Shown here: positions 1 to 64,000 of the stretch, in pieces
How the letters are laid out: every line of letters begins with the position of its first letter
Numbering within the stretch: the stretch's first letter is position 1
IMG/VR virus record: IMGVR_UViG_3300044641_006190
Coordinates: 1,465 to 65,464 of that record
Strand: one strand, 5' to 3'
DNA from: a virus
Lineage: Duplodnaviria; Caudoviricetes
Length of the DNA: 64,000 nt
Program-made: the position numbers and the translations under genes
The notes under the pieces: generated by a model
Seen by the model: only the letters and a program-made list of their open reading frames with translations
The model's database searches: none
Told to the model about the DNA's origin: nothing

Positions 1-689
1 GCGTTGCCTTTGATGAGCTGGCGCTGTTGCTCCGAGGACATGATGACCACGAAGATCGGCTGGCCATCGACCATGCCGTAGGCACCTTCTTCACCGGCAC
101 CGTCATGGATCATCTTCCAGCGAACATGATCGAGCACGTCCTGGTGGATGGCGCTGTCGGCCTGGACTCCGGCGAAATCTCCACCAGAACCGGCTGTGAG
201 CGAGCCGCCGTTGAAGACGAGACGGTTGGCATCGGGAATGACCGCGCAGTATTCGCTGCGGTCACGGGCTTCCCAGATGTCGATGACGTTCTTCTCGAAG
301 TTGTTTTTGATCTCGGCGACCTGCTGCTTGAACTTCACAGCAGCGCGAGCGTCCGTAATGCACAGCGGATCGGAGTCCACCACATACTCGGCGAGCTGCG
401 AGGTCTGCGTGGCAGTCCGGGAGCTGAGCGTGGCGGCGACCGGAGCACAGGCTTTCGAGGTGGCTTCGGAGGTAGAGCCCGCGACAGGATTCCAGCCAGC
501 GCCTTCACCCACGGTGGGGATGGTGCGCTGATAGACGACGCGGGAGACAGTGTGGCCCATTTCATCGGGGAAGAAATCCTTTTCGAGGACAGCGTTCCAC
601 GGAGAGGTGGTGCGACCGCGACGGGCGATGTCGCCGGTGATGCGGTTGGATTCTTTGGCCAGGTAGGCGTTTACGACTTCACAAGACAT
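1..689 (-). CDS. Major capsid protein (partial, runs off the window start; absent from the ORF track)
   Basis: Hand translation from the ATG at 689 gives MSCEVVNAYLAKESNRITGDIARRGRTTSPWNAVLEKDFFPDEMGHTVSR..., open to position 1. Position after terminase-portal-scaffold, with its own promoter candidate. Confidence 0.75.
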   Translation of the reverse strand, partial: MSCEVVNAYLAKESNRITGDIARRGRTTSPWNAVLEKDFFPDEMGHTVSRVVYQRTIPTVGEGAGWNPVAGSTSEATSKACAPVAATLSSRTATQTSQLAEYVVDSDPLCITDARAAVKFKQQVAEIKNNFEKNVIDIWEARDRSEYCAVIPDANRLVFNGGSLTAGSGGDFAGVQADSAIHQDVLDHVRWKMIHDGAGEEGAYGMVDGQPIFVVIMSSEQQRQLIKGN

Positions 690-825
690 GGCAGTGGGGG
701 TGGATAAAGGTGGGGAAGTGGGCGATCTTGATTATGATCGTCCGGGAATTGCCTGTGGAGTCGTGGTCAGGCAGAAGGAAACTCCGTGAATCGCCAATCA
801 GAGAAGGGATGGGCTACCCACGGAA

Positions 826-853
826 AGTCTATATTCCCTACCAAATTCGTCAA
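826..853 (-). promoter_or_regulatory. Sigma70-like promoter for the capsid gene
   Basis: Minus strand TTGACG-N16-TAGACT, overlapping the scaffold stop codon. Confidence 0.5.
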
Positions 854-1992
854 GAAAGAATTTTTTCGAGTCCTGCCATGAACGAATCCTCGCCATCACC
901 GGCTGCCGGAGAGATTCCGCCGCTGCGAACTGCCGGGGAGACAGCTCCGCGTTTTGCCAGGGATTGTTTGAGGGTCGCCAGCTCCTTGGCCTGCGCCTCG
1001 ATCTTGGAGGCGAGGGAGGGCAGAAGCACGGCGGCGTAGCGGGCGTAGGCCTGCGTCTCCGGCGCGGCCCCGGCCAGATCGGCCTCCTTGGCTTCGGACA
1101 CCAAGCGGGTCACCTCGTCTCCGCCTTCCTTGAGGAAAGGCAGCTTTTCCTGGAGGCCAGTCCAGACCGAGTCGGCCACGCGGCCGAACTCCTCACGTTG
1201 CTTCTGGCGCAGGGTCTCCTGCTCCTTGGCCCGCGACTCCTCCAAATACTTCTTGGACTCGTTGGCCTGGCGTTTCACCTGAACCGACCGCTCGTAGAGT
1301 GACTTGGCCTCGTCCACGACGCGCTTGAACTCATACTTGTCGAAGTCGTTCATGCCGCCGACCAGCTCGGAAAGAAGCTGGTTGCGCTCAAGCACGTTGG
1401 GAGCTGTCGCCGCCTTGGCGATGTCCTTGAGGTCGATCTGATACTTCTCGGCGAAGGACTGGATCAAATCCTCGGCACGGGATAGCGGCTCGGCGATGTT
1501 CATCTGATACTCGCGGCTCTGCTCCACATCGACAAGAGCCATCTTCTGATCGTACTCCTGCAACTGCTTCTTGGACATCTCCAGCTCGGCACGCAGGGAC
1601 TCAATGTCTGCGGTGTTCGCGGCAGACGGCGGCTGCGATTTGAGCCTTGCCAGCTCGGCCTTGGCCTCGTCACGCTCGCGCTCGGCGTCGGCACGGAGCT
1701 TCTTCAACTCCTTCCAGCCAATCTTGTTGACCTCCTTCTTGAGAGGAGGCGCGGCATCCGCGAGATCGGGGTCTTGATTCTCGGGCTCCGGCGACGGCTC
1801 TTCAACCGCTGGCGACGGTTCCTCCTCTCCCGAGGGCTCCTCGTCGGAAGACGGAGGCGGCTCGGAAGATGGCTCTGCTCCGGCAGCCTCAAAAAGTCCG
1901 GCCATAAAGCCAGAATCTCCGTCATCGGAGACGGCAGGGTTATCTGTTTCCGGTGCGTATTCGGCGGCGTGCGGGTCGGTGTTGTCGTTCAT
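850..1992 (-). CDS. Capsid scaffolding protein
   Basis: Acidic, Pro-rich N-terminus and long coiled coil; lies between portal and capsid genes. Confidence 0.7.
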   Translation of the reverse strand: MNDNTDPHAAEYAPETDNPAVSDDGDSGFMAGLFEAAGAEPSSEPPPSSDEEPSGEEEPSPAVEEPSPEPENQDPDLADAAPPLKKEVNKIGWKELKKLRADAERERDEAKAELARLKSQPPSAANTADIESLRAELEMSKKQLQEYDQKMALVDVEQSREYQMNIAEPLSRAEDLIQSFAEKYQIDLKDIAKAATAPNVLERNQLLSELVGGMNDFDKYEFKRVVDEAKSLYERSVQVKRQANESKKYLEESRAKEQETLRQKQREEFGRVADSVWTGLQEKLPFLKEGGDEVTRLVSEAKEADLAGAAPETQAYARYAAVLLPSLASKIEAQAKELATLKQSLAKRGAVSPAVRSGGISPAAGDGEDSFMAGLEKILS

Positions 1993-2282
1993 GCGGAGGG
2001 GTCAGTTTGGGGCTCGGATTTGCGCCACTCTTGCGGCAATTTCTTGGTGATATGGACTTGAGGACGGGACAGTTTCAGGAAGGTGTCGATGGCCTTCTGA
2101 AATCCTGCCTGCTCGGCATGCAGCAGCGCGATGTGAACCGGGTCGGTTCCGTAGTTGCCAGCAGGAGCGTTGGTGGTGCGCAAGACATCCAGCGCATCCT
2201 GGACGATCGGCTGGTTCTTGAGCAACGTGGCCAGCTCCTCGGCGTTCTGCGGGGTGGCATACCAATCTTGGATGGTCATCAT
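1989..2282 (-). CDS. Small head-region hypothetical protein
   Basis: 97 aa, ATGA-coupled to both neighbours. Confidence 0.7.
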   Translation of the reverse strand: MMTIQDWYATPQNAEELATLLKNQPIVQDALDVLRTTNAPAGNYGTDPVHIALLHAEQAGFQKAIDTFLKLSRPQVHITKKLPQEWRKSEPQTDPSA

Positions 2283-2479
2283 GGCGTCAGAATGCGGGGG
2301 ATGGCGTCGTCCTCGATGGCCTCACGAATGAGCTTGCCAGCGTCGAGGATGCCTTGCTTGAGGGTGGTGAACTCGACGATGACGGCGAGCCCGAGTCCGT
2401 CTCCCATGTGACGAAAAACGTGGAGGCTTTTGTCATTGGGGAAGACTTTGATGGAGAAGAGGTATTCGTTTTCGATCAT
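2279..2479 (-). CDS. Hypothetical protein
   Basis: 66 aa, ATGA-coupled. Confidence 0.6.
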   Translation of the reverse strand: MIENEYLFSIKVFPNDKSLHVFRHMGDGLGLAVIVEFTTLKQGILDAGKLIREAIEDDAIPRILTP

Positions 2480-4722
2480 TGGGAAAGTCGCTCCCGGGCG
2501 ATTTTGGCGGCCGCCTCGGCATCCTTGATAAGCATGTCTTGTCGGGCGGTCTCGTCACGGATGCGAAGGTCTTGCTGGTGCTTCTCCTCCGCCATCCGCA
2601 AACGGGTGCTCGTCTCGATGAGCTGGCGTTGGAGCGTGTCCGGGAGATTGTTTGGGTTGGCGGCGTTGGCCTCCGCTTCCGGCTGCTGTTGCTGCTCCTC
2701 CATCACCTTCTGCATGTGTTTGGTGGCGTTGTATAGGATGCCGTCGATCTCCTGCAACCGCTTCTTGATTTGGTTGTAGTCCGGCTCGCTGACAAGGTAT
2801 TGCGCGTGCTCGGAGGTGTGCTGGTGCAAAGCCGTGAGCGCCGGGGTGGCCTGCTCGACCGGAACCGTGCCTTCGTCCAATGCTTGAACAAGGGCTTCCT
2901 CCTCCGGCAGATGCGTGTCGAAGTGGACGCGGTGAAGCGTGTTCGGACGGACGGGAACTTGGTTGCCCTGCTTGAGCACGATGTTCTCAAGGGCGGCCAC
3001 TTCAACCTCCATCGGCGGACGGAGATTTTCGGGAGCCGGAGTGTAGCGGTCTGCCGCCTCAACGCCGCCAAGAGTGCGGGTGAGGTCACGGATGACCTGC
3101 TGGCGTCCTTGCGGATCGAAGTTGGCGGCGAGGGAGTAGAGCTTCTCCATGAGCGCCGAGCGAGCGGCGGAGGAACCCCCACCAACTGCACGCACCGCCT
3201 CGACACGCCCGACATCCACAGCCAGGATGGCCTCGATGGGCACTCCACGCGCCATGCACCGGTCGCGGAACTCCTGGACACTGCGACCGCCCGGGTCCTC
3301 GGGGAAGTAATCCTCGCGGACGGCGCGGCGGACAGTCTCGCGCAGCAGTCTTTCCCACGGGATGTAGAAGAGGTTCAACTGGGCAAGGCTGATGTTGGCC
3401 ACCGACTCAAGCTGTGCTTGCGTCTCAAACTTGGTGCGCTGACGCGCCGAGTTGAAGATCGCCTCGGTGGTGTAGGTGCCCGCCTGCTGCTGGAGCAAGG
3501 TGGACAAGTCATTGAGTCCGGGGATCAAGGACTGGCTGAAATTGGGCTGGTCTTTCTGAATGACCTTGATGTTCGGCGGCTTGACCACGAACGGACCAAA
3601 GTGGACGAGGCTCATGTCCTGCATGGCATCCTCGTTGTCCGGCTCGATCATGAGCATCGAACTTGTCATCAAGCTGTCGTAGAACCGTCCGCGCAGACGG
3701 TTGAGCGCCTGCACCACGGAGAAAATCTTGCTGGCCATGCCACGGATGCTGTGGAAGTAGCCGTTGGTTCCGATGCCAAAGACGAAGGTGTTGAACGCCT
3801 CGCTGGTGTTCGCATACCTGCCCTTGTTCTTGTAGAGGAAACCAACTTCGATGTCCGTGTCCTTCTCGGGGAAGATGTACTGGGAGATTTTCCCGTCCAG
3901 TTCCTTGGCCCACATGAACACCAGCTTCACCTCGGCGGCGGAAGCAGCGGAGGCGGCAAGGTCGTTGTTCTTGAACTCGCGCTGCAACTCCTCCCACGAC
4001 TCGATCGTGTTGGTTGATCTGCTGTGCTGCATCGCGCCAAGCAGCGCCTTCTTCACGGCGGGCACGTTCCAATGCAGCTCGGTGGCAAGCGCCTCGTCCT
4101 CGATCTTCTGGAAGAGTTCGTGCGGAGGGACGCTGCGCACAATGCAGCAAAGCTCGATCTCCTCGTCGGAGGCGCGGGTGTTGCGCGGGATGAGGAAGTC
4201 TCCCAAAGGAGCCACCTGCCAGCGCCAGTCGATCTCATCCTCGCGGAAACAAAGTCCGACGCCATGCACAAGGAACTGCTGGACCAGGAACAGGTAGCGG
4301 GGGAAGAACTCCGGCCAGTTGCGGACCATCCGGGTGAACTCGTCGGCCATGATGGACTCCCACTCGTGGCGCATCTGGGGGTCGCCATAGTTGGTGGGCA
4401 TCGTGTTGAGCACGTCCACCGAGGTCACCAGGTCCAAATACGGGCTCGTCGCCATTGAGACCAACTGCTCGCCCTGGCCCCAGTTGACGTTGCAAATCTC
4501 GCCAAGGCCGTTCATGTCGAGCTTGCTCTGGTCATACGGACTCTCGCCGTCGATCATCGACTGCACTTCTGCACGCCCGCGACGGGCATCCTCATCGGCC
4601 TTGAGCATCCGCTTGTAGGCGGCCTGCGCGGCCTTGGCATCCTTGATGCGGGATCGAAGCAACTGGCCGTCTTCCTGAACTGGAAGAAGGAGGTCTTGGG
4701 AAGTCGTCGGAGTTGGGTTCAT
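2476..4722 (-). CDS. Portal protein
   Basis: 748 aa, helical with a Q-rich coiled-coil C-terminus; downstream of the terminase. Confidence 0.75.
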   Translation of the reverse strand: MNPTPTTSQDLLLPVQEDGQLLRSRIKDAKAAQAAYKRMLKADEDARRGRAEVQSMIDGESPYDQSKLDMNGLGEICNVNWGQGEQLVSMATSPYLDLVTSVDVLNTMPTNYGDPQMRHEWESIMADEFTRMVRNWPEFFPRYLFLVQQFLVHGVGLCFREDEIDWRWQVAPLGDFLIPRNTRASDEEIELCCIVRSVPPHELFQKIEDEALATELHWNVPAVKKALLGAMQHSRSTNTIESWEELQREFKNNDLAASAASAAEVKLVFMWAKELDGKISQYIFPEKDTDIEVGFLYKNKGRYANTSEAFNTFVFGIGTNGYFHSIRGMASKIFSVVQALNRLRGRFYDSLMTSSMLMIEPDNEDAMQDMSLVHFGPFVVKPPNIKVIQKDQPNFSQSLIPGLNDLSTLLQQQAGTYTTEAIFNSARQRTKFETQAQLESVANISLAQLNLFYIPWERLLRETVRRAVREDYFPEDPGGRSVQEFRDRCMARGVPIEAILAVDVGRVEAVRAVGGGSSAARSALMEKLYSLAANFDPQGRQQVIRDLTRTLGGVEAADRYTPAPENLRPPMEVEVAALENIVLKQGNQVPVRPNTLHRVHFDTHLPEEEALVQALDEGTVPVEQATPALTALHQHTSEHAQYLVSEPDYNQIKKRLQEIDGILYNATKHMQKVMEEQQQQPEAEANAANPNNLPDTLQRQLIETSTRLRMAEEKHQQDLRIRDETARQDMLIKDAEAAAKIARERLSQ

Positions 4723-5486
4723 GGCTGTGTGGGTTCCTTGCGCGGCCGTCCACGACCACGTTTGGGAGCCTCAAGCGTAGCCTCGTTCTGCGGAACGTCC
4801 AACACGTCCTCTCCAGCCTCCGGCTCATTGCCGAGAATGTTGTCGGAGATGGAACTTCCCGCAAGCCGGGTGACCACCACATGACCGGCGCGAGGTCTGA
4901 AATCCTCCTGCCAGTTGGCATTGGCGATCTGCTCCGTGATGGCCGAGTTCTTGACCATCTCAAAACGGCGGAAGACCTCGTGGTGCGTGCCGTGATTGCG
5001 GGCGGTGTTCTTCTCCAGCTTGGTCACGTTGGCCGGATAGACCGCCGCCTCCAGAATGTAGGGGTCGCCCAAATCAAGACGATCCACGCCGGACACGTCA
5101 CGGAACCTGCGGGTCAGGTTCGACTGGCAGCCAAGGTAGCGGCGGAGAGATTCGCGGTAGTTGCGGTCCAGCACGTCCGCCCAGTTCGGAACCAGCGGCA
5201 GCGTGTCTGAGGTCAGGTAGAACCAATGTTCCGTGAGCATGTTGCGGGCCACGGCGTCGAACACCTCGTTGGATGATCTCGGCGGCTCACGATAGATGGT
5301 CGGCAGGACGGCCTTGAAAGTCACATCCCGGATGCCGTCGAAAATGCTCTGGACTTCGGTGAGCAACGAGCCGGTCGTGAAAACCGTGATCTTGTGGCGG
5401 GCGTCGAGAGGGCCAAAGTGGCGGAGAACTGCGGCCAGCGTCCGTGCGCGAGGCAGCGCCTTATTGGTAACAGGGATTGCAATATC
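4719..5486 (-). CDS. Glycosyltransferase-like protein with C-terminal AT-hook
   Basis: Start likely MDIAIPV. WFYLTSDTLPLVPNW...AAVYP aligns by eye with 57583-58398. Ends KRGRGRPRK. Confidence 0.5.
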   Translation of the reverse strand, partial: DIAIPVTNKALPRARTLAAVLRHFGPLDARHKITVFTTGSLLTEVQSIFDGIRDVTFKAVLPTIYREPPRSSNEVFDAVARNMLTEHWFYLTSDTLPLVPNWADVLDRNYRESLRRYLGCQSNLTRRFRDVSGVDRLDLGDPYILEAAVYPANVTKLEKNTARNHGTHHEVFRRFEMVKNSAITEQIANANWQEDFRPRAGHVVVTRLAGSSISDNILGNEPEAGEDVLDVPQNEATLEAPKRGRGRPRKEPTQP

Positions 5487-5527
5487 CATTTTCGCTATTT
5501 TTGGGCGGATATTTACCAATGCAACCC

Positions 5528-8320
5528 TTAATTTGCCCGCATCCTGGCGAATTTCCGGGAAAATGCCTTGAAAGCGGACACCCTGGCCGGGGAATTTTCT
5601 TTTTCGTGCGGACGTGTGCGCAATTTACTGGAGAGTCCAAGACGGGAACGGCAAAGCTCAAGGCAGAGCAAGGCGGCGTCCGCACGGTCAGGGGATTTTC
5701 CAATCCTCGCCTTCATGTCTTTTTTCGGCTCCACCTGCACCTTGCCGCGCTGCTTGTTCTCAAATTTCCGGGCGCAGAGTTCCTTGGCCAGCGCCGGGTA
5801 GATACCCCTGATCTGGCCGGACTGGAGATATTCCCTGCCCGAAAACCAAATTTCTGACACGCGGTTGATATACCGGTCCTTGGAGGGAGTCGGGTCGGTG
5901 CCGCTGGCTGGCAGATTCGATGCCTGCCCGCTGAAATTCACTTCCAGGAACTCGCCGCTCCACTCGGACCTGACCACATCGCAGAAAGGTTTGCCCGCGC
6001 CGGTGCCGTCGATCGCCAGCCGCTTCGGGTGGACATTGCGGGCCTCGCAGGCCGCACGCAGCAGGCGGATGATCTGGTGGGTGCGCGGCTCGTCCTTGAT
6101 GTCACGGTCTTCCTGCAACTCGGCAAAGTCTCCCCACTCCAGAACTTTGTTGCCGTCCTTGTCCTCGCCGAACTTCCCGAACTGCACGAAACTGTCGTCG
6201 CCGCCGTTGGTGAACGCCGGGTCGAATCCGGCGACCGCGTCCGGCGGGGTTTTCCAAAAGGTCTTGGAGTCGCCGCGATATTTGATGATGTCCGCCTCGC
6301 TGAACACTCCTTCGTCAACGCCGGTCTCGTGGAACCAGCCTTTCACGAAGCGGGCATACCGCTGGGTGGTCTCGCCAAGCATGGATTTGAAGTCGGCCAG
6401 CTTGCGGGCGGTCATCATCCAAGGGTAGCGGTCTTCTCCCAGCAGGATGTTGGGGGATTTCTCCCCGTCGAACCGGATGCACTTGCCAAGGACTGTCTCC
6501 CACTCCTCGGAGTCTGAGTGGATCGAACCCCAACCGTTCTTCGGCGTGGAGAACACTCCAAAGGGATCGTAGTGGCTGTTCGGGTTCCCGATGCCGAGCA
6601 TGCTGAAATCCGGGTTGGAATACAGGTTGGCCTCCGCCGCATTGAGGAGCTTCTCGGAAAGCTCCGGCAACTCATCGCAGATCAGGATCACGCGGGAGCC
6701 TTTGTAGCCGATCAGCTTGCCCATGGCCTCGTTGGCCTTGGACTTCTCACCGGCGATGAGAACCAGTCCTTGACGGTCGGATTTGAAGTTGCCCTGCCGG
6801 TAGCGGATCATCCCCGAGGCCGAGACCAGCTCTCCCGGGAGCACCTGCTCGCCCCCAAGCACGGCTGCGGCGGCCTGCCAATACTCCTCCACCGAGCCCC
6901 AAATACGCTGACGCGAGTCTTTGAGGGATGTGGAGGTTACCAGAACCTTGGTGCCGCTGGGGGCAGCCAGGAAGTTCACGATGCCCCAGATGGCCCCAAA
7001 CTCACTCTTCCCAGAATTGTGGTGAATCGCCCCTTCTGCAAAATAATGGTGTTCAACAGGAACATTCAGGTCATAGAAATCGTGAACTCCGACACTTTGA
7101 ATTGATTCGACCACAACAAGTGATACCTGTAAAGGCAATGAGTGCTTGGGCAAAGAATCTTCTGAGGAATCAAGAAGTTCTGGCTCTGTTCCAGACGACA
7201 GGCAGCACCCGCTTGGTTGCTGACCAAATGGGCCTTCCACTGAGGACAGTTTCTCACATCCTGAAATCGAATGGTGTAAATACACCTCGGGAGGGTCGCC
7301 GTCACAACCCGTACGCTTCCTGTGATCGAAATGCGGAACTGGTTCTCCAAATGAACCGGGAAGGCCGCTCTCTAGCTGAAATGGCAAAGGCGGTTGGCAC
7401 CAAAGGGAGTGAGGTGAAGAAATTTCTTCGGCGTCACGGGGAGACGCGAGAGTTTCCAAAAGCCGTGACGGGGCCTCGTCATTACGCGTGGAAGGGGCGG
7501 ACAACAGATGCGGATGGGTATGTTCTGGTGCATGTGAAAGGTCATCCCAGACAAAGGAGACATGCCCCGTATATCTTTGAGCATCGTCTGGTGATGGAGC
7601 AGCACTTAGGGCGGCCGCTTGAGCGGCGCGAAGTTGTTCACCATAAAGATGGAAACAAGGCGAATAATCAGATCGAGAATCTGCAACTGTTCCAAAGCAA
7701 TGCCGAGCATCTGGCTTTCGAGTTGAAAAGTCGGACCCCAAAGTGGTCGCCGGAAGGTCGGGCGCGTATCCAAAAAGCTCGCTGGCCACAGTCACCGACT
7801 CTGCTCGAACCCACCCATGCGGAGTCAAAAGCCGATGCGCCTTCGTACACTTGAATGACTCTCCGTTGGACAGCTTGAACTCGAAAAGCTCCTCCCGACC
7901 TTTCAGGTAGGGCACGTCTGCGAGAACCGGGCCGTTGAGGGTCTGCACAACTGGTTGAATTTTCGACTCACATAGCTCTCGGATAGTGGGCAAGTTTCCA
8001 GTTAGAGGGTCCAGCATCCGGGTATCTCCTGAAACGCAGGAGGAGCATCCGGCGATCGCGAGGAACTTGTTCGCGCAGGCGTTTTCCAACATCCGCTCGG
8101 CCCAAGGGTGGAAGACGAATTTCTTGGTCGAGGCCTTTGAGTTCCAAATGGCATTGACGATGTTTTTGAAGTGGGTCGGCTTCCCCGGGGAGGTTTTCGG
8201 CGGATTGAGGAAGGCTTCCAGTTCCAGGGTCAGGTCGTGCATCGGTTTTCCAGCAACCGGACGCCACCAGACCCCATACTTTTCGCGGTAGCCTTGAGCG
8301 ATGAGATCGGATTTTTTCAT
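5528..8320 (-). CDS. terL: Terminase large subunit with an intein in the Walker A motif
   Basis: Spliced Walker A GCSS|SGKS, Walker B LICDE, GNP motif, RNase H-like AGFDPA...AIDGTG...SPDRADA. Confidence 0.93.
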   Translation of the reverse strand: MKKSDLIAQGYREKYGVWWRPVAGKPMHDLTLELEAFLNPPKTSPGKPTHFKNIVNAIWNSKASTKKFVFHPWAERMLENACANKFLAIAGCSSCVSGDTRMLDPLTGNLPTIRELCESKIQPVVQTLNGPVLADVPYLKGREELFEFKLSNGESFKCTKAHRLLTPHGWVRAESVTVASELFGYAPDLPATTLGSDFSTRKPDARHCFGTVADSRSDYSPCFHLYGEQLRAAQAAALSAAPSPDDAQRYTGHVSFVWDDLSHAPEHTHPHLLSAPSTRNDEAPSRLLETLASPRDAEEISSPHSLWCQPPLPFQLESGLPGSFGEPVPHFDHRKRTGCDGDPPEVYLHHSISGCEKLSSVEGPFGQQPSGCCLSSGTEPELLDSSEDSLPKHSLPLQVSLVVVESIQSVGVHDFYDLNVPVEHHYFAEGAIHHNSGKSEFGAIWGIVNFLAAPSGTKVLVTSTSLKDSRQRIWGSVEEYWQAAAAVLGGEQVLPGELVSASGMIRYRQGNFKSDRQGLVLIAGEKSKANEAMGKLIGYKGSRVILICDELPELSEKLLNAAEANLYSNPDFSMLGIGNPNSHYDPFGVFSTPKNGWGSIHSDSEEWETVLGKCIRFDGEKSPNILLGEDRYPWMMTARKLADFKSMLGETTQRYARFVKGWFHETGVDEGVFSEADIIKYRGDSKTFWKTPPDAVAGFDPAFTNGGDDSFVQFGKFGEDKDGNKVLEWGDFAELQEDRDIKDEPRTHQIIRLLRAACEARNVHPKRLAIDGTGAGKPFCDVVRSEWSGEFLEVNFSGQASNLPASGTDPTPSKDRYINRVSEIWFSGREYLQSGQIRGIYPALAKELCARKFENKQRGKVQVEPKKDMKARIGKSPDRADAALLCLELCRSRLGLSSKLRTRPHEKENSPARVSAFKAFSRKFARMRAN
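7016..8038 (-). mobile_element. Cis intein (341 aa) in TerL
   Basis: N-terminal CVSGDTRM, block B CTKAHRLL, C-terminal FYDLNVPVEHHYFAEGAIHHN followed by Ser. Confidence 0.93.
7138..7854 (+). CDS. HNH homing endonuclease encoded antisense inside the TerL intein
   Basis: Two HTH-like N-terminal segments, then WKG...DGYV...EHRLVMEQHLGRPL...EVVHHKDGNKANNQIENL. ATG at 7138 follows AAAGG. Confidence 0.88.
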   Translation: MSAWAKNLLRNQEVLALFQTTGSTRLVADQMGLPLRTVSHILKSNGVNTPREGRRHNPYASCDRNAELVLQMNREGRSLAEMAKAVGTKGSEVKKFLRRHGETREFPKAVTGPRHYAWKGRTTDADGYVLVHVKGHPRQRRHAPYIFEHRLVMEQHLGRPLERREVVHHKDGNKANNQIENLQLFQSNAEHLAFELKSRTPKWSPEGRARIQKARWPQSPTLLEPTHAESKADAPSYT

Positions 8321-8452
8321 GGGCCTTCCTTAAAACAATTATTAAACATTACCCTAGACGGGAAAAATTTTCCAGACACCGACGTAGAACCCCGGCGGCC
8401 CGGAATCTGGGGGTGGGGGAGGACCGGTGGTGGTCTGGTGGCGGGCGCTTGC

Positions 8453-8971
8453 TCATTTTCCGGCGGGGGGTAGCGGTTTGGGGGGCGGCACCAATTCTGG
8501 CGGGGCAGGCTGGATGGCGAAGGGCAAAGGCGTTTTTTCCTCGGATTTGTCCGAAAACTCGACGTAAGCCGGACACTGACTGGAGTTTATCTCTGGGAAG
8601 TGCAGCGAAACGAGCGGCGCGGCGGTCTTGTCGAGTCCAGCGGCACGCTCCGCGATCCGGGCGGCGCGTTCTATATCCTCCCACCTTTCGAGCTTTCGCG
8701 GGGTGGCGGTGCGTAGGGCGGTGTTGGCGAGGTCGTACAGCGTGCCGCGCAGGCGTTCGCCCTTCTGCTCCCATGACTCGGCGACGACGGCGGCGGGGGG
8801 CTTGGGGACTGGCGGGGATGGGGCCGAGGCCGCAAGGCGGGCAGGTGTGGGCCATTGCTCCCGCTGTGCGCGTTTCTTCGCTGTTTCGTAGGCAAGCCCG
8901 TACTTCCCGGCGGCCTCCTTTATTGTGAGCCCGAGCGCAACTGCCTCCCTACATGCTGTCCAATCGTCCAT
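8453..8971 (-). CDS. Probable terminase small subunit
   Basis: N-terminal HTH (W...GLTIKEAAGKYGLAYETAKKRAQREQW), immediately upstream of terL. Confidence 0.65.
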   Translation of the reverse strand: MDDWTACREAVALGLTIKEAAGKYGLAYETAKKRAQREQWPTPARLAASAPSPPVPKPPAAVVAESWEQKGERLRGTLYDLANTALRTATPRKLERWEDIERAARIAERAAGLDKTAAPLVSLHFPEINSSQCPAYVEFSDKSEEKTPLPFAIQPAPPELVPPPKPLPPAGK

Positions 8972-8976
8972 GGGCG

Positions 8977-9018
8977 CAAAAAAAAGCCCGCCCCGGCGAA
9001 AATGCAAGGGCGGGCGGT
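8977..9018 (-). terminator. Intrinsic terminator
   Basis: Minus strand gcccgccc...gggcgggc followed by a T-tract, just after the peptidase gene. Confidence 0.7.
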
Positions 9019-9034
9019 GACGAGAGCGCGGGGG

Positions 9035-10078
9035 CTATTTGTTGCCGTGCTTTCTCGTCCAGAATTCTACGCATTCGGAGCAAAGCCCCCCGGCCCCCGG
9101 CTCGGGAGAGTGCAGCGAGCCACAGCCGGGACACGTTACTGCATCCCAGGTGTCCCGCTCGTCCTGTTCCCACTCCCACGCGAGCCGAGAAACGCCAGCC
9201 GGGCGATGGCCTCGGCGTTTGCTCTCGATACGAGAGAAAAACGGCGCGGGCCGCTCTTGTTTGGGGAGCGTCCAGCGGCGGGTACCTAGCTGCTGGCATA
9301 TGTCGAGCATCAGGGCCGCGCAGTTATCGAGTTGATCCAGATCAACGTACTCGTGGCTCGTGTGCGGGTTGTGATACCCTGCCGACAAATTGGCCGCACA
9401 GACTCCCGCACCGCGATCAACCAATGCTTCAACATCGGTCATCATGCCGATGGATGGCGCATAGCCTCGCGCTTTTAGTAGTGGTTTCACCGCTGCTCGA
9501 AACTTCGCGCTTTGCAGATCGAGCGAGCCGATGCGATGCACAAAGTCCGTGCTTCCGCGTCTGTCCGCTTGGAGGATTAGCGAGGCGTCCGCGACGTGTG
9601 CAAGGTCGATTTGTCGCGAGCCGTGGCAGCCTACCTCCTCATCCACCATAAACAGCAGCCGGAACGCGGGCAGCCGCTCGGCCACGGCGATGGCCGCAGC
9701 AATGCCACATTTGTCATCGCCCCCAACGCCGATTTGCTGACACTCGTCCGCGTCCATCGCGTAAAGCCTCCGCCCTAATCGGTGCAACGTGAGGCTCCCG
9801 GTGATCTCATGCACCGTGTCGAGATGTGCGACGAGCACGGGCCGTACGTCTGCGGTGCCATGGCTCACAATCACGTTGCCGTGTTCATCTCGCTCAACGT
9901 CCCAGCCGCGAGCGGTGCAGAGATCCGCAACGTTCTGAGCTTGGGCCTCGCAATCGTAGCTCGCGGATTCAACGCGGAAAACAGCTTCTAGGAGGTCGGA
10001 GGAGATGCGGAATGGGGCTTTGGTCTTGTTCTTTTTCATGAATGCTTTCTGGTTTGGTGGTTTAGTTCCGGGGTTCAT
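9035..10078 (-). CDS. M20/M28-family zinc peptidase-like protein
   Basis: AHLDTVH, GGDDKCG, DEEVG, QADRRG, GYHNPH motifs; C-terminal CxxC..CxxC. Confidence 0.85.
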   Translation of the reverse strand: MNPGTKPPNQKAFMKKNKTKAPFRISSDLLEAVFRVESASYDCEAQAQNVADLCTARGWDVERDEHGNVIVSHGTADVRPVLVAHLDTVHEITGSLTLHRLGRRLYAMDADECQQIGVGGDDKCGIAAAIAVAERLPAFRLLFMVDEEVGCHGSRQIDLAHVADASLILQADRRGSTDFVHRIGSLDLQSAKFRAAVKPLLKARGYAPSIGMMTDVEALVDRGAGVCAANLSAGYHNPHTSHEYVDLDQLDNCAALMLDICQQLGTRRWTLPKQERPAPFFSRIESKRRGHRPAGVSRLAWEWEQDERDTWDAVTCPGCGSLHSPEPGAGGLCSECVEFWTRKHGNK

Positions 10079-11385
10079 GCGCGGGAGACGTAGCGATCGT
10101 GCAGGTATATCGTGCCGATCCGCCCGCCTACTTCGACTTCGTAAGCGTCAGCGCGTAGGATGTATTCGTCATCATTGTGACAATACACAACGCGGTCGTC
10201 GTGTGTTGCGTAGTAGTCACCGTCAATGCAGGTCGCGTCGCTCTCGTCGATCCACTCCCCATCGACATCCTGAACCTGCCCGGCATGGTTGTCGTCGCGG
10301 CCGCCGGTCGTGCAGCAGTACCGGTACTCCCAGCTCGAATCTTCGCGAGCGTAAAGTACGTCCCCGTCCTGATATTGGAAGGTGTCGATGTAGGGGAAGA
10401 ATCGGCAGCCTTCGACACTTTTCGCAAGCTCCACCGAAACGCCGCGATGGTAGGCGGAGCCGTCGGGCATGAGCCAAGAGCTGTTTCCGCTCCGGTCGGC
10501 TTCTTTCTTAGCCCATCCCTGCGAAAAAACGTACTCGATCACCGCTTCCCGGATGTGAGGTTGTGCATACAGCCGGTCCACTACCGTCCCAAGTTCCTGC
10601 GTCTCCCAGATCACCGCCCGCGCTACAAATTTCCCGTTTTGCTTGCCTACTAGCAAGCGAGCGCCTGCTCGCTCGTAAAATGCGCCGACAGGTTCCCCCC
10701 ACATGCAAGAGGTGATGCCGTGCGGCGTCGCGTCGCTCCTATCTGCCCCCCAATTCTCCGCGTTATATGCCTCATCGAAGCCCGCCGCCGTGGTGACGAG
10801 GTCCCACGCGATTTTCTCCCCGGCCTCTACGCCGCCGAAGGCTTCAGCGAAGGCCGCGTACTCGTCGTCCTTGAACCGCTCCGGGTGCCTCAAAACGCCG
10901 CGAGCGAATTTCGCGGGCTTGATTTCGACTCGGCCCGCTCGCTCCCATCTGCCATCGGCGGTGATGCCCTGTGTCCTGTTCGCGGGGCAGTAGCTGACAA
11001 GGCCCTCCCGTTCTCGAACTGAGAAGTGATTCCCGAAGGGAGCCACTGAATGAGAGACGCGGGACGACGCCGCAGAAAGCAGCGCCTCGGCCACGCGTGC
11101 CGCCTTCGCGTTCGGACCTGCCGCAATGCGTTGCAGCCAGTCGGAGAGAGTCCCCGACAAGCGAAGCCCCGAAGGGTACGCGGCCTTTCGCTGCGCAATC
11201 GTCGGCGGTTGCCAGTGATTGCGGAAGCTCACGCGGCCGCGTGCGTTGCGAATGTAGGGTATCGCGTACGAGTACCGGCCATCAACCGCCCAGTCTCTAG
11301 CGAGATCCAGCGGGTAATCAGGGGTCAGCCCAAGGCGATGAAACTCGCGAAGATTGCGCTCGATTTTTTGCTCTATTGTTTTCAT
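10075..11385 (-). CDS. Conserved-looking phage hypothetical protein
   Basis: SCM...ARAVIW...DRLY...PYIDTF pattern with an acidic C-terminus; ATGA-coupled to the peptidase. Confidence 0.7.
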   Translation of the reverse strand: MKTIEQKIERNLREFHRLGLTPDYPLDLARDWAVDGRYSYAIPYIRNARGRVSFRNHWQPPTIAQRKAAYPSGLRLSGTLSDWLQRIAAGPNAKAARVAEALLSAASSRVSHSVAPFGNHFSVREREGLVSYCPANRTQGITADGRWERAGRVEIKPAKFARGVLRHPERFKDDEYAAFAEAFGGVEAGEKIAWDLVTTAAGFDEAYNAENWGADRSDATPHGITSCMWGEPVGAFYERAGARLLVGKQNGKFVARAVIWETQELGTVVDRLYAQPHIREAVIEYVFSQGWAKKEADRSGNSSWLMPDGSAYHRGVSVELAKSVEGCRFFPYIDTFQYQDGDVLYAREDSSWEYRYCCTTGGRDDNHAGQVQDVDGEWIDESDATCIDGDYYATHDDRVVYCHNDDEYILRADAYEVEVGGRIGTIYLHDRYVSRA

Positions 11386-11520
11386 GGTGTTCTATTGGTT
11401 TGGTTTGGTTTGTTGTCCGCGCCTTGTGACGCGGTGCCCTATATAACGCCACCCCGCCGCATTTTGCTATCAAAACTTTTCTGCGCCCCCCTTTTCTTTG
11501 TCATCCCTCACCAATCGCAC

Positions 11521-11568
11521 GAGCGCGTGAGCGCGTGAGCGCGTGAGCGCGTGAGCGCGTGAGCGCGA
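11521..11568. repeat. Tandem 8-bp repeat (GAGCGCGT)x5 plus GAGCGCGA
   Basis: Read directly in the divergent intergenic region. Confidence 0.95.
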
Positions 11569-11606
11569 GGCCGCGCCCGGTCGCCCGACCCATGACTCTT
11601 TCCGGC

Positions 11607-11646
11607 AATACGAAAGCCGCTCTGAAAATACGAAAGGTGCTCTGAA
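11607..11646 (+). repeat. Tandem 20-bp direct repeat, operator/iteron-like
   Basis: AATACGAAAGCCGCTCTGAA then AATACGAAAGGTGCTCTGAA; two more copies at 13428 and 13461. Confidence 0.9.
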
Positions 11647-11651
11647 AAATG

Positions 11652-11679
11652 TTGACAGCAAAAATAGCCTATGCAAAAT
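11652..11679 (+). promoter_or_regulatory. Early promoter
   Basis: TTGACA-N16-CAAAAT ahead of the plus-strand small-gene run. Confidence 0.55.
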
Positions 11680-11702
11680 GTCGGTCCCGAAAGGAAACCA
11701 AC

Positions 11703-11825
11703 ATGAGTAAAAAGCACTTCATCCAACTGGCGGACTTCTGCCGGAACCAGAACCCTCACTTCAACCGCGCCCGTTTCATTGACTACATCAATGGCAACTG
11801 CGGACCTTGTGGAGGCAAACGCTAA
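11703..11825 (+). CDS. Small hypothetical protein (40 aa)
   Basis: MSKKHFIQLADFCRNQNPHFNRARFIDYINGNCGPCGGKR, preceded by AAAGGA. Confidence 0.6.
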   Translation: MSKKHFIQLADFCRNQNPHFNRARFIDYINGNCGPCGGKR

Positions 11826-11868
11826 CCACAACCAAAGGGGCCGCGCATCTTACACGCGGACACAACAA

Positions 11869-11943
11869 ATGGAAACCACACACCCGCAAGCCCTGCTTGT
11901 GATCGTCCTCGCCCTCATCTTAGCCGCCCTCCTCAACCCATGA
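11869..11943 (+). CDS. Tiny membrane peptide (24 aa)
   Basis: METTHPQALLVIVLALILAALLNP; ATGA-coupled to the next gene. Confidence 0.4.
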   Translation: METTHPQALLVIVLALILAALLNP

Positions 11944-12167
11944 GCCGACCCCTCGATTTCATCTCCCTGCGCGACCCTCTCACAAACCGCACCACGTCGT
12001 TGGTGATCTACGGACGCCGCCCGGACCAAAACCAGCTTCTCGGAATCAGCGGAGGGCTTTCACATGGCTCCCTGGTGGAACCCAATTCCCACCAGGACGC
12101 CGACAAGCTCATCTACTGGCTCCAAGATTGGAAAACCCGCAACTCGAACAAAAACCAGAACCCATGA
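11940..12167 (+). CDS. Hypothetical protein
   Basis: 75 aa, coupled to neighbours. Confidence 0.6.
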   Translation: MSRPLDFISLRDPLTNRTTSLVIYGRRPDQNQLLGISGGLSHGSLVEPNSHQDADKLIYWLQDWKTRNSNKNQNP

Positions 12168-12790
12168 AAGAGACCGAACTTCAAAAACTAGCGCGACAGC
12201 TCGAAGCAGAAAGACTTGTGCAGATCGGTGGGACAGGCGAAGAATCAGCGCCCGAAGCCGCCCCTGAAAGTGAGCTGTCCAAACCTGACACGAGTAAGGG
12301 CGCGGTGGAAGGCGCAACACCAACTCCAAATGCAGAACAGGCTCAACAGAGTGGCAGTGTCAACCAAGGGCAAGACGGCGAAGCAAATCTCGCTGGAAAT
12401 GCGCCTCAAGGCGTGCCTGCGCAAGCTGCCAAGGGGCTGTCACAGGTGGATCAAGGAAACATCGCCGCAGGTGGAGCTGCTGCCGCTGCGAGCGTGGTGG
12501 ATCAGAAAGCTCACGCGGCAGCAACCTCGCTGAACAACGACCTTCCTCCGCCAAGCGAAGCCCAGAAGCAGGCGGGCAACTACAAGATGGGCCATCTCAA
12601 AGTCGGTGGTGTTGCCATCACCGTCGAGAACCCGGATGGCTCTCAGCGCACATGGAAGAACGAGGACACTGGCGAGGCTGGCCCCAGCACGATCCATGAC
12701 CACTATGGCTACATGAAGAACACTGTCGGCGCTGATGGTGATCACATCGACGTGAACACCAAGACCGGCAGACACCCAAACACACTATGA
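12164..12790 (+). CDS. Protein with a truncated polyvalent-protein-type InPase domain
   Basis: PSEAQKQAGNYKMGH...ITVENPDGSQR...HYGYMKNTVGADGDHIDV, then an abrupt end. Confidence 0.7.
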   Translation: MKETELQKLARQLEAERLVQIGGTGEESAPEAAPESELSKPDTSKGAVEGATPTPNAEQAQQSGSVNQGQDGEANLAGNAPQGVPAQAAKGLSQVDQGNIAAGGAAAAASVVDQKAHAAATSLNNDLPPPSEAQKQAGNYKMGHLKVGGVAITVENPDGSQRTWKNEDTGEAGPSTIHDHYGYMKNTVGADGDHIDVNTKTGRHPNTL

Positions 12791-13233
12791 CCTACCCATA
12801 CCCAACCAACAAAATGGAGGCGCTGGCCTATGCCGCGCACCTCGGCCCCAACCTCGTGGCCATCTACCGTGTGACGCCGGTCCTTGGCGGCATCAACTTC
12901 GCCGCCGTGCCCACGGAGGACTTGCCGGACTTCCTCGGCGGGAACTGGCAGGTAGTCCCACCGCCCAAGGTCACCAACCTGACCCCGGCCCCGGTGATCA
13001 TCGACAACCACGTCTTTCCGCCCTCCGGGCAGGTTGCGAGCGTGCGGAGGCTGTTTCTAGACCACCCGCTGCCGCTGCCGGTGATGATCCAAACCTACGG
13101 CCCCGTGACCGGACTGCCGCCACCCTCGGAAGGTCAGTTCTTCATCGTCAGCGAGGACGTGGCCCGCGCCTCCCACCGTGCCGACTGCCTCTTCCCTGCC
13201 GACCAAACCCTCATCCAACTCCCCGCGCTATGA
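12787..13233 (+). CDS. Hypothetical protein
   Basis: 148 aa, ATGA-coupled. Confidence 0.65.
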   Translation: MTYPYPTNKMEALAYAAHLGPNLVAIYRVTPVLGGINFAAVPTEDLPDFLGGNWQVVPPPKVTNLTPAPVIIDNHVFPPSGQVASVRRLFLDHPLPLPVMIQTYGPVTGLPPPSEGQFFIVSEDVARASHRADCLFPADQTLIQLPAL

Positions 13234-13331
13234 ACTACGACCCCCACGAAGGCATGGGACTGGTGACCCTCGCGGCCGTCTGGACGCTGATCTTGATCAC
13301 CATCTACATCTTGACCAGCTTCCCCCGCTGA
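13230..13331 (+). CDS. Small membrane protein (33 aa)
   Basis: MNYDPHEGMGLVTLAAVWTLILITIYILTSFPR; ATGA-coupled. Confidence 0.45.
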   Translation: MNYDPHEGMGLVTLAAVWTLILITIYILTSFPR

Positions 13332-13346
13332 ACCGCCACCCCTACC

Positions 13347-13371
13347 AAAGGCCGCCCACAAGGCGGCTTTT
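13347..13371 (+). terminator. Intrinsic terminator
   Basis: aaaggccgcc-caca-aggcggctttt. Confidence 0.65.
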
Positions 13372-13421
13372 GCGTGTCCAGGCCCGCACCGCCGATCCCG
13401 ACCCAATGACCCAAAACGAGA

Positions 13422-13481
13422 CCCGCCAATACGAAGGCCGCTCCGAAATCCAGCCCCGCCAATACGAAAGCCGCTCCGAAA
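13422..13481 (+). repeat. Second pair of the AATACGAA...GCTCCGAAA repeat (33-bp period)
   Basis: CCCGCCAATACGAAGGCCGCTCCGAAA and CCCGCCAATACGAAAGCCGCTCCGAAA. Confidence 0.9.
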
Positions 13482-13870
13482 AGTTGGTGATCGGTGACGC
13501 GTCACAGCACCCGGAATCGGAAATCCTCCTGGACCGGGCGTTTGCATACATATCCGTGCCACGGTTCCATAGCCCCCGGCCCCCTATATTTTTTTATTTA
13601 TCGCCATAGAAATAAGGATTCCAGAGTTGTCTGCTGTGACGTTTTGCTAACAATTTCTCGGCTTCGCCTCTAACCCCGTTGGAAATCAAGGCGTTACGCC
13701 AAAGTTGGTGACGTGTGACGCCCTTCCTTTCCCTCAAATCCCCTACCCTTCCATCTCCGATCTCCTACACCACTTTCGGAGCTTTCTTTCACGATGCTTA
13801 ACACATCCTCTATTCTTTTTGCGACTCATTTCTGATTCTCTTCTCACTTTTGCGAAAACCCGAATCCGTC

Positions 13871-13900
13871 TTGACACAGCCCCCTCCTTTTTGCTAACAC
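13871..13900 (+). promoter_or_regulatory. Promoter, probably giving a leaderless mRNA
   Basis: TTGACA...TGcTAACAC, 5 nt before the ATG at 13906. Confidence 0.55.
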
Positions 13901-13905
13901 TCGCC

Positions 13906-14346
13906 ATGCCCTACATCCCGAACCGATTCCTCTCCGCCGATCAGATCGAGCAGCGCCGATTGGCTGACCGCGACCGCCGTTGGCGCAAACGCGGCGTGCC
14001 GAAGCTCCGCGACCCCACCAAACCCTTGGCCGACTCCACCCTGCGCACCCGCGCCTACCGGGCACGTCAAAAAGAGCTGCGCAGCAACCGGCTGGCCGCA
14101 GGTGTCTCACCGGCGTCCCCTGTGACACTCCCACCTGTCCCACGCGTCCCCGTCGAGCCCATCGACCTCCCTCCTTTGGACCCGCGCCTGATCAAGTTGA
14201 AGTCCCTGTCCAAGGCAATCTTGACCAACCACCCGCGCACCCAGACCCCCGAGTTCCTTTTGGCTCTCACGGCGCTGGAAGCTGGAATCTGGAACACTGA
14301 TCTGGAACCGGAACCTTTAATGCCTGCGGTTGTGGACTTGGGATAA
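13906..14346 (+). CDS. Basic hypothetical protein
   Basis: Arg-rich 146-aa ORF directly after a promoter candidate. Confidence 0.55.
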   Translation: MPYIPNRFLSADQIEQRRLADRDRRWRKRGVPKLRDPTKPLADSTLRTRAYRARQKELRSNRLAAGVSPASPVTLPPVPRVPVEPIDLPPLDPRLIKLKSLSKAILTNHPRTQTPEFLLALTALEAGIWNTDLEPEPLMPAVVDLG

Positions 14347-14989
14347 ACCTCCTCAGCCGCTCCGGCACCTCCTCCGGCGAGGGCATCGAGTTCGACTTCC
14401 TCAGATTGTCGCGTTCCCAGATCGGCCGCAGGTTTGAATAGTGGGACAGCTCAAGCACGTCCTCCATGGTTTTGGCGCAGGACAACGGGACAATGTGGTC
14501 AATGTGCCACTTCCCCCGGTTCCCCCACCCCATGCCCTCCGGGAACTGCTTCTCGATGTGCTCCCGCAGCTCGCGCCAGGAGCACCCGATCATGGCGGAG
14601 ACCCCCCGCTGCTTCACCAGTCCGCGCCGCGAGAGGAACTTGCCCAACCGGCACCTGACACGTCCGATGAGCAGGTAGATGGGATCGGTGGCCCGTCTGC
14701 GTCTGGCATACTTGTTCATGGACGCCCTGACCTTGTCGGGGTTGGCCTTTGACCAGCGGCGGCGGTGCTCCTTGTCCCGCTCGGGATTGGCCTCCCGCCA
14801 CGCTTTCCGGTAGTGCCTTGGCTTGTCAGGATTGGCCTCCTTCCATTGCCGGGTCAGCTCCTGGGCAGACTCCCGGAGCCGCTCGAAGTGCTCTGCCGTC
14901 ACCCAGTATTCGAGGCCCCGGCAGGAGTAGTGCCAGAACCTCTTGCCGTCTTCTCGTGTGTCTCCCCTGCGGAACCGTTTGGAGCGCAT
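14267..14989 (-). CDS. Free-standing HNH endonuclease
   Basis: W(K/R)EANP repeats; GMGWGNRGKWHIDHIVPLS...HYSNLRPIWERDNLRKSN. Confidence 0.85.
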   Translation of the reverse strand: MRSKRFRRGDTREDGKRFWHYSCRGLEYWVTAEHFERLRESAQELTRQWKEANPDKPRHYRKAWREANPERDKEHRRRWSKANPDKVRASMNKYARRRRATDPIYLLIGRVRCRLGKFLSRRGLVKQRGVSAMIGCSWRELREHIEKQFPEGMGWGNRGKWHIDHIVPLSCAKTMEDVLELSHYSNLRPIWERDNLRKSNSMPSPEEVPERLRRFIPSPQPQALKVPVPDQCSRFQLPAP

Positions 14990-15051
14990 CTGGAAAGGTT
15001 AACCCAAAACCCGCCTCCCGCGAACAAAATACTTTCCCGGCAAAATAGTTG

Positions 15052-15080
15052 TTGCCATGACTTTCCTTTTTGCTTATACC
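15052..15080 (+). promoter_or_regulatory. Sigma70-like promoter
   Basis: TTGCCA-N17-TATACC. Confidence 0.5.
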
Positions 15081-15116
15081 TCCAACGTCAGTCTAAACCT
15101 AATACCACTAAACACC

Positions 15117-15914
15117 ATGTCCAATATCACCCTACCTCCGGCCGCCGTTGCCACACGCAGCGCCCCCTGTCTCTCCGACCGCTACAACTTCATCTCCTCG
15201 CAGGAGATCGCGGAAGAGTTCGCCAGCAATGACTGGCATCTGGTCGGTGCCTCGCAGTCCCGCTGCCGCAAGCCCGGACGCGACGGCTTCCAGAAGCACC
15301 TCATGCGTTTCGCCCACGCCTCGCAGCTTCACCAGTCCAGCTCCGAGCGCGTCGAGACCGTTGTCTTCAACAGCCACGACGGCGCGAGCAGCCTCCAGAT
15401 CGGCGCGGGCGTGTTCCGCTTCATCTGCGCCAACGGCCTCGTTGTCGCCGACAGCACGGTTGCCACCGTCCGTCTCCCCCACACCTACCTGGAAATGGAC
15501 CGCGTGGTCGAGGCATCTCATTCCATCCTTGGTGCCGCCTCGAAGGTCCGCGACACCATCACGGAGTGGAAGCAGCTCGAAGTCACCAAGGACGAGGCCC
15601 TCCATCTGGCCGAGCAGGGCATCAAGCTGCGCTGGGGCGGCGACCTGCCAGCAGACCAGTATCCGGTCACCCCGACCACGCTCCTCCAGCGCCAGCGTCT
15701 TGATGATTGTCCGCGAGACCTTTGGACGACCTTCAACGTGGTTCAGGAAAATCTGATCCGTGGCGGCGTCCGCGACGCCCTTGCCCGCGTCAATCCGCGC
15801 TCCACCACCAACCGCTTCTTTGGCAGTGTCCGCGGGCTCAAGGCCCTGGATGAATCCCTGCGCGTCAACCGTGGCCTTTGGGATGCCGCCTCCACCATCG
15901 CACTCTCCGCCTGA
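15117..15914 (+). CDS. DUF932/DUF945-family protein
   Basis: LSDRYNFI, KHLMRF, NSHDG, GVFRFICANGLV, DLWTTFNVVQENLIRGG, NRGLW. Confidence 0.85.
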   Translation: MSNITLPPAAVATRSAPCLSDRYNFISSQEIAEEFASNDWHLVGASQSRCRKPGRDGFQKHLMRFAHASQLHQSSSERVETVVFNSHDGASSLQIGAGVFRFICANGLVVADSTVATVRLPHTYLEMDRVVEASHSILGAASKVRDTITEWKQLEVTKDEALHLAEQGIKLRWGGDLPADQYPVTPTTLLQRQRLDDCPRDLWTTFNVVQENLIRGGVRDALARVNPRSTTNRFFGSVRGLKALDESLRVNRGLWDAASTIALSA

Positions 15915-15919
15915 CCCCT

Positions 15920-16123
15920 ATGACCACCGCGTCCTCCGATTCTGCCCACCGTGGCAAAGATGTCCGTGAAGTTATCTCCGAAGTCCAGCGCGTGCTGGAG
16001 CAGATTGGCAATCCAGCCTACTGCCCGCTCGTGGCCGCGCTCTCCCCGAACAACGGCATGGATGTCTGGCCCTCCTTCAACCCCTATGTCCACATCAATG
16101 TCGTCATCCCTGTCGCCGGTTGA
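15920..16123 (+). CDS. Hypothetical protein
   Basis: 67 aa in the early operon. Confidence 0.45.
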   Translation: MTTASSDSAHRGKDVREVISEVQRVLEQIGNPAYCPLVAALSPNNGMDVWPSFNPYVHINVVIPVAG

Positions 16124-16394
16124 GCAGGACGTTAACTGGATTCTGGCTTACGCGCTTCTGGATTCTCTGGCCAGCGACCTGAAAATCCGGCGCAAGCAAG
16201 GATTCTGGGAGCAGCACCCCGATGAGATGGAGGGCAAGGTTGCCTATCCGGTCAACGAGGTGCCGCAGCCAAACGACCTTCTGCGCGAGCTGCGCTCCGC
16301 CTGGTTCACCCGCCTGTGCGACATCATCTTCCACGACACCCGTGGCACCGTCCGTGTGGGACGTTCCGACATCCTGCGACGGGCAAGAGCCTGA
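16098..16394 (+). CDS. Hypothetical protein
   Basis: About 98 aa from an internal ATG; start uncertain. Confidence 0.55.
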   Translation: MSSSLSPVEQDVNWILAYALLDSLASDLKIRRKQGFWEQHPDEMEGKVAYPVNEVPQPNDLLRELRSAWFTRLCDIIFHDTRGTVRVGRSDILRRARA

Positions 16395-16412
16395 TTCGCC
16401 CCCCATACCCAA

Positions 16413-16670
16413 ATGAAACACACCGCATCCATCCACGACCTCATGTTCCACAACCTCTACCCGACCGTTCAGCAGATCGCCAAACGGACGGAGAGCCTCC
16501 TCCAATCACGCCAGCGCCGTGGCATCAAATTCACCCGCTCCGAGGCCATCCAACTGGCCGAGAAGCAGCTCATCTCCGAGCGGATTGCCACCCGCGAACA
16601 CAACCACCGCAAGGCCACCCACACCGCACGCCTCGCCTTCCGCGCAGCCAACGCCATTCCCGCCCGATGA
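16413..16670 (+). CDS. Hypothetical protein
   Basis: 85 aa, coupled to the next gene. Confidence 0.6.
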   Translation: MKHTASIHDLMFHNLYPTVQQIAKRTESLLQSRQRRGIKFTRSEAIQLAEKQLISERIATREHNHRKATHTARLAFRAANAIPAR

Positions 16671-16969
16671 GCACGCCCTTCCCCGAAATCCACGAGTTCG
16701 AGTCCGCCATGTCCGCCCTTGAGCAGATTCAAGAGCTGGCCGTCACCCAGCGCCAGCGCGTTGACGACGCCAGCCTCCGGCTTGGCCGCGCCATCCGCAA
16801 ACAGATGCGCGACAAACAAATCCGCTACCGGCCCTTGCAGAAGATTCTCAAAACCAGCCCCTCCCTCATGTCGCAGAAGCTCCTTGGCTTCACCGCCTTT
16901 GTCTCGGTCACCGAGGCAACAGCTTATGCCGACGCAGTCCACCACCTCTCCAACCAGAAAAACCCATGA
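16667..16969 (+). CDS. Hypothetical protein, possible HTH
   Basis: MSTPFPEIHEF...IRYRPLQKILKTSPSLMSQKLLG; ATGA-coupled on both sides. Confidence 0.6.
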   Translation: MSTPFPEIHEFESAMSALEQIQELAVTQRQRVDDASLRLGRAIRKQMRDKQIRYRPLQKILKTSPSLMSQKLLGFTAFVSVTEATAYADAVHHLSNQKNP

Positions 16970-17202
16970 GTTTCCCCACAGCACCCCCAAAAGATGACCT
17001 CCCCGGCTTCGGCCTGTCCCTTGCCATGGAGCACCTGAAAACCGAGATGACTTTCTTTGTCATCATCGGCAGCAAGACCGGTCACCCGGACGACATGACC
17101 TACGTCGAGGCCCATGTCCCGGACAACCGCATGCTGGAGCACTTCTGCGACCAGTTCTCCGCCGTGTGCCAGAAGATCAACTCAACCGGAAGCCTGGACT
17201 AA
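16966..17202 (+). CDS. Hypothetical protein
   Basis: 78 aa, coupled. Confidence 0.6.
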   Translation: MSFPTAPPKDDLPGFGLSLAMEHLKTEMTFFVIIGSKTGHPDDMTYVEAHVPDNRMLEHFCDQFSAVCQKINSTGSLD

Positions 17203-17206
17203 GATC

Positions 17207-17575
17207 ATGCCGCTCGCCGATTTTGAAGCAGCCTGGGAGAGACGCCGGAGGGAGCCCGCCCCGCTTGCCCCACGCCCATTGACAGTGGCGATCGACTTCG
17301 ACCACACATGGACAGCCGACCCGCACGGATGGCGGGACTGGTATGACTTCATGCTGGCGCGTGGGCATGTCGTGATCCTCGCAACCGGCCGGAGCGGCTG
17401 GAGCGAGGACATGGGAAGGGCGCACCTTCCTGCGCACATGCCAATCGTGTATTGCGGGCGTGAACTCAAAGAGCACGCGACACGAAAGGCGGGCTGGAAC
17501 GTGGACATCTGGATCGACGACATGCCCGGAATGATTCAACACTGCCACGTTCTTGACGACCAGGAGGTTCTGTAA
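17207..17575 (+). CDS. HAD-superfamily phosphatase-like protein
   Basis: AIDFDHT, LATGR, K, IWIDDMP motifs. Confidence 0.8.
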   Translation: MPLADFEAAWERRRREPAPLAPRPLTVAIDFDHTWTADPHGWRDWYDFMLARGHVVILATGRSGWSEDMGRAHLPAHMPIVYCGRELKEHATRKAGWNVDIWIDDMPGMIQHCHVLDDQEVL

Positions 17576-17620
17576 TCTTTGTGCCATAAAGATCAAACCA
17601 ACACCAACTATCTGAACTCT

Positions 17621-18502
17621 ATGAACCACCCCGACAATCTCCAGCAAATCGCAGACGACGCTTTCCTTGCGCTTCCAAAAGGAATTGGCTCTCTCGAATC
17701 AGACCCATCTGATTACCCTTATTGGGACAATGAAGCCCCTCACAGGCTGGCGATTGCCAAGCATATTCTGGATGCTGTTGGCAAGAAGTCTGAGTCCACA
17801 CCAAAGAATGAGTTCAAACTTCCAACTCCGCCACCGGGCATGAAGTGGCACCGTGAAGATGGATGGACTGAGGATATGCTTCCGCAGGGGCGGAGGCCGT
17901 TGATCTTGGAGGAAAAAATCATCTACGGGGTGGACGAGTATTCTTACCGCACTAACACCTGCGGGATATTTTGGTACACCCCCCGCCCTCTCACCTTCAC
18001 TCACGAAGGCCACGAATGGACATGGCACCGTCCGGGCGATCCAATGCCGTGCGATGGGGGGCGCGAGGTATGGGTGATCGGAGAAGATCACCGTGTCTGC
18101 CACCACGCTTGCCACCGTCCTTCCAAGGCAAAAACGTGGGCGTGGAAAAATACCACAAAACCCTACATCATCGGATGGCGCTACGCTGATGAGTCTCCAA
18201 AAGAAACCACACCAACCTCCATCTCCGACACCGCCAAGTCCATCGTTGCTGGCGACAGGGCCAAAGACTACGGTGACGCATCAGAGTCGTTTGCCCGCAT
18301 TGCCGCCCTGTGGAGCGCGTGGAAGGGTGTCGAGTTCACCTCTTGGGATGTGGCCATGATGATGATCCTCCTCAAAGTCAGCCGCGCAAAGACCGGCAAG
18401 AAGCAGGACACGCTGATTGACATCATCGGGTATGCGGAATGCGCGGAGAAGGTTGGAGGGAGCGCCTCGGATCAGACACCGCGAACCCAAGACCATGAAT
18501 AA
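17621..18502 (+). CDS. Modular protein with a C-terminal DUF6378-like domain
   Basis: IVAGDRAKDYGDASESFARIAALWS...DVAMMMILLKVSR...DTLIDIIGYA; ends inside attC-A. Confidence 0.75.
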   Translation: MNHPDNLQQIADDAFLALPKGIGSLESDPSDYPYWDNEAPHRLAIAKHILDAVGKKSESTPKNEFKLPTPPPGMKWHREDGWTEDMLPQGRRPLILEEKIIYGVDEYSYRTNTCGIFWYTPRPLTFTHEGHEWTWHRPGDPMPCDGGREVWVIGEDHRVCHHACHRPSKAKTWAWKNTTKPYIIGWRYADESPKETTPTSISDTAKSIVAGDRAKDYGDASESFARIAALWSAWKGVEFTSWDVAMMMILLKVSRAKTGKKQDTLIDIIGYAECAEKVGGSASDQTPRTQDHE

Positions 18503-18550
18503 CACGACCAGCGCACCAGAGCGGTTGTCCTGCATCCGATTTGTTCGGCT
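18460..18550 (-). mobile_element. attC-like site A (R' core degenerate, GCT instead of GTT)
   Basis: Minus strand AGCCGAAC-AAATC-GGATGCAGGACAACCGC...GCGGTGTCTGATCC-GAGGC-GCT; imperfect palindrome with extra bases on the R'' arm. Confidence 0.7.
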
Positions 18551-18914
18551 TTCGGTGCTTGATTTCATTGCGGTCATTCGTCGTTCGCGCCAAGACAGCG
18601 AGCGATTCTTTATGCGCGGCGGGTGCTGGGAAATGTTCTGCCTTCTGCGTAATGTCTGGCCAGAGGCTCAACCTTACCACTCATGGACTGACGACGTGAC
18701 TCTTGGTGTTGGGCAACATGTGGCGACGAAAATAGGAGATCATCTTTACGATATTCGAGGGCGCATCCGCAGGCCGTCATTGTATCAGCCCATGACGCTG
18801 ACATCGTGGCCGTCACTGCGTGGCGGTGATCGTCCGCATCGTTGGGCAAAGCACTACCGCAGTGAGCCGAACGCAGAGGTGAGGCACGGCGCGAAGGACG
18901 CCGACCTCGACTAG
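18495..18914 (+). CDS. Cassette 1 hypothetical protein
   Basis: Starts in the attC-A loop and stops in the attC-B loop; GGCW...H...YDIRG motif. Confidence 0.65.
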   Translation: MNNTTSAPERLSCIRFVRLSVLDFIAVIRRSRQDSERFFMRGGCWEMFCLLRNVWPEAQPYHSWTDDVTLGVGQHVATKIGDHLYDIRGRIRRPSLYQPMTLTSWPSLRGGDRPHRWAKHYRSEPNAEVRHGAKDADLD

Positions 18915-18952
18915 AGACTTTATCGCCGTTGCCTCGACCGTCTTGTTAGCGG
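18865..18952 (-). mobile_element. attC-like site B
   Basis: Minus strand CCGCTAAC-AAGAC-GGTCGAGGCAACGGCG...CGCCGTGCCTCACC-TCTGC-GTTCGGCT. Confidence 0.85.
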
Positions 18953-18989
18953 TTGGGAGCGGCAGGAAACCACAAGAAAACACCGAAAT

Positions 18990-19352
18990 ATGAAAGACAC
19001 CGAAATCAAAAACGCCGTGATCGAATCGGCAGAAATCACCATGGCAGAGCGCGGCATCTTGGATTGCTGGCTGCATCTCGACTTCGGAGGAATGGGGCAA
19101 GGCTTTGGAGGCTACGCGCTGTATCTGCCAAAATCGTTCAGCCATCACCAAGTCTTGAGCGTGGCTGGACATCACATCTTCCGCATCTTGGAAATCGCTG
19201 GTGTGGAAAAGTGGTCGCAACTGAAAGGACGCACCATCCGAGTGGAAGGATCGTGGTCGGAAATCAAGCGCATCGGCCACATCGTGAAAGATGACTGGTA
19301 TTGCCCCAGCGAGGATTTCAAGGCGGCTCTGGATTCTTCCGCTAACCAATAG
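18990..19352 (+). CDS. Cassette 2 hypothetical protein
   Basis: 120 aa (IKNAVIES...QGFGGYAL...AGVEKWSQLKGRTIR...IGHIVKDDW); stops inside attC-C. Confidence 0.75.
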   Translation: MKDTEIKNAVIESAEITMAERGILDCWLHLDFGGMGQGFGGYALYLPKSFSHHQVLSVAGHHIFRILEIAGVEKWSQLKGRTIRVEGSWSEIKRIGHIVKDDWYCPSEDFKAALDSSANQ

Positions 19353-19392
19353 CTCACCGACGCGAAGCGTTCGGTGCAGCGCAAGTTCTACG
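19339..19392 (-). mobile_element. attC-like site C (54 bp)
   Basis: Minus strand CGTAGAAC-TTGC-GCTGCACCGAACGC-TTC-GCGTCGGTGAGC-TATTG-GTTAGCGG. Confidence 0.8.
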
Positions 19393-19415
19393 CTGCTTAA
19401 TCCCACCCATTTCTC

Positions 19416-19865
19416 ATGAAACTGCTCGCCATTGACCCAGGAAAACACGGAGGTTTCGCTTTTGGCCCCACCGGCTCCATACCACAACTGTTCAACATGT
19501 CGGAAACCCCGCACGACATCTCGGAATGGTTCGAGGTCCACCGGCCGGAACGGCTTTTCATCGAGGAGGTCGGCGGCTATATCGGCGGCATGGGCGCACC
19601 CGGAAGCGCGATGTTCAACTTCGGACGTAACTTCGGGATTCTCCTCGGGGTCGCCGCCGCGTTCAAAGTGCCCACCGTGCTGGTACGTCCGCAGAAGTGG
19701 CAGAAAGCCCTCGGACTTGGAACCTCGACCGGTATGAGCAAAACAGAGTGGAAAAATAAGTTGAAAGCAAAAGCTCAGCAGCTATATCCGTCATTGAAGA
19801 TCACCCTGGACACGTCCGACGCCTGCCTCATCTGGCATGCCGCCGCGTTCAGACAAATCCAATGA
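19416..19865 (+). CDS. RuvC-like Holliday junction resolvase
   Basis: LAIDPGKHGG, FIEEV, SAMFNFG, PQKWQK, DACLI. Confidence 0.85.
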   Translation: MKLLAIDPGKHGGFAFGPTGSIPQLFNMSETPHDISEWFEVHRPERLFIEEVGGYIGGMGAPGSAMFNFGRNFGILLGVAAAFKVPTVLVRPQKWQKALGLGTSTGMSKTEWKNKLKAKAQQLYPSLKITLDTSDACLIWHAAAFRQIQ

Positions 19866-19868
19866 CCT

Positions 19869-20024
19869 ATGTTTTCCACCAGCCCTAAACCCGCACGTTT
19901 CCGCGTCACTTACCGGATTCAGAGCCGCGAATACTGGTTCACGATTCCGGCAATTTCAGCCAGCGCAATCTGGCGTTCGTGGGATCGTCTCGGTTCCACG
20001 CTAGTTGATGTCAGTGAAGTATGA
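19869..20024 (+). CDS. Small hypothetical protein (51 aa)
   Basis: Hand-translated MFSTSPKPARFRVTYRIQSREYWFTIPA...; fills the operon gap. Confidence 0.45.
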   Translation: MFSTSPKPARFRVTYRIQSREYWFTIPAISASAIWRSWDRLGSTLVDVSEV

Positions 20025-20036
20025 CTCGTAAAAGCC

Positions 20037-20231
20037 ATGACCAATAAACAACAACGAATCGCCATGCGCGAGGCGATCCGGGAGGCTGCAAAGGTGCTGT
20101 ATGCTACCGAGTTTAACAGTGGTAGAAACGGTGTGATCTGCCAAGTGTGTTTTGCTCACGTCTCGCAGGGCCATAAAGACGGTTGTGTGTTTGCCGCAGC
20201 CCTCGCCAAGCTCCAACCCTTCCTTCAATGA
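20037..20231 (+). CDS. Small hypothetical protein with CxxC..H..C
   Basis: 64 aa. Confidence 0.55.
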   Translation: MTNKQQRIAMREAIREAAKVLYATEFNSGRNGVICQVCFAHVSQGHKDGCVFAAALAKLQPFLQ

Positions 20232-20249
20232 CCCACGAAGCCCAATACC

Positions 20250-20849
20250 ATGCCCTACATTCTCTCCGATACTCCATCCATCGTCCGCTGCCTCGTCCGC
20301 AGGGAGTTCACCCAGAACCACCTGACCGGAAAAGGCCGGTATCTCAAAGCCCACATCCTCGGCGTTCGCTGCCAGGAAGCGGCGAGCCTCCAGTTCCAGG
20401 TTCGCTTCGAGGATCCCGACTGCGCGGGGGCCATGTTCTGCCTGCCGATCCAAGCCCTGTGCTGGAAGGAGTGTGCGATACCCGATGCGGAGCTGATCCA
20501 GCCTTGGGATACGTTCAGCAGCCACTTCACCGTGCATGAGTTCGGCCTGTGGAAACGCGGCAACGCTCAACTGCTCAACGTGCGCAAGATCAAAGGCCAC
20601 CCAGCCCGGCTGGACGCCCGATACTTGTTCACCATCGACTTCGAGGGCAACGCTTTGTCGGATTGCCCGCAACAACATAAGCAGTTGCATCTTTTACAGG
20701 TTGATGCCGGGTGGTTTGCCGCCGTGCCGAACAACCGAGTGTTGAGCGTGGACACGGCATTTGAGAAGCCTTGCGAACAGCTCCCGCGCTTCGAGTCCCT
20801 TGAACATCTTTACACGGCTGAATGCCGGATTGGAGAACCCACACCATGA
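20250..20849 (+). CDS. Hypothetical phage protein
   Basis: 199 aa globular ORF, coupled to the next gene. Confidence 0.75.
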   Translation: MPYILSDTPSIVRCLVRREFTQNHLTGKGRYLKAHILGVRCQEAASLQFQVRFEDPDCAGAMFCLPIQALCWKECAIPDAELIQPWDTFSSHFTVHEFGLWKRGNAQLLNVRKIKGHPARLDARYLFTIDFEGNALSDCPQQHKQLHLLQVDAGWFAAVPNNRVLSVDTAFEKPCEQLPRFESLEHLYTAECRIGEPTP

Positions 20850-21013
20850 GCAAAGCACTAGCAGACATCCCCGAAGAAGAACGCCGCATGAAAATCCGCC
20901 GAGCCCTGTCCATGCACAAGGACGGCTGGTCAAAGCACACCATCGAACGCCGACTCAGAACCCAGTGGAGTTCGATCATGAAATGCGGCAAGGAACTTGG
21001 ACTCATCAAATGA
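20846..21013 (+). CDS. Small hypothetical protein
   Basis: 55 aa, ATGA-coupled on both sides. Confidence 0.55.
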   Translation: MSKALADIPEEERRMKIRRALSMHKDGWSKHTIERRLRTQWSSIMKCGKELGLIK

Positions 21014-22263
21014 CACCCCGCCCCTACCAGATCGAAGCGGCGTCACGGCACGCGGCCAACTTGAAGCGCTTTGGTGTGACGGTTGACGGCTCCGACACTG
21101 GAACAGGCAAGACCTTTGTGGCCGCGCTGACCGCCAAGAGTCTTGGCTGGCCGGTTGCCGTTGTCTGCCCGAAGTCCGTGATCCCTTCCTGGAAGGAGAC
21201 GCTGGCAGTCATGGGCATCACGCCGCTGTTCGTGGAGAACCTGGAACGCATTCGTTGGGATCAGAAGCACGCCCGCAGGACCAAAAAGGGATGGGAGTGG
21301 AATCTCCCTTGCCGGTGCCTGCTGATCTTTGACGAGGCGCACCGTTGCACCGGCTCGGACAGCCAGAACGCGATGCTGCTCATGTCCGCACCAAAACCGG
21401 TCATGATCGTCTCGGCCACGCTGGCGGACTCTCCGCTCAAAATGCGGGCGGTCGGCCACCAGCTTGGCATCGTGCATTGGGACGAATGGTATCGCTGGTG
21501 CTTCGCCCAGGGCTGCCAGAAGAACCTGCCTTTCCAAGGCCTCAAGTTCACGGGCGGAGAGGGTGTCCTGCTCAACCTGCACCAGAAAGTATTCGGGGAG
21601 AAAGGCGTCCGCATCCGGGTGGCCGATCTCGGTGATGCGTTCCCGGAGAACCAGGTGGTGACCGTAGCCGTGCCCGTGGACGAGACCGACGCCCTCGACC
21701 AGGAATACTACTCCGCGCTGGAGGCGCTGGAGCAGGATGCCAAATCGGCCGGGGAGATGCTCCTGCGTGCCCGCCAGAAGTCCGAGCATTTGAAGCTCCC
21801 GGCGGTCATCGAGATGATTGACGACGCCATGGACCAAGGAGCCAGCGTCGCCGTGTTCATGAACTTCACCGACACGCTTGACCGTCTGCGGCAGGCGTTC
21901 CCGGACGCTGGCACCATTCATGGCGGCCAGACGGCGGACGAGCGTGAGGAGGCGATCAGGAAGTTCCAGTCCAATGAAAGCCGGGTGATTCTCGCCATGG
22001 TTCAGGCCGGAGGAGTCGGCGTCTCGCTGCACGACCTGCATGGCGGGCATCCGCGTGTCTCCCTGATCTTCCCCACATGGAGCGCCGTGGAGATGCGCCA
22101 GGCTCTTGGCCGCATCCATCGCAACGGCGGGAAAACTCCCTGCCTCCAGAAAATTCTCTTCGCCGCCGACACGGTGGAGGAGCGCGTCCGCAGAAAAGTT
22201 GACAAAAAACTGGACAACATTGACCTCATTAACGATGGGGATATGACGCTTACTGAACTATGA
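21010..22263 (+). CDS. SF2 helicase
   Basis: PRPYQ, DTGTGKT, FDEAH, SAT, GGVGVSL, QALGRIHR. Confidence 0.9.
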   Translation: MTPRPYQIEAASRHAANLKRFGVTVDGSDTGTGKTFVAALTAKSLGWPVAVVCPKSVIPSWKETLAVMGITPLFVENLERIRWDQKHARRTKKGWEWNLPCRCLLIFDEAHRCTGSDSQNAMLLMSAPKPVMIVSATLADSPLKMRAVGHQLGIVHWDEWYRWCFAQGCQKNLPFQGLKFTGGEGVLLNLHQKVFGEKGVRIRVADLGDAFPENQVVTVAVPVDETDALDQEYYSALEALEQDAKSAGEMLLRARQKSEHLKLPAVIEMIDDAMDQGASVAVFMNFTDTLDRLRQAFPDAGTIHGGQTADEREEAIRKFQSNESRVILAMVQAGGVGVSLHDLHGGHPRVSLIFPTWSAVEMRQALGRIHRNGGKTPCLQKILFAADTVEERVRRKVDKKLDNIDLINDGDMTLTEL

Positions 22264-23396
22264 CAAACAGCAATCAGCCCCACTCCGGACGTGCGCACGC
22301 CAAGCGCAGCCCGTCTTCCCTCGGCAACTACGCCGTCTGCCCTCATTACCTGCCTGACAACGACCGTCCGCTGCATCCGGTGACGGTTGAGGGCACCGCC
22401 ATCCACGAGGCCATCGAGAAGCGAGACCTCGGCGGGCTTTCTCCTGACGCCAGGCAGATCGCGCAGACCGGCATCCGATACTGGGACGGCCTTCTGGCCA
22501 CCCGTAAAAACTGGCGTCAGTATGTGGAAATCCGCATCGACATTCCCCACATGGGCTTCGGTCACGCCGACCTTGTCATGCTTTCTCCTGACGAGACACA
22601 GGGAGTTTTGGTGGACTGGAAGACCGGATACAACGCACAGGCCGCGGTGGAGAACAACATCCAGCAACGTGCTTACGCATCCGGGCTTTTCCGCCGGTTC
22701 CCCAAGCTCCGGGCGCTGGAAATCCACGTCGTCTATGTGCGCCTGCTGGAGGCCGACATCAATTTGGTGACCCTGGAAGACTGCCCGCAGATCGAGCTGG
22801 AGCTTATTGCCATCGACCGAAGGGCCGAGGAGGCGGAGCAGAACGCGATTTCCGCCCACAACCCCGACCCTGCCGTCTGCACCTACTGCGTCAAAGCAGG
22901 TGTCTGCCCTGCGCTCAACAAGCTCGCCCTGCCGGTGGCCGAAGCCTATGCCAAGGCCCGCCCCGAGGCGCTGACCGTGCCGGAGGCTTACGATCCGGCG
23001 TTGATCACCGACCCGGCCGTCATGGCCAAGGCTCTGGTCGTGGCCGACATCATGGAGCGCTGGTCGGAGAGCGTCCGCAAACACGCGGTTGATCTGCGCC
23101 TTGATTCCGGCGTTGAGATTCCAGGCTACACCCTGGTCAACCGCAAAGGCAGCACTTCCGTTATCGACCCGCAGCTTGTTTACTCCTTGGCACAGGAAGC
23201 CGGACTCGATCACGCGGCCATCATGGGGTCAGTGAACATGTCGGTGCCCAAGCTGCTGGATGCCATCCGCGATACCGCCCCCAAAGGGCAGAAGAAGCAC
23301 GTTGCGCAGGAGTTCGAGGACACGCTCCGGGATTCCGGGGCTGTGATGATCGCGCAGGATACCTACCATCTCCGTAAATCGAGGGCCGCGTCATGA
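22260..23396 (+). CDS. Cas4-like PD-(D/E)XK exonuclease (DUF2800-like)
   Basis: C...EGTAIH...E...GHAD...VDWKTG...QQRAY...CTYC...CP. Confidence 0.8.
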   Translation: MTNSNQPHSGRAHAKRSPSSLGNYAVCPHYLPDNDRPLHPVTVEGTAIHEAIEKRDLGGLSPDARQIAQTGIRYWDGLLATRKNWRQYVEIRIDIPHMGFGHADLVMLSPDETQGVLVDWKTGYNAQAAVENNIQQRAYASGLFRRFPKLRALEIHVVYVRLLEADINLVTLEDCPQIELELIAIDRRAEEAEQNAISAHNPDPAVCTYCVKAGVCPALNKLALPVAEAYAKARPEALTVPEAYDPALITDPAVMAKALVVADIMERWSESVRKHAVDLRLDSGVEIPGYTLVNRKGSTSVIDPQLVYSLAQEAGLDHAAIMGSVNMSVPKLLDAIRDTAPKGQKKHVAQEFEDTLRDSGAVMIAQDTYHLRKSRAAS

Positions 23397-23593
23397 AGAA
23401 CGTTCGTCTCACCCCCAACAGAAAAGCATTCCTGGCCATGCTTGACCTGTTTTGTGCCGTCACCGAAACCCGCCTCCTGCCTGCGGTAAACTCTCCGCTG
23501 CATCACACGTTGCGCTGGCTGGTGGACGATGCCGGACACAAATCCCGTCGCCGCAAGACCCGGCTCAAACACCGCAAACCACGCCGCCGATGA
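23393..23593 (+). CDS. Small basic hypothetical protein
   Basis: 66 aa, ATGA-coupled on both sides. Confidence 0.5.
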   Translation: MKNVRLTPNRKAFLAMLDLFCAVTETRLLPAVNSPLHHTLRWLVDDAGHKSRRRKTRLKHRKPRRR

Positions 23594-24108
23594 ACGAACT
23601 GTTTTACCCCCACTCCGAGGAACAGGAGACCTATCCGATCTACGAACTCCCGGGCTTCCTGACCGACGAGGAGATCAAGTTTTTCCGCGACTACATCGAC
23701 CAGGTGAACTTCCGCCAGAAAATTCTCGCGGACTCGAAGATCGCCAAGGTCATCGAGGCCAAAGTACGTCAGCACAATTTCCCGGATGCCGGGACTTTCT
23801 ACGGGTGCTCCAAGGAGATCACCGTCTCCAAGCACGTCGCGCCTTTCCATATCGCCACCCACAAGGACAACCGCAAGGACGAGGGGCGCAAAAAGAACCT
23901 CAAGAAACTCTTCGTCTATCTCGACGAGGACGAGGAAACCCCCGACAGCGGCGGAACCATCTTCCTGGACAAGAACCGGAAGCCGGTGGCCACCATCAAA
24001 CGGGAGCGCGGAAAAGCGTGCTTGTTTGACATCCGGCAGCTCCACAAAGGACAGAAACTTGTCAAAGGCACCAAGTACCTCATTGGCACACGCCTGCTCT
24101 ACTCCTAA
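23590..24108 (+). CDS. 2OG-Fe(II) oxygenase (prolyl-4-hydroxylase-like)
   Basis: FLTDEEI, HKD, VYL, GGTIF, LFD...LHKG...KGTKY. Confidence 0.8.
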   Translation: MNELFYPHSEEQETYPIYELPGFLTDEEIKFFRDYIDQVNFRQKILADSKIAKVIEAKVRQHNFPDAGTFYGCSKEITVSKHVAPFHIATHKDNRKDEGRKKNLKKLFVYLDEDEETPDSGGTIFLDKNRKPVATIKRERGKACLFDIRQLHKGQKLVKGTKYLIGTRLLYS

Positions 24109-24113
24109 TCGCT

Positions 24114-24626
24114 ATGCCCAGACCACTTGCACCCAAAGGCGGCAATGATCGCGTTTATACTCCGCCCGCGCTGGCCAAGGCCATCGTGGACCACTTCAAT
24201 CCCGCGACTTCCGCCTGCGTTCTTGAGCCGTGCGCCGGTCCCATTGGCAAACAGGCATTCGTGGACGCTCTGATCGACTACGACCTTGGTTGGTGCGAAC
24301 TCGATGAAGGGACAGACTTCTTCACAAGAAGTCCAACGTCGTTTCGCTACGACTGGGTTATCACCAACCCGCCGTGGTCCAAGCTCCGGGCCTTCCTCAA
24401 GAAATCCATGGAGTGCTCAAACAACGTCGTGTTCCTCTGCTTGGTGAACGCCTTCTTCATGAAGGCCCGCCTCAAGGACATGGCAGACGCGGGCTTCGGC
24501 ATGAAGGAGATTCTCTTTGTACCAACCCCACCAAAGCCTTGGCCACAGACCGGATTCGCTCTCGGGGCGGTTCATATCCAGCGCGGATACACTGGAAATG
24601 TGACGCTCAGCAAATTGAATGAATAA
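24114..24626 (+). CDS. Amino (N6-adenine-type) DNA methyltransferase
   Basis: VYTPP, LEPCAG, DFF, ITNPPW. Confidence 0.8.
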   Translation: MPRPLAPKGGNDRVYTPPALAKAIVDHFNPATSACVLEPCAGPIGKQAFVDALIDYDLGWCELDEGTDFFTRSPTSFRYDWVITNPPWSKLRAFLKKSMECSNNVVFLCLVNAFFMKARLKDMADAGFGMKEILFVPTPPKPWPQTGFALGAVHIQRGYTGNVTLSKLNE

Positions 24627-24712
24627 AACCACTTGCGCTTCCCTAGCATCTCTTTATCTCACCACTGTTCGCTAACCACGCGACGTTCAACATAACCAAC
24701 ACCCAATACACC

Positions 24713-25384
24713 ATGGCTAAAATTGCTATCAACCCTGCGGCACCTGCCACCTCCCCCTCCTCCCAAGAACTCACTGCTCCGGCTTCCTCGCATGAACTTG
24801 CGGTGGGCATCCCCGGCCAGTTTGAAGGAGAGTTCACCTCCCGTGACTTCGCCATCCCGTCTCTGGTCGTCTGCCAGAAATCCGGCAAGCTCATGGATGA
24901 CAACCCCGCATGGCTCGGCCACTTGATCTACGACAAGTGCCTTGACCTCGGCGCGTCGGCCAAAGCCGTCTTCTTCCGTGTGAAGCGTTACTTCATCGAA
25001 GACCTGCCCTTCGGCAGCGACGGTATTCCCCGCAAGTTCGACACCGTTGCCGAGGCCCGCGAGGCTGGCGTTGACGTGGCGGACATCGCGGAACTCGACT
25101 GCCTCATCCAGGTTCCTGCCGACTTTGACGGCGGTGAGCAGATCGGTGACGCCCACTACGCGCCTGCCCGTTACACGGTTCGCAGCACCGCGTTCCGCGC
25201 CACGGTTCCGATCCTGCGCAAGGATGTGAGCCTCCGTCTCAAGGGCAACCTTGCCGCAGGGGTCTATACCATCTCGGCGGTCAAGAAAACCTACGGGCCG
25301 AACTCCTGGTTTGCTCCGCAGCTCGCGGCAGCCGGAGCCACCCCGGACGTTGTCCTCCAATACATCGCGGAAAAGCTCGCCTGA
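24713..25384 (+). CDS. Probable ssDNA-binding/replication protein
   Basis: 223 aa with strong codon bias, own promoter candidate (TTGCGC-N16-TATCTC, 24633-24660) and terminator; lies between exonuclease and polymerase. Confidence 0.5.
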   Translation: MAKIAINPAAPATSPSSQELTAPASSHELAVGIPGQFEGEFTSRDFAIPSLVVCQKSGKLMDDNPAWLGHLIYDKCLDLGASAKAVFFRVKRYFIEDLPFGSDGIPRKFDTVAEAREAGVDVADIAELDCLIQVPADFDGGEQIGDAHYAPARYTVRSTAFRATVPILRKDVSLRLKGNLAAGVYTISAVKKTYGPNSWFAPQLAAAGATPDVVLQYIAEKLA

Positions 25385-25398
25385 TTCGCATGCCCATT

Positions 25399-25428
25399 GG
25401 CCGCCCTCTTAACCGGGGGCGGCCTTTT
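25399..25428 (+). terminator. Intrinsic terminator
   Basis: ggccgccctc-ttaacc-gggggcggcc-tttt. Confidence 0.7.
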
Positions 25429-25452
25429 CCAACCCATACACCCGACCCACCT

Positions 25453-25722
25453 ATGAAAATCTCCTCCCCCAAGTCCTTCCGCCGACTGCCCCCTCCCATC
25501 GCGGATTTTCCGCGCTCCGGCCGCCCCAAATCTCCGCTTTTGCTGACCCTTGAGGCTCTTGATGTCGGGCGTTACATCGACGTTCACCTCGTCCGTGGCC
25601 AGAAGCCGACACTCAGGACGATCCGTTCCAGCCTTCCGCGCTGGGGCAACCGTCTTGGCAAGACGTTCAGCATCCGCAAGCATGCCGGTGAGGAAAGAGT
25701 CTCAATCTACCGCGTCAAATGA
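25453..25722 (+). CDS. Small putative DNA-binding protein
   Basis: GRP...ALDVG...FSIR...IYRV; resembles 30865-31104. Confidence 0.6.
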   Translation: MKISSPKSFRRLPPPIADFPRSGRPKSPLLLTLEALDVGRYIDVHLVRGQKPTLRTIRSSLPRWGNRLGKTFSIRKHAGEERVSIYRVK

Positions 25723-27419
25723 TCGCCGTTGACACAGAAGCCACCTATTCCAAAGACCGCTCCATCGGTCCTTTGGGTGTTCACGGCTACGTCTCCCACC
25801 CGGAGACGGACCACTTCATGTGCTCCATCTATGACGGAGACACAGGACTTGCGTTTGTCGGACACCCCAAGGACGCCCCCTGGGAGGCCATTCGCGGGCA
25901 GGATGTCTGCGCCCACAACTACTCCTACGACCGCGCCGTTTTGCGCGAGTACGAGCGTCGTGGCTACATCCCGTTTGCGTTGGAGGAGCGGGGCTTCTGC
26001 ACGTCGAACCTTGTGGCCTACCTGCAATCTCCGAGATCGCTGCTGGACTCCAGCCGCGAGCTGCTGGGCATCGGCCTCGACAAGACCACCCGCGACAAAT
26101 TCAAGAACAAGGACTATTACTCTCTTCCCGACGAGGTGAAGGAGGAGATTGCCCGCTATGCTCTTGGGGACGCCAAGGCATGCTGGCTTCTGTGGAAGCA
26201 GTTCGCCCACTTGATGCCCGACCATGAGAAATGGCTGTCCATGCACACGACCCTCATGGGAGACCGTGGCGTGGCTGTGAACACTGCCGCCGTCGAGAGC
26301 GGCATTGACCGCTATAAGACGCGGTTGTGGGAGATCGAGCAGGAAATCCCCTGGGCAAAGGAGCACCCGGTCACCTCGCCCATCCAGTTGAAGAATGCCT
26401 GCCGTGCCGCCGGAATCCCGGTGCCGGACTCCACCGCCATGAAGGACGAGCTGTTCCAGGCGTGGAGCAAGAAGTATGCGGAGGCGGTGCCTTTCGTGGC
26501 AGCGGTTCAGAAATACCGCTCGGTCAACCGCTCGCTCAAGGTTTTGGAATCCATCCAGACACGCACCCATGGCGGGCGTGTCCGCTACGGGCTGAAATAC
26601 TTTGGAGCCAATCACACGGGCCGCTGGTCCGGCGATTCCGGGCTCAACATGCAGAACCTTCCCCGCGACGAGGTGGATGGCGTGAACATCCGCAACTGCT
26701 TTGTGGCAGGGCCGGGTCGCAAGCTGTTCATCGCGGACTACTCGCAGATCGAGGCCCGCGTGTCCTTGTGGCTGTGCGGCGACCACGAGCAGTTGGAACT
26801 CGTCCGCAACGGCATGTGCGTCTATGAGGCCCACGCCCGCAAGACGATGGGGTATGATTTGGGCATGCCGCTCAAGCAGGCAGCCAAAGAGGACCCAAAG
26901 TTCTTCGATCTGCGTCAATATGCCAAAGCCCGGTGCCTATCCGGCGACACACTGGTACTTACCCATCGAGGGTATGTTCCCATATCGAAGGTAAAACTTG
27001 ACGACCGCCTTTGGGATGGGGTAGAGTGGGTCAATCATGGAGGAGTCATTCAATCAGGGCACAAGCAAACTGTCGCTTTCCACGGAGATCGGTTTACGCC
27101 GGAACACCAGTTGTTTACCGACGACTCCCAAACAGAAGCTACCTCCGACGTTTTACGGAGCGGATCACCCGCAGTGGACCGGTTCCGTGAGCGAGTATCC
27201 AGTTGGTCAGATGTTTGGGCATTGGCGATTGCTATCCAACGAGTTTATTCGCGTACGTGGATACAAGCGGCTTCGCTGTCTTTGCACTTCTTGCGGGACC
27301 GAGCACGACGTGTCTTTCGATACGCTCAGAAACGGTATATCAACTCGGTGCGGACCGTGCGGTATTCGCAAGTCACGTCAGACACGGGACTTACAAAAGT
27401 GGGGGAGAGTTCTGGATGA
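25719..27419 (+). CDS. polA: DNA polymerase family A, N-terminal part fused to an N-intein
   Basis: Exonuclease motifs VDTE, AHNYSYD, YALGD; HTGRWSG, NMQNLP, motif A DYSQIEAR; RQYAKAR|CLSGDT (intein from 26934); block B FTPEHQLF; stop at 27419. Confidence 0.9.
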   Translation: MIAVDTEATYSKDRSIGPLGVHGYVSHPETDHFMCSIYDGDTGLAFVGHPKDAPWEAIRGQDVCAHNYSYDRAVLREYERRGYIPFALEERGFCTSNLVAYLQSPRSLLDSSRELLGIGLDKTTRDKFKNKDYYSLPDEVKEEIARYALGDAKACWLLWKQFAHLMPDHEKWLSMHTTLMGDRGVAVNTAAVESGIDRYKTRLWEIEQEIPWAKEHPVTSPIQLKNACRAAGIPVPDSTAMKDELFQAWSKKYAEAVPFVAAVQKYRSVNRSLKVLESIQTRTHGGRVRYGLKYFGANHTGRWSGDSGLNMQNLPRDEVDGVNIRNCFVAGPGRKLFIADYSQIEARVSLWLCGDHEQLELVRNGMCVYEAHARKTMGYDLGMPLKQAAKEDPKFFDLRQYAKARCLSGDTLVLTHRGYVPISKVKLDDRLWDGVEWVNHGGVIQSGHKQTVAFHGDRFTPEHQLFTDDSQTEATSDVLRSGSPAVDRFRERVSSWSDVWALAIAIQRVYSRTWIQAASLSLHFLRDRARRVFRYAQKRYINSVRTVRYSQVTSDTGLTKVGESSG

Positions 27420-27882
27420 TAAGGATCGAGTTTTGCAACAGCGGTGGAACGCCATAGTCCATAGATGTTGCAACCCTTCCAGTAAGCATTACCCCAATTA
27501 CGGGGGGCGCGGAATACGAATTTCCGAGGAGTTTTTGTGTGACGTTACTTTTGTCAACTACGTCAAAGAACTGCCCGACTGCCCCCAGATAATAACCCAA
27601 ACTCACACCATAGATAGGATTGACGTAAATAAGCACTATGAAAGAGGAAACCTCCGCTTCGCAACGCATCAGGAACAGATGCGGAATTTACAGTCCACGG
27701 CGCACGTCGAATTTAAGGGCACGATTTGGGATGCTCGTTCGTTCTGCGAACAATTTTGCAAAAACTACCGCCCGCATGTGGTTGCTCGCCTCATTAAAAA
27801 GGGCGTGTCGGCTGAGCAGATACTTTTCAAGGACCGGAACGACCGCCATGTCGGGCGTCGATGGATGCGAACCCGTCTATGA
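27037..27882 (+). CDS. HNH-type endonuclease between the split intein halves (start uncertain)
   Basis: GQMFGHW, CLCTSCG, RWNAIVHRC.NP...YPNYGGRGI, TIDRIDVNKHYERGNLRFATHQEQMRN. Confidence 0.85.
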   Translation: MEESFNQGTSKLSLSTEIGLRRNTSCLPTTPKQKLPPTFYGADHPQWTGSVSEYPVGQMFGHWRLLSNEFIRVRGYKRLRCLCTSCGTEHDVSFDTLRNGISTRCGPCGIRKSRQTRDLQKWGRVLDDKDRVLQQRWNAIVHRCCNPSSKHYPNYGGRGIRISEEFLCDVTFVNYVKELPDCPQIITQTHTIDRIDVNKHYERGNLRFATHQEQMRNLQSTAHVEFKGTIWDARSFCEQFCKNYRPHVVARLIKKGVSAEQILFKDRNDRHVGRRWMRTRL

Positions 27883-28492
27883 TATCCTAGACTGCGGGCC
27901 TCGGCACCGTTTCTGCACGCCTTGGGCGGTGGCCCACAACTGTTTGGGCCTTGGCTTCGGTCTTGGCGCGGCACGTTTCCAATCCTACGCCAAAACCATC
28001 GCAGGTCTCGATCTCACCGCCGAGGAGTCCGAGCGCACCGTCAACCAGTTCCGGGCGTCGAACCCAAAGATCGTCGCCGTGTGGAACAACCTCGGCCGCG
28101 CCCTTGCGGTTGCCAGCCGCGAGAAGGACCGGACTTTCGAGATGGAACTGCCCTCCGGCAGAACCATCCGGTATTGGGACGTGGTCCAGACCCGTGACGG
28201 CATGTTTGTTCGCCGTGAGCGCGGCGGCGAACGCGTGAAGATGTTCCCTGGCAAGCTGTTCGAGAATCTCGTTCAGGCCACCGCCCGTGAAGTCTTCGCC
28301 CTCGCCATCCAGCGCATCGAGCAGGCCGGGGTCGCGGTTGTCATGCACACCCACGATGAAATCATCTGCGAGATTCCCGATGACATGGACGGAGCGGCGG
28401 TGATCCCGCCGTTGATGACGGAAATCCCGCCGTGGGCCGCAGGTCTGCCCGTGGGTGTCGAGTTCACCACCAGCCAGTATTATGAAAAGTAG
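27848..28492 (+). CDS. polA: C-intein (31 aa) fused to the C-terminal part of DNA polymerase A
   Basis: MSGVDGCEPVYDILDCGPRHRFCTPWAVAHN|CLGLGFG, LPSGR, ENLVQATAR, motif C HTHDE. Confidence 0.88.
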   Translation: MSGVDGCEPVYDILDCGPRHRFCTPWAVAHNCLGLGFGLGAARFQSYAKTIAGLDLTAEESERTVNQFRASNPKIVAVWNNLGRALAVASREKDRTFEMELPSGRTIRYWDVVQTRDGMFVRRERGGERVKMFPGKLFENLVQATAREVFALAIQRIEQAGVAVVMHTHDEIICEIPDDMDGAAVIPPLMTEIPPWAAGLPVGVEFTTSQYYEK

Positions 28493-28655
28493 TGTAGAAA
28501 CTATCGCCACAGCACAATCCGTGCTTGACACGTTTGACTTGCTTGTTCCTTTGCTGGAGAAGGCCGCCGACAAATGCGAGGACTTGTCCGATGAAGTGGA
28601 CGAGGCTCTCGATTCGATCGGCGATTGCCGGACTCTCCTGAAAAAGATCAAGTAG
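28482..28655 (+). CDS. Small coiled-coil hypothetical protein
   Basis: 57 aa. Confidence 0.5.
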   Translation: MKSSVETIATAQSVLDTFDLLVPLLEKAADKCEDLSDEVDEALDSIGDCRTLLKKIK

Positions 28656-28684
28656 CTCCACCATCTCCTCATAGCCATCTAACC

Positions 28685-30859
28685 ATGTTCAAATTTTTAA
28701 GAAATCTTTCCGCAGCTTCCGTTGAGGATTTCCCGCTTCCTCCGAACTCCCCCATCACACGTCCATCTTTCGACTCGAAGGACGCTTTCCGTCGCTGGTG
28801 CCTCCAGCCTGACACCGACCACTTCTTCGTTTCCGCCATGTCCGGACTGGCCGAAGTCCAGCGGGTTTCCCAAACCAACCAGCCGTTGAAGATGTTTGGC
28901 TACGTCGCCGACTTCGACACGCGTTATGCGGGCGACCCGGTTGCGCAGGTGGTGGCCAACACCGACCCTGAGTTCCGGCCGCGCTGGCTTTCCCGGACGT
29001 TCTCCGGCGGCATCCGTGCATGGTATGTCTTTGAGGCACCCATGCTGTTCCACGATGACAAGGTGGGGGTAAAGTTCATTGAGCGTGTGATCCGGGGCCT
29101 TGGAGTCCGGGCGCTGTTCCCCGGTTTCGACACCCAGGCCACGAAGCAGTATTGGCAGTACTTTGAGGCGGGCACCGACTGGGTGGAAGTCCCCGATTCC
29201 GGCACCATTCCGCTTGTCCATCTGGAAGGATGGATGTCGGACTCCATCCTCCTCTCCGCCCGCAACGCGAAACGTGGCCGCATCGCCGTGCCGTTCGACA
29301 AGGTGAAGGAGGCGCTCATCGCCCGCTATCCTGGAGTCTGGCCGGGCGGGTGGGACAACTTCGTTGTCGGGGCTCGCGGCACTCGTTTCTGGGACAATGG
29401 AAACGCGCAATCCTGCCTTGTGCGAGAGGATGGGATCACCTGCTTCACGGGCGACCGTGGCTTTGTCTCGTGGGCCGACCTGCTTGGCCGCGAGTGGGAG
29501 CAGCGCAACACTGACGAGGTTGTCGGAGCCGCCATCGAAGGCATCTACTTTGAGTGCGCCGCCAACAAGTACTGGCGCAAGGTCGCGGGCATCGGCTGGC
29601 AGCCTTTGCAGAAGGAGGACCTCAAGCTGCACTTTCGCATCTCCGGCATCTCTGACGAACGTGCGCGGGGCGAGACGCTCTCCCCCGTTGACCGCCTCAT
29701 TCACCAAGTCCAGATCACGCATCCAGTGGCCGGGACGTTCCCCTTCCACTACAAGCAGGCGGACGTGGTTTATGTGAACAACCAGCCGTTCCTCAACACC
29801 TCCCGCGCCGTGCTTGCCCAGCCGGACGGCTCCGCCAGCGGACGTTGGGGAGACGGATTCCCGAAGCTGGCCGCCTACTTCGAGGGGCTCTACGACCGGG
29901 CCGACAACGAGGAGCAGTTTGCGCATGCCATGGGGGCGCTCATGCACTTCTACCAGACCGCCTACGCCGGAGATGTCCAGCGCGGACGTGTCCAGATGCA
30001 CGCCGGACCTCCGGGAGCGGGCAAGACCTACCTCTTGATGGTCAAAGGGAACATCTTTGGCGCGGTGGAGGATGCCGCCCGGTATCTCTTCGGGCAGGAC
30101 AGCTTCAACGGCACCCTCTGCCACGCGCCTCTTTGGGGTGTGGACGATCCGGTGTCCGCCGCCAACACCAAACTTGGCATGGTCTTCTCGCAGATGCTCA
30201 AAGCCGTCGCGGCGTGCGACAACATCCCGGTGCGCGGCATGTATCGAGAAGTCCAGCGCCTCCCCTGGCTCGGGCGCGTGATCGTCAACATGAACGACGA
30301 TCCCGAGTCCATCCGCATGCTGCCTTCCACGGAGATCAACTTGATGGACAAGGTTGACCTCTATGCCATCCAGCGTCCGTTCACCGGCAAGTTCCCAAGC
30401 AACGCGGAGATTCAGGCGGAGATACCTGCGTTCTGCACCTTCCTGCTTGAAGGCCGGGCATGGCTGGAAAGTCTGGTTCCCGACCTGTTCAGCGATCCTC
30501 GTTGGGGCACCAAAAAATACCACCACCCACGGCTCGTGGCCATCGCACAGGGAGCACAAACCTCCACGGCGGTTGAGGAGCTGCTGCGCCTGTGGCGCAA
30601 GATGTGGTTCGCGGTCGCCCAGGACGATGTGTGGACGGGAAACCCCACCGAGCTTCTGGATGCGATCAGCCAGATGGAGTCTCTGCGGGACATCTACCGC
30701 ACCGTCGTCAACAGCCCGCAGGCTCTCGGACGTTCACTGGCACAGCTCTGCAACCGCGAGGCTCCTCCTTCGTGGCTGCGGTCGCTCAACAACTCACAGC
30801 GCGAGTATTCCATCTACCGGAACGAGATGGGCGCGGTTATCAACGCAGACCCCTACTGA
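28685..30859 (+). CDS. Primase-helicase (AEP-like primase plus SF3-like ATPase)
   Basis: ADFD, TFSGG.R; Walker A GPPGAGKT, Walker B WGVDD, NMN. Confidence 0.75.
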   Translation: MFKFLRNLSAASVEDFPLPPNSPITRPSFDSKDAFRRWCLQPDTDHFFVSAMSGLAEVQRVSQTNQPLKMFGYVADFDTRYAGDPVAQVVANTDPEFRPRWLSRTFSGGIRAWYVFEAPMLFHDDKVGVKFIERVIRGLGVRALFPGFDTQATKQYWQYFEAGTDWVEVPDSGTIPLVHLEGWMSDSILLSARNAKRGRIAVPFDKVKEALIARYPGVWPGGWDNFVVGARGTRFWDNGNAQSCLVREDGITCFTGDRGFVSWADLLGREWEQRNTDEVVGAAIEGIYFECAANKYWRKVAGIGWQPLQKEDLKLHFRISGISDERARGETLSPVDRLIHQVQITHPVAGTFPFHYKQADVVYVNNQPFLNTSRAVLAQPDGSASGRWGDGFPKLAAYFEGLYDRADNEEQFAHAMGALMHFYQTAYAGDVQRGRVQMHAGPPGAGKTYLLMVKGNIFGAVEDAARYLFGQDSFNGTLCHAPLWGVDDPVSAANTKLGMVFSQMLKAVAACDNIPVRGMYREVQRLPWLGRVIVNMNDDPESIRMLPSTEINLMDKVDLYAIQRPFTGKFPSNAEIQAEIPAFCTFLLEGRAWLESLVPDLFSDPRWGTKKYHHPRLVAIAQGAQTSTAVEELLRLWRKMWFAVAQDDVWTGNPTELLDAISQMESLRDIYRTVVNSPQALGRSLAQLCNREAPPSWLRSLNNSQREYSIYRNEMGAVINADPY

Positions 30860-30864
30860 CGACC

Positions 30865-31104
30865 ATGCCGCGTATCTCCTCAGTCCTGCCCACCACCCCC
30901 GAGGGTCTTGTCTCCCGCAGGGGGCCGAAGCCCAAGTACCCGATTCTCGAACTGGAGGTCGGGCAGTCCTTCCTCGCCTCCACAGACCTGCGCAATTCTT
31001 TGGCCGCGCTGGCCAGCTACCATGGACGCCGCACCGGGCGGGTGTTCCGTGTGGTAACCATGACCTCGGTGGCAAATACCATCGTATTCTACCGTGAACG
31101 CTAA
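30865..31104 (+). CDS. Small putative DNA-binding protein
   Basis: KYPILELEVGQSF...GRVFRV...FYR. Confidence 0.65.
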   Translation: MPRISSVLPTTPEGLVSRRGPKPKYPILELEVGQSFLASTDLRNSLAALASYHGRRTGRVFRVVTMTSVANTIVFYRER

Positions 31105-31108
31105 TCCT

Positions 31109-31315
31109 ATGACCTATACCCTTCTCACTATTAGTGCTGCTCTGGCTTTGCTGGCTTTTGTCGATCTCATCATCTCTTTTTTCGCCATGAAAAAGGCACA
31201 GCGAACTTTGCGAAACAGGGACTTTGACCGGGCGGAACTGTGTGCCACTTTCTCCTTCGTCTGCTCGGCGCTGGCTTTGAGCTGTCTCATAGCCTGGTTC
31301 ATTTTCCAGCCGTGA
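31109..31315 (+). CDS. Two-TM membrane protein
   Basis: Two hydrophobic stretches. Confidence 0.55.
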   Translation: MTYTLLTISAALALLAFVDLIISFFAMKKAQRTLRNRDFDRAELCATFSFVCSALALSCLIAWFIFQP

Positions 31316-31336
31316 TAACAAAGTATCATTTCGGTA

Positions 31337-31364
31337 TTGACTTAACTCTTATCTGCTTTATCTC
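31337..31364 (+). promoter_or_regulatory. Promoter, likely leaderless
   Basis: TTGACT-N16-TATCTC, 6 nt before the ATG at 31371. Confidence 0.5.
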
Positions 31365-31370
31365 CACGAC

Positions 31371-31658
31371 ATGACTTCAAAAATCAAATCCCAGCTCAGC
31401 CGTCTCGGCCTTGAGGCCGTCAACAGGCCCAAGCGCACCCCAAGCCATCCGACCAAATCTCATGTCGTCCTGGCCAAGGAAGGCGACAAGGTGAAGACCA
31501 TCCGTTTTGGCCAGCAGGGCGTTTCGGGCTCGCCCAGGAAAGAGGGAGAGTCCAAGGCATACCGGGAGCGGCGGGAGTCCTTCAAAGCCCGCCACGCCGC
31601 CAACATCAAAAAAGGCAAAATGTCGGCCGCCTATTGGGCTGATAAAACCAAGTGGTGA
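31371..31658 (+). CDS. Conserved basic phage protein (FGQQG...RRESFKARH...AYWA type)
   Basis: Motif pattern recognised from small viral proteins; function unknown. Confidence 0.75.
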   Translation: MTSKIKSQLSRLGLEAVNRPKRTPSHPTKSHVVLAKEGDKVKTIRFGQQGVSGSPRKEGESKAYRERRESFKARHAANIKKGKMSAAYWADKTKW

Positions 31659-31663
31659 CCCCT

Positions 31664-31780
31664 ATGAGCAGCGAAGAAAAAACAGAAGTCTTCTGGCTTA
31701 GCTTCATCATTATCGCAATTTTTGTGGTCAAGATTTTAACTGACCTCGGAAAATACAACCTCAACCTGCCAAACCCATGA
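31664..31780 (+). CDS. Small membrane protein (38 aa)
   Basis: MSSEEKTEVFWLSFIIIAIFVVKIL...; ATGA-coupled to the next gene. Confidence 0.45.
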   Translation: MSSEEKTEVFWLSFIIIAIFVVKILTDLGKYNLNLPNP

Positions 31781-32034
31781 AATCCTACTCCACCGCCCCG
31801 CTCAACACCCGCCAGCATCCGCTCGACCTCCTGAACGACATCCGCGCAGCCCTCGACGAGACGGCCCGCATCAACAGCCTCGGCATCAGTTTCGACCTCT
31901 CGGTTGAACCGGCTTCCGGCCTCCCGTTGGATGTTGATCCTCCGACCTATCTTACGATCTATGACGAACGCAGCAACGATCTCCTCGGGGAGCCTGCTTG
32001 CGATGTCGGCGGCCCCTGCGAGAGCTGCCAGTAA
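31777..32034 (+). CDS. Hypothetical protein ending ACDVGGPCESCQ
   Basis: 85 aa with a Cys-rich tail. Confidence 0.6.
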   Translation: MKSYSTAPLNTRQHPLDLLNDIRAALDETARINSLGISFDLSVEPASGLPLDVDPPTYLTIYDERSNDLLGEPACDVGGPCESCQ

Positions 32035-32128
32035 AATCATGCCGGAGTCGGGTGTTCGAGCCACCCCAAGTTAGCCTTCTTGTAGTGTAGCGGAAACATA
32101 GCCGGGGCGGAAGATAAAAAGGCACCTT

Positions 32129-32140
32129 GATCTTTGACAA
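32129..32140 (+). promoter_or_regulatory. boxA-like antitermination element
   Basis: GATCTTTGACAA directly before the RNA cluster. Confidence 0.45.
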
Positions 32141-32143
32141 CTT

Positions 32144-32313
32144 GAAAACAGAATCCAGCGGTAGCTAAATCTGGTCTAAGCCCTTCCGAGCTTAGCGGCT
32201 CAATGGAAGATGGTGTAAAGTAGCTCTGAGTAACGTTCCAGAGTGAAATACAACATAAGCCTCGCAGAGGTGATGCAGGGTTCAAATCCCCGCCCGCTGG
32301 ATTCTGTTTTCCA
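32144..32313 (+). ncRNA. Oversized tRNA-like RNA 1
   Basis: 18-bp closing stem GAAAACAGAATCCAGCGG/CCGCTGGATTCTGTTTTC, D-arm-like TAGCTAAATCTGGTCTAAGC, T-loop GGTTCAAATCC, ends CCA. Confidence 0.75.
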
Positions 32314-32318
32314 TCAAT

Positions 32319-32467
32319 TTGCCTGCCGTGCCTGTGCTGGCGGAAGTATGTCGCCAAAGTAGATTGGAAATATCCAACGAACGAGTAGGGGCAGAAAAGC
32401 GTGAGAGAGCACAAAACCGAAGACAGGGAGCAATCCCAAGTAGGACTCTCGCGGCGGCAGGCAACCA
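32319..32467 (+). ncRNA. Structured RNA 2 with acceptor-like stem and CCA
   Basis: TTGCCTGCCG/CGGCAGGCAA followed by CCA; internal hairpins; no clear T-arm. Confidence 0.55.
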
Positions 32468-32471
32468 ATTT

Positions 32472-32614
32472 GAGCGCGTGGCGGAATGTAAAGACGCCGA
32501 CACAAGGCAAATGTTGACCCGAGTTTGCGGAAGAACGGACCATCGGGTCCACCAACGAAAGTGGACAATTCAAAAATCCACAGGTTGCAGGTTCAAATCC
32601 TGCCGCGCTCGCCA
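32472..32614 (+). ncRNA. Oversized tRNA-like RNA 3 (143 nt)
   Basis: GAGCGCG/CGCGCTC-G-CCA, Leu-like D-arm TGGCGGAA...AGACGC, perfect T-arm GCAGG-TTCAAAT-CCTGC. Confidence 0.8.
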
Positions 32615-32619
32615 AATTT

Positions 32620-32790
32620 CTCCCATACTAGGCGCACCCGAGGCGAAAGCCACGAGAGGGCGTGAGGGATGGCCGCAACACCTAGTAGAAGGCACGGCCC
32701 CTAACCCCGTTCAGGTAAATGCGGAGGCGAACGTCGCCTATCCAATAGCGGGTATCAACGAATGACGTGACAGCCGGAGAGACGGCCTTT
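32620..32790 (+). ncRNA. Structured RNA 4
   Basis: TACTAGG/CCTAGTA stem, GGC-GAAA-GCC and GCCG-GAGAGA-CGGC hairpins; no credible ORF. Confidence 0.45.
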
Positions 32791-32890
32791 GTTTGTTATG
32801 ATGACCCCGACTGGAGAGTGGGGGCTGCGAGATGCTCGCGGCGCTATTGACGACTTGACCGGGCAGGCGCAACTTTCCAGCCCCGGAAAC

Positions 32891-32931
32891 AGCCTCCTCC
32901 GTTTCAGCGATGAAGCGGGGGAGGTTTTTTT
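32891..32931 (+). terminator. Intrinsic terminator closing the RNA cluster
   Basis: gcctcctccgtttca-gcga-tgaagcgggggaggt followed by a T-tract. Confidence 0.75.
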
Positions 32932-32986
32932 GTCTTATAGAGCGAAAACACTTGCTAACAAAAGTCTAATAGATAAATACTCCGGC

Positions 32987-34141
32987 ATGACCCACGACAC
33001 CATCACAGTCAAAGGGCGGGAATTTCCGCTCTACAAAGAACCTTCCACCGGATACTGGCGCGTGCGCAAACGGACACGCGATGTGTCCATCAACAAATCC
33101 ACCCGCATCTCCGATCTCGCCGAGGCCCGTAAATGGGCGCGTGTGTTCATCGAGCGGGAGCTGAACAACAGCTATCGTCTGGCCACCGGAGGACACACGC
33201 TTGAGGAGGTTGCCGCCGCGTATCTATCTTTCCCAAAGGCCGCCCGCGAATACGTCGCCGAGGCCAACGTGGCCCGCCTGCGCACCGTGGTCAGGGAAGC
33301 CCTTGGCAAGGAGCTGTGTGAAGTCCGCGTCAAGGACATCGGCCCGCGTCTGTGGGAGCAATACGCCGCCTCCAGACACGGCGGCAGGCTCGATCTGTCC
33401 ACCCCGCGCCGGGAGAACATTGGCATCATGTCGGCCCTGCGCAGCGCGGCCAGCGTCTTCGCCCGCAAGCTCGACCGCCGCTACAAGGACGCGGGCATCT
33501 TCCTTGACTTCGCCAACATGCGCGAGCTTCCATTCCTGCCGGTTCTACACGTTCACCGCCAGCCGGTTTCCGCTGACGCCATCCAGTCGCTCACAATGGC
33601 CTGGAAGTCGCTCCGGCAGGACAATCCGCTGCTCTACACCACCATCGGGCTGGCCCTCCATGCGGGGCTCCGCGCCTCGGAGATCGCCGCCGCCCGCCGC
33701 AACTGGATCGAGACTGACGGCAGCGCCGTCCGTGTGATCCTGCGTGACCGGCCGGAGGAAGGTTTCCGCACCAAAGGCAAGGTGGACAGCTCGGCATGGG
33801 TGAGCGGCTTGGTGCTCGACATCGAGTTCGCCGCGCACCTGCTTTCACTGCCGGACGGCCTCCTGGTTCCGGTTGAAGGAAGCAAGGCATGGTTCTTCAA
33901 GACCATCGTCAATCAATGGGTGCGCCAGTTCATCCCACGAGAACTCGACGGTAAAGGATTGCACCGCCTGCGCGGACTCTACGGTGACGCCGTGAAGTCC
34001 CGTTTCGAGGCCCAGATTCTTGCCCGCACTGCGTCGATCGACGCCGCACGCCTGGCTCTTGGCCACACCTCTGCCGCGATCACTTTGCGGAACTATCTGA
34101 CGCCGGACGCTGCCAGCACCACTCCGGGTAATCTAGGCTAG
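32987..34141 (+). CDS. int: Tyrosine recombinase/integrase
   Basis: GLRASEI, TKGK, LHRLR, LGHTS...ITLRNY; arm-binding-like N-terminus. Confidence 0.88.
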   Translation: MTHDTITVKGREFPLYKEPSTGYWRVRKRTRDVSINKSTRISDLAEARKWARVFIERELNNSYRLATGGHTLEEVAAAYLSFPKAAREYVAEANVARLRTVVREALGKELCEVRVKDIGPRLWEQYAASRHGGRLDLSTPRRENIGIMSALRSAASVFARKLDRRYKDAGIFLDFANMRELPFLPVLHVHRQPVSADAIQSLTMAWKSLRQDNPLLYTTIGLALHAGLRASEIAAARRNWIETDGSAVRVILRDRPEEGFRTKGKVDSSAWVSGLVLDIEFAAHLLSLPDGLLVPVEGSKAWFFKTIVNQWVRQFIPRELDGKGLHRLRGLYGDAVKSRFEAQILARTASIDAARLALGHTSAAITLRNYLTPDAASTTPGNLG

Positions 34142-34673
34142 TTCTGATCTCGAAATCCTGGATGACATCCAAAGGCAGATGAACCTTGGCCCGTAGGACG
34201 CACCCGCAAACGCGGCAGGACTCCAAAGCCCTGTCCCGTTGGGTGGTCCTACCGGCCAGGAACTTCGTCACCTGCGTAAGGATTCCACCACAGCCCCAGC
34301 AACCAGTCACGTCCCCGTTGAAGGGGCAAGTGGAGCAGATTGCCGCACGTCGCTCGGCCTCCTCTTGCGGCACGAACTTGCCGCCAAACTTGAGGACGGT
34401 GTTCATGAACCGGCGAAGGTCTGCAATCGTCAGGGACCGCTTTGATACATCCACCGGCCTGTCCGAGCATGGCACCTGCAAGTTCTGACGGCACAGGTCG
34501 TCTTGGAAACGCTCCTCCCACCCTTCGGCCAGATCGTAGCCCATGGCTTTGCGGTGGAGGCGAACCTGATCAATGATGCCCCAGTAGGACAACCCGTGGA
34601 AGACGGCACCGGATTCCGGCTGCACATACTTCCACTGGTTCGAGGTTCCACGGGACTTGTTGGTCACTCTCAT
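34080..34673 (-). CDS. Cys-rich hypothetical protein
   Basis: RAAICSTCP, CWGC, CRVCGC, WCW; 62-bp convergent overlap with int. Confidence 0.7.
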   Translation of the reverse strand: MRVTNKSRGTSNQWKYVQPESGAVFHGLSYWGIIDQVRLHRKAMGYDLAEGWEERFQDDLCRQNLQVPCSDRPVDVSKRSLTIADLRRFMNTVLKFGGKFVPQEEAERRAAICSTCPFNGDVTGCWGCGGILTQVTKFLAGRTTQRDRALESCRVCGCVLRAKVHLPLDVIQDFEIRTSLDYPEWCWQRPASDSSAK

Positions 34674-37600
34674 TTGAGTCGGTATTTGGATTTGGCTTTT
34701 TCGGTGGCATCCGAGGCGATCTGGCCCATCGCACGAGAGAGCTGGGTGTCATCCATCCTGCGCAGGCGGGGCAGTTCGCGGATCATGACGCGCTTCACCT
34801 CCTTGCCGCGATAGGTGACATAGTCAATCCACTGATCGTCGGTGAGCAGCCCGTTGCGGGCTTCGATGGCACCGCGTTGCGGGAGACCGGGCCCGGTTCC
34901 GCGCTCCATGATGAACTCATAGACCGCCTTGTCAGGGCCGGACGGAGGTGTGAGAACAGCCAGCGGAAGCAGGCCGCTGAGATACAGGCGGTTGCCAACT
35001 GTGGCCAGGGTGTCTCCGGTCGGGAACCCACGCGGATCACCGAGGGCGTTCACGTCGCGGCGTGTCAGCAAGGAGCGGGCAACCGGCAAGTTTGACCAGA
35101 TCGCGCCCATGCGGCCACGGCTTTGGTCAGGTCCGATGAACAGCCGCTCCACAGACCCGATGAGTCCGCTGAACGGAATGACCGGGTTTGCCTTGTAGAG
35201 CACGCTGCCAAGCATGTTGGTATCCGGGCCTTTCCCGGCGATGAAGCCGACAGTGGATTTGGCTCCAAGGAAAGTGGCCTGCTCGTGCCAGCCTGCCATC
35301 ACAGCCCCAAGGTATTCACCCATGGATGAGGCGTTGAGCGGATGTCCAAGTTTGCGGTTGAGGCGCATATCATCCACGGCTCCCGCCATGATCATATTGA
35401 TCTTCCAGGGCTCCAGAACTCCACGCGCCCAGGACAGGCTGGCGCGTTTGCCGCCGACGTTCATCTCCAAAGACCCTTGGTGGTGGCCTTGCTTGATCCA
35501 GGCATCGCGCTCGGTTTTGTTGGCGGGACCGGCGAGAGTGACCTTGAAAAGAGGTTCGTCATCGTCGCCCGTCAGGGTTTGCAGCAGCATGACCACAACC
35601 AGCGCGGACGAGCCGACGATGGCTTCGGTCAACCGCTGGCGAAGCTGCATGTCTGTGGCGGCGGACTGGCGGTAGAACTCCACGTCAGATTTGACGCCAA
35701 AGGCTTCTTTCTTGCCCGCGTATTTCTTGGCCAGATGCCAGCGAAGCAGCCCGTAAGGAGTAAGCCACGCGCCACGGTTCAGGAGATTCAAAGGAACCCC
35801 GAAATACCCGAGGAACACACGGCCAAGGATGGGATGCTTGCGCAGGATGCCATTGCCGACCGAACGCACGGCCATGGAGAAAGTGTTGAGCACGTCCGCA
35901 ATCGGAGACTCTTCACCGCGATGGTTACCCGTCTCCAGTTCCGACTCCTTGGAGGCAAACTCGGCGAGTTCTTTTTCGACACGCTTCTGGGTGTCCTGGT
36001 CGCCGGAGACCATCTCGGCAATCTCGCGGCCAAGACGATGGCGGGCGAGGTCTTGCATGCGGATGGGGACGGACAGGTATTGAATCCGCAGCTCGCGCAG
36101 GGCTTCCTTCACACGGCGTTGCGGATTCCACTCAGGAACGCGCAGAGCCCGGAGAGTGCCGCGAATATCCTGGTCAAGCAGGCGCAGGCTTTCGTTGTTC
36201 GGATCGAGGCTCGGGTCGGCATCATTGACGAGCTTGTCCAGCTCATTGGTGACCGTCTGGTCATCCTTGCCGACCAAATTCTGAACGCGCTGCGTCATGG
36301 CGGCAATCATTGACTGCTCGGCCTGCATTCTGACGGTGAGGTCAGTGGAGGTGCGCGTGACCATGACGTAGGCGTCCGCAGGAGCGATGCCGTTCTTGAC
36401 CAGTGTCAGGTACCCGGCGGACTTGAGGAAGTAGTTCTGCATGGTGACATACCACGCCTGATCGCTGGAGGACAGCAGCCTGCGGGTGATGTCGGTCATC
36501 GCGGAAAGCGCCCTGGCGGCACCGGAGAGACGACGCCACAAAGTCTGCTTGCTGTCACGGAACGCCGCCAGTCCGTCGCGGAAGTCGCGGTTGAGGCGGG
36601 TGACCTGCAAGACCTGCTGCTGCATCGCATTGGTGTAGGCGTCCGATTTGATCGAGAAGCGCAGGTTCTTGATGTAGCTGTTGACCACTTCCTCGAAGGA
36701 CTTGGTGATCAGCTCCACGCGGGACATGTCGCGCTTGATGGTGGCGGAGCCAAGATCGAGCAGCATGCGGTTGACCATGGAGCCGAGCGGGGCAACGACA
36801 TTGATCGCCATGGTGGAGAGTCCGCCAAGGGCATTGTTGTTGTAGCTGATCGCCAGCACTTCCAAAGCGGTCTTCGGCGGCCTGCGCAGCTCGAACAACT
36901 GGAACATCTCGCGCAGAGCGCGGGCAACGTCCGTGTCGCGTCCTTCTGCGGACGCACGCTGGATCATCTCGTCCAGCCGGACGAGCTTGCGGTTGTCGGC
37001 GGTGGAGAAGGCGGAGAAGCCCATCTCTTCCGCGAGCGCCTGGCTGGCACGCAGCGAAGGATCGGCCATGCCAAGACGGATCAGCTCGCGCATGCGGGCG
37101 ATGTGCTTCTCGGCGAGTGTCGCGGTCTCCTGCTGGCTGGCGAGCGTGGATTTGCGGTAGTCCTGCTGCTTCTTGACCGCTCTTTCGAGAGCCTTCTCCT
37201 TGGCCTTCACGATGTAATCGACAAGGTTCTTCTCCACCCAGGAGGCGGCCGCGTCCACTTGGGGAGGACTGAAACCGTTGGCCTCAAGGAAGGTGCGGAC
37301 AAGCTGCTGACGGATGAGCGGATTGCGGATGGTTCCGGCGGCTCCGCTTGGGTCAGTGGTGACTCCTGCCGTGTTCTCCTTGATGAACTCGATCAGAGCG
37401 GAGAGACGTGTCGGACTCTTGTTCACCAGCTCCTTGACCCGGCGCTCGGTGTTGGCGAGGTCAAACAAAGCCTGCGCCTCGACGGTCGTGGCTCCGAACG
37501 CGGCGGCCTGCTTCTCGAAGTCGGCAAAGTTGTCCATCGGGACAAGGACTTGCTGGCGGTAGAGGGCGCGGATGTTCATCTGGCGGACCTTCTGGTCTGC

Positions 37601-40600
37601 CGCGATGTTCTTGTAGGTGCCGTCAGGCTGCTTGACGATCTGGATGTTGCGATTGCGTGCCGCCACACGGGAGCGGATGAGAGTCTCCACAGACTTGCGC
37701 ATGCGGTCCTCGGCCTGCTGGGTGCCACGGACACCGGCGGTGCTGAACAGCCCGGGGAACTTGCCCTCCATGTAGGCACGCCGGGTCATGAGTTCAGCGT
37801 CGTCCTTGGACAGCCCGTTCTTGACGAAGAACTCGGTCACGACCGCCGTCTGCCAGCCGATGTCGCTGATATCCTTGCCCTCGGCGTCTTTGAACGCCTT
37901 GATGATCGAGGCGTAGTTGCCTTTGCCGGGGGAGAGCACGCGCTCATAGACGCGGGCCATGCGTGCCGCACGCTCGCGGACGGCAGCTCCGTGCGCGGCA
38001 AGCGCCAGCATCGGAGCGGTCTTTTTGTCCACGCCAAGACTGGTCAGGACCGGAACAAGTTGAGCGATTGCCTCGTCCTCGGTGATCCTGGCATTTGCCG
38101 GAGTGCGGATGAATTTCTTCACCGTGCTGCGGACTTTGCCGGACTTGTCGCTCTCGAACGCCTCCTTGACCGCCGGGACGCTGTTGAGGCGGGCGGTAAG
38201 ACGCTGTGCCTCTTTCTCAGGCATCGCCAAGTAGGTGGCCCAGGCCAGATCAACCAGCTTCTCGACCAGCTCGTCAGAGATTCCCTCGCCAGACAGCTCG
38301 GCGGTCAGGTTGGCCGTGAGTGTGTCGCGGTTGAGGTTCTGCTCGTTGTTTGCCGCCGCGACCACCATGTCACGGATTCTGTCGAAAAGGGACTGCGTCC
38401 ACTTCGTCGCCTTGAACTCCTTGTCGAGGAAGCGTTTGATGACCACCGCGACACGACGCGCAGCGGCGTCGGCCTCGGATTCGTCTTCCGCAGCCTCGCC
38501 CTCATCCTCCGCCTCGTCGATCTCCGTGCCGACCTCATCGACAGGAGCGGGCGGCGGCGTCGGCTTTGGCTTCGGCCTGCCCTTCGGCGCGGCGGGAGTT
38601 TCGATGGTCGGGATTTCACCCTCAACATCAACACCGGGAGTATCCAAGGAACCTGTGAGTCCGTCTGCCAGATCGGCGATCTCGTCCATGACCTCGTCGC
38701 GGAGCTTGGTCAGCTCGCCCAGATCGGTCGGAAGATCGGCAAAGTCGTCATCTGAGGACAAGGCATCGTCCACCCAGCTCTGGCGGGAGGCCGCGTTGCG
38801 GGAGAGGATTTCCTGACGACGGCGTTCGATCTCGTTGAGGAGCTTGATCTTGCGCAGCAGAACGGCCATGCTCTCCTTGGCACGTCCGGTGAGGGCTTCC
38901 AGACCACGGCGGAAAATATCCATGCTGTCAGCAGGAGGCTTGGCGTTGTTGATCGTCTTGCCAGAAGCGGAATTGCCATCCAGGGCGTCATCCTTGAGTT
39001 CACCGGCGGCCTCAACCTCGCTGTCGAGGTCGCCCGGGTTCATGCCAAATTTCTTGCCGCCCGCGTCCGTCGCGTCATCAAGCAGCTTCTTCATCTCGTC
39101 GAAGACCCTGTTCACTTCGCTGGAATACTGGCCGCGCATCTGGAGCGCACGTCCGGCTTCCGCCAATGTCAGGAAGGAGCCGAGAATGGCCTGGTTGTAG
39201 TTGCCTTTCCATGAGTTGAATACGCTCATGTCGCCCTGCTTGGCCCCGAGAAGGATGCCGTAGCGGATCAGCTCGGCTTGCAAAGCGATGCCAGCCGCGC
39301 TGGCGTTTGGGCCTGCGAGCTTGAGGTAGGAAAGGATAAACGCTCCCGGTCCTGCGTTCGGGTCAGTCTTCGTCTTGACCGTGTCCTCCAAGATACGGGC
39401 GGTGGCTTCCTTGACCTTGGCCGTGGTTTCCGGGGTGATCTTCGGCATCCCGTTGTCGTCAAAGGTGAGTCCAAGGAACCTGGCTGCTGCGGCACGGGAT
39501 TCCGCCACGCTGCGGGTGTAATACGCCTCGCCGCGCTTTCTGCCAAACACCTGTGCGAACTGCTGCTCGGCCTGGGTGACTGGAGTGGCTTCGAGAATCT
39601 GCGAACGAACGGTTTCCGCGTCCCTCTCAGGCTCCATGCCGGAGTCGATTGGCGACTGGCGGGCACCGCTGTTATACAGGCGATCCATCGCCTGCGGGTA
39701 GGCCACGTTGAACGCCGGGACTCCCGACGACATGCGGACCAGGTATTTCTTGTCCTGCTCGGACAAGTCCTGCGGACGCTCAAGCGGCTCAAGGAAAGCG
39801 ACGCCGTTGAGGTCATCCTCCTGGACGCGAGCCATGAACACGTCAAACGGCAGACCGCTGGCGCGGTGAAGCTCCGGCAGCGAGATAAACGCGCTGGAGG
39901 ATTTGACGGCCAGCGAGATGTATGCCTGCGTGAGGGGATCGGAGCGCATGTTGCGCAGCATGGCCGACGCACGTTCCAGCTCGTCCTTGAGGGACGCCTC
40001 CTCGGTGACCACCGGGCCTTCGGGAATCTCGCCGGAGACGAGCGCGAGCGACTGTGCGATGGCCTTGCCAAGCATGGTGCTGCGACCGAACTCGCCGGTG
40101 TAGAACAACCTGGCCAGAAGCTCGGATACCCTGCGCAGGGCGGACTTCACGAAACTAGAGACACGGCCTTCCGGTTTGAATGAGTCGGGCACGCGGTCAA
40201 GGAACGCGACGAACGCACGTTCATGCGGGCGGTTCGGGAACAGCGCGGCGATGAACTCTTCGAGGGTTTTCAGCTCATAATCGAACCGGCCGTAGTTGCC
40301 GGTCTGCTTTGCGTAGCTGCGGATTTTCTCCAGCAGCTCATTGAGGGAGGCCACCACGGCGCGTTCCTGCGCATTGGATGGATTGACGATCTTGCGAACC
40401 GTGGCGTGATGAATCATCTCATGCAGCACAAGGCCGTTGAGGCTGATCCTGCCGCGACCACGCGCCCGCAGATTGATGGAGATTGTGGCAGGGCTGCCGT
40501 CGATCCATTCACCGGCGTTCCGCAAGCGTCCGTCCGAACGGATCATGAAGTTCAGCCCCGACCAGTCCAGCTTGAGCATGGCCTCAATGAGAACCTTCTC

Positions 40601-43600
40601 CAGATTGGTGGTGAGCTTGTCGTCACGAATGGTCTCCAAAACCGCTTTCCAGTTCTGCTGGCCGTGCGATCCAAGCTCGGTCGGAAGGCCAAGCCTTTCG
40701 AGAGCCTCCTTGTTCTTTTTCTCAAGGTAGTCGAGGCGGCGTTCGGAAGTTTCGCGCTCGGCTGGGGATTGACGGGCGTCTGTTCGTACGCTGCCCTGTA
40801 ACGTCTGGACAGTTGTGCGGTTGACCACCACATCCTTGAACGCAGATTTCGGCAAAAACTCCTCGAACAGAACTTCGTGAAGTTCTGCCTTGGCCAGGTT
40901 GTCAGACACTTTGTCCGCCGTCTCGCCGAGCACAAACTGGTCCCGGTTCGCATCGGAGATGACCATCTGCCGTGCCTGCTCAGGCGATCCAATGGCAACG
41001 AGGAAATACTTGGATGGCAGACCGTCATCGTCGAGATCAACCTTGTCTTCCAATGTCACAACGGTGATCTCTTGGGGAATCAGCGACCGGAGAGCCGCCT
41101 CGTCTCCCGCGTCGAGAGCAGTCTCGACATTTGCTTTCAGCGCAATCAGATCGACTGGCGACGGAGCCGCTCCCTGCGAGGCTCGCATCATACCATTACC
41201 GGGCTCCGGGGCGTGTTGCGAGGCTTCAAGAATGCGCTTGGACCAGTAGAGGTAATACTCGTCGGTTCCGCGCTTCGGGCCTAGACGGCCAAGCACGCGG
41301 TTGAGGAACATCTTCACCCAGTCCATGAACTTGCGAACGATCGGACGGTTGATCGCCTCGACTCCTTCGCGGTTCAGGATGGTAACGAGTTTGCGGACAT
41401 ACACTTCCTCACGTGCTTCGCGCTCAAGCGAGCGGTCTGCCCGCCATCCGGCGTATTGGTCGTATCCGCGTGTGACAAGGGCGTCGATCTCCTGCGGAGT
41501 CACCACCGCACGCATCTCGGGCTCAAGATAGAGGACCAGATCGGCAAACTTCGGAAGCGTGCGAATGGACTCGATCCCACGGTGCATGACCTCATGGACA
41601 GTGGCGTCGGCGATTGCCGCCGCAGGACTGCCGTGCTCGTCAAGCTGGGTAATCTGGTCAACCACCACGAACGCACGGCCTGTTCTGGAGTTGAAGAACC
41701 CCTCGTTGCCGTCGCGGATGGCCGCACGGTCGGCATTCGTCAGATCGGTGCGCTTGAGCAAATTCTCTGCGGTGTCCACCGTCACAACGTCGTTGATAAA
41801 CGGCAGCGTCCTGGCCAGAACAGCCAAAGCCTCACGCGCAGCGGGCAGATCATTGCGGGTCAGAGGACGAATCTCCTTGGCAGGAACCGAGGCGCGGAGC
41901 ATCGCCCGTTTCTCGCGGATCACCACGTTGATCGCTTCCGCTGTGGAGGTTTCCACAGGGTTCTCGACATCCAGGATTTCCCCGGTCGGCAGAACACGGA
42001 AGTCCGTCAGCGCGGATTGCACGCGCTGGGAAATATCCGTGCTGACGCCTTTGACGATGGCTCCCATGTTTGCCATGCGGGCACCAACGCGGACGGAAAG
42101 TTTGCGCTCGAACTCGATCTGCGATGTGAACAGCCAGTTGATGCGGGCTGGCGTCTTCATGCCATAGCGGGCGATGCGTTTCGAGGTCTGCTCGACCTCG
42201 GTGCCGCGCCATGGAAGGGTGACCACGATCTGAGTGCGTGGGTCATTGCCCTTTTGGTCATGCAAAGACAGGCCGGTGCCCCCACGGGCGATGGTGGCGA
42301 CAAGAACTTTGACATCGCCGGACTCCCATCGACCAAGCGAATCCTGGCCGGTGACCCCCGACTCGTCGCTGGTGTAGAAGGCCACGTTGTCCCCAAATGC
42401 CTTCTTGAACCTCTCCTGCGCGGAGGGGAAGCGGATGGTGGTGACCCCTTCGTTGACGAGGGCACGGAAGAACTTGATCGCCCCGTCAAACAGGACGCCA
42501 GCCGCCTTGCGGGCGTCGGAGCTTTGATCGACGCCCGTCTCTTCAAACGCCTCGGCCTTGGCGATCTCCTCAAGCAGATCGTAGTCGCGTTCAGACTTGG
42601 TCTCCACAAAGATGGCGACCTTGCGGGAGTTGTTGAGTTCCTTCTCGGCCATCTCAATGGCGGCCTTGATCTTGGCCGCCTCAAGCACGCGCTTCTGCAT
42701 GTTGAAGACATACCTGATGGCATTGGAGTCCAGGTTCTTGGCCTCCTTGACCACCTTGGCCATCTTGTTGTAGAGGTCCACCCATTCGGCCTCTCCCTCG
42801 ACCAGCGAGTAGTCGAAGGAAGCCATGCCTTCCCCCAGTCGTGCGGCACGCTGCGAGAACAGTCCGCGCTTTCGCAGGTATTCACGAGCGGCGGATTGCG
42901 CGGCAAGCGCGGCAGGCCCCGTGATCTCCCAGTTGACCCCGGAGGGCTTGCCTTGCGTGTTGAGCACGACACGTCCGCCAAACACGGCGGCGAAGCCGTA
43001 GAAGCCCTGCTTGCCTTCGTAAAGATTCGGAACGTCAAACTCCTTGAAGATGCCGGTGGGAGCGAGGAACTCCATCTGTGACAAGTCCTCGTAAGGTGTC
43101 GCCGAGGCCATGAGGACAAAGCCTGACTTCTTCATCCACTTCTCCGCATGCGCGGAGCGTGGCGACTGTCCTTCGCGGGAGTAGCGGACATTGTGCGCCT
43201 CATCCAAAACAAGCATGTCCGAATCCCTTGGGGGATTGGTGGAGTCGCTCTTGTCGAGGCTGGCGTAGGTAATGAAATCAATTTCGTCACCAATGCCGAA
43301 ATCAGCAATGTCTTCCTTGACCTGATCTATGTGAGTCTGGCTCTGGGTGACGAAAATGATTTTCGGATTCTTCTTCCCGGATGCCTTGAGCTTGGAGATG
43401 ATCGACTGGATGGCGGCGGCCATCACGAAAGTCTTTCCGGTGCCAGGATCGGAGGCGAGCATGAACATGCCATCACCACGGGCATGGGCATTGCGGATGA
43501 GCGCCGCGTCGGTGAGCTGTTCGGCAACAACCTCGGCAAGCATTCCGGCCTTCTGCCCTCCCTTGATGAGGATGTTACGCGCAGATTTGTCGATGGAATT

Positions 43601-46600
43601 GTTGATCTCGTTGGCGGTGAGCCTCGAAGAATCCGGCATCGAGGCTACTCCATCTCTTCGCTCTGCGATGGCGTCTCGTCGTTCTCTGGGGACGAAAGTT
43701 CTTCGTCCTCCGACTCGTCCTCCGGCGGAGTCAGCCTCAAAGACATCATTCCCAAACTGAACAAAGCTCCCATGGTCGCGTATGGTGAAACTGTTGGTGT
43801 TCGGGTTGAAGACGAATCCGTTTTTGGTGAGTAGCGTTCCATAAGTGCGTGTGGTCTCCGAGCGTGGGATGGTAATGGCCCCGTTGGGCTGTAAAGTGGC
43901 TTCGATGCCGACACCGGCAAGGTTGCTGATCGTCTCGTCGAGCTGATCAGCATACTGCTCGTTCATTCCGGCGTAGTCTTCGTCGGACAAACTCTGCGCC
44001 TGCTGGAAGTCCCTATATTGGGGAAGGCGGCGAACCAAGTTGCGCACCTCGTCGAGCTTGGTGCGATTGGTGATGCCTTTGGTGGCTTCTTCGTTGAAGA
44101 GAGTGTTGAACAGGTAGATCGGGTCTTCCTCAAGAAGCTGGTTGATCGACCGGCGTTTCTTCTGACCAAAACCGAGTGGTGCATCCATCTCGGAGGCAGT
44201 CGGAGCTTCGCCCACAATGGGCTCAGGGGAGGTAACGGAAGCGGCAGCCGGATCGAAACGAGACAGAATTGTGTCGATCTGGGCCTGGTCTGGGAGGGCC
44301 TCGATCTGTGGGTAGAAGATTCGCAGTGACCTCCAGGCGGAGGCAAGCATGTCACGCACCTGCTGCCATAGATCAGGCACCAGTTCCTTCATGGTGGAGA
44401 CAAAATCCTCGAAGCGCACGACGCCTTCCTGAACAGCGGCTTTGCCGATGCGAATGAGAATTTGCGCGGCAACATCGGGCCTTCCACCAACAGTGGCGCT
44501 CTTTCCAAGTTCTTTGCGAAGCGCGGCGAGGTCTTTCACTGCGGAGGCGCGGATCGCGTCAATGGCGCTCTTGGTCTTTTCTTTGCGGGCCTGGCGTTCG
44601 GAAGTTTTAGGGCGTGGCTTGGCCGCAGGTTTGGCTGGGGCAGTTTCAGCCGCAGCAGGAGCAGGAGCAGTTTCAGTAGCAGCAGTGGCAGGCTCGGCGA
44701 CGGGAGCTGTCTCCATTTCCATGACTCGGGTGCGAATCTGGTCGCGCTCCGTGTCGTTTTTGGCGGCGGGAAACTTCTCCCATTCCTTGATCGCTTCGGG
44801 TGAAGTCAGTTGATCCCGAACCCGCTGCCACTCGGCGTCAGGAGTCTCCAGATTCATCTTCTGCTGCGCACGCTCGGCTTCCCCGGCGGCTTTGGCGGAA
44901 GCAAGCTCGGCAAGCGGATTCTCCGCCTGCGGCTTTTTCGTCTCTCCACGAACAGTCGGGCGTCGGGATTCCGGCACGTCGAGAAGCATCTCCTCATCTG
45001 CTGGTGGAGCGAACCCGGTATCATCCGGGGCACGGTTGGACTCATCCACCGGAAGCGTCGAGTAGATCGTGCCAGTCGGGTCGATCTTCTGCTGGCCGAA
45101 CTCACCTCCGGTGAGCACGACAGCGGTGACATTGCCGTCCTCGTCAGACTCTTGAGTGACGCGCATCTTCTGTCCGGCCACGTCCACCACGTCGCCAACT
45201 TCGAGGCTGCTGACCTGAATGGCCTCCGGCAACGCCTCATTGAACGCGGCGTTCTCGAAATCCACGCGCTGAGCCTCGTCCCTGCGTAGGTTCTGCTCCT
45301 GCTTGGTCTGCTGCTTGTTCTGGGTGGTAGAGGATGCGGAAATCTCACCGATCATGCGCCACATGTCGGAAACGTAAACTCCAAGAGCCTCCGCCGCCTT
45401 GTCGGGGGAGAGTCCCGGTCCTGCGGAGGCATAGATTTTCTGGTGAGCCGGAGGAAGCGTCGGAGCATCGTCCCACAGGGACTTGTTCTTCTCCCAAAAG
45501 TCTCCGCCCATTTTCTGAGCTTTGCTTTTGCTCATCAAACGACCCAGACTGACCAGTTTCCGAATGGTCGGGTGATCGAGGAAGCTGAGAGATGCAGCCT
45601 TCCTCTTGGGGGCTGGGGCGGTGCCAACGTCTCCCGACGTGGGCTGTCCTCCAGGTAGCGATGCTGTCGGCACTTCCCCCGCAGGGGTGATTACTTGCGT
45701 TTGGACTTGCCCGCTTTCGAGAGGGCGATTGCGACCGCCTGCTTCTGCGGTCGGCCTTCCTTCATCAACTGGCGGACGTTCTTCGACACGGTTTTCTGAG
45801 ACGATCCTTTGGCTAGGGGCATTGGTAGGGGTGGGTGTGGGTTGCGTTGCTGCCGCAGCCGGAGTGACGGCGGTAGTCTGCCCGGTCATACGTTGGATAT
45901 ACTCGTTCGCAGACGGGGTGACTGGTTGCTCGCCAGCGTTGATACGGGCGGCTTTCGCGGCGAGATCGGTGATCGCCGGATTTGGAGCTTTGCCTCCACG
46001 AGGCGACGGCTGCATGATCGAAGCCAATCGCTGCTCTGTCGGCGATGCCGCTCCCTGAGGAGCAGGCTGGCCCGGAGTAAGCTGCTGGCGCATGGCCTCG
46101 GTAACCGTTGCCTCGACGGCCGCCTCCTTGGCTTTCTCCACGTTGGCGGCACCTTTGCCTGCCAGATCATTGGCGGATTGCCTGAGAGCGTTGGCCGTGG
46201 CCGGGGCCACACTTTCCACGTTATCCGCAGCGTTGAACACGGCGGCAACAGCGGCGTCGGCGTCCATTGCCACTTGCTCGACCCGGGCAGATTCCTGAGC
46301 GGCTGTGTCCGCCACGGGATCAACGGGGGTTGTGGCAGGTTTGCCAATCCTCATGTTGAACATCTCAGCGGCGGCATTGGCGTCGCCTTTCTCCATGAGC
46401 TTGGCCGCATCACGGATGGACTGGAGCCGCTGGTATGCCTCAGAAGCCTTGCCGTAGTTCCGATTATCGGAGGCTTCCGCAAGCTGCTTCCGGGCTTCGA
46501 TTTCCGACCCCACCAAGCTCAACGCAAATTGCTCGGGAGAGACCGTCGTCGGCTCCGCCTTCTTGGGGCCAAGAGCCGATGCGCCAGCCTTGATGACGCC

Positions 46601-47755
46601 CCCGGCTCCGAGCATGAATCCAGTTCCGTAGAGCGCGGCAGGGGCGACCTCCTTGGCCCCACGGATAACCCCCTCCACTCCGGCATAAGGGTTGGCGACC
46701 TTGGACGGGTCTTCGCCTCGCAGGACTGCTTCCATCTTGGCTTGGTCCCATCCCTGGCCACCGACCTGCGTGGCAGTTTCTCCGGCTACTTCCAGAGCGG
46801 CGTCGGCAGCAAGCAAGCTGCCCTTGCCCAGAGCGGACTTTGCGATCTTAGAGAGCGCATTTTTCCCGAGCCCAAACACTGCCTGACCGACGCCAAAAGT
46901 CAGCGCGTTGGAGATACCTTCCGGTCCGGCCTCCCACATGCCAGTATTCTGGGCGATAGGAAGCAGTTGCTTGTAAAGATCGTCCTTTTCCTCCCTGGAG
47001 AGGGAGCGTCCGGCGTTCTTCTCCGCCAAGGAGAAGGCATCACGAAGGAACTGGTTCCCCGCCATGGTGTAGGCGGCCCCGCCGGAGGCCAGCGCCCCGC
47101 CGAGGAATCCGCCGATCTGCTGACCAAGGAAAGAGCCAAGACCGACAGCGGCCGGAGTAGCCACAGCTCCCGCGCCAGTGGAGACGGCTCCGGCTCCGCC
47201 AAGCCATCCACCGATAGCTCCGCCAGCCATTCGGCCTGGAACACTGCCCGCCGCAGCAGATGCCATGGCGGCAGTAGAGAAGCCGGAGCTGGGGGCGAAC
47301 TCACGAGCGGCAGAGCCAAACGAAGTGGCCTCTCCCTTGGCTTCGAGATCGGCCTGCTTCGTCCGAATCTCCTCATCGAAGGCGTCTTTCTCGGCCATCG
47401 CCTGCTTGTATTCAGGCGTCCATTCGTCTGGATGTGTGAGTCCTTGCCGGAGCTGGTAGTATGCTGCTTTGGTGCTGACCGGAATACCGCGCAGCACATC
47501 CCAAGTTGAAGATAGTGCATCGCTGGCGCTGATGAACGGGCGATCTTTGGGTGCTTCTGGTGTCGGGACAGAATACTGACTGCTCTTGCTGGTGACAAAC
47601 TCGTCGAGCGTCGTGACTTCCTCGGGAGACAGGTTTTGTCCGGCCTCGAAGTCCGCCCTCCATTTCAGCAGAGACGTGGTTTTCTGTTCGGGAGTGAGCG
47701 TCGAAAAGTCAGGGAGACTTTCGACCTCATCCCATCGCGGAAGGGAAGTCGGCAT
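34670..47755 (-). CDS. Giant polyvalent virion/ejection protein (DarB-like architecture)
   Basis: Gly/Ala-rich hydrophobic N-region; SF2 motifs [30 protein letters not shown] and HEMIH zincin motifs; helical C-terminus. Confidence 0.85.
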
Positions 47756-47798
47756 CCCGGAAGATTTCCCCACCTCGGAAATAAATCAAGCCAAGTCC

Positions 47799-48701
47799 TT
47801 ACGGTTGTTTGGCCCGCTTGACCTCTTCGATGTATCGCTTCATGGCGTCGATCTGCATGTTCTTGCTGCCCCTGACCATCTCCGCCTCCCCAAGGATGTT
47901 CTTAATGGTGGTATCGGGGACCATGTCCGGCGCGTCGAGGAGAGAGGTGATGTCTTCCGCCACGGCGTTGCGCTCGTCCGCCTTGTCAGCGGAAATCGAG
48001 TTCCATTTCTGGGCGAGATCAACCAGACGGTTGCGCGTTTGCAGATTCGGGACCTTGCGGAGCGGGCCTTGGAACGCCTCGTTGAACTCTTTGTACCTCT
48101 CCTCAATCTTGGCCGGGATGGGCACTTGGTTCTCGTCCACAAGCCCGTCGCGCAGATGCTCCGGCAACTGCGAAAGCTGTGTGCGGGCTTTGACCAACGA
48201 CTCGAACCGGCGGTCAAGAACCGGAGCCAGTTCACGAGCGGCGTCAGGAAACTCCTGCACAAACTTCTCCATCTGGTTCTCGTCCGCCGAGCGCAGGAAC
48301 TTGAAGGACTCGTCCAGCATGCCTTTCTGCATCGCCTTCTGCTGCTGTTCCTGCATCCTGGATGTCGCCGTGCGCTGGCGGTCGGCCAGGGAGAGCACAT
48401 GCTGCACCGGAGAGGACGAGAACGTGTCCGCGCCAAATTGCATGGCCACAGCCCGGACTTTGTTGTCGTAGTCCGGGTCGAGAGGGCTGATCTGGTTGAT
48501 GGCCGAGGCGGCCTGTCCTTGCAGCTCCGCCCGTTGCCGCTCCTGCTGCATCTTGCTGATCTGCTGGATGAACTTCGCCGAGGAACCGAACATGCCTGTG
48601 GTAGGGAACTCCGCCGGGGCGGTCAGGGATGGCGGCGGAGGCGCGTTGAGAGCTTCCGCAATCGAGGCGCGTTCTTCGGGAGTGATGTCGGAGAAGGGCA
48701 T
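47799..48701 (-). CDS. Probable internal virion protein
   Basis: 300 aa, helical, upstream of the giant protein. Confidence 0.6.
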   Translation of the reverse strand: MPFSDITPEERASIAEALNAPPPPSLTAPAEFPTTGMFGSSAKFIQQISKMQQERQRAELQGQAASAINQISPLDPDYDNKVRAVAMQFGADTFSSSPVQHVLSLADRQRTATSRMQEQQQKAMQKGMLDESFKFLRSADENQMEKFVQEFPDAARELAPVLDRRFESLVKARTQLSQLPEHLRDGLVDENQVPIPAKIEERYKEFNEAFQGPLRKVPNLQTRNRLVDLAQKWNSISADKADERNAVAEDITSLLDAPDMVPDTTIKNILGEAEMVRGSKNMQIDAMKRYIEEVKRAKQP

Positions 48702-48710
48702 GGTGAATTT

Positions 48711-49796
48711 TTAGCGGCGGGCGTTCAACTTGGTCCACTCGTCAATCGCCTCGGCAGGAGTTTGCTGCGCAGTACCCATGGCCTTCCATTGCTTCACATT
48801 TTCAGCAAGAAGGCGGTTAAGCTCGTTGACACGCGCAGCAGTTTTGGCGGCTTCCTCTGGGGTCAACGGAGTTCGTGACTGGAAGTCATTTTGACCTTGA
48901 GGCTCGTCCGACCATGTGTAGCTCATCAGATTGCCCTTACCAAGATCACGAGCTTGTTGAAGACGTTGAAGTTCTCGAACTAGATTGCCTCGCTGTTCTC
49001 CCAGTAGTTTCAGCTCCTTGGACGGCAACCCCTGCACGCCGTATTCGGCTTCCATCTGTGAAAGCCGTTCTTTCTCTTGGGGAGATAGCGGGACTTTGGT
49101 TGGGGTCGGGGCTGGAGTTTGGGTTGCCGCTGGGGACGGGGATTCCGCCGTATCAAAAGGGTTACTGTACGGAATGTCCGCCAAAGAGACCTGCGGAACA
49201 TCGGGTCCATAAAACTGATCCATTTGTTCGCGGAAGGTGGTCGGAGCCGGAGCTGGAGCTGGAGCTGGAGCCTCTGGCGTCCGCTTCGGGCCGTCCTGAT
49301 AGATCGACTGCTGGAGCAAATCAGACAGGCGTTGACGGTCGGCAACAGTTCCTTCGCCGCGATTGATCGCCGCCCGTGCCTCGGTTCCCGTTTCTCCGGC
49401 ATACGGAGTAGGAGCAGCCAACGGCTTATTGGTGCCGATCACCCGGCCCTGTTTGTCCACGATGGTCTGGTAGCCGTTGTCGGAAGTCACCATCTGCGAA
49501 CCGCCAGGGAGCTGACGTTGGGAGCCGATGAGTTTGGCATTTTGCTCCACCCATTGCTTCTCCGCATCGTTCATGAATCCGTCTGCGGCGGAGCGTTCTC
49601 CGGTCATCCATTGCTGCTTGCGGGCGTCGAGAACTGCCTGCTGTCCTTCCCGAGCCGCGAGGCGGCGGCGGGCTTCGGCAAGAATCTCGGCTTGGTAGGC
49701 TTGATTGGCTCCGGGTGAATTGATCGGAGTGTTGCCACCCGTCATGATGGCAAAGTTCAAGGACTGCTCTGGGGTGAATACTTGGGGAGTGGCCAT
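48711..49796 (-). CDS. Probable internal virion protein
   Basis: 361 aa, Pro/Ala/Gln-rich. Confidence 0.6.
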   Translation of the reverse strand: MATPQVFTPEQSLNFAIMTGGNTPINSPGANQAYQAEILAEARRRLAAREGQQAVLDARKQQWMTGERSAADGFMNDAEKQWVEQNAKLIGSQRQLPGGSQMVTSDNGYQTIVDKQGRVIGTNKPLAAPTPYAGETGTEARAAINRGEGTVADRQRLSDLLQQSIYQDGPKRTPEAPAPAPAPAPTTFREQMDQFYGPDVPQVSLADIPYSNPFDTAESPSPAATQTPAPTPTKVPLSPQEKERLSQMEAEYGVQGLPSKELKLLGEQRGNLVRELQRLQQARDLGKGNLMSYTWSDEPQGQNDFQSRTPLTPEEAAKTAARVNELNRLLAENVKQWKAMGTAQQTPAEAIDEWTKLNARR

Positions 49797-49799
49797 AAA

Positions 49800-50537
49800 T
49801 TAGAAGGTGAGAGGTCCAGCCCCGAGATTGAGAGGTCCAGCTCCAACATTGAGGGGGTTCAACGGGTTTTTCTTGGCAGTCCCCGTGGCTTGCGACTGCG
49901 ACATGTTGAAGGTGGCAGGGATATTCATGGGGGATGCCGCGAGGTTGATCGGTGGCGTTGTTCCTGGAACTCCAAGCCCCATGGGATTCAGGACATTCGG
50001 CTTGGGAGAGTCGCTCTGCCCTTGGACTGTGCCCGGAACTCCTTGCGTCATGGCGTTGAACGCCTGCTTGCCCTGCTCCGTCGGAGACAGAACTGTCGGA
50101 GCGGGCGCGGTGGGAGGAGGTGCGGAAGGGGACGCAGGCGCGGTCGCCAAATTCTGAGATTCCTGCTCCTTCTGCTGGTCTTTACCCATGAACTTGTTGT
50201 AGATTTCGTCCATCTGGGACATGCCTTTTTTCTCCGCCTCCAAACGAGCGCGATAGACATCGCCAGACAACTGCGCATTGGCGAGACTCGCCTGCTGACC
50301 GGCCATAGCTGCCCCAAATTTGGCTGCTTCGACTTGCCCCGGACGTGCGGTGCCTCGGGAGATCATGCCCACAAGTCGTCCTGGATCGGTGGTGCTGCGG
50401 CCCACAGGAGTCGCGGCACGGTTGGCCAAACTGTTGGCCCCGAACGGCTGCTGTTGGAGCTGCTGAAACTGAGAGGGCTGGGATTTGTCCCACGGGTTTG
50501 AGGCGTATGACCGATTGAATTGCGAAGGAGTAGCCAT
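49800..50537 (-). CDS. Probable internal virion protein
   Basis: Low-complexity Q/P/G-rich; starts MATP like its downstream neighbour. Confidence 0.55.
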   Translation of the reverse strand: MATPSQFNRSYASNPWDKSQPSQFQQLQQQPFGANSLANRAATPVGRSTTDPGRLVGMISRGTARPGQVEAAKFGAAMAGQQASLANAQLSGDVYRARLEAEKKGMSQMDEIYNKFMGKDQQKEQESQNLATAPASPSAPPPTAPAPTVLSPTEQGKQAFNAMTQGVPGTVQGQSDSPKPNVLNPMGLGVPGTTPPINLAASPMNIPATFNMSQSQATGTAKKNPLNPLNVGAGPLNLGAGPLTF

Positions 50538-50545
50538 GGAAAAAG

Positions 50546-51493
50546 TCAACGGGTGGTAGGTATCGCACGGAGGCCAGCCGCAGCAAACGAGCCATTGAAC
50601 ACATGTCGCGCCATTCCACGGGTCTCTTTCAACTGCTGATTGAGGAGGGAGTAGCACCGTCCCCAATAAGCGTCGGCAGAGGCCGGATCGTTGGCGTCCT
50701 CATAAACTAGAGCCAAAATTCCCATCTTCAAGGCTCCAATATTGGCTGGAACCACCGGCTCGTCCTCCAGGACAAGCGGAAGATACTTGAGCTTGCACAG
50801 CCCGGTCACGACTTTGGTCGTGTTGGCGAGGCGGTAGCGGCGGTATTGCGGACGTGTTTCGCCGGGGGCGTATTCCGCCAGCAGGGTCTCATCATCGCCG
50901 TTGACCACATAAAGCTGCACGACGCCTTTCGTCACAGGTTTGACGACGGACGTGACCCGGAAAAAGCTCTGCGCGGTGTCCACCGGAGTCTCGGCCAGCT
51001 CAACTTCCTCGCCGAGGGAGCCTTCGTTGTAAACGTCGCTGCCATACTCGTCAGAGTGGCCGAACACACGGAGCGTGATCTCCGCGTCCTCCGGGTCAAG
51101 AATCTTCCAACGGAGCACCCCGGCGGTGGTCGGGTCGATGGTAGTGGCAAAATTGTCGCCGAGGTCGATGGCGCTGCCGATGTCCGGGAGCGGAGAGGGA
51201 ATGGAGCCCGGGCCGGAGACGAGATACTCATACCAACGGGACTGGATGCCCTGGACGCCGTGGTTGACATGCAGACCAAGCAGAGACTCGGCATCACGCG
51301 GCAGCGAAATGTAGTCCCGGTCGCCCATGTTGAAGTTGACCTTGAAAGTCATGCCTTTCCACTTGCCGGAATTGATCACGCGCTCGCGCACCTGATTGAG
51401 GTAGGACAGGAATTTCTCGGAATTGACATCCTCCGGGGTAACGTAGGAATACAAATTGGTCCGGGCGTCGGCGACGATCAGGTTCGAGGTCAT
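50546..51493 (-). CDS. Probable head-tail adaptor / tail tubular protein
   Basis: 315 aa; helical ends (YLNQVRER...W; ALKMGILA) flank a beta-rich core; structural context. Confidence 0.55.
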   Translation of the reverse strand: MTSNLIVADARTNLYSYVTPEDVNSEKFLSYLNQVRERVINSGKWKGMTFKVNFNMGDRDYISLPRDAESLLGLHVNHGVQGIQSRWYEYLVSGPGSIPSPLPDIGSAIDLGDNFATTIDPTTAGVLRWKILDPEDAEITLRVFGHSDEYGSDVYNEGSLGEEVELAETPVDTAQSFFRVTSVVKPVTKGVVQLYVVNGDDETLLAEYAPGETRPQYRRYRLANTTKVVTGLCKLKYLPLVLEDEPVVPANIGALKMGILALVYEDANDPASADAYWGRCYSLLNQQLKETRGMARHVFNGSFAAAGLRAIPTTR

Positions 51494-51522
51494 GGAAAAC
51501 CATAAGCCTCATCCTCCTAAGC

Positions 51523-52320
51523 TCAAGGGGGAGGATAGGAGCCAGCCAGATAGCCGGAAGTGCCTGACATATCCCCGGCGCTCGTGTTGCCAAAATTGAA
51601 GACTTTGGAGTAGATTGCCCACTGGGAAAAACAGGCGACCTCTTTGCCGTTTCCGCCGTTGGTTACCATTTCCCGTGCCCCCTCATTTTTCACAAGGTCT
51701 TCGGCAAGGATGGCGGCATTTTCTGACTCGGTTGGGTTTCCCCAAAGACGCAGCTCGGAGGCTTGGCCCCCATCGGTGCCTTGGAACCGCTCGATCAAGA
51801 AATAGAGGGTGTAAGTTCCTGGGTCGTACAAGAACCCTCCTCCCGCCGGAGAAGGATAAACGGATTCTGGGATTTCCTCGGGGGAGAAAAGTTCAAAGGA
51901 CGCGGGACCAGGAGTAATCGACTGCCGTTCAACGTAGGAACCGCCGGTGTAGGAATTGACACTGAAAGTCTGCCTTAGGTAGAGGAGCCGTTCTTGATTT
52001 TTTGGGATAAACAAGAAGGGGCGCGGAGAAGAGTAGCAGCCTTCTCCGTCGATCGTAGAGGACGGATCAAGAGGCAGCACGAACAGATTTGAGCCGCCTT
52101 CCCCTCCTTGTGAATAGTAGGGGAGCGGGGGAAACCACGGCGCGACCTGTTCGTCAGCCGAGGGCGTTATGGGTTCTGCAAAGGAGCCAACTACCGTGAA
52201 CGGAAATCCTGGAACCACTTTTGTTGTCGGACTTCCCGGTTTGAACTCGATCTGCTTGATGGCCTCAGAGACCAGCCCGCCAACTTTACTGATGATTACG
52301 TCTGCGCCTTCGGAGGTCAT
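51523..52320 (-). CDS. Virion hypothetical protein
   Basis: 265 aa, beta-rich, coupled. Confidence 0.6.
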   Translation of the reverse strand: MTSEGADVIISKVGGLVSEAIKQIEFKPGSPTTKVVPGFPFTVVGSFAEPITPSADEQVAPWFPPLPYYSQGGEGGSNLFVLPLDPSSTIDGEGCYSSPRPFLFIPKNQERLLYLRQTFSVNSYTGGSYVERQSITPGPASFELFSPEEIPESVYPSPAGGGFLYDPGTYTLYFLIERFQGTDGGQASELRLWGNPTESENAAILAEDLVKNEGAREMVTNGGNGKEVACFSQWAIYSKVFNFGNTSAGDMSGTSGYLAGSYPPP

Positions 52321-53021
52321 GGATTGATGGCGGTTGCGATTCGGGTAAAGGGAGCGGCAGTCACCGACGACAGGCCCGCTCCGGTTAGAGAGTCAGTGAA
52401 GGAAGTTACTTTAATCGGGAAATAAACATACCCCGGGATAGCTTTCCCCTCTTCGGTGTAAACACCAATCAAAGTGTAGGATTTGCTCACGGAATTAGTG
52501 ATCGAAACTTCCGAGATGTCCGTCGCGTCAACCGGCCAGACAACCTCCCCGGGAGATCGGGGGTAAGGGTCATCCAAACCCTGCTGGAAGATTTGATTGG
52601 AGACTAAATCCGCCCGGATTTCCCATGTTCCTCCTCCAAGATCATGCTTGTAAAGCGACCAAACTTTCTCCAGAAAGACCGCTCCGCCGTTCGTTTGCCG
52701 GATCAACGATGGTCTGTTCTCGGAAAAAAGGGATCGACCCTGCAACTCCGGCTCAAGAAACACTCCGTCGTTTTGGCGGGAGCCGTCATAGCTGTCGGTG
52801 ACGAACGGAACGATAAACACCCGGTCATTCATCACCTGCAACTGACCGGCATATTTCCACTCGTAGGTGGTGCCGGTGCCAAGCAAGCCTTGTTGCGGCT
52901 GAACCGTGATGTATTCGCCGACACGTTTTACCTGCGGTCCCGAAGGAGCGTCCATGATCTGCGCAACGCGCTGGTCAATCAGCTCGGATGCTTTCGCCAA
53001 AAGTCTTTCCTCCATGCTCAT
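52317..53021 (-). CDS. Virion hypothetical protein
   Basis: 234 aa, coupled. Confidence 0.6.
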   Translation of the reverse strand: MSMEERLLAKASELIDQRVAQIMDAPSGPQVKRVGEYITVQPQQGLLGTGTTYEWKYAGQLQVMNDRVFIVPFVTDSYDGSRQNDGVFLEPELQGRSLFSENRPSLIRQTNGGAVFLEKVWSLYKHDLGGGTWEIRADLVSNQIFQQGLDDPYPRSPGEVVWPVDATDISEVSITNSVSKSYTLIGVYTEEGKAIPGYVYFPIKVTSFTDSLTGAGLSSVTAAPFTRIATAINP

Positions 53022-53209
53022 GCTAGAAACTCTCCATTGTTTACCCGGACGCTGCCGTCAGACACAAACGAGAACGTATCGAACACCATGTTGATCTGCG
53101 TCTCAAGCAGATGCCACAGGGCGGCCTCCTGCGCCTCCTCGCCCAACGAACCGTCGAGCGCGGCGACATCAGGGTCAGGTGAGGATGATGGTGACGTTGA
53201 CTGATCCAC
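53018..53209 (-). CDS. Small hypothetical protein
   Basis: 63 aa, fills the gap and is ATGA-coupled downstream. Confidence 0.4.
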   Translation of the reverse strand: MDQSTSPSSSPDPDVAALDGSLGEEAQEAALWHLLETQINMVFDTFSFVSDGSVRVNNGEFLA

Positions 53210-55457
53210 GGTCTCCGGCGTCGTTGTATGCGGTGAATTGAAGGACCCAAGTCCCGATGTTCTGCGAGTGGTTGCCTGCGGACCCGGAGATTACCCCGGT
53301 GTCCGTGTCGAACACAAGTCCGGTCTCCGCAAGGAAGAAGTTAGGATTAATTGGGTGGGCAGGTCTCGATACTGTGCCGTCGTATGTCCAATACGTTGGG
53401 GAGTTGGACGCGGCGATTGTGATGTCGGCAATCGGGGCCGCGTTGTGTGCCCTCGAAAAACTCTGCGCGGCCGTGATGGTCGGCTTGGCCGTGTAGTTGA
53501 TCGTGATCGGAACCGCGCCACGGTTGCCAGCGGCGTTGCCTGCCGTGATGTTGAGCACCCAGACGCGGCTGAGAAGATCGGTGCCGGAAGCGCCCCCCGA
53601 AATAAGGCCGGTGGAGGCGTTGAACGACAGCCCAGTCTGGATCGTGAAGAACGGGCTTCCGGCGTCCGGGGTGCTGGACACCGTGCTCTGGCTCCAAGTC
53701 GTTGGCGAATTGGTGGCAACTGGCTGGAAGGAAATCCCAAGCTCTCCTTCCTCGAAGGAGAACACCTGCGACGGAGACACAGTGGGCTTGGCGGCGTAGT
53801 TGAGGGTCAAGGTTTGCTCGACCGAGCCCGCGTCGTTGGCCACGGTCACCGTTGCGAGAATCGTCTCGCTCAGGTCTGGTGTCGGCGTGCCGGAAACAAC
53901 CCCTGTGGTGGCGTTGATGCTGACCCCGGCCGGGAGCCCGTCAGCAGAGAATGTCAGCGATCCACCGGTGGCGTTGTAGTCGATGGCGCTCATCGCCGCG
54001 TCCTCAAGGATGGTGGCGGAGAAAGGCCCGTTCGAGAATACCGGAACCGCCAGGATGGTGGACATCTCCAAGACATTGGAAGTCAGAGCCCCGACCACCA
54101 CTTTGATGTCATAGGCCGTCCCTGCTGTGAGGCCGGTGAACGTGTAGTCGTTGCCGGTCAGTCCCGTTGCTGTGGGGCTGCCCCACGATCCACCGTGCGC
54201 CCGGATGTAAACACTGGCGGTGCCGGAGGCCCCCGTGACCCAGGTAACGTGTGCGGTAGTGGCGGTGACCTCCAAAACCGAGGCCAAAAGGATCAGGGAG
54301 AGATCGGTGTAGTAGGGGTTGTAGATACGGATGCGGCGAGAGAAGTACCCGCCAAAACTAGGCCGGATGTCGAGCTTGCTGTCGATGTATTGAGGCCAGT
54401 CCGCCGGATAGGTCGGCGAGATGTATTGCCGGTAATCGTACCATTTATAGACCGGATGGTTCGTGCCTGAGTTCTCGAAAATCTCGAACCCTTGATGGAG
54501 AGTGGGGGGAATAGACACTTGAAGCAACGCCCCGTCCCAAGTGATCGGGGCGGGGATCATCACCTGTCCAACGGTAGTCACGTTCGGAACGGTCTTCGTC
54601 CATTGCTCATAGACGATGCCCACACAGGGACCATCATACGCCTGTCGCAGGTAGTTTGGCATGGTGATGGCCTTGCCGTAGCCTCCCTCCTGTAAAGGCG
54701 GACGAAACTGGCTGAACGGATTGGAGGCATTCAACACCGCAGGCCATGAATAGTTGACGATGATCGGGTATGGATCGCGGGTAGCCACTCCGCCCGATGC
54801 CGCACCGGCCAGTCCTTGCGCCTGCTTGACGGTTTTGATAGACCAAAGCGAGTTGACCGGCTGCACTTCCGCATACTCGCCCGAGTTGTCGATCTGTTGG
54901 CCTGGGGTTCCTGCGGGAACTTTTTCTTTGGAGTAGGTGTAGAGATTTCCGGTGTCCGGGTCGAACTCCTGCCCGGACAGGATCGCAGTCACGTCCTCCC
55001 ACACCACCTGGACAACCACATAAAGGTTGTCGAGCTTGGCGATGTCCGACCTCGATTGCGTGGTGGCAACGATCTGGTAGTCGTCCGTGTCGATAAATTC
55101 CGGTGCCGTGTAAACGACGCCGCCCGCCGCGTACTCGTCACGGGGGATCAAGAAGGTCTGCTTGACTGTCGGGCGCTCCGCCGAGTCGTCGATTTCCCAG
55201 TTGTAGAGGTGCTGGTTTTCGCGGTCGGCCACATAGACCCACCGCTGAACTCCCTTGTCCCCGGGCTCGGCCCAGCAAAACTTGTGGTTCGGCCATTTGG
55301 CGGAGTTCGGATGGGGCGTCCCAAACTCCGGGTGAGTCGCATTGACCGCGACTTTGGTGTCCACGGTTTCAGAAACCAGCAAATCCCCGATCAGCGGGGT
55401 CACCGGCAGTTTTTGAACCGGTGTTGGGATCGGTGCGATGGGAAGTGGTGACGGCAT
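53175..55457 (-). CDS. Tail/virion protein with Fn3 and putative Ig repeats
   Basis: YTFTGLTAGTAYDIKV (Fn3-like); GLPAGVSINATTGVVSGTP, GLSFNASTGLISG, GLVFDTDTGVISG. Confidence 0.8.
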   Translation of the reverse strand: MPSPLPIAPIPTPVQKLPVTPLIGDLLVSETVDTKVAVNATHPEFGTPHPNSAKWPNHKFCWAEPGDKGVQRWVYVADRENQHLYNWEIDDSAERPTVKQTFLIPRDEYAAGGVVYTAPEFIDTDDYQIVATTQSRSDIAKLDNLYVVVQVVWEDVTAILSGQEFDPDTGNLYTYSKEKVPAGTPGQQIDNSGEYAEVQPVNSLWSIKTVKQAQGLAGAASGGVATRDPYPIIVNYSWPAVLNASNPFSQFRPPLQEGGYGKAITMPNYLRQAYDGPCVGIVYEQWTKTVPNVTTVGQVMIPAPITWDGALLQVSIPPTLHQGFEIFENSGTNHPVYKWYDYRQYISPTYPADWPQYIDSKLDIRPSFGGYFSRRIRIYNPYYTDLSLILLASVLEVTATTAHVTWVTGASGTASVYIRAHGGSWGSPTATGLTGNDYTFTGLTAGTAYDIKVVVGALTSNVLEMSTILAVPVFSNGPFSATILEDAAMSAIDYNATGGSLTFSADGLPAGVSINATTGVVSGTPTPDLSETILATVTVANDAGSVEQTLTLNYAAKPTVSPSQVFSFEEGELGISFQPVATNSPTTWSQSTVSSTPDAGSPFFTIQTGLSFNASTGLISGGASGTDLLSRVWVLNITAGNAAGNRGAVPITINYTAKPTITAAQSFSRAHNAAPIADITIAASNSPTYWTYDGTVSRPAHPINPNFFLAETGLVFDTDTGVISGSAGNHSQNIGTWVLQFTAYNDAGDRGSVNVTIILT

Positions 55458-55462
55458 GCTGG

Positions 55463-55981
55463 CTAGTCTAGCCGGATACCCATCCGCAAGCAAGTCTCCT
55501 TGAGCTTGGTCCGGAGGTCGTCCACGGTTCCGTCATTGAGGATCGAGGCATCCAAAACCAGCGGACTCACCCCTGCTTCGGATGCGTGCTCCATCTGCTC
55601 AAGGTTGGGACGCCCGATCTCGATAACGACACCTCCGAGCCGGTGGATAAGCTCCGCCTCATTATCAAAGCGGACATCATCACACACCACGTTGCCGCCT
55701 GCCCTGGTGATCGAGACCATCTGGCGGCGGGCCGCCCGGAGCCAGATGTCCGTGCCGACCATATTGCGGCCCCAGTCAGTCCCAAGGCTCTGGTAGCATT
55801 CCCGAACCGACTTGCCGCAAAGCTCGGGCGGTCGGGCATTCTTGTCAGTCTCATCGGTGAGAACCGCCAGCATCCGCTTCAACGGGGCTGCGAAGCTGCT
55901 TTTTGTCCATCCAGAGTTGGTGAGAATCTCTGCGGCGGTAGTTTTACCCGCTTGGGCCAGTCCGGTGAATGCGATAATCAT
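55463..55981 (-). CDS. Deoxynucleoside monophosphate kinase
   Basis: IIAFTGLAQAGKTT, SFAAPLK, YQSLGTDWGR, DDVRFDNE, HASE. Confidence 0.9.
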   Translation of the reverse strand: MIIAFTGLAQAGKTTAAEILTNSGWTKSSFAAPLKRMLAVLTDETDKNARPPELCGKSVRECYQSLGTDWGRNMVGTDIWLRAARRQMVSITRAGGNVVCDDVRFDNEAELIHRLGGVVIEIGRPNLEQMEHASEAGVSPLVLDASILNDGTVDDLRTKLKETCLRMGIRLD

Positions 55982-56179
55982 GAGGGGCAGGTGGTTTGAC
56001 GTTTCTCAGGCAGGGCGAGGCGTTTCGGTCGGCGCTTTCGGTAGCGAAAAGTGGCAGGGAGTTTGATGCAGCGCAACAAAGATGCGCTGAGAAAAGTCAC
56101 AGGTTTCTCAAACGACACGCTTTGCTCAAGGCAGTAGCGAGTTGCGGCATCAACCATGATGGAGGGGCGGAGAGTCATA

Positions 56180-56494
56180 CTACCAAAGGTTAAGAGTTAG
56201 TCCGAGTGCTTCGGCGCGTTGGGTTGCGGTTGCTTGCAGTGCATCACTAACTGTAAAACCTCTATAACCATGCACAGGGTCAATGATTAAAGCCAAATGA
56301 TCGCAAAACTTGTCTCTAAGATTCCATTCTTTAGACCATGTTTGTTGCTCCAACTCATGCACCGCGTTGAGATCGTTGAAGTAGTCGGGTGGTGGAGCAT
56401 AATAACCGTGCGGAGATAACCAGCCTAAACCACGTTTGTCAGGTTTCCACCTAGCAGCCTCCGCTAGCTTGATTCGTTTTTCTTCTTGTGTCAT
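56180..56494 (-). CDS. AT-rich moron-like hypothetical protein
   Basis: MTQEEKRIKLAEAARW...PDYFNDLNAVHELE...ATATQRAEAL; TTGACA upstream. Confidence 0.7.
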   Translation of the reverse strand: MTQEEKRIKLAEAARWKPDKRGLGWLSPHGYYAPPPDYFNDLNAVHELEQQTWSKEWNLRDKFCDHLALIIDPVHGYRGFTVSDALQATATQRAEALGLTLNLW

Positions 56495-56544
56495 AGTGGT
56501 TGGTCGTCTATCCATACTACCACATAAACAGCTAATTAATGCTG

Positions 56545-57405
56545 TCAACCGTCTTCCTGGCGGCTCTTGAAGTAGGCGGCAACCTCCTGGACGATCTCCG
56601 CCGGAGCTTGTGCTGACCACGCCAGCAACTTGTTGGGGGCGATCTCGATGTCTTTGGTGACATCCACCCTGGCCACTCGCAGACAACGACCGGCATAATC
56701 CCTGTCCTCCATGCTCCCGTGCCATTCGTGGATGATCTTGCCGGGGATGTATCCGGTGGAGATTCCTTTGAAGTTCGATGCCCATTGATCGAACAGCGAC
56801 CTGTCGGCCCCGAGATGGTTTTCCACCGACCTCCACATCGGCAGGTTGAGCATGGCCAGCGCCATAACGGTGTCCCCTCCCCCGGAGAGCGTGCGAGGAA
56901 ACAGCCCACCGGCCTTGTCCCAGAGCGGCTTGCGCATAGCCCAGGCAAACCCTGGATGCGACTGCCATCGGTGGTCGAGACCTGCCATTGCCGAGCCTTG
57001 ACGGTTGATCTCAACATCCCCGTCCGGGCCTACCCAACAGGCTGTGGTAAAAAGCTGCACGACATCATGCGTCTGGAGCCCCTGCTCCGTGGCCTTCACC
57101 CAATCAGGATTGGCGAACCAAATATCCGTGTCCAGCCATGCGATGTTATCGTACTCCGGCGGCACCATGGATGCCGCGAGGTTTATCGCCGCCTCCTTCT
57201 GCCACAACTTCTGTGTTTTTGGGTCGATCACGACGCGAGACCACTTCGGGTAGTCTTTGGTGGCGGGAGTTTGTCCGGGGAGCAGAAGTTCCACACCAAA
57301 TACGGGGACTCCATCTCTGCGCATCTGCCGTAGGAACCGGAGAAGATTGGCCCGTGGGCGGGTGAACCCGGAAAAATTGAAATAGCAAGAGACCGCTGCA
57401 ATCAT
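56545..57405 (-). CDS. Glycosyltransferase-like protein (GT-A)
   Basis: LWQKEAAIN, IAWLDTD, HPGFAWA, GGGD, HEWHG. Confidence 0.7.
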   Translation of the reverse strand: MIAAVSCYFNFSGFTRPRANLLRFLRQMRRDGVPVFGVELLLPGQTPATKDYPKWSRVVIDPKTQKLWQKEAAINLAASMVPPEYDNIAWLDTDIWFANPDWVKATEQGLQTHDVVQLFTTACWVGPDGDVEINRQGSAMAGLDHRWQSHPGFAWAMRKPLWDKAGGLFPRTLSGGGDTVMALAMLNLPMWRSVENHLGADRSLFDQWASNFKGISTGYIPGKIIHEWHGSMEDRDYAGRCLRVARVDVTKDIEIAPNKLLAWSAQAPAEIVQEVAAYFKSRQEDG

Positions 57406-57413
57406 GCCTTTTG

Positions 57414-57581
57414 TTACCGGGAACTCTGGCACATGGCAAGCAGGTCTTGCTTGACGAGTTCCAAGACTCCAAGGACTTCTGCAATGGTCACATCCGACTC
57501 CTGTCCGTAGCGTCGAAGGACGGCATGGATTTCAACCCGCAGCGCCTCGCTGCCGGAATGTGAGAAATTTTCCTGATCCAG
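57414..57581 (-). CDS. Small hypothetical protein, apparent CTG start
   Basis: Hand-translated (L)DQENFSHSGSEALRVEIHAVLRRY...IAEVLGVLELVKQDLL; fills the gap exactly. Confidence 0.45.
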   Translation of the reverse strand: MDQENFSHSGSEALRVEIHAVLRRYGQESDVTIAEVLGVLELVKQDLLAMCQSSR

Positions 57582-57582
57582 A

Positions 57583-58398
57583 TTATTGGGCACGGGAGCG
57601 CAGGTATTCGATGAGTTTGCCGTCTTTGCACCGGTGGGCGAGCACCGCGTTGTGGGTGAGCACCCAGGCCGCCATGCGAGGCGTCCAGTCCGGTATTTTG
57701 GGCACCAACCCTCCCGGTCGGCTATTGGCCCTGCTGAACCAGATGTGCGGCATCATGTGGGTGGCATTATGCACGAACCACATAATGTCTGGCGCGATGA
57801 AACAGTCGTAGGCAATCGCTTTCGTGACATCGGACGCGAAGAAATCAGGGCTCCATGAAAGCACATCGGGCGGATATACCGCCGCTCCGTTCATGATGTC
57901 GTAATACTCCACCCAGGCTCCCATGAAGGGTTGCGCAGCCTTGGTGTATTCCTCCTCCAGACGGGGAAGCCAGTCAGGAACCACGGGCACCACATCCGTT
58001 TCGAGAAGCAGCCAAGGACGAGGTTCTGCCATCCGGGCCATGTGGCGGGCGATGAACGCGAACACCCAGTTGTTGCTTCCGGGCCATTTGGCGGAGGTTT
58101 TCGGGATGAACTGATCGGTGGTGTTGGGGAACACTTTCCGGGCCAGCGCGAGCAAGTTCGCGTGGTTCAAAGGCAACGCCCCCTCATCAGTGAACAGGAT
58201 CAGCTCATTGTCGAATGTGCGCCCCATCTCGCCCATCCAACGAAGCAGGTCTTCGCAGCGGTCGCGGTCGCGATCACAGTAAGCCAGGGCCAGCCGGAAA
58301 GGCGGGGGTGTCCAGACATACCCGTGCGGCGATGCTTTACGGCATGGCGGGTTGCGCTTGATGAGGTCCTGGCTTGGTGGTGGTGGTTTAGTAGGCAT
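57583..58398 (-). CDS. Glycosyltransferase-like protein
   Basis: LLLETDVVP, MNGAAVYP, AYD, HRCKDG. Confidence 0.65.
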   Translation of the reverse strand: MPTKPPPPSQDLIKRNPPCRKASPHGYVWTPPPFRLALAYCDRDRDRCEDLLRWMGEMGRTFDNELILFTDEGALPLNHANLLALARKVFPNTTDQFIPKTSAKWPGSNNWVFAFIARHMARMAEPRPWLLLETDVVPVVPDWLPRLEEEYTKAAQPFMGAWVEYYDIMNGAAVYPPDVLSWSPDFFASDVTKAIAYDCFIAPDIMWFVHNATHMMPHIWFSRANSRPGGLVPKIPDWTPRMAAWVLTHNAVLAHRCKDGKLIEYLRSRAQ

Positions 58399-59104
58399 TG
58401 CCGGAAACGAGTTGATCCCACTCCTTGCGAACCTTGACCAGACCGCCCCAAGACCACCCTTGGCGGGCTACTTGAGCAGGCAGCGGGTCAGTGGCGGTAT
58501 TGACCCAATGGAACGACTCGGGAAGGAAAGCGTGGCAAAACGCGCCCAAAGCATTGAACTCGCTGAACCGGCGGCCGGATAGTCCGGCGAACCATTTGGC
58601 CAGGTTCCCGCCGTGGTTGGAACTCAGATAGGCCCGGAACAGGGCATAGACGCTTCGTGGATAGACAAGCGGCTGGCGGCGCATGAACTCGAAGGGTGGG
58701 TCAAACCCGACCACTTCTCTCGTTATGTCACGCCACACCGCATCCGGCCCCAAATCCTCCCAAGGAGTCTTGATCATGGTAGGAAGACCGTTGAAAAACA
58801 GGTCGGCGGCGGGACGCAGCATCACGCAATCGGAATCCAGATGCACCACATACTCCGTATGCACCCACTGGTCGGCATGGAGCTTGGTGTATTGCTGGTC
58901 CATGTAGCCATCCTCATGCAAAGGGTTCAGCGTGTCGTAGGCCGCGCCAAACTCCTGTGCCAGGGGGTGAATTGCTTCGTGGCTGTCTTTCGGGCAGACC
59001 ACAATGATAGGACTTTCCGGGGAAACCCTGCGGCAGGAGGTGAGGCAGTAATGCAGCCAGTCGGCGTCTTTGGCATAAGTGCGGATGAATATGGTGTGGC
59101 TCAT
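58388..59104 (-). CDS. Glycosyltransferase-like protein (DUF6492-like)
   Basis: GYMDQQYTKL, HLDSD, FSEFNALG. Confidence 0.65.
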   Translation of the reverse strand: MSHTIFIRTYAKDADWLHYCLTSCRRVSPESPIIVVCPKDSHEAIHPLAQEFGAAYDTLNPLHEDGYMDQQYTKLHADQWVHTEYVVHLDSDCVMLRPAADLFFNGLPTMIKTPWEDLGPDAVWRDITREVVGFDPPFEFMRRQPLVYPRSVYALFRAYLSSNHGGNLAKWFAGLSGRRFSEFNALGAFCHAFLPESFHWVNTATDPLPAQVARQGWSWGGLVKVRKEWDQLVSGNAY

Positions 59105-59754
59105 TTCCTCACCAGCCAATCATATTGAGGGTCTGTTGACAAGCAATATGATGGGTGTCGCTGCATTGATGAGTAGCCGACATCCCGGAGGAACTTGCGA
59201 ATTTCCTCCTTGGAAGTGGAGTTTGCGGCCAAAGCCCCCGAGTTGATCTCGATGAACAGCATGGGGAGCCTTTCCTCCAAGGTCTTGCGCATCCCCTTGA
59301 GGGCTTCAAGTTCCCACCCTTCCACGTCGATCTTGACGAAGTCCGGCTCCGGGAGACTCAGATCGTCGAGACGGGCGGCCCGGACTTTGATCTCCCCGGA
59401 AGCAGAGATGCGCGAAGCGCCGACATTGGGTGCCGGAGCAAAGGAAAGCTCCCCTTCGGAGGAAGATGCCGCCAGATTGAGGCACCTGGCCTCTGGGCAG
59501 TTGCGGGAAAGGCACTCGAAAGCCTCCGGGTTGGGCTCGATTGCCACCACACCAAAGCCTTCGTTGAGGTAGAACCTGGTGTGATCTCCGATGTTGGCCC
59601 CAACATCCCAAACGGTGTTGACTCCTTTGAGCCAGCCACGCATCAAATCGAAGAGCGCCACATCACAATCCAGACGGCCGTGCTCTTGCACCCATTTTGA
59701 GATGTGGGTGTCCTCGGCAATGATCCAGACTCCGAATGGTGTTTGCTCGATCAT
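59101..59754 (-). CDS. FkbM-family SAM methyltransferase
   Basis: WDVGANIG, IEPNP, KIDVEGWE. Confidence 0.9.
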   Translation of the reverse strand: MIEQTPFGVWIIAEDTHISKWVQEHGRLDCDVALFDLMRGWLKGVNTVWDVGANIGDHTRFYLNEGFGVVAIEPNPEAFECLSRNCPEARCLNLAASSSEGELSFAPAPNVGASRISASGEIKVRAARLDDLSLPEPDFVKIDVEGWELEALKGMRKTLEERLPMLFIEINSGALAANSTSKEEIRKFLRDVGYSSMQRHPSYCLSTDPQYDWLVRK

Positions 59755-60326
59755 ATTTTGGCGGGGAAGCCGCAAGCCACTCGCAGGTCTCCCATCGGGA
59801 AAGCGGGGCCGGGATCGTTTTTCCTGTCGGGAGCGATGTCATCATGCCCGACCACGTCGTCCAGATTGTATCGCTGGCAAAGTGCCTTCGCCACAGCAGC
59901 GCACGCGGCAATTTGGGCTTGCGTGTATGCTTCCCACTCGCACTCGGGGCCGCCGTTCTTATGACGGGCTTTGACCAAAGGCAGCTTGGACCACCGCTTT
60001 GCCAGGGAGGCGTTGTCTCCGGCGTTCGCCAGTTCGATACCGATGGAACAGGAGTTCAGGCCGGAAAATCCCTTCCATCTGGACTTCCCGGCATGTCCGC
60101 AGGTCTTGTTGAACGGGCGGCACTGAAAAACAGTTCCGTCGCGGTCAATGACAAGGTGGGCAGACGCGCCTTTGGCGGCGGGCGTTTGCCAGAAATTGAT
60201 GCTGCTCTCCGCCGAAGCACCGGAGCTGAAGTGGATCACGAGAAACCGACGCACCGGCATCGCCGATCCGCCAAATATCTCGCGTCTCTTGGCTTCTTCG
60301 AGCCAGTGGTCCTTGGTGATGGTCAT
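59751..60326 (-). CDS. Endolysin, N-acetylmuramoyl-L-alanine amidase (Amidase_2)
   Basis: LVIHF, ASAHLVI, HAGKS.W, NSCSIGIEL, GHDDIAPDRKNDPG. Confidence 0.92.
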   Translation of the reverse strand: MTITKDHWLEEAKRREIFGGSAMPVRRFLVIHFSSGASAESSINFWQTPAAKGASAHLVIDRDGTVFQCRPFNKTCGHAGKSRWKGFSGLNSCSIGIELANAGDNASLAKRWSKLPLVKARHKNGGPECEWEAYTQAQIAACAAVAKALCQRYNLDDVVGHDDIAPDRKNDPGPAFPMGDLRVACGFPAKI

Positions 60327-60409
60327 AAATTGCGGATGGAATAGAACACTCCGAACACTATGAGAGCAAAGCCGAGCATATACAGACCTGCAAGTGCCAG
60401 TCCGGTCAT
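60323..60409 (-). CDS. Tiny single-TM peptide (28 aa)
   Basis: MTGLALAGLYMLGFALIVFGVFYSIRNL; ATGA-coupled on both sides. Confidence 0.55.
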   Translation of the reverse strand: MTGLALAGLYMLGFALIVFGVFYSIRNL

Positions 60410-60588
60410 GGCGTCACTCCTTCTCGTGGTTGTTTGGCATCAAGCCGCCTGCCGATGGCAGCCAGCGGAACACCGATCTCAGGGTGTCCGGCAATGTCGG
60501 CAACCGCACCGTAAAGTTGCAGCCGCTCGCCGCGTGTGGTGCCGCAGGCGGTCAGGAGCAACGAGAGGAGTACGCAGAGTGACTTCAT
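60406..60588 (-). CDS. Small lipoprotein (spanin-like candidate)
   Basis: Signal peptide with LLTAC lipobox. Confidence 0.6.
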   Translation of the reverse strand: MKSLCVLLSLLLTACGTTRGERLQLYGAVADIAGHPEIGVPLAAIGRRLDAKQPREGVTP

Positions 60589-61097
60589 GGGTTTTCGGCG
60601 GCGTTTGGATTCAAAAGCATGAACTTGGGGATGTCCGCCGTCGTGCCGATGAGCAGCGGCGAAACAGCCAAGTCGCCGGGGGAAACCTCGGCAGAGGGGA
60701 TGCGCAGGAGCAGGCGCAGCCCGCCAGCCGCGAGGGCTTTATGGACGAGTTCGGAGCAGAACCACTTCCCATTGTCACGGGCAGGGCGTTTGGAGACAAA
60801 CCGGGCGACGCTCCAGTAGTCGTAGGGCATGCCGAGTTGAGCATGGGCGAAATCGAGCGCGATGCGCCACGTTAGAGGGTCAGCGCCGACCACATCGAAC
60901 AAATCGACGTTTGCCCATTCTTCTGGCGAATACTCATGCACGCGCACGCCCTTGAACTCGCGGCTTTCGATCACCGTTCGCTCGGTGTGTGGTAGCAGGA
61001 TGGCCGCATGCGAGTAGATGGAGCGGGTTTGCCACTGGATGAGTTTGGAGACGGCCCCCGAACCGCGAAACAAGGCTACTTTGGGGGTGGGAGTCAT
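60585..61097 (-). CDS. Permuted papain-like NlpC/P60 enzyme (YiiX/YaeF type)
   Basis: YSHAAI...GMPYD...WFCSELV...SPGDL. Confidence 0.85.
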   Translation of the reverse strand: MTPTPKVALFRGSGAVSKLIQWQTRSIYSHAAILLPHTERTVIESREFKGVRVHEYSPEEWANVDLFDVVGADPLTWRIALDFAHAQLGMPYDYWSVARFVSKRPARDNGKWFCSELVHKALAAGGLRLLLRIPSAEVSPGDLAVSPLLIGTTADIPKFMLLNPNAAENP

Positions 61098-61537
61098 AGC
61101 AGGGAAAAGTAGATGTTTTGCGGGCATTCGCACCAACGCCGCGCCGTAGGATCGTAGAAATCAATACCTTGTCCAGAAACAATCCAGACATAAACGTGGC
61201 GTTCAGCCTCTTGGAATCTGCTGGGAGGGTCTGCAAACACGATGCCTAGGGCGAGAGAGCAGCCCTCGTTAGCTGCCTTGCGTTGGGCTGAATCAATCAG
61301 ACTGCGTGCTTCGTCTTCGCATTCCCACCGGTCCTTTTGCCAAGGAGAAAAGCTCTTTTCGCTGGCCTCCTCCACATCCTTGACTGTCGCCAAGGCCATT
61401 GTCTGCTTTGTCCAATATGCCTTGAAGTTGCTTTGCTTGTTCTCAGCAATCCGCTTGTCTAGCAGCATCCTCACCGTCTCCACATCGAGCTTCCGACGCG
61501 GGACAGGCGGCTGCTTTTTGCGGAAGGGCCAGATCAT
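61094..61537 (-). CDS. Probable papain/transglutaminase-like protein
   Basis: WECEDEA...HVYVW...FYDP. Confidence 0.55.
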   Translation of the reverse strand: MIWPFRKKQPPVPRRKLDVETVRMLLDKRIAENKQSNFKAYWTKQTMALATVKDVEEASEKSFSPWQKDRWECEDEARSLIDSAQRKAANEGCSLALGIVFADPPSRFQEAERHVYVWIVSGQGIDFYDPTARRWCECPQNIYFSLL

Positions 61538-62037
61538 CAAGCAGCAACGCGTGAACGAAGATGAATGCGCGTCGTCTCGTTTCGCGGGATGTCGTCGGGA
61601 AACTGCGCGTTCACAGCGGCCCTCGGCATCTTCGGACAATCATCGCAGGCACCATATCCGGCGTCAACATTTATGCCGTGCATGACCCCGTTCTCCATGC
61701 GGCCAATCCCAAGAATCGTGCGGCCGTTACGGGCGCGGAAGATCAGCCGGAAATGCTCGCCCTTGGTGTTCGCCTCGGTGACACATCGCCGGACACGCTC
61801 GATCTCCTCGGGAGCGAGAGCATTCTCAAAATCGGAATAACGGCCGCGAAAAGTTTTGGGGTTGACTCCGTAGAGGTCAAACAGCGACGGCTGCCACCAC
61901 AGTTCATCGGTGGCCTCGACCCATTCCCACGCGCCCGCGCCGGACAAGGCCAAGGCTTGTGTAAGACGGAATCGCTCGCGCCGGAGTATCTGCTCCAGCT
62001 CTGCAATGCGGGCATCGTAGGGGGGAGGAGGTGTCAT
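61537..62037 (-). CDS. Stand-alone PAS-domain protein
   Basis: ERFRLTQALALSGAGAWEW...ELWWQPSLFDLYG...FENALAPEEIERV...FRLIFR; CxxC after the domain. Confidence 0.75.
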   Translation of the reverse strand: MTPPPPYDARIAELEQILRRERFRLTQALALSGAGAWEWVEATDELWWQPSLFDLYGVNPKTFRGRYSDFENALAPEEIERVRRCVTEANTKGEHFRLIFRARNGRTILGIGRMENGVMHGINVDAGYGACDDCPKMPRAAVNAQFPDDIPRNETTRIHLRSRVAA

Positions 62038-62306
62038 GGCTTCGGGTTGGATAAGAACCATGACAGAAACGCCTGGACAGCCTGGAGAGACGCGACGGCA
62101 GTGAACCCGCCGATGATTGCCCATTTGTAGCTTTCCAGCTTGGTGACTCGCTCGCCGAGTTTTTCCACTTCGCTGATCGGGGCCAGCACCGAAACACGGG
62201 CTGCCAGATGGTCGATGGACGACGACAGCTTGGCAAGGTCGGCATGCAGCCGGTTGTCCCTCTCGCGGCGAAGTCGTTCAAGTTCGTCTTCTATGCTCTC
62301 TCCCAT
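62034..62306 (-). CDS. Holin-like protein (coiled coil plus C-terminal TM)
   Basis: ERVTKLESYKWAIIGG followed by a hydrophobic tail; first gene of the lysis cassette. Confidence 0.55.
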   Translation of the reverse strand: MGESIEDELERLRRERDNRLHADLAKLSSSIDHLAARVSVLAPISEVEKLGERVTKLESYKWAIIGGFTAVASLQAVQAFLSWFLSNPKP

Positions 62307-62310
62307 GGCT

Positions 62311-64000
62311 TTAGCGGTTGTCGTAAGTGATGGTGCCGTTTTGGTTCGTGATCGTCGAGCCTGAGTGGGCGGTCACGATGAGGCCGTCGTTTGTGACCAT
62401 GACGAGGTAATGGTCCGTGACGATGCCTCCGCTGGCGTTGGTGGTGACGGTTCCGTTGTTGGAGTCGATCGTGCCGTTGTTGGTGGTGACGGTGCCGACG
62501 TTGGTGGTGACAGTGCCGTTGTTGGAGTCGATCGTGCCGTTGTTGGTGGTGACGGTGCCGTTGGTGGTGGTGACGGTGCCGTTGTTGGTCGTGATGGTCC
62601 CAACATTGTCACCCACGAGGCCGTAGTTATCGGAAACTAAGCCAGAGCTTGAGTTGGTCGCAATAGAGGCACCACTGGAATTTGTCGTGACAGTGCCGTT
62701 GTTGGTGGTGACGGTGCCGACGTTGGTGGTGACAGTGCCGTTGTTGGAGTCGATCGTGCCGTTGTTGGTGGTGACGGTGCCGTTGTTAGTCGTAAGCGTA
62801 GCCCCGACAGCGACCGCCAGCTCTGCGCACACATCGTCGGCGGCGCAGGTTCCATAATAAATCGTGACCGGCTGCGTCGCCGTTGGTATCGCAGGAGACG
62901 GATATGCCCCTGCTGAATCGTAAGACCAGTTTTCAACGGTTGCCCAAAGTTGGTCGGCACCCTCGCGGAAGAACAAAGCGCGGTAGTTATTCGTGATCGT
63001 CCCGGTGCCTGTCACAAGTCTGCCGTAGTTATCCGTAATCGTCCCTTCGTTGGTATATACCCACCCGCTGGAGGCGTTCGTGGTGACGATGCCGCCGATG
63101 GCGTTGGTGCCGACTGATCCTTCGTTTGTTGTGACAGTTCCGTTGTTGGTGGTGACGGTCCCGCCTTCGTTGGCATTCAACCCAACTGTGCCGTTGTTGG
63201 TGGTGACGGTGCCGACGTTGGTCGTGACAATTCCGGTAGCGGCGTTGGTCGTGATGGTCCCAACATTGTCACCCACGAGGCCGTAGTTATCGGAAACTAA
63301 GCCAGAGCTTGAGTTGGTCGCAATAGAGGCACCACTGGAATTTGTCGTGACAGTGCCGTTGTTGGAGTCGATCGTGCCGTTGTTGGTGGTGACAGTGCCG
63401 TTGTTGGTGGTGACGGTGCCGTTGTTGGTCGTTACTACGCCGCCGCTTTCGTTTTGCGTAACGACGCCGTTGTTGGTCGTAATGGTGCCGGAGTTGGCAG
63501 TTACAGTGCCGCCGTTGGTGGCCAGGGTGGCTCCGGCGCTAACGTAAAGGGAGGCACAGGTTCCGTTAGAATCACACGTTCCATCAGTTATGTAAACTGG
63601 TGAAGTGGAGGTCGGAGTCGTGTTGGCTGCAACTGGTCCTCCACCGTAATCGTAGAACCAGTTGCCAGAAGTGTTCCATGCTTGGTTGACCGTCTCGTAG
63701 AAATACATACTACGGTAGTCACTCGTGATCGTTCCGTTGTTGGTGGTGATGATGCCATAGTTGGTGGCGACAGTGCCGTTGTTGGTGCTGACAGTGCCGA
63801 CGTTGGTGGTGACGGTGCCGTCGTTGGTGGTGACGGTGCCCGTGCTGTAATTGGTTGAGACGGTGCCGTTGTTGGTATCAACCGAGCTGTCGTTGGACGT
63901 TACTGAGCCTGAGTTGGTGGTGACGGTGCCAAGGTTTGTGGTGATGGTTCCGCCGCTGGCGTTGGTGGTGACAGTGCCGTTGTTGGTGGTGACGGTGCCG
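62311..64000 (-). CDS. Thr/Asn-rich repeat protein, tail fibre/adhesin-like (partial, starts beyond the window)
   Basis: The frame continues upstream of 63708 (NGTITSDYRS-MYFYE); many TVTTNNG heptads. Confidence 0.8.
   Translation of the reverse strand, partial: GTVTTNNGTVTTNASGGTITTNLGTVTTNSGSVTSNDSSVDTNNGTVSTNYSTGTVTTNDGTVTTNVGTVSTNNGTVATNYGIITTNNGTITSDYRSMYFYETVNQAWNTSGNWFYDYGGGPVAANTTPTSTSPVYITDGTCDSNGTCASLYVSAGATLATNGGTVTANSGTITTNNGVVTQNESGGVVTTNNGTVTTNNGTVTTNNGTIDSNNGTVTTNSSGASIATNSSSGLVSDNYGLVGDNVGTITTNAATGIVTTNVGTVTTNNGTVGLNANEGGTVTTNNGTVTTNEGSVGTNAIGGIVTTNASSGWVYTNEGTITDNYGRLVTGTGTITNNYRALFFREGADQLWATVENWSYDSAGAYPSPAIPTATQPVTIYYGTCAADDVCAELAVAVGATLTTNNGTVTTNNGTIDSNNGTVTTNVGTVTTNNGTVTTNSSGASIATNSSSGLVSDNYGLVGDNVGTITTNNGTVTTTNGTVTTNNGTIDSNNGTVTTNVGTVTTNNGTIDSNNGTVTTNASGGIVTDHYLVMVTNDGLIVTAHSGSTITNQNGTITYDNR
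62584..63365. repeat. 122-bp exact duplication (62584-62705 and 63244-63365) within 21-bp degenerate tandem repeats
   Basis: Direct comparison of the two segments. Confidence 0.85.

Follow-up and report, generated by a model that had tools for sequence, protein, structure and literature searches.

A class-1 intein in a probable phage terminase gene with a putative HNH homing-endonuclease gene on its opposite strand

Organisation of the locus

The window analysed here is a stretch of viral DNA of 64,000 nt, in which a minus-strand gene, open from end to end, is interrupted by an intein that carries a second gene on its opposite strand (Table 1). The host gene is matched by the PHROGs family phrog_2, 'terminase large subunit' (E 3.8e-6), and by the Pfam family Terminase_6C (E 0.0038; 17.7 bits, under the cut-off of 22.6), and a Walker A motif is found in it; these sequence matches give moderate support to its assignment as the gene for the terminase large subunit (TerL). 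A sequence search of the PDB gave no match for the C-extein, and almost nothing was matched when the neighbouring genes and the intein-less TerL were scanned with PHROG and Pfam. An inversion switch at this place was rejected, as 6800..8300 contains no inverted repeat of 14 nt or longer.

Table 1. Features of the probable terL locus, with positions in the window
Feature	Position	Strand	Description
Probable TerL precursor gene	5528..8320	-	930 aa; ORF read through the intein
N-extein	8039..8320	-	94 aa; ends ...KFLAIAGCSS
C-extein	5528..7015	-	495 aa and stop; starts SGKS, the remainder of the Walker A motif
Whole intein	7016..8038	-	341 aa; class-1, within the Walker A motif of the probable TerL
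Intein N-terminal splicing part	7760..8038	-	Residues 1-93; Cys1, block B T65..H68
Sense-frame 'shadow' linker	7142..7759	-	Intein residues 94-299; stop-free, non-conserved, predicted disordered
Intein C-terminal splicing part	7016..7141	-	Residues 300-341; blocks F/G, ...AIHHN; Ser+1 next
Putative antisense homing-endonuclease gene	7138..7854	+	238 aa and stop; two HTH modules, then HNH_3 nuclease
N-terminal DNA-binding region	7138..7434	+	Residues 1-99; two helix-turn-helix bundles
HNH_3 catalytic core	7582..7692	+	Residues 149-185; Pfam match

The intein and its interior

In the frame of the host gene the insert reads CVSGDTR...AIHHN, followed by SGKS, with zero stops. Cys1 (the position-1 nucleophile) and T65 and H68 of block B (Thr-x-x-His) are unchanged in all 10 inteins of the alignment; D323, H340 and N341 are also invariant in the aligned inteins, the C-terminal His-Asn pair being followed by Ser+1. 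The Pfam family Intein_splicing is matched with an E-value of 4.2e-8 (33.6 bits, slightly under the cut-off of 35.8), and no other Pfam family appears in the intein at E <= 0.1. Both Hint halves are modelled with confidence by AlphaFold (pLDDT 78-91 for residues 1-93 and 59-96 for residues 300-341), and a Foldseek search with the model gave matches of probability 1.00 to the inteins of Mtu RecA, Ssp DnaB and Npu DnaE, with E-values down to 9.5e-6 (about 1e-5 for the Mtu RecA and Ssp DnaB mini-inteins). A TerL intein with intact splicing blocks had been recognised in the initial annotation, and this is borne out by the invariant residues and by the Hint fold match. The insert is therefore regarded as a contiguous class-1 intein, which would be expected to splice.

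The interior of the intein, previously read as motif-less, keeps this description: Pfam and PHROG scans matched no family there, identity to relatives is low (see below) and disorder is predicted for it, with pLDDT under 50 at residues 94-132 and 148-301 and of about 25 outside residues ~128-147. The latter stretch comes up to about 60, and near-invariance is seen in a few columns of the interior; by coordinate arithmetic, residues ~128-147 face the most conserved part of the nuclease core on the other strand (residues ~153-174 of the HNH protein). The shadow peptide has a mean hydropathy of -0.63 and consists of P/S/G/T/Q to 42%. The middle of the intein may be regarded as filler because the opposite strand encodes a conserved nuclease.

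The antisense HNH gene

On the plus strand, ORF 6928..7854 includes an ATG at 7138 from which the HNH protein can be translated. Since this ORF and the minus-strand ORF are both open, 7138..7854 is free of stops on both strands, and the two-strand openness over 717 nt claimed earlier is thus real. The protein matches Pfam HNH_3 (E 1.3e-11; 44.4 bits against a cut-off of 24.8) and the PHROGs family phrog_10730, HNH endonuclease (E 3e-25). Residues H168, H169, N177, N181 and H191, which we take to be the conserved His/Asn/His catalytic residues of HNH, are invariant in all 41 aligned homologues.

The AlphaFold model of the protein (mean pLDDT 88.1; 93-98 in the core) has two helical bundles and, after them, a beta-beta-alpha core, the helices of the N-terminal bundles lying at residues 3-21, 24-31 and 35-44, and at 61-64, 66-74, 79-86 and 90-99. 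Weak Foldseek matches of the N-terminal region are paired HTH and homeodomain folds, and precomputed HTH Pfam families are present in some of the homologues. For the nuclease, the best-probability PDB match is I-HmuI (1u3e_M), aligned with the core over 95 columns at 26% identity, with a probability of 0.98 and a weak E-value of 0.15. The family matches and the modelled layout fit the complete antisense HTH-HTH-HNH protein with its own ATG that had been proposed from the letters alone.

Selection on the two overlapping frames

The same bases are conserved very differently in the two frames. In the HNH frame, amino-acid identity to relatives lies at 54-59%, versus 27-34% in the sense interior. 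Mean amino-acid identity is 0.64 for the HNH frame and 0.35 for the sense interior, and nucleotide differences at positions 1, 2 and 3 of the HNH codons amount to 0.28, 0.22 and 0.54. The comparison of dN/dS in both frames, which had been put forward as a check, gave NG86 omega values of 0.07-0.17 for the HNH frame (taken from the 6 of 10 pairs with unsaturated dS) versus 1.3-7.7 for the shadow frame.

The openness of the sense frame was examined by synonymous-codon shuffles of the HNH genes, in which the stops arising in the sense frame were counted. None of 20,000 shuffles of the gene from the window left the sense frame open, the mean expectation being 7.25 stops, and this frame is therefore open beyond chance. 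Zero stops are likewise observed in all nine sequences shuffled in this way, where 4.7-11.9 would be expected and the probability of an open frame is 0-0.0017 per sequence. The HNH frame is under purifying selection; in the sense frame only the absence of stops is maintained. Frame identities and shuffles together back the reading, made at the outset, of a contiguous intein whose interior is the non-conserved antisense 'shadow' of the nuclease gene.

Contigs from four DNA runs contain 12 variant sites, all in one contig and too few for a selection test. Seven of these lie in the C-extein and two in the Hint parts, all of them synonymous in TerL; three lie in the overlap, one being synonymous in HNH. 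One population variant alters the nearly invariant Gly76. No joint across the intein was found in the contigs of these four runs.

Occupied, empty and mini-intein alleles

The same intein with its antisense HNH gene is present at 13 further viral loci (HNH match of 57-62% identity), two of which, L028 and L029, are cut by contig ends. The full inteins examined, including that of the window, number 12 and comprise nine distinct sequences. All 12 have 0 stops and an intact antisense ORF (231-309 aa from stop to stop) in an identical relative register, and the position of the HNH ATG is identical in 9 of 9 relatives. Breakage of the antisense ORF in relatives had been named as a result that would speak against the first reading; what is found is an intact ORF in each of the nine distinct sequences, at about 60% identity. 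Between relatives, identity is 56-72% in the N part of the intein and 76-85% in the C part, and 32-44% in the host C-exteins.

Other alleles are empty. Loci L014, L015 and L016, with TerL identities of 83-85%, and L020 are without the intein; the first three read KFLAIAGCSS^SGKSEFGAIWGI, which equals the flanks in the window and is the exact predicted ligated junction. L030 has a mini-intein of 147 aa without the HNH gene. This presence/absence pattern of empty, full and mini alleles would fit a selfish element.

Wider occurrence and shared register

Of 80 loci from genome contigs, 27 have an HNH homologue embedded on the opposite strand of a host ORF that is open for 400 aa or more, and the register is the same each time. 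Pfam Intein_splicing is matched at E <= 0.05 in 22 of the 28 host ORFs scanned, 5 of which exceed the gathering score; narrow profiles of the Hint halves combined with a strict position rule recovered both halves in 11 of the 80 loci, Pfam being the more sensitive. The 27 embedded loci contain zero sense-frame stops, and the shuffles for these and the 12 full inteins expect 1.8-11.9; the 51 non-embedded relatives have 4.4 stops per 100 codons in the corresponding frame. Hosts of the layout include further terminases, SNF2 and Sno-like helicases, AAA ATPases and a TraG-like protein. Cultured phages share the layout, among them Pectobacterium phage Koroua, where the nuclease gene is unannotated, and Ymer. 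At L068 and L070 the HNH gene lies antisense in DNA methylase ORFs in which no Hint domain is seen. L069 and L108 were rejected as members of the layout, having another register and no intein evidence, and their long antisense frames were treated as chance.

In the shared register, codon position 1 of HNH faces position 1 of the host and the HNH wobble position faces position 2 of the host, so that synonymous changes in HNH can remove stops from the host frame. The other cheap antisense register would yield a hydrophobic peptide (+0.26; 40% V/I/L/F/M/W/Y). None of the 104 Phe residues encoded at embedded loci is followed by I/M/T/N/K, versus 54 of 214 in non-embedded relatives, and the count is also 0 throughout the 120 nearest of the 217 database homologues.

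The divergence of HNH and that of Hint across host families are uncorrelated (rho 0.05; 729 of 2000 permutations as high), and long-term travel as one unit from a single composite origin is therefore unsupported. Outside the window-type clade the HNH tree is poorly resolved (19 of 38 inner branches under 80 support). It is conceivable, although this is put forward tentatively and the odds lean somewhat against it, that one clade of HTH-HNH_3 homing endonucleases has specialised for the antisense strand of host frames in a single register.

Expression of the nuclease gene

A weak promoter candidate had been placed at 7102-7129 by the initial annotation, and the consensus scan found no sigma-70-like site there; over 6500..8400 on both strands it gave 0 sites (0.8 +/- 0.9 in shuffles). 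No Shine-Dalgarno sequence upstream of the HNH ATG is conserved among relatives, and a search for sequencing runs found no RNA run listed with the stretch. Some bases ahead of the ATG are conserved, but they double as the antisense of the codons of intein block F, and their conservation is for this reason uninformative by itself.

The nuclease gene is under purifying selection and would therefore have to be made from its own message. This supports one half of the earlier suggestion of an independently expressed, perhaps early nuclease; the early timing and the named promoter find no support in the promoter scan, the Shine-Dalgarno comparison or the search for RNA runs.

Proposed mechanism and alternative explanations

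The locus probably represents a composite mobile element, in which a class-1 intein in the P-loop codons of a probable terL is combined with a homing-endonuclease gene on the opposite strand. The ribosome translating TerL would read straight through the intein, and the shadow of about 205 residues would act as a hydrophilic, disordered tether joining the Hint halves, which would fold and splice to restore GCSS-SGKS. A separate antisense message would give rise to the 238-aa HTH-HTH-HNH_3 protein. During co-infection this protein may nick or cut an intein-less terL near the P-loop codons, and repair off the occupied allele would then copy the intein and the nuclease gene together (homing). Splicing activity, antisense transcription and translation, the cleavage specificity and the homing of the element are the presumed parts of this scheme.

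Endonuclease genes standing free between intein halves have been described from metagenomes (PMC2677866), and the interior is predicted to be disordered, both of which would suit a fractured gene with a split intein, where two TerL polypeptides would be joined by trans-splicing and the untranslated interior would hold a free-standing nuclease gene. Nevertheless, a split gene needs no open frame, and for this reason the continuous open frame counts against such an arrangement: no stop follows the N-intein (probability of being open by chance at most 0.0017), nor is there any sense-frame stop in the 12 full inteins and 27 embedded loci, against the 1.8-11.9 expected. A split gene is consequently very improbable. 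Just as improbable is a reading in which the sense interior forms an in-frame domain with a function of its own and the antisense ORF is secondary. Residues ~128-147, with their pLDDT of about 60, and the few nearly invariant columns could hint at such a domain, but this stretch sits opposite the most conserved HNH core, the remaining interior (pLDDT ~25) is without Pfam or PHROG family, and variation, at 27-34% identity, falls mainly at sense codon position 2.

It has also to be considered whether the HNH protein serves the phage, as a co-opted, terminase-associated packaging aid or as an antisense regulator of terL. HNH endonucleases adjacent to terminases and assisting packaging are on record (PMC3592412), and the gene is located within terL. 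Such a role is unlikely, given that close TerL relatives (83-85% identity) do without both intein and HNH, that the same HNH clade lies antisense in the inteins of helicases, AAA ATPases and a TraG-like protein, and that the patchy pattern of alleles fits a selfish element. Slightly less probable still is a recently dead or never expressed ORF, with the element persisting only through the splicing of the intein. That neither an expression signal nor RNA evidence was found would agree with a relic; on the other hand, an antisense relic would accumulate stops fast, whereas the ORF and its ATG are kept in nine of nine distinct sequences at about 60% identity, omega is 0.07-0.17 and the catalytic residues are invariant throughout the 41 homologues.

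Comparison with known systems

Antisense endonucleases have been reported in inteins before. Gosselin, Arsenault and Gogarten (bioRxiv 10.1101/2025.01.02.630785) describe antisense LAGLIDADG nucleases in the inteins of Synechocystis dnaX and of a Chloroflexus SpoVR-like protein, and antisense VSR-like HENs in actinophage inteins, and cite Gorbalenya 1998 and Gogarten 2002 for antisense intein endonucleases. In view of these cases the novelty implied by the initial annotation was overstated. The composite element favoured here resembles the reported ones in its contiguous intein, in the opposite-strand nuclease between the splicing blocks, in the open sense frame, in having TerL among the hosts, in the patchy distribution that homing predicts and in the proposed origin from a free-standing HEG that invaded an intein. 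It differs from them in the nuclease, which is HTH-HTH-HNH_3 in the window; since this is an HNH_3 protein, it is a variant separate from the reported antisense subtypes (LAGLIDADG and VSR-like). Unlike the VSR-like case, the HNH layout extends far beyond actinophages and to many P-loop NTPase hosts. The HNH nucleases in inteins mentioned in the sections of the preprint considered here are in-frame cases, and no antisense HNH within an intein was found in the literature, although the supplementary tables of the preprint might list more types.

Fractured genes, mostly seen in phage-like DNA, are similar as described by Dassa et al. 2009 (PMC2677866) in that the endonuclease gene lies outside the intein polypeptide, between its N and C parts; in the window, however, the sense frame is continuous and held open by selection. 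Arsenault et al. 2025 (PMC11855218) describe the ShiLan insertion, in which an HNH is hidden out of frame in the DNA methylases of mycobacteriophages. There too an HNH gene overlaps a stop-free host ORF, and the HNH protein of the window matches mycobacteriophage methylase genes (H25-H33) at 35% identity over residues 78-191. As reported, the ShiLan gene shares the strand of its host ORF, uses another frame and has no splicing domain, whereas that of the window is antisense inside a Hint-fold intein.

Phillips et al. 2026 (bioRxiv 10.64898/2026.09.14.751524) describe a cyanobacterial dnaX intein whose LAGLIDADG HE is out of frame; there, as here, dN/dS is low for the frame of the nuclease and raised for the intein frame that it overlaps. 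That nuclease is in the +2 frame, and the nuclease family and the host gene differ. I-HmuI (PDB 1u3e), from phage group I introns, likewise combines an HNH core with separate DNA-binding modules. It is encoded in an intron on the sense strand, whereas the HNH gene of the window is antisense and its DNA-binding modules are N-terminal.

Biological significance

With this element, HNH joins the short list of nuclease types encoded antisense within inteins. Its layout is a common one, spread over many P-loop NTPase genes and many phyla, and thus no mere oddity of actinophages. The antisense nuclease genes are overlooked by gene callers and in GenBank records, as in Pectobacterium phage Koroua. The two-strand overlap of about 700 nt, a clean natural example in which one frame is selected for its sequence and the other only for openness and solubility, is useful to studies of overlapping genes and to 'splicing first, nuclease later' models of intein origin. 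As the layout occurs in cultured phages, splicing, antisense expression and homing are directly testable. If a clade specialised for the antisense strand does exist, it would have spread across the P-loop NTPase genes of phages, plasmid-like elements, bacteria and archaeal MAGs, and expression of the nuclease would be uncoupled from the late terL message.

Organisation of the terminase locus

The viral record containing the window (65,464 bp, with direct terminal repeats) shows minus-strand coding throughout 850..11385. The 930-aa ORF of this region is probably the terminase large subunit (TerL), with moderate support from its matches to phrog_2 of PHROGs (E 3.8e-6) and to Pfam Terminase_6C (E 0.0038, under the Pfam cut-off). 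In its reading order, ...KFLAIAGCSS is followed by 341 aa (CVSGDTR...AIHHN) and then by SGKS. The class-1 intein residues C1, T65-x-x-H68, H340, N341 and Ser+1 are invariant in the 10 aligned relatives (10/10), and Pfam Intein_splicing matches the insert with E 4.2e-8 and 33.6 bits, slightly below the cut-off of 35.8. On the opposite strand, the 238-aa protein contains a clear HNH_3 domain (44.4 bits versus a Pfam cut-off of 24.8) and matches HNH families of PHROGs (best E 3e-25). The ORFs, the intein residues and the HNH_3 match bear out the initial annotation, which had described, with correct coordinates, an intein carrying an antisense HNH gene.

Features of the terminase locus (positions in the window)
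Feature	Position	Strand	Evidence
TerL precursor ORF, 930 aa	5528..8320	-	phrog_2 and Terminase_6C matches
Intein, 341 aa	7016..8038	-	CVSGDTR start, AIHHN end, class-1 residues
HNH gene, 238-aa product	7138..7854	+	HNH_3, PHROG HNH families

The A/C/G/T fractions at wobble positions are 0.18/0.18/0.36/0.28 in the HNH gene, in sharp contrast to 0.09/0.44/0.35/0.12 in the TerL C-extein (5531..7015); this is compatible with either overlap constraint or foreign origin. As to expression, a promoter scan of 6500..8400 found no promoter-like sites for the HNH gene, no conserved Shine-Dalgarno sequence was seen before its ATG among nine sequences, and the conserved ATTGAC... upstream of it is also the antisense of the block F codons. 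A search of sequencing runs found no RNA run containing the stretch.

Full, empty and mini alleles

Viral contigs were scanned with HNH and with TerL, giving 29 loci, 13 of which hold an intein with an antisense HNH match (57-62% identity; two of the 13 are cut by contig ends). The full inteins examined, the window's included, number 12 (9 distinct) and are all stop-free; the antisense ORF, checked for breakage in these relatives, is intact in 12/12. The nine distinct sequences share one register and an identical position of the HNH ATG, 122 nt inward from the C-terminal end of the intein. Four loci, namely L014, L015 and L016 (TerL identity 83-85%) and L020, are without intein, and these alleles read KFLAIAGCSS^SGKSEFGAIWGI, which is the exact predicted spliced product. 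Besides, L030 carries at the same TerL site a mini-intein of 147 aa (3196-3636, + strand) without the nuclease region; its extein shares 78-82% identity with the exteins of L017, L018 and L022, all with full inteins. This mini-intein is probably a deletion derivative. All three states thus occur, the pattern that a homing element should show.

L031, from an uncultured Opitutae MAG contig (HNH 56% identical, host ORF of 943 aa), stands alone among the genome-collection loci in being of the TerL-intein type seen in the window. It offers at most a hint that Verrucomicrobiota are the hosts of these lake-water phages.

Selection on the two frames

A stop arises in the TerL frame when an HNH codon ending in TT, CT or TC is followed by one beginning with A. 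When synonymous codons were shuffled within the HNH gene (20,000 times for each of the nine distinct sequences), 4.7-11.9 sense-frame stops were expected, against 0 observed in 9/9, and the frame stayed open in 0 to 0.17% of shuffles.

Averaged over the overlap, nucleotide differences at HNH codon positions 1/2/3 amount to 0.28/0.22/0.54. In the HNH frame the window shares 54-59% identity with its relatives, as against 27-34% in the sense frame. The comparison of dN/dS in both frames across homologues, proposed with the initial annotation, gave Nei-Gojobori omega values of 0.07-0.17 for the HNH frame (six pairs with unsaturated dS) and of 1.3-7.7 for the shadow frame, that is, the TerL-frame reading of the same bases. 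Positive selection on the shadow was rejected as an explanation of the latter values, which are an overlap artefact. The antisense layout is real, with good support both for its anatomy and for its being a two-strand overlap under selection.

The HNH protein is predicted by AlphaFold with a mean pLDDT of 88.1, and its nuclease core is nearest to I-HmuI by structure (prob 0.98, yet E 0.15). The intein model is confident at residues 1-93 and 300-341, where it matches solved mini-inteins, and the interior has a pLDDT of about 25, except for a short segment facing the HNH core. Low pLDDT together with selection on the HNH frame means that the sense interior is translated filler, selected to stay open and, we infer, to be soluble.

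The register and its footprint

In the register used, the HNH wobble base faces position 2 of the host codon. The shadow peptides as encoded are hydrophilic (mean hydropathy -0.63; P/S/G/T/Q 42%). Hydrophobic peptides (+0.26; V/I/L/F/M/W/Y 40%) would come from the other antisense register in which stops can be avoided, and codon arithmetic on the alignment shows that the third is blocked by a conserved His-Tyr of the HNH protein. Shadow hydrophilicity and the blocked third register would together explain the choice. In the register used, a Phe that precedes I/M/T/N/K inevitably creates a host-frame stop. Such dipeptides are absent from all of the best 120 of 217 database homologues (P0004-P0123), and they occur at 0/104 Phe in loci from genomes where HNH is embedded (antisense inside an open host ORF) versus 54/214 in non-embedded relatives; these counts are supportive only, because related sequences are not independent. 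At the protein-sequence level, the footprint suggests embedding in most, if not all, of the 217 homologues.

Distribution in genomes and isolated phages

A profile scan of species-representative genomes left 80 loci, and in 29 of them the HNH match lies wholly within the span of an opposite-strand ORF of 400 aa or more, with the window's register in 27/29. Intein_splicing (Pfam, E <= 0.05) was detected in 22 of the 28 host ORFs scanned, five above the gathering score. By Pfam, the hosts include eight terminases (Terminase_6N/6C or Terminase_3), three SNF2/Helicase_C proteins, two AAA ATPases, one TraG-like protein and two Strawberry-notch-like helicases within polyvalent proteins roughly 2,800 aa long. 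The junctions fall in the P-loop (G..G|C...HN|SGK[ST] or HN|TG.GKG), and HNH without the first HTH is found in shorter inteins (279-298 aa). Shuffles of the 27 embedded loci gave 1.8-10.3 expected stops and P(open) of 0 to 0.10. Since this set was picked for openness, more weight is carried by the 51 non-embedded relatives, which in the same frame have 4.4 stops per 100 codons and are stop-free in only 5/51. A correlation test for HNH and Hint parts moving as one unit across host families was negative; beyond the window-type clade, the HNH tree has little resolution.

Among isolated phages, Pectobacterium phage Koroua (L111, PQ008972.1) has a 754-aa 'hypothetical protein' CDS (1107-3371, - strand), adjoining the portal gene, which encodes a Terminase_6 protein interrupted by an intein at the Walker A motif; its antisense HNH ORF (232 aa, L111:2480-3178, + strand) is intact and unannotated. 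Search matches of the same kind come from Pectobacterium phages Amona, Taid, Pappous, Sabo, Ymer and Abuela and Dickeya phage Setonix.

The host ORF L038:1833-4739 (-) matches Intein_splicing at residues 93-342 and, weakly, Vint/Hint at 759-832, and may hold a second Hint-type insert. In two DNA methylase ORFs, L068:2943-4667 (-) and L070:1523-4489 (-), N6_N4_Mtase is matched in two stretches and an HNH_3 core match lies antisense in the register of the intein cases. No Hint/intein match was found in these two ORFs, which look like an antisense version of the ShiLan-type insertion described earlier by others.

Relation to known systems

The architecture of inteins with an antisense nuclease has already been published (Gosselin, Arsenault and Gogarten, bioRxiv 10.1101/2025.01.02.630785), and that preprint credits the first antisense LAGLIDADG cases to Gorbalenya 1998 and Gogarten 2002; in the sections covered, HNH appears in frame only. 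A search of a paper library returned no case of an intein whose HNH is encoded on the antisense strand. Phage methylases can contain a hidden HNH on the same strand (ShiLan; Arsenault et al. 2025, PMC11855218), to which the window's HNH protein is probably homologous at 35% identity. Related to this, the window's HNH matches Mycobacterium phages KashFlow, Thibault, Bombitas and others (H25-H33) at 35% identity, on the same strand, in regions whose annotation is DNA methylase or HNH endonuclease. These are presumably the published ShiLan hidden HNH, and the two hidden-nuclease systems would therefore share one nuclease family. For the dnaX intein, Phillips et al. 2026 (bioRxiv 10.64898/2026.09.14.751524) describe the same two-frame selection signature, and a split-gene counterpart of the layout appears in Dassa et al. 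2009 (PMC2677866).

The element belongs to a kind of non-canonical intein that is rare but already known; what sets it apart is the HNH_3 nuclease, the broad range of host genes and the fixed register. The ban on Phe dipeptides is the footprint of this antisense register, and with it embedded nuclease genes could be recognised from nothing more than the protein sequence.

What the first reader, a model, noticed from the sequence alone, without database searches (positions are those of the whole stretch)
18460..19392. Integron-type attC cassette array inside a phage operon, genes antisense to attC orientation
Seen: three imperfect palindromes with AAC-spacer-L''...L'-spacer-GTT layout and extra bases on the R'' arm when read on the minus strand. 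Neighbouring sites have cross-complementary 8-bp cores: GTTCGGCT (18543) with AGCCGAAC (18865), and GTTAGCGG (18945) with CCGCTAAC (19339). Known: this cross-match is the hallmark of cassettes that re-form a complete attC on excision, and cassette genes normally run with the attC direction. Here the cargo looks phage-like and runs the other way. The local integrase shows no obvious IntI-specific insertion. Inference: a phage gene-shuffling system that borrows host IntI or another recombinase.
Basis: partly seen in the sequence, partly recalled or inferred. Interest (0 to 1): 0.88.

Follow-up and report, generated by a model that had tools for sequence, protein, structure and literature searches.

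The report
Integron-type cassette array in a phage
A lake-water phage carries a short row of swappable gene cassettes bounded by integron-type folding DNA sites that face backwards relative to the genes, and related phages have gained, lost or swapped cassettes exactly at those sites.

Summary
Window 18456-19392 holds three attC-type sites whose recombinogenic (bottom) strand is the + strand, the sense strand of the genes. They bound two cassettes: 409 bp (YunG-like gene) and 474 bp (phrog_30930 gene). A template taken from seven class 1 attC bottom strands hits the whole window twice, both here with 0 mismatches (null 0.05 per strand). A covariance model built from four class 1 attC gives one significant hit in 64 kb, 18874-18944 +, at 27.2 bits. 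The three attC of phage TJE1, two of them proven in print, score 21-31 bits on the opposite strand relative to their genes. Six related phage contigs show the same locus empty, with one cassette, with two, or with three (one replaced, one added). Every junction falls at the AAC of a site. Six of ten cassettes show 8/8 complementarity between their inner box and their own far end. A second array follows the DnaB helicase gene in relatives and carries two different DNA methyltransferase cassettes. No integron integrase, or any recombinase other than one non-IntI integrase in the window phage, is encoded. The enzyme, presumably a host IntI, is inferred. attC clusters in phages are already published; the uniformly reversed genes and the natural turnover are the new part.

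The parts
17622..18502 (+). DUF6378 gene, the fixed left flank of the array. Its last 14 codons (18461-18502) are supplied by the first cassette's attC.
   Evidence: PF19905 E 4.5e-26. Nucleotide similarity to relatives starts at the ATG at 17622. In the empty relative the gene ends with the codons AAC CAA TAG of the terminal site.
18456..18550 (+). attC site S1, bottom strand on +, atypical. R' box 18456-18463 ends in AGC instead of AAC. Stems 18467-18482 / 18521-18539 carry three single-base bulges, all on the 3' arm. R'' box is GTTCGGCT at 18543-18550.
   Evidence: The MFE fold gives this hairpin. The R'' box is 8/8 complementary to the cassette's far end. It is the junction where the YunG-like unit is replaced by the DUF5406 unit in G001 and where the empty relative closes. 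It is not found by the template or by model R1.
18463..18871 (+). Cassette 1, 409 bp, with boundaries placed at the canonical AA|C (here AG|C) crossover.
   Evidence: Replaced as a block by a 451-bp unit in G001. Absent together with cassette 2 (883 bp in all) in L015/G004.
18495..18914 (+). YunG-like gene, cargo of cassette 1. Its start lies in the loop of S1 and its last 14 codons and stop lie in cassette 2's attC.
   Evidence: PF24591 E 5.1e-15 and phrog_4814. In relatives without cassette 2 the protein matches over residues 1-126 and then ends in the terminal site.
18865..18952 (+). attC site S2, bottom strand on +, canonical. R' box AGCCGAAC, 5-nt spacers, then 3 bp, bulged G, 6 bp, bulged T, 5 bp. 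R'' box GTTAGCGG.
   Evidence: Template 0 mismatches in 12 pairs. Model R1 gives 27.2 bits, E 2e-5, the only significant hit in the window.
18872..19345 (+). Cassette 2, 474 bp.
   Evidence: Exactly this block, with a 3-nt AAC ambiguity, is missing in L003/L004/L016. It is present at 99% identity next to a different left neighbour in G001.
18990..19352 (+). phrog_30930 gene, cargo of cassette 2. Its last two codons and stop come from the terminal site.
   Evidence: phrog_30930 E 1e-15. The nearest Atlas clusters are viral hypothetical proteins.
19339..19392 (+). Terminal attC site (END1), bottom strand on +, minimal. R' box CCGCTAAC, then 3 bp, bulged C, 6 bp, bulged T, 3 bp, loop GAA. R'' box GTTCTACG.
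   Evidence: Template 0 mismatches. Present in all 7 related contigs. Homologous to the terminal site of a second array in G001/G002. Model R1 gives only 8.9 bits, E 7.3.

Best explanation
Window 18456-19392 is a two-cassette integron-type array without an integrase (a CALIN), embedded in a phage operon. Three attC sites stand in one orientation, with their recombinogenic bottom strand on the + (sense) strand. Read on the + strand, each cassette consists of:
- an attC (AAC, spacer, imperfect hairpin with extrahelical bases on the 3' arm, spacer, GTTxxxxx);
- a ribosome-binding site and one gene;
- a tail xxxxx that, joined to the next AAC, is complementary to its own GTTxxxxx box.

An excised circle would therefore rebuild a complete attC.

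Proposed working. When the + strand is single-stranded it folds. An integron integrase supplied in trans by the infected host cuts at AA|C in the R' box and exchanges strands between two attC. This excises a cassette as a circle (409 or 474 bp) or inserts a circle from elsewhere, and replication resolves the product. The phage operon transcribes the genes. Each inserted cassette also gives the upstream gene a new C-terminal tail and stop.

Shown: the site anatomy, its match to proven attC, the strand, and the natural gain, loss and replacement at the cores.

Inferred: the enzyme, the single-stranded folding, the circles, and that exchange still goes on.
For: 1. Geometry. A template read off class 1 attC bottom strands has this layout: AAC, 5-6 nt, 3-4 bp, a 1-nt bulge on the 3' arm, 6-5 bp, a 1-nt bulge, 3 bp ... 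4-5 nt, GTT. It allows at most 1 mismatch in 12 pairs.
- It finds 7 of 7 class 1 attC in L039 and nothing else in 15 kb on both strands.
- It finds exactly 2 sites in the window (18870-18947 and 19344-19387, 0 mismatches, + strand) and none on the minus strand.
- The null is 0.05 per strand. The whole 65,464-bp genome has no further 0-1-mismatch hit.

2. Relatives. In G001-G004 all 13 template hits lie in two arrays on the gene-sense strand. A relaxed template adds the DUF5406 unit's site; its null is 0.03.

3. Covariance model. R1, built from four aadA-type attC bottom strands, gives one significant hit in the window: 18874-18944 +, 27.2 bits, E 2e-5, with both bulges aligned. In phage TJE1 it finds exactly the three attC next to orf1-3 (30.7, 28.0 and 21.4 bits), on the strand opposite to the genes. 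Two TJE1 attC were assayed with IntI1 in print, and both recombined (PMC9892861).

4. Turnover. The same locus occurs in four states:
- empty (G004);
- YunG-like unit only (G002, L004);
- YunG-like plus phrog_30930 units (window, G003);
- DUF5406 unit, phrog_30930 unit and an added 388-bp unit (G001).
All junctions are at the AAC of a site. In the second array a 727-bp methyltransferase unit is present or absent at an AAC.

5. Box complementarity of a unit with its own far end is 8/8 in 6 of 10 units, 7/8 in 1, 6/8 in 2 and 5/8 in 1. Against the box that merely stands beside it in the array it is 2-6/8.

6. The + strand shares the AACG start and the YTTGTT end of real attC bottom strands.
Against: - No IntI (TIGR02249) in the window genome or in G001-G005. 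No PF00589 hit in G001-G005, although G001 is rated 100% complete. The host is unknown and no bacterial relative was found.
- Only S2 is significant with model R1. END1 scores 8.9 bits and S1 is not found.
- S1 is atypical, and its R' triplet is AGC. The empty relative has AAC there, so a canonical AA|C exchange explains the first junction only if one substitution in the flank is assumed.
- Folding energies are not exceptional against shuffles.
- 4 of 10 units lack full box complementarity.
- All cargo genes are reversed relative to canonical cassettes.
- Only seven related contigs exist, all from lake-water samples. The template and model are home-made; IntegronFinder and HattCI were not run.
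Confidence: 0.8

Rival explanations
1. Fossil array. The sites are genuine attC captured once from a bacterial integron or CALIN, but they are no longer recombined. The differences among relatives arose by ordinary phage recombination in the flanks and by chance deletions.
For: No integrase in any of the phages. The first site is degenerate, with AGC. The whole module 17622-19399 moves as one block between otherwise unrelated phages: only 1.6-2.9 kb of 64 kb align.
Against: At least five separate gain, loss or replacement events all have both ends at AAC cores. Some are insertions (the 388-bp and 727-bp units) that flank recombination or slippage would not place there. Lake-water contigs branch at 18870, 19344 and 19393, and one shows yet another sequence abutting the terminal site. 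6 of 10 units keep perfect 8/8 boxes.
Confidence: 0.1
2. A different enzyme. The sites are attC-like, but another recombinase that acts on folded single strands recombines them, either a host Xer-type enzyme or an unrecognised phage protein, rather than IntI.
For: The reversed gene polarity and the AGC first junction do not fit the textbook integron. No IntI was found. A RuvC-like resolvase gene follows the array in the window (19416-19865).
Against: The geometry, including both extrahelical bases at the canonical distances, equals that of class 1 attC. S2 scores like attC that IntI1 recombines (PMC9892861). No Y1 transposase, serine recombinase or further tyrosine recombinase is present in G000-G004. 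The resolvase gene is not next to the array in the relatives.
Confidence: 0.07
3. Ordinary mosaicism. The hairpins are RNA-level or regulatory elements at gene borders (terminators, processing sites). The junctions are selected illegitimate recombination events, and the 8-mers are coincidence.
For: Phage genomes are mosaic at gene borders. The shared island starts exactly at a start codon. Hairpin stabilities are unremarkable. Single 8-mer inverted pairs are common in 64 kb.
Against: None of the 6 terminator-like sites and no promoter-like site in 17000-21000 lies on the three sites. The template and model hits are unique in the genome and strand-specific. Bulges lie on one arm only, at fixed distances from GTT. 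8/8 complementarity between points 300-400 nt apart in 6 of 10 units has no RNA or mosaicism rationale. The sites share no long direct repeats that could drive homologous exchange.
Confidence: 0.03

Closest known systems
Clusters of attC sites lacking an integrase (CALINs) in phage genomes (Qi et al. 2023, PMC9892861)
   Same: attC sites of integron type inside phage genomes without an integron integrase. One-gene units. DNA methyltransferases among the cargo: five in their set, two here. S2 scores like the attC of their phage TJE1.
   Different: In TJE1 the bottom strand is antisense to the genes and each attC follows its gene. Here the bottom strand is the sense strand and each attC precedes its gene, in 9 of 9 one-gene units seen. 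Their evidence was detection plus an IntI1 assay. Here it is natural presence, absence and replacement among relatives, with no assay.
Class 1 integron cassette arrays (for example in P1 isolate MH445380)
   Same: The same site geometry to the base: 5-6-nt spacers, 3 bp, extrahelical G or C, 6 bp, extrahelical T, inner stem. The same AACG and TTGTT flanks of the bottom strand. Each cassette's own boxes are complementary.
   Different: No intI, attI or Pc. The cargo is phage genes of unknown function rather than resistance genes. Gene polarity is reversed. Upstream genes read into the next attC.
Cassette insertion at genomic attG sites by integron integrases (Loot et al. preprint, 10.1101/2022.09.11.507474)
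   Same: It offers a route by which IntI could seed cassettes into a genome that has no attI, with no strand bias (passages).
   Different: attG sites are double-stranded with a short GWT consensus. Here all junctions but the first lie in full attC sites, and the first reads GCT on the top strand, which does not match GWT.
PeSL-mediated modular shuffling in T4-type phages (recalled from memory, Arbiol et al. 2010; not checked here)
   Same: Small accessory genes in a hyperplastic phage region flanked by stem-loops, with circles proposed as intermediates.
   Different: PeSL elements are repeated sequences that recombine by homology. The sites here share structure but little sequence, and the junctions are at a fixed triplet.

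Membership tests
Integron attC site | Outer R''/R' boxes carrying the conserved AAC / GTT triplets | tested here: met
   S2 and END1 have AAC and GTT. S1 has GTT but AGC in place of AAC.
Integron attC site | Inner L''/L' boxes set 5-6 nt from the R boxes, with extrahelical bases on the '' arm only (a strand-specific fold) | tested here: met
   The template from 7 class 1 attC matches S2 and END1 with 0 mismatches, EHB G/T and C/T, on the + strand only. The null is 0.05 per strand. S1 has bulges on the same arm but one too many and 3-nt spacers.
Integron attC site | Hit by an attC covariance model | tested here: inconclusive
   The home-made model R1 gives S2 27.2 bits, E 2e-5; END1 8.9 bits, not significant; S1 no hit. 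Sensitivity is limited: it finds 3 of 3 TJE1 attC, but it misses 2 of 7 class 1 and 11 of 11 Vibrio attC. IntegronFinder's model was not available.
Integron gene cassette | A unit bounded by crossovers at G|TT (AA|C on the bottom strand), whose two ends rebuild a complete attC when circularised | tested here: met
   The indels of 474, 883, 388 and 727 bp have both ends at AAC within a 3-4-nt ambiguity. The unit's own boxes are complementary 8/8 in 6 of 10 units. The first junction (AGC against AAC) needs one substitution.
Integron gene cassette | Gene co-oriented with the attC top strand, with the attC downstream of the gene | tested here: not met
   Bottom-strand tools hit the gene strand here. 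In class 1 arrays and in TJE1 they hit the opposite strand.
CALIN (cluster of attC lacking an integrase) | At least two attC close together in one orientation, with no integron integrase nearby | tested here: met
   Three sites within 937 bp on the same strand. There is no TIGR02249 match in the 65,464-bp genome. The definition is as quoted in PMC9892861.
Complete integron | intI gene, attI site and Pc promoter beside the array | tested here: not met
   No IntI. The window's integrase at 32789-34141 scores 15.6 bits on PF00589, matches phrog_1 and has no TIGR02249 match. attI and Pc were not searched for as such.
Integron attC site | Recombined by an integron integrase as a folded bottom strand | not testable with these tools
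   This needs an attC x attI assay or junction reads. Only contigs were available, and they showed no joints.
Intrinsic terminators at gene ends | G+C-rich hairpin followed by a run of T | tested here: not met
   0 of 6 terminator-like sites in 17000-21000 lies on the three sites.
IS200/IS605-type single-strand elements | A Y1 (HUH) transposase and subterminal hairpins at both ends | tested here: not met
   No PF01797 in G000-G004. Each unit has one hairpin only.

The most novel reading that the evidence does not exclude
These lake phages keep a gene-shuffling platform of their own, made of reverse-polarity integron cassettes. This would be a cassette pool private to phages, silent in a bacterial integron, in which the recombinogenic strand is the sense (non-template) strand. 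Phage transcription and replication would then expose that strand. A host integron integrase is hijacked during infection to swap accessory genes, among them orphan DNA methyltransferases that could blunt restriction, between co-infecting and otherwise unrelated phages.
Probability: 0.3. Interest if true: 0.85.

Novelty: new variant of a known kind. Interest (0 to 1): 0.66.

Why it matters
attC clusters in phages were reported in 2023 from detection and a plasmid assay. That work left open whether phages actually use such sites. Here a natural series of closely related phage genomes shows one locus empty, filled, refilled and extended at the exact recombination triplet, which is the signature of cassette traffic in the wild.

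Every cassette seen is reversed relative to the integron rule. That suggests cassettes adapted to being read from a phage operon, not stray bacterial cassettes. If a host integrase does the work, integrons are also a tool that phages exploit to shuffle accessory and possibly anti-restriction genes. The array module itself moves between unrelated phages.

The system is small and precisely defined: two cassettes of 409 and 474 bp and three sites. The question can therefore be tested directly.

Tried and rejected
Rfam gathering scan of the window: 0 matches. I know of no attC family in Rfam (recalled), so this says nothing.

Genome scans that proved too noisy and were dropped:
- An MFE-based scan for AAC...GTT hairpins gave hundreds of hits and did not even recover the known sites.
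- A flexible arm-alignment score gave shuffles scoring as high as real sites.

Folding energy against shuffles is not significant: z = -0.3, -1.2 and -2.4. Stability is not the evidence.

Model R1 is narrow. On L039 plus L040 it finds its 4 training sites and cmlA1 (37.7 bits). It misses the estX and dfr attC and all 11 Vibrio attC at E <= 10. Its misses on S1 and END1 are therefore uninformative.

Host hunt:
- The large terminase found no relative in genome contigs.
- The terminal-site pattern found one match in genome contigs, inside what reads as a tRNA-modification (MnmG/GidA-type) gene by my reading of the sequence (no family search was run), with no similarity to these phages. It is a chance hit.
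- The same site in metagenome contigs gave one contig, apparently the G001 phage.
- In viral contigs it gave only the six contigs already known.

Sequencing runs. 24 lake-water runs hold the stretch. Four were laid as contigs and listed no joints, so there is no evidence for or against circles. Parts without cover are not interpreted.

More distant homologues of the phrog_30930 gene (L008, L009) and five other loci have no template hit in 53,400 bases. L009 has an 8-mer pair flanking the gene but no canonical site. I do not count it.

Mechanisms considered and rejected:
- IS200/IS605-type single-strand transposition: no Y1 transposase.
- Serine recombinase: none.
- Homology-driven exchange between repeats: no long direct repeats among the sites.
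- Terminators.

Supplementary tables of PMC9892861 were not seen.
Full report
WHAT THE WINDOW IS. The window is bases 1465-65464 of a 65,464-bp IMG/VR virus record with direct terminal repeats (142 bp by my count). Runs that hold the stretch are lake-water metagenomes. The flagged region lies in a + strand operon:
- DUF6378 gene: listed from 17579, but similarity to relatives starts at the ATG at 17622; it ends at 18502.
- YunG-like gene, 18495-18914 (PF24591, E 5e-15).
- phrog_30930 gene, 18990-19352.
- RuvC-like resolvase gene, 19416-19865.

THE OBSERVATION. AGCCGAAC (18865) and GTTCGGCT (18543) both lie inside the YunG-like coding sequence. The three palindromes fold as single hairpins whose single-base bulges all lie on the 3' arm of the + strand. 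Their stability is not exceptional against shuffles (z = -0.3, -1.2, -2.4), so the case cannot rest on energy.

COMPARATIVE EVIDENCE. Protein and pattern searches found six related viral contigs and one metagenome contig. Against them the locus is modular:
- G004/L015 has no unit. The DUF6378 gene runs straight into the terminal site.
- G002/L016 and L004 have the YunG-like unit only. They lack window 18873-19346 (474 bp), with AAC on both sides of the gap.
- The window and G003 have the YunG-like and phrog_30930 units.
- G001 has a 451-bp DUF5406 unit in place of the YunG-like unit, the same phrog_30930 unit at 99.6% identity, and an extra 388-bp unit (a 90-aa membrane protein) inserted before the terminal site.

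Every junction stands at the AAC (at the first junction AGC) that opens a palindrome.

A second array of the same build follows the DnaB helicase gene in G001 and G002. It ends in a site homologous to the window's terminal site. It differs between the two genomes by a 727-bp N6_N4 methyltransferase unit and by replacement of the last unit or units, which include a Dam methyltransferase in G001.

For each unit I compared the 8-nt box after its hairpin (GTTxxxxx) with the unit's own far end plus the next AAC:
- 8/8 in 6 of 10 units;
- 7/8 in 1;
- 6/8 in 2;
- 5/8 in 1.
Against the box that merely stands beside it in the array the figure is 2-6/8. This is the property of a cassette that rebuilds its attC when circular.

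ARE THESE attC SITES? I fetched proven integrons held in phage records named in Qi et al. 2023. These were a P1 isolate with class 1 arrays (L039) and a Vibrio phage integron (L040).

Class 1 bottom strands share an exact geometry: AAC, a 5-6-nt spacer, 3 bp, one extrahelical base on the 3' arm, 6 bp, one extrahelical T, an inner stem, and a 5-nt spacer before GTT. I coded this as a rigid template allowing at most 1 mismatch in 12 pairs. Results:
- It finds 7 of 7 class 1 attC and nothing else in 15 kb on both strands.
- It finds 0 of 11 Vibrio-type attC, so it is specific to the class 1 geometry and is not a general detector.
- In the window it finds exactly two sites, 18870-18947 and 19344-19387. 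Both are on the + strand with 0 mismatches and extrahelical G/T and C/T. There is nothing on the minus strand.
- Twenty Markov resamples give 0.05 hits per strand.
- In G001-G004 all 13 hits lie in the two arrays, always on the gene strand.

A relaxed form (A[AG]C start, spacers of 4-6) adds the DUF5406 unit's site, with a null of 0.03. The whole genome has no other hit with 0-1 mismatches. Seven other loci (53,400 bases) have none outside this locus: the three hits, in L019 and L024, are copies of the END1 and 388-bp-unit sites already described, and the unrelated loci L001, L008-L011 and L017 have none.

A covariance model of four aadA-type bottom strands (R1) was searched over the whole window without filters. 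It gives one significant match, 18874-18944 +, at 27.2 bits and E 2e-5, with both bulges aligned. The terminal site reaches only 8.9 bits and S1 nothing. In G001 and G002 the five best matches are all array sites on the gene strand.

As an independent control, R1 finds exactly three significant matches in phage TJE1 (30.7, 28.0 and 21.4 bits), at the 3' ends of orf1-3. TJE1 is reported to hold 3 attC sites. Two of them were assayed, and both were recombined by IntI1 (PMC9892861; I read the abstract, section 3.4 and passages with Tables 1-2).

ORIENTATION. In class 1 arrays and in TJE1 the bottom-strand tools hit the strand opposite to the genes, and each attC follows its gene. Here they hit the gene strand, and each attC precedes its gene.

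Several consequences can be read directly in the sequence. Gene starts lie in or just after the attC. Upstream genes lacking their own stop read into the next attC. The YunG-like protein thus ends in 14 extra residues in the window, but one residue after the junction where cassette 2 is absent.

CROSSOVER POINT. A canonical exchange at G|TT on the top strand is AA|C on the + strand. That gives cassettes at 18463-18871 (409 bp) and 18872-19345 (474 bp). The observed gaps (474 and 883 bp) fit within the 3-nt ambiguity.

One misfit remains. All filled arrays read AGC at the first junction, whereas the empty one reads AAC. A canonical exchange explains this junction only with one substitution in the flank. 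The alternative is a cut one or two bases further 5'. I leave this unexplained.

RECOMBINASE. The five related records and the window genome were searched for recombinase families:
- No TIGR02249 (IntI) match in any.
- No serine recombinase and no Y1 transposase.
- No PF00589 match in G001-G005. G001 is rated 100% complete.
- The window phage has one tyrosine integrase 14 kb away at 32789-34141. It matches phrog_1 at E 4e-13, scores 15.6 bits on PF00589 (below the cut-off) and has no IntI match.

The array is thus a CALIN, and the enzyme must come in trans. A host IntI is the obvious candidate, but no host could be identified. That intI genes are SOS-controlled is recalled, not checked.

OTHER READINGS.
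- Terminators or promoters: none on the sites.
- Homology-driven shuffling: no shared long repeats.
- A fossil array: possible. Against it stand at least five independent events at the cores, including insertions.
- Contig evidence: lake-water contigs start or stop at 18870, 19344 and 19393. One carries unrelated sequence abutting the terminal site. I count this as a weak hint only, because contigs show presence and not process.

WHAT IS KNOWN AND WHAT IS NEW. Qi et al. 2023 screened 10,705 phage genomes. They reported 17 CALINs and 3 complete integrons, showed that IntI1 recombines 5 of 6 tested phage attC, and noted five methyltransferases among the cargo. The kind is therefore known.

Two full-text searches (listings and abstracts only) showed me no report of reversed-polarity cassette arrays in phages, or of natural cassette turnover among related phages. 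The supplementary tables of Qi et al., which I could not open, could hold reversed cases.

The attG route of Loot et al. (passages) could explain how a phage is first seeded.

One further point. The window phage shares only 1.6-2.9 kb of nucleotide similarity with G001-G004. The largest block is this module, from the DUF6378 start codon to just past the R'' box of the terminal site, at 93-99% identity. The array has therefore moved recently between otherwise diverged phages.

VERDICT. The finding is a real integron-type cassette array with reversed gene polarity and documented natural turnover. The structure and the history are shown. The enzyme and present-day activity are inferred. Confidence in the attC-cassette reading is 0.8. 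It is a new variant of a known kind. Interest is 0.66.

Noticed in passing
G002 35400-37450 (L030 15400-17450); G001 66800-67561 and 1-1480 (L025): A second attC array directly after the DnaB-like helicase gene. It has 4-5 units, including an N6_N4 methyltransferase (G002 only) and a Dam methyltransferase (G001 only). It ends in a site homologous to the window's terminal site. The window phage itself has no second array.
   Followed up: partly
window 17622-19399 against G001-G004: The window phage shares only 1.6-2.9 kb of nucleotide similarity with the four relatives. The main block is the DUF6378 gene plus the array. It starts at the start codon and ends just after the terminal site's R'' box. 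Other short shared islands are 19887-20020 (90-96% identity), 24119-24586, 32034-32124 and 61094-61537.
   Followed up: partly
G003 28237-29151 and G001 24067-25074: Clean insertions of 915 and 1008 bp relative to sister genomes. Their translations begin like inteins, with Cys or Ala followed by a Hint-like stretch. This is judged by eye only.
   Followed up: no
G001 58312-58502: A 191-bp insertion absent from G003, with terminal inverted repeats of about 18-20 nt. It looks like a miniature inverted-repeat element.
   Followed up: no
window 34670-47773 (minus strand): An open frame of 4367 aa, very large for a 65-kb phage. It was not examined.
   Followed up: no
window 32789-34141: A divergent tyrosine integrase (phrog_1 E 4e-13; PF00589 below its cut-off) is present in the window phage. 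No PF00589 match exists in G001-G005, so the phages that share the array differ in lifestyle genes.
   Followed up: partly
L009 3837-4419: A 63%-identical homologue of the phrog_30930 gene in an unrelated, lower-GC phage is flanked by GTTATAAG (3900) and CTTATAAC (4412). No canonical attC geometry was found there. It may be a diverged cassette or chance.
   Followed up: partly
window 12128-12790: A 220-aa protein with a C-terminal InPase domain (PF18823). The best PHROG matches lie inside very large virion or DarB-like proteins.
   Followed up: no
window 18461-18463 against L015 1898-1900: The first junction of every filled array reads AGC, while the empty relative reads AAC. This does not follow from a canonical AA|C exchange without an extra substitution.
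   Followed up: partly

Follow-up and report, generated by a model that had tools for sequence, protein, structure and literature searches.

Species 1 and 2 RNAs, encoded in the tRNA cluster of bacteriophage T4, have been known since the 1970s, and in the engineered tRNA scaffold and the tRNA-miRNA chimeras of gammaherpesviruses a tRNA frame processes and stabilises an inserted RNA module. In YrlA RNA, the ends sit in the Ro-binding stem and not in an acceptor. The T4 RNAs, also called RNAC and RNAD, are expressed and validated by Northern analysis, with their function listed as unknown in PMC9697503, and PMC4201824 presents YrlA as a tRNA-like domain that undergoes processing or modification by tRNA enzymes.

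Here we describe an array of oversized tRNA-like RNAs in a phage (Duplodnaviria; Caudoviricetes) represented by a 65-kb IMG/VR entry with terminal repeats (IMGVR_UViG_3300044641_006190). The window, which is the whole stretch of DNA that was analysed, comprises 64,000 nt of this record (positions 1,465 to 65,464), and all coordinates refer to it; related loci are designated by L and a number. We read the array as a non-coding, tRNA-operon-like unit of the phage that yields three tRNA-derived RNAs, each built of a frame and an insert, which would not decode and would be matured by the tRNA machinery (probability about 0.6). The data support the view that the units (U1 to U3) are conserved RNAs under selection and not decayed tRNAs.

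The closest known counterpart is T4 species 1 RNA (rnaC). Both rnaC and rnaD are phage-encoded RNAs (139 and 119 nt) located directly after tRNA genes, and an oversized RNA bearing a T-arm also stands among tRNA genes in L141 and in the tRNA arrays that contain units of the broader family. The T-arm of rnaC (CCGGG UUCGAAU CCCGG) lies beside the closing stem, and the RNA has long inserted hairpins and a folding z-score of -4.57. However, there is no sequence homology to either T4 gene (blastn chance matches of at most 14 nt, E >= 0.48), rnaC is without a D-arm like that of tRNA-Leu and has not been described as a frame with a variable insert. Unlike the T4 RNAs, the present families are known from uncultured phages alone; searches of 50,697 cultured phage records by blastn with the U3 5' frame, the whole region and U2 gave either nothing or chance matches in coding genes of cyanophages.

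Type II tRNA-Leu (RF00005) shares with U3 a 7-bp acceptor, U8 G9, a 3-bp D-stem with GUGGCGGAAU...AGACGC, the T-loop UUCAAAU and a discriminator that is mostly A (28 of 38 units; G in the window). Unlike tRNA-Leu, U3-type units have neither a 5-bp/7-nt anticodon arm nor G18G19, and an insert of 31-222 nt takes the place of the anticodon and variable arms; the partial match of the Rfam tRNA model to the U3 T-arm (32582-32603) reaches 15.7 bits, against a gathering score of 29 bits. The likeness to tmRNA and YrlA consists in a tRNA-like domain that is fused to a large non-tRNA domain and handled by tRNA enzymes. The differences are that ARAGORN finds no tmRNA in the window at default settings and only a permuted call at a lowered threshold, that U3 has G3-C70 and no G3:U70, that the inserts are too short for a tag frame plus pseudoknots, and that Rfam returned no match to YrlA or tmRNA at E<=10. 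A Pfam or PHROGs scan of 29 window ORFs found no Ro/TROVE protein, RNA ligase, CCA-adding enzyme or RNase. A foreign module at the place of the anticodon arm of a tRNA frame is also the design of the tRNA scaffold and the tRNA-miRNA chimeras, but the former is made in the laboratory and the latter are transcribed by Pol III from viruses of eukaryotes. The literature searched contained no natural counterpart in bacterial viruses with an invariant frame and hypervariable inserts, and no description of these families; PMC10690425 reports unnamed "tRNA or tRNA-like" candidate RNAs from IMG/VR, and its candidate lists could include the motifs.

Layout of the array

The array (32128-32933, plus strand) starts with a boxA-like motif, continues with three units that are each closed by a stem and set apart by AUUU-type linkers, and finishes in a terminator (Table 1). 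The initial annotation had distinguished four structured units; U1 to U3 are borne out, together with leader and terminator, whereas the fourth is not. The spacer that had been taken for it does not fold better than chance (32616-32804, z +0.36; 125 of 200 shuffles fold as well), and it has no homologue among the loci compared, its sole similarity to them being a small hairpin motif, ACAGCCGGAGAGACGGC (about 32771-32787), which recurs in L002 and L147 (30 nt in the latter). The units are about 170, 149 and 143 nt long. The AATTT-type linkers noted earlier read TCAATT, ATTT and AATTT between the elements, and each provides T at position -1 and G at position +1 of the next unit. The claim that a CCA follows the closing stem holds for U2 and U3 but only in part for U1, where the last C of the stem is followed by CA, without a discriminator. 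In the window and in L152, L156, L138 and L232, the array adjoins the last ORF of a same-strand gene block.

Table 1. Features of the RNA array and its surroundings (window coordinates).
Feature	Position	Strand	Remarks
boxA-like leader motif TGATCTTTGACAA	32128..32140	+	by reading; 3 nt before U1
Unit 1 (U1)	32144..32313	+	MFE -63 kcal/mol; z -4.99
Unit 2 (U2)	32319..32467	+	z -4.07; member of a separate conserved RNA family
Unit 3 (U3)	32472..32614	+	z -2.52; tRNA-Leu-like frame around an 89-nt insert of two hairpins
Spacer (initially "unit 4")	32615..32804	+	not a supported structured unit
Conserved hairpin cluster, invariant TTGACGACTTGAC and intrinsic terminator	32805..32933	+	upstream of the integrase gene
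Tyrosine-integrase-like gene	32987..34141	+	phrog_1 integrase, E 1.8e-12; context, outside the RNA array

The boxA-like motif, already recognised in the initial annotation, occurs in the window as one exact copy and one copy with a single mismatch. Of its 13 positions, 11 agree with the rrn boxA of E. coli, and its G at position 9 is found also in the A. aeolicus boxA 12-mer quoted in PMC3177189. The motif or a variant differing by one or two bases precedes the first array unit in nine relatives (L002, L141, L152, L154, L156, L245, L247, L249 and L252), irrespective of the kind of that unit. The motif is a candidate antitermination site: like the boxA of an rrn-type leader, it would stand at the 5' start of an untranslated operon of structured RNAs, and the 18-bp stem of U1 that follows recalls the leader-trailer processing stems of rRNA. 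Unlike in rrn leaders, no boxB or boxC was identified; binding of NusB/NusE is a prediction.

At the other end, a terminator scan placed the expected terminator at a hairpin (32891-32926) followed by a T-run. The region 32805-32931 is 75-78% identical in L002 and L003, with compensatory changes at eight pairs among the three sequences, and the integrase, whose gene lies 373 nt downstream of the units, has orthologues of 86-87% identity in both. This region is a separate conserved element linked to the integrase and not a fourth unit; L003 keeps it together with the integrase and is without tRNA-like units.

The phage is present in lake-water DNA: the whole stretch is complete in nine lake-water runs, which are listed as separate studies and may include the source sample. 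Of 24 sequencing runs listed, those that hold the stretch are all DNA or probably DNA. Run X24, labelled metatranscriptomic but probably DNA, contains a 223-nt contig over 32127-32256 and is uninformative on expression either way. Lake DNA contigs from other organisms are joined, at 80% likeness, across the U1 interior (32142 to 32288) or across the U3 insert (32497 to 32585); we would read such contigs only as relatives with common frames.

Structure and conservation of the units

Rfam gave no match at the gathering score in the whole window and, at E<=10, only a T-arm fragment and junk between 31900 and 33100; ARAGORN found no tRNA in the window. The initial annotation had described U1 and U3 as having D- and T-arms but no canonical anticodon loop. 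None of the units has an anticodon arm of 5 bp closed by a loop of 7 nt (the loop of U3 has 11 nt), and their products would therefore be unable to decode.

The terminal stem of U1 (18 bp; 32144-32161 with 32294-32311, then CA) encloses a D-like arm, three hairpins and a T-arm (GCAGGG TTCAAAT CCCCGC). U1 follows tRNA geometry in part, with an acceptor of 18 bp and one A.C mismatch in the T-stem. The terminal stem sequence recurs in 14 viral stretches with at least seven distinct interiors, after the same boxA-like motif as in the window; in L245, an unchanged U1 interior is combined with a compensatory change from GCCUC/GAGGU to GCCCC/GGGGU.

U2 does not have the 7-bp acceptor, D-arm and T-arm of a tRNA, and it matches no Rfam family at E<=10. 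Its closing stem P1 (10 bp; 32319-32328 with 32455-32464) is followed by CCA. The family comprises 6 viral and 82 metagenomic stretches, of which 49 (metagenomic) are distinct true members. In the alignment of these 49 units, 88.7% of cells are paired, P1 covaries with 19-28 double changes per column, P3 covaries with 8 AU against 40 GC at one pair, and none of 500 shuffles reached the observed score. Little or no variation is seen in GCCUGUGCUGGC, GAGAGAGCAC and GGACUCUCGCGGCGG, motifs with flanking bases that were fixed in the search pattern; about 27 positions are invariant, unpaired ones included, 21 of which lie within the fixed letters of that pattern. A candidate pseudoknot (GUGCU/AGCAC) is paired in 97.6% of cells, without covariation. 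Most U2 members stand alone between ORFs, and a U3-like unit comes next in 7 of 47 (regex count). Clustering of ORFs within 3 kb of the 49 units found no family common to most loci, and the top clusters were spurious ORFs across the RNA itself.

U3 has the geometry of a tRNA, as judged by reading and by covariation: a 7-bp acceptor (GAGCGCG/CGCGCUC) followed by G-CCA, the D-arm GCG-GAAUGUAAAGA-CGC, and the T-arm GCAGG-UUCAAAU-CCUGC; A14 and a possible A15-U48 pair can also be read in the frame. Among 381 phage tRNAs, the nearest to its D-arm is a tRNA-Leu. The Leu(CAA)-like remnant reported previously, GTGGA-CAATTCAAAAA-TCCAC, is indeed present at 32561-32581 as one of the two hairpins of the insert, and its 11-nt loop (32566-32576) holds UUCAAAA, the heptamer of the Leu(CAA) anticodon loop. 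This loop occurs only in U3 of the window, in the near-identical copy in L141 and, in similar form, in the L011-type units of the broader family.

The U3-type family has 38 distinct closed members of 83-274 nt. Members were selected by closure (at least six of seven acceptor pairs), and 3 of the 41 units found were without it; the criterion inflates the percentage of paired cells, which is 99.5% in the frame alignment (28-43% in slid controls), but not the number of pair types. Both sides change in six of the seven acceptor pairs and in three of the five T-stem pairs. Covariation across homologues had been proposed as a check of the units, and here too the values were reached by none of 500 shuffles. 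T stands at position -1 in 30 of the 38 units, and a CCA is encoded in 6.

L141 carries tRNA-Arg(TCT) and tRNA-Met(CAT), both ending in CCA, in place of U1 and U2, followed by a U3 of 97% identity that ends in ACCU. In the broader set of tRNA-Leu-like units, tRNA genes are present in 62 of 117 loci, and the units often lie inside tRNA arrays. Clustering of ORFs within 5 kb of 45 U3-type units gave no family common to most loci; the largest real clusters are general replication and recombination proteins (4-6 loci).

In all three units the interior differs freely between related phages, and frame and insert of U3 are conserved to different degrees. Identity of the frames to the window is 93-100% in L138, L232, L216 and L219 and 78-88% in L154, whereas in the same five phages it is 26-51% for the inserts, 61-81% for U2 and 56-62% for the 300 nt upstream. 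The 3' frame is fully conserved in four of these five diverged phages and the 5' frame is equally conserved; the invariant segments measure 26 and 25 nt. This invariance exceeds the needs of RNase P and points to a candidate sequence-specific partner or to frequent recombination at the frames. The inserts, which range from 31 to 222 nt, are structured in their own right (mean z -0.89; 29 of 38 below 0; p = 6e-5 in a t-test), although only modestly, as 6 of 38 have z < -2, and those of L128 and L145 differ by six compensatory pairs. An antisense role of the inserts was considered and rejected: the units have no long complementarity to the phage's own genome in the window (nothing above 13 nt, or 16 nt with one mismatch). 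With neither a conserved neighbouring protein nor complementarity of the inserts, there is no positive clue to an insert target.

Proposed maturation and alternative readings

Under the preferred reading, the array would be transcribed as one untranslated precursor, and the boxA-like leader would recruit NusB/NusE of the host, an antitermination complex that would keep Rho from ending transcription. The units are probably matured by the tRNA processing machinery: RNase P would cut the U(-1)/G(+1) junction ahead of each closing stem, RNase E/Z and exonucleases would trim away the A/U-rich CCA-AUUU linkers, and each CCA would be either encoded or restored by CCA-adding enzyme. The predicted products are stable RNAs unable to decode, in which the frame would supply folding, processing and stability and the variable insert would act as the effector, most probably as a module that is tuned to the host and either binds protein or serves as a decoy. 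The 18-bp stem of U1 and the architecture of U2 are on their face poor substrates for RNase P, and RNase III or another route is possible for them. It counts against this reading that an encoded CCA is not conserved among the relatives of U3 or of U2, where a minority of members have it. The initial interpretation is upheld in part: tRNA scaffolds under selection agree with the covarying acceptor and T stems of U3, the covarying closing stem of U2 and the conservation of frames relative to flanks, while decoys for anticodon nucleases find no support in a family that has neither a conserved anticodon-like loop nor a regularly encoded CCA. A more specific version is tentative and, in our estimate, has appreciably less than an even chance. 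It sees the near-invariant tRNA-Leu-derived frame, with the analogous frames of U1 and U2, as a chassis that displays unrelated structured RNA modules of about 30-220 nt, swapped or fast-evolving, from an operon with antitermination of the rRNA type, the modules being aptamers or decoys and U2 a third RNA.

Several other explanations were weighed. That the structures act in cis, as 3' structures protecting the mRNA of the upstream replication genes or by self-processing with U2 as a ribozyme that cuts the array, is unlikely, although the array directly follows the last same-strand ORF in the five loci named above, most U2 members are solitary, and the many invariant positions and possible pseudoknot of U2 are typical of catalytic or ligand-binding cores. 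Against this, 3' protection would need no more than a single terminator hairpin, tRNA-like T-arms, U(-1)/G(+1) junctions and CCA characterise products that are released in the manner of tRNAs, the pseudoknot is free of covariation, and no self-cleaving ribozyme of Rfam was matched even at E<=10. We give still less credence to working tRNAs, with small introns to be removed or with enlarged anticodon loops in aberrant tRNA-Leu-type adaptors for recoding. The tRNA-like residues, acceptor stem and canonical T-arm of U3 would fit such adaptors, as would its UUCAAAA heptamer, CUCAAAA within the 13-nt loop of L011-type units, and broad-family members that are near-normal tRNAs (L098, anticodon UGG, with a long variable arm; L010, a 90-nt Leu(CAA) on the same AGTCAGG frame); three family members reach the gathering score of the Rfam tRNA model (29.4-31.8 bits). 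Against this, the D-loop is without G18G19, and even the smallest members (83-84 nt) do not have a 5-bp stem with a 7-nt loop. ARAGORN in intron mode found nothing in the window at the default threshold; at a lowered one (-ps80) it called U1 as Leu(aag) with a 65-nt intron and U3 as Arg(acg) with a 48-nt intron, and it made calls in 46 of 86 broad-family records, with scattered isotypes and intron positions from 28 to 41, which is how a permissive search behaves. As the initial annotation had supposed, the inserts fall short of group I introns in size: Rfam detected none in the window or in 14 related loci, inserts of 161-222 nt included. We know of no bacterial mechanism that removes 6-220-nt non-group-I inserts at such positions.

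A role at the level of DNA, with the frames as attP-type identity segments matching a host tRNA gene or as recombination or replication sites and the RNA structure incidental, is highly improbable. In its favour, an integrase gene lies nearby, the full conservation of the U3 3' frame in most of the diverged phages is as expected for a match to a host target, and GAGCGCGT, which equals the first 8 nt of U3, forms an exact tandem (x5.9) at 11521-11567. But the equally conserved 5' frame runs against attP logic, acceptor stems covary, units of the U3 type are found where no integrase is near (L141, L138 and tRNA arrays are examples), and L003 shows the converse, with integrase and downstream element but no units. 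Moreover, among 802 genomes of two phyla the 24-nt 3' frame of U3 was found only in two small unit-bearing contigs, the matches with one mismatch that ARAGORN identified (two of three places) are ordinary tRNA-Arg and tRNA-Val, and the D-arm motif has only two true matches in 185,579 species genomes. Decayed tRNA genes or assembly junk without function, finally, have almost no likelihood: tRNA finders do reject the units and the spacer is unstructured, but this reading is already contradicted by covariation in two families, by frame conservation far above that of flanking coding DNA, and by recurrence in dozens of metagenomic contigs that are independent of each other (soil, marine, freshwater and gut) as well as by presence in the nine lake-water runs.

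Significance for phage RNA biology

Oversized tRNA-like RNAs in phage tRNA-type operons are not an oddity of T4. They form large covarying families in soil, freshwater, marine and gut viromes that were missed by tRNA finders and Rfam, a warning that "no tRNA found" does not equal the absence of tRNA-like genes. The practical gain is two or three new covariance models for phage annotation. The invariant frame with a free-running insert is a testable design principle, frame for processing and stability and insert as effector, and the natural variants of the insert, dozens in number, offer material for screening. If the inserts are decoys or aptamers, they would constitute a new RNA-borne layer of phage-host conflict and a natural precedent for the tRNA-scaffold trick of RNA engineering. 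Should the display of modules on a fixed chassis prove true, the locus would be a hypervariable RNA cassette whose modules serve as host-specific aptamers or decoys in takeover or counter-defence, with U2 as a third phage RNA, independent of the others and widespread, whose core is catalytic or binds protein.

Array anatomy and genomic setting

The source IMG/VR record is 65,464 bp long with direct terminal repeats, and the window covers nearly all of it; a sequencing-run search found the complete stretch in nine lake-water DNA runs. The phage encodes a family A DNA polymerase, a DUF5906 primase-helicase-like protein, a helicase, an exonuclease, a terminase, and an integrase. The tRNA-like array comprises three stem-closed units (U1, U2, and U3), whose linkers (TCAATT, ATTT, and AATTT) leave a T at position -1 and a G at position +1 of each next unit. 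All three folded better than dinucleotide shuffles (z = -4.99, -4.07, and -2.52, respectively). The initial annotation had counted four structured units, but the stretch after U3 folds no better than its shuffles (z = +0.36) and shows homology elsewhere only in a 30-nt hairpin motif; the boxA-like motif and the terminator-type hairpin with its T-run are both present as described. The ARAGORN and Rfam searches that it had proposed yielded no tRNA or tmRNA in the whole window and no match to Rfam 15 at gathering score; the sole relevant match at E<=10 was the U3 T-arm, with 15.7 bits against a threshold of 29.

Features of the window, with positions in related loci where these were compared
Feature	Position	Strand	Remarks
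ORF, mechanically listed	11508-11831	-	overlapped by GAGCGCGT array
Tandem repeat GAGCGCGT	11521-11567		perfect, x5.9; between divergently oriented gene blocks
Family A DNA polymerase	25719-28492		split into 25719-27419 and 27638-28492
HNH endonuclease ORF	27037-27882		between and overlapping polymerase pieces; phrog_374, E 1.7e-37
Last small ORF of plus-strand replication block	31777-32034	+	on 5' side of array region
boxA-like motif TGATCTTTGACAA	32128-32140	+	read in sequence
U1	32144-32313	+	perfect 18-bp closing stem, then CA
U2	32319-32467	+	10-bp closing stem, then CCA
CGAACGAG..GGGCAGAA in U2 5' domain	32375-32400		L143, about 385-410
U3	32472-32614	+	7-bp stem, G, CCA
Stretch after U3	32616-32804		
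Hairpin motif ACAGCCGGARAGACGGC	32771-32787		L002, about 2676-2695; L147, 1144-1171
Separate element	32805-32931		
Conserved part of element, upstream of integrase gene	32805-32890		L002, 3827-3905; L003, 3828-3905
Terminator-type hairpin	32891-32926		16 pairs and T-run
Integrase gene	32987-34141	+	on 3' side of array region
Single 4,367-aa ORF	34670-47773	-	directly past integrase region
21-nt (7-codon) tandem repeat arrays	62437-64000		long; inside minus-strand ORF

The integrase-side element is separate from the units and is 75-78% identical in two relatives (L002 and L003), with 8 compensatory pairs. In its conserved part, which does not depend on the tRNA-like units, three hairpins carry compensatory changes and the single-stranded TTGACGACTTGAC is invariant; this part may serve as arm or core of attP or as an RNA that regulates int. 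The small recurring ACAGCCGGARAGACGGC hairpin occupies intergenic positions within this phage group. Elsewhere in the genome, the HNH ORF in the polymerase gene looks like a homing-endonuclease insertion of the intron or intein type, and the 21-nt repeat arrays are typical of repetitive fibre- or adhesin-like proteins. U3 begins with the same 8 nt as the GAGCGCGT repeat unit (5' acceptor strand and U8); a further array of this type was not found in 256 stored records (2.0 Mb), and the repeat could be a coincidence, an iteron, or an operator.

A tRNA-Leu-like frame around variable inserts

The U3 D-arm motif GTGGCGGAAYGYAAAGACGC occurs in 41 viral stretches. Among the 41 occurrences examined, 38 are distinct units with exactly the closure of a tRNA (T-loop, 3 nt, and a 7-nt complement of the 5' end), and closure was not found for 3. 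In the alignment of these 38 units, 99.5% of cells pair (28-43% in slid controls), a percentage that is partly built in by the closure filter, whereas the diversity of pair types is not. Both partners have changed in 6 of the 7 acceptor pairs and in 3 of the 5 pairs of the T-stem, and the observed values were reached by none of 500 shuffles.

The frames, consisting of acceptor stem, D-arm, and T-arm, are nearly invariant, whereas the inserts between D-arm and T-arm range from 31 to 222 nt and cannot be aligned between most members. The window's frame is 93-100% identical to those of four of five relatives (78-88% in L154); the same comparison gave 26-51% for the insert, 61-81% for U2, and 56-62% for the upstream 300 nt. 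Structure in the inserts is modest (mean z -0.89; z below zero in 29 of 38 and below -2 in 6; p = 6e-5); L128 and L145, the only close pair that was informative, show 6 compensatory pairs within the insert. U3 of L141, the window's closest relative, is 97% identical; of its four differences, three affect unpaired positions and the fourth lies in the tail. Of the 38 units, 28 have A as discriminator and 30 have T (U) at -1. The CCA ends reported initially are encoded after the U2 and U3 stems of the window, but in only 6 of the 38 U3-type units.

Among tRNAs, the frame is most like tRNA-Leu: the D-arm matches 25 phage tRNA-Leu genes at an average of 12.2 of 19 positions and other isotypes at no more than 10.2. 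It differs from tRNA-Leu in a D-loop without G18G19, and nothing resembling a 5-bp/7-nt anticodon arm is conserved, which leaves the earlier idea of anticodon-nuclease decoys without support. A looser pattern that permits a GG-containing D-loop recovered 110 viral stretches with 85 distinct units, many of them inside large phage tRNA arrays (tRNA genes at 62 of 117 loci, 383 in all). The few near-normal tRNAs in this broader set (e.g. in L098, and a 90-nt Leu(CAA) in L010) indicate that the U3 family descends from a phage tRNA-Leu lineage. Two of the phage contigs with oversized tRNA-Leu-like units have tmRNA genes as well, as called by ARAGORN (L045, 3203-3532; L081, 952-1358).

The U2 and U1 families and the leader

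A gapped pattern built from the window and L006 matched 6 viral stretches and 82 stretches in metagenome assemblies of soil, freshwater, marine, and gut origin; the core motifs are present in 49 of 71 distinct matches, the other 22 being chance matches or divergent variants. Judged from sequence, U2 is a widespread RNA family distinct from U3. Five columns of its closing stem P1 have 19-28 double changes each, helix P3 (CGCGAGAG/CUCUCGCG) has 8 AU versus 40 GC at one pair, and none of 500 shuffles reached the covariation score. The covariation sought by the initial annotation is seen in U2 as well as in the U3 frame. GCCUGUGCUGGC, GAGAGAGCAC, and GGACUCUCGCGGCGG are invariant or nearly so, although 21 of the invariant positions fall on fixed letters of the search pattern. 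GUGCU and AGCAC could pair as a pseudoknot (97.6% of cells paired, no covariation). Most members stand alone between ORFs; by regex count, a U3-like unit follows in just 7 of 47 members with enough downstream sequence (8 rows are tagged as U3-followed, including L232 with <60 nt downstream). No neighbouring protein common to the U2 loci was found, and no Rfam counterpart at E<=10. CGAACGAG..GGGCAGAA also occurs in the U3-type insert of L143/L147, which hints at sub-modules shuffled between the two families.

The terminal-stem sequence of U1 is present in 14 viral stretches, where it surrounds 7 distinct interiors (65-151 nt), several being alike in a D-like and a T-like arm and different in between; the preceding motif is TGATCTTTGACAAC in 6 of the 7 cases and TGATCCTTGACAAC in the seventh. 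L245 shares the U1 interior of the window, but one of its hairpins carries a compensatory change and its T-stem has changes that G.U pairing accommodates. The boxA-like motif also heads arrays with another first unit (U2 in L156, a GACTCAG-type unit in L002) and reads TGTTCTTTGAC in L141, where tRNA-Arg comes first. It resembles the rrn boxA of E. coli and may recruit NusB/NusE. The A. aeolicus boxA 12-mer and the positions at which it differs from E. coli boxA are given in PMC3177189. With just one exact and one one-mismatch copy in 64 kb, the motif is not a general promoter of this phage. The initial finding is real and broader than first thought, with three families rather than one locus; it loses strength on two points, namely the fourth unit and what CCA signifies.

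Proposed processing, alternative readings, and nearest known RNAs

The locus most likely has the layout of a tRNA operon whose tRNAs have given way to tRNA-derived, non-decoding RNAs. This is seen best in L141: there tRNA-Arg(TCT) and tRNA-Met(CAT), each encoding its CCA, stand where the window has U1 and U2, ahead of the same U3. Bacterial tRNA precursors offer RNase P and 3' trimming enzymes a U(-1), a G(+1), an acceptor/T-arm stack, and CCA-AUUU linkers. These features and the boxA-like leader suggest a long untranslated transcript that would be shielded from Rho; the tRNA machinery would cut this antiterminated precursor into three stable RNAs, of which the frame would serve folding, processing, and stability, and the variable interior would be the working part. 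Against tRNA-type processing, CCA is encoded in the tRNAs of L141 but absent from the adjacent U3 homologue, and U2, like the 18-bp stem of U1, may depend on other enzymes. The sequence invariance of the U3 frame exceeds the needs of RNase P, which argues either for a partner that recognizes the sequence or for recombination within the frames as a means of exchanging cassettes; the mosaic units of L002 and L138 agree with recombination. At L002 2590-2800, a GACTCAG-type 3' end with its CCA runs through an ATTT linker into the opening ~33 nt of a U2-type unit and then into unrelated sequence, which looks like a recombination scar within the array.

Functional intron-containing or otherwise odd tRNAs would also explain oversized units, but the intron mode of ARAGORN found nothing at default threshold, and its isotypes and intron sites were inconsistent across the family. 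Decayed tRNAs are contradicted by the covariation of U2 and of the U3 frame and by the conservation of the frames relative to their flanks. A DNA-level att or ori function of the frames is weakened by the same frame covariation, by conservation of the 5' frame too, by units far from integrases, by L003, which keeps the integrase and the adjoining element without any tRNA-like units, and by a sample of 802 genomes in which the 3' frame does not occur as a host tRNA. A cis-acting stabiliser or ribozyme is possible, for U2 in particular.

The nearest known RNAs are rnaC and rnaD of phage T4, which are annotated as small stable RNAs and follow tRNA-Arg immediately in the phage's tRNA cluster; of the two, rnaC has a T-arm and a closing stem; their function was still listed as unknown in a 2022 transcriptome paper (PMC9697503). 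Since blastn found no sequence homology between them and the window's units, the likeness is a resemblance in kind, not membership. An IMG/VR candidate-RNA survey mentions unnamed tRNA-like motifs (PMC10690425); outside that survey's supplementary lists, a literature search found no description of an invariant tRNA-Leu-like frame with hypervariable inserts, of the U2 motif, or of boxA-led arrays. The units fall with the stable RNAs of phage tRNA clusters, a known but unexplained kind, to which the frame-plus-insert architecture adds the main new point, one that is directly testable.
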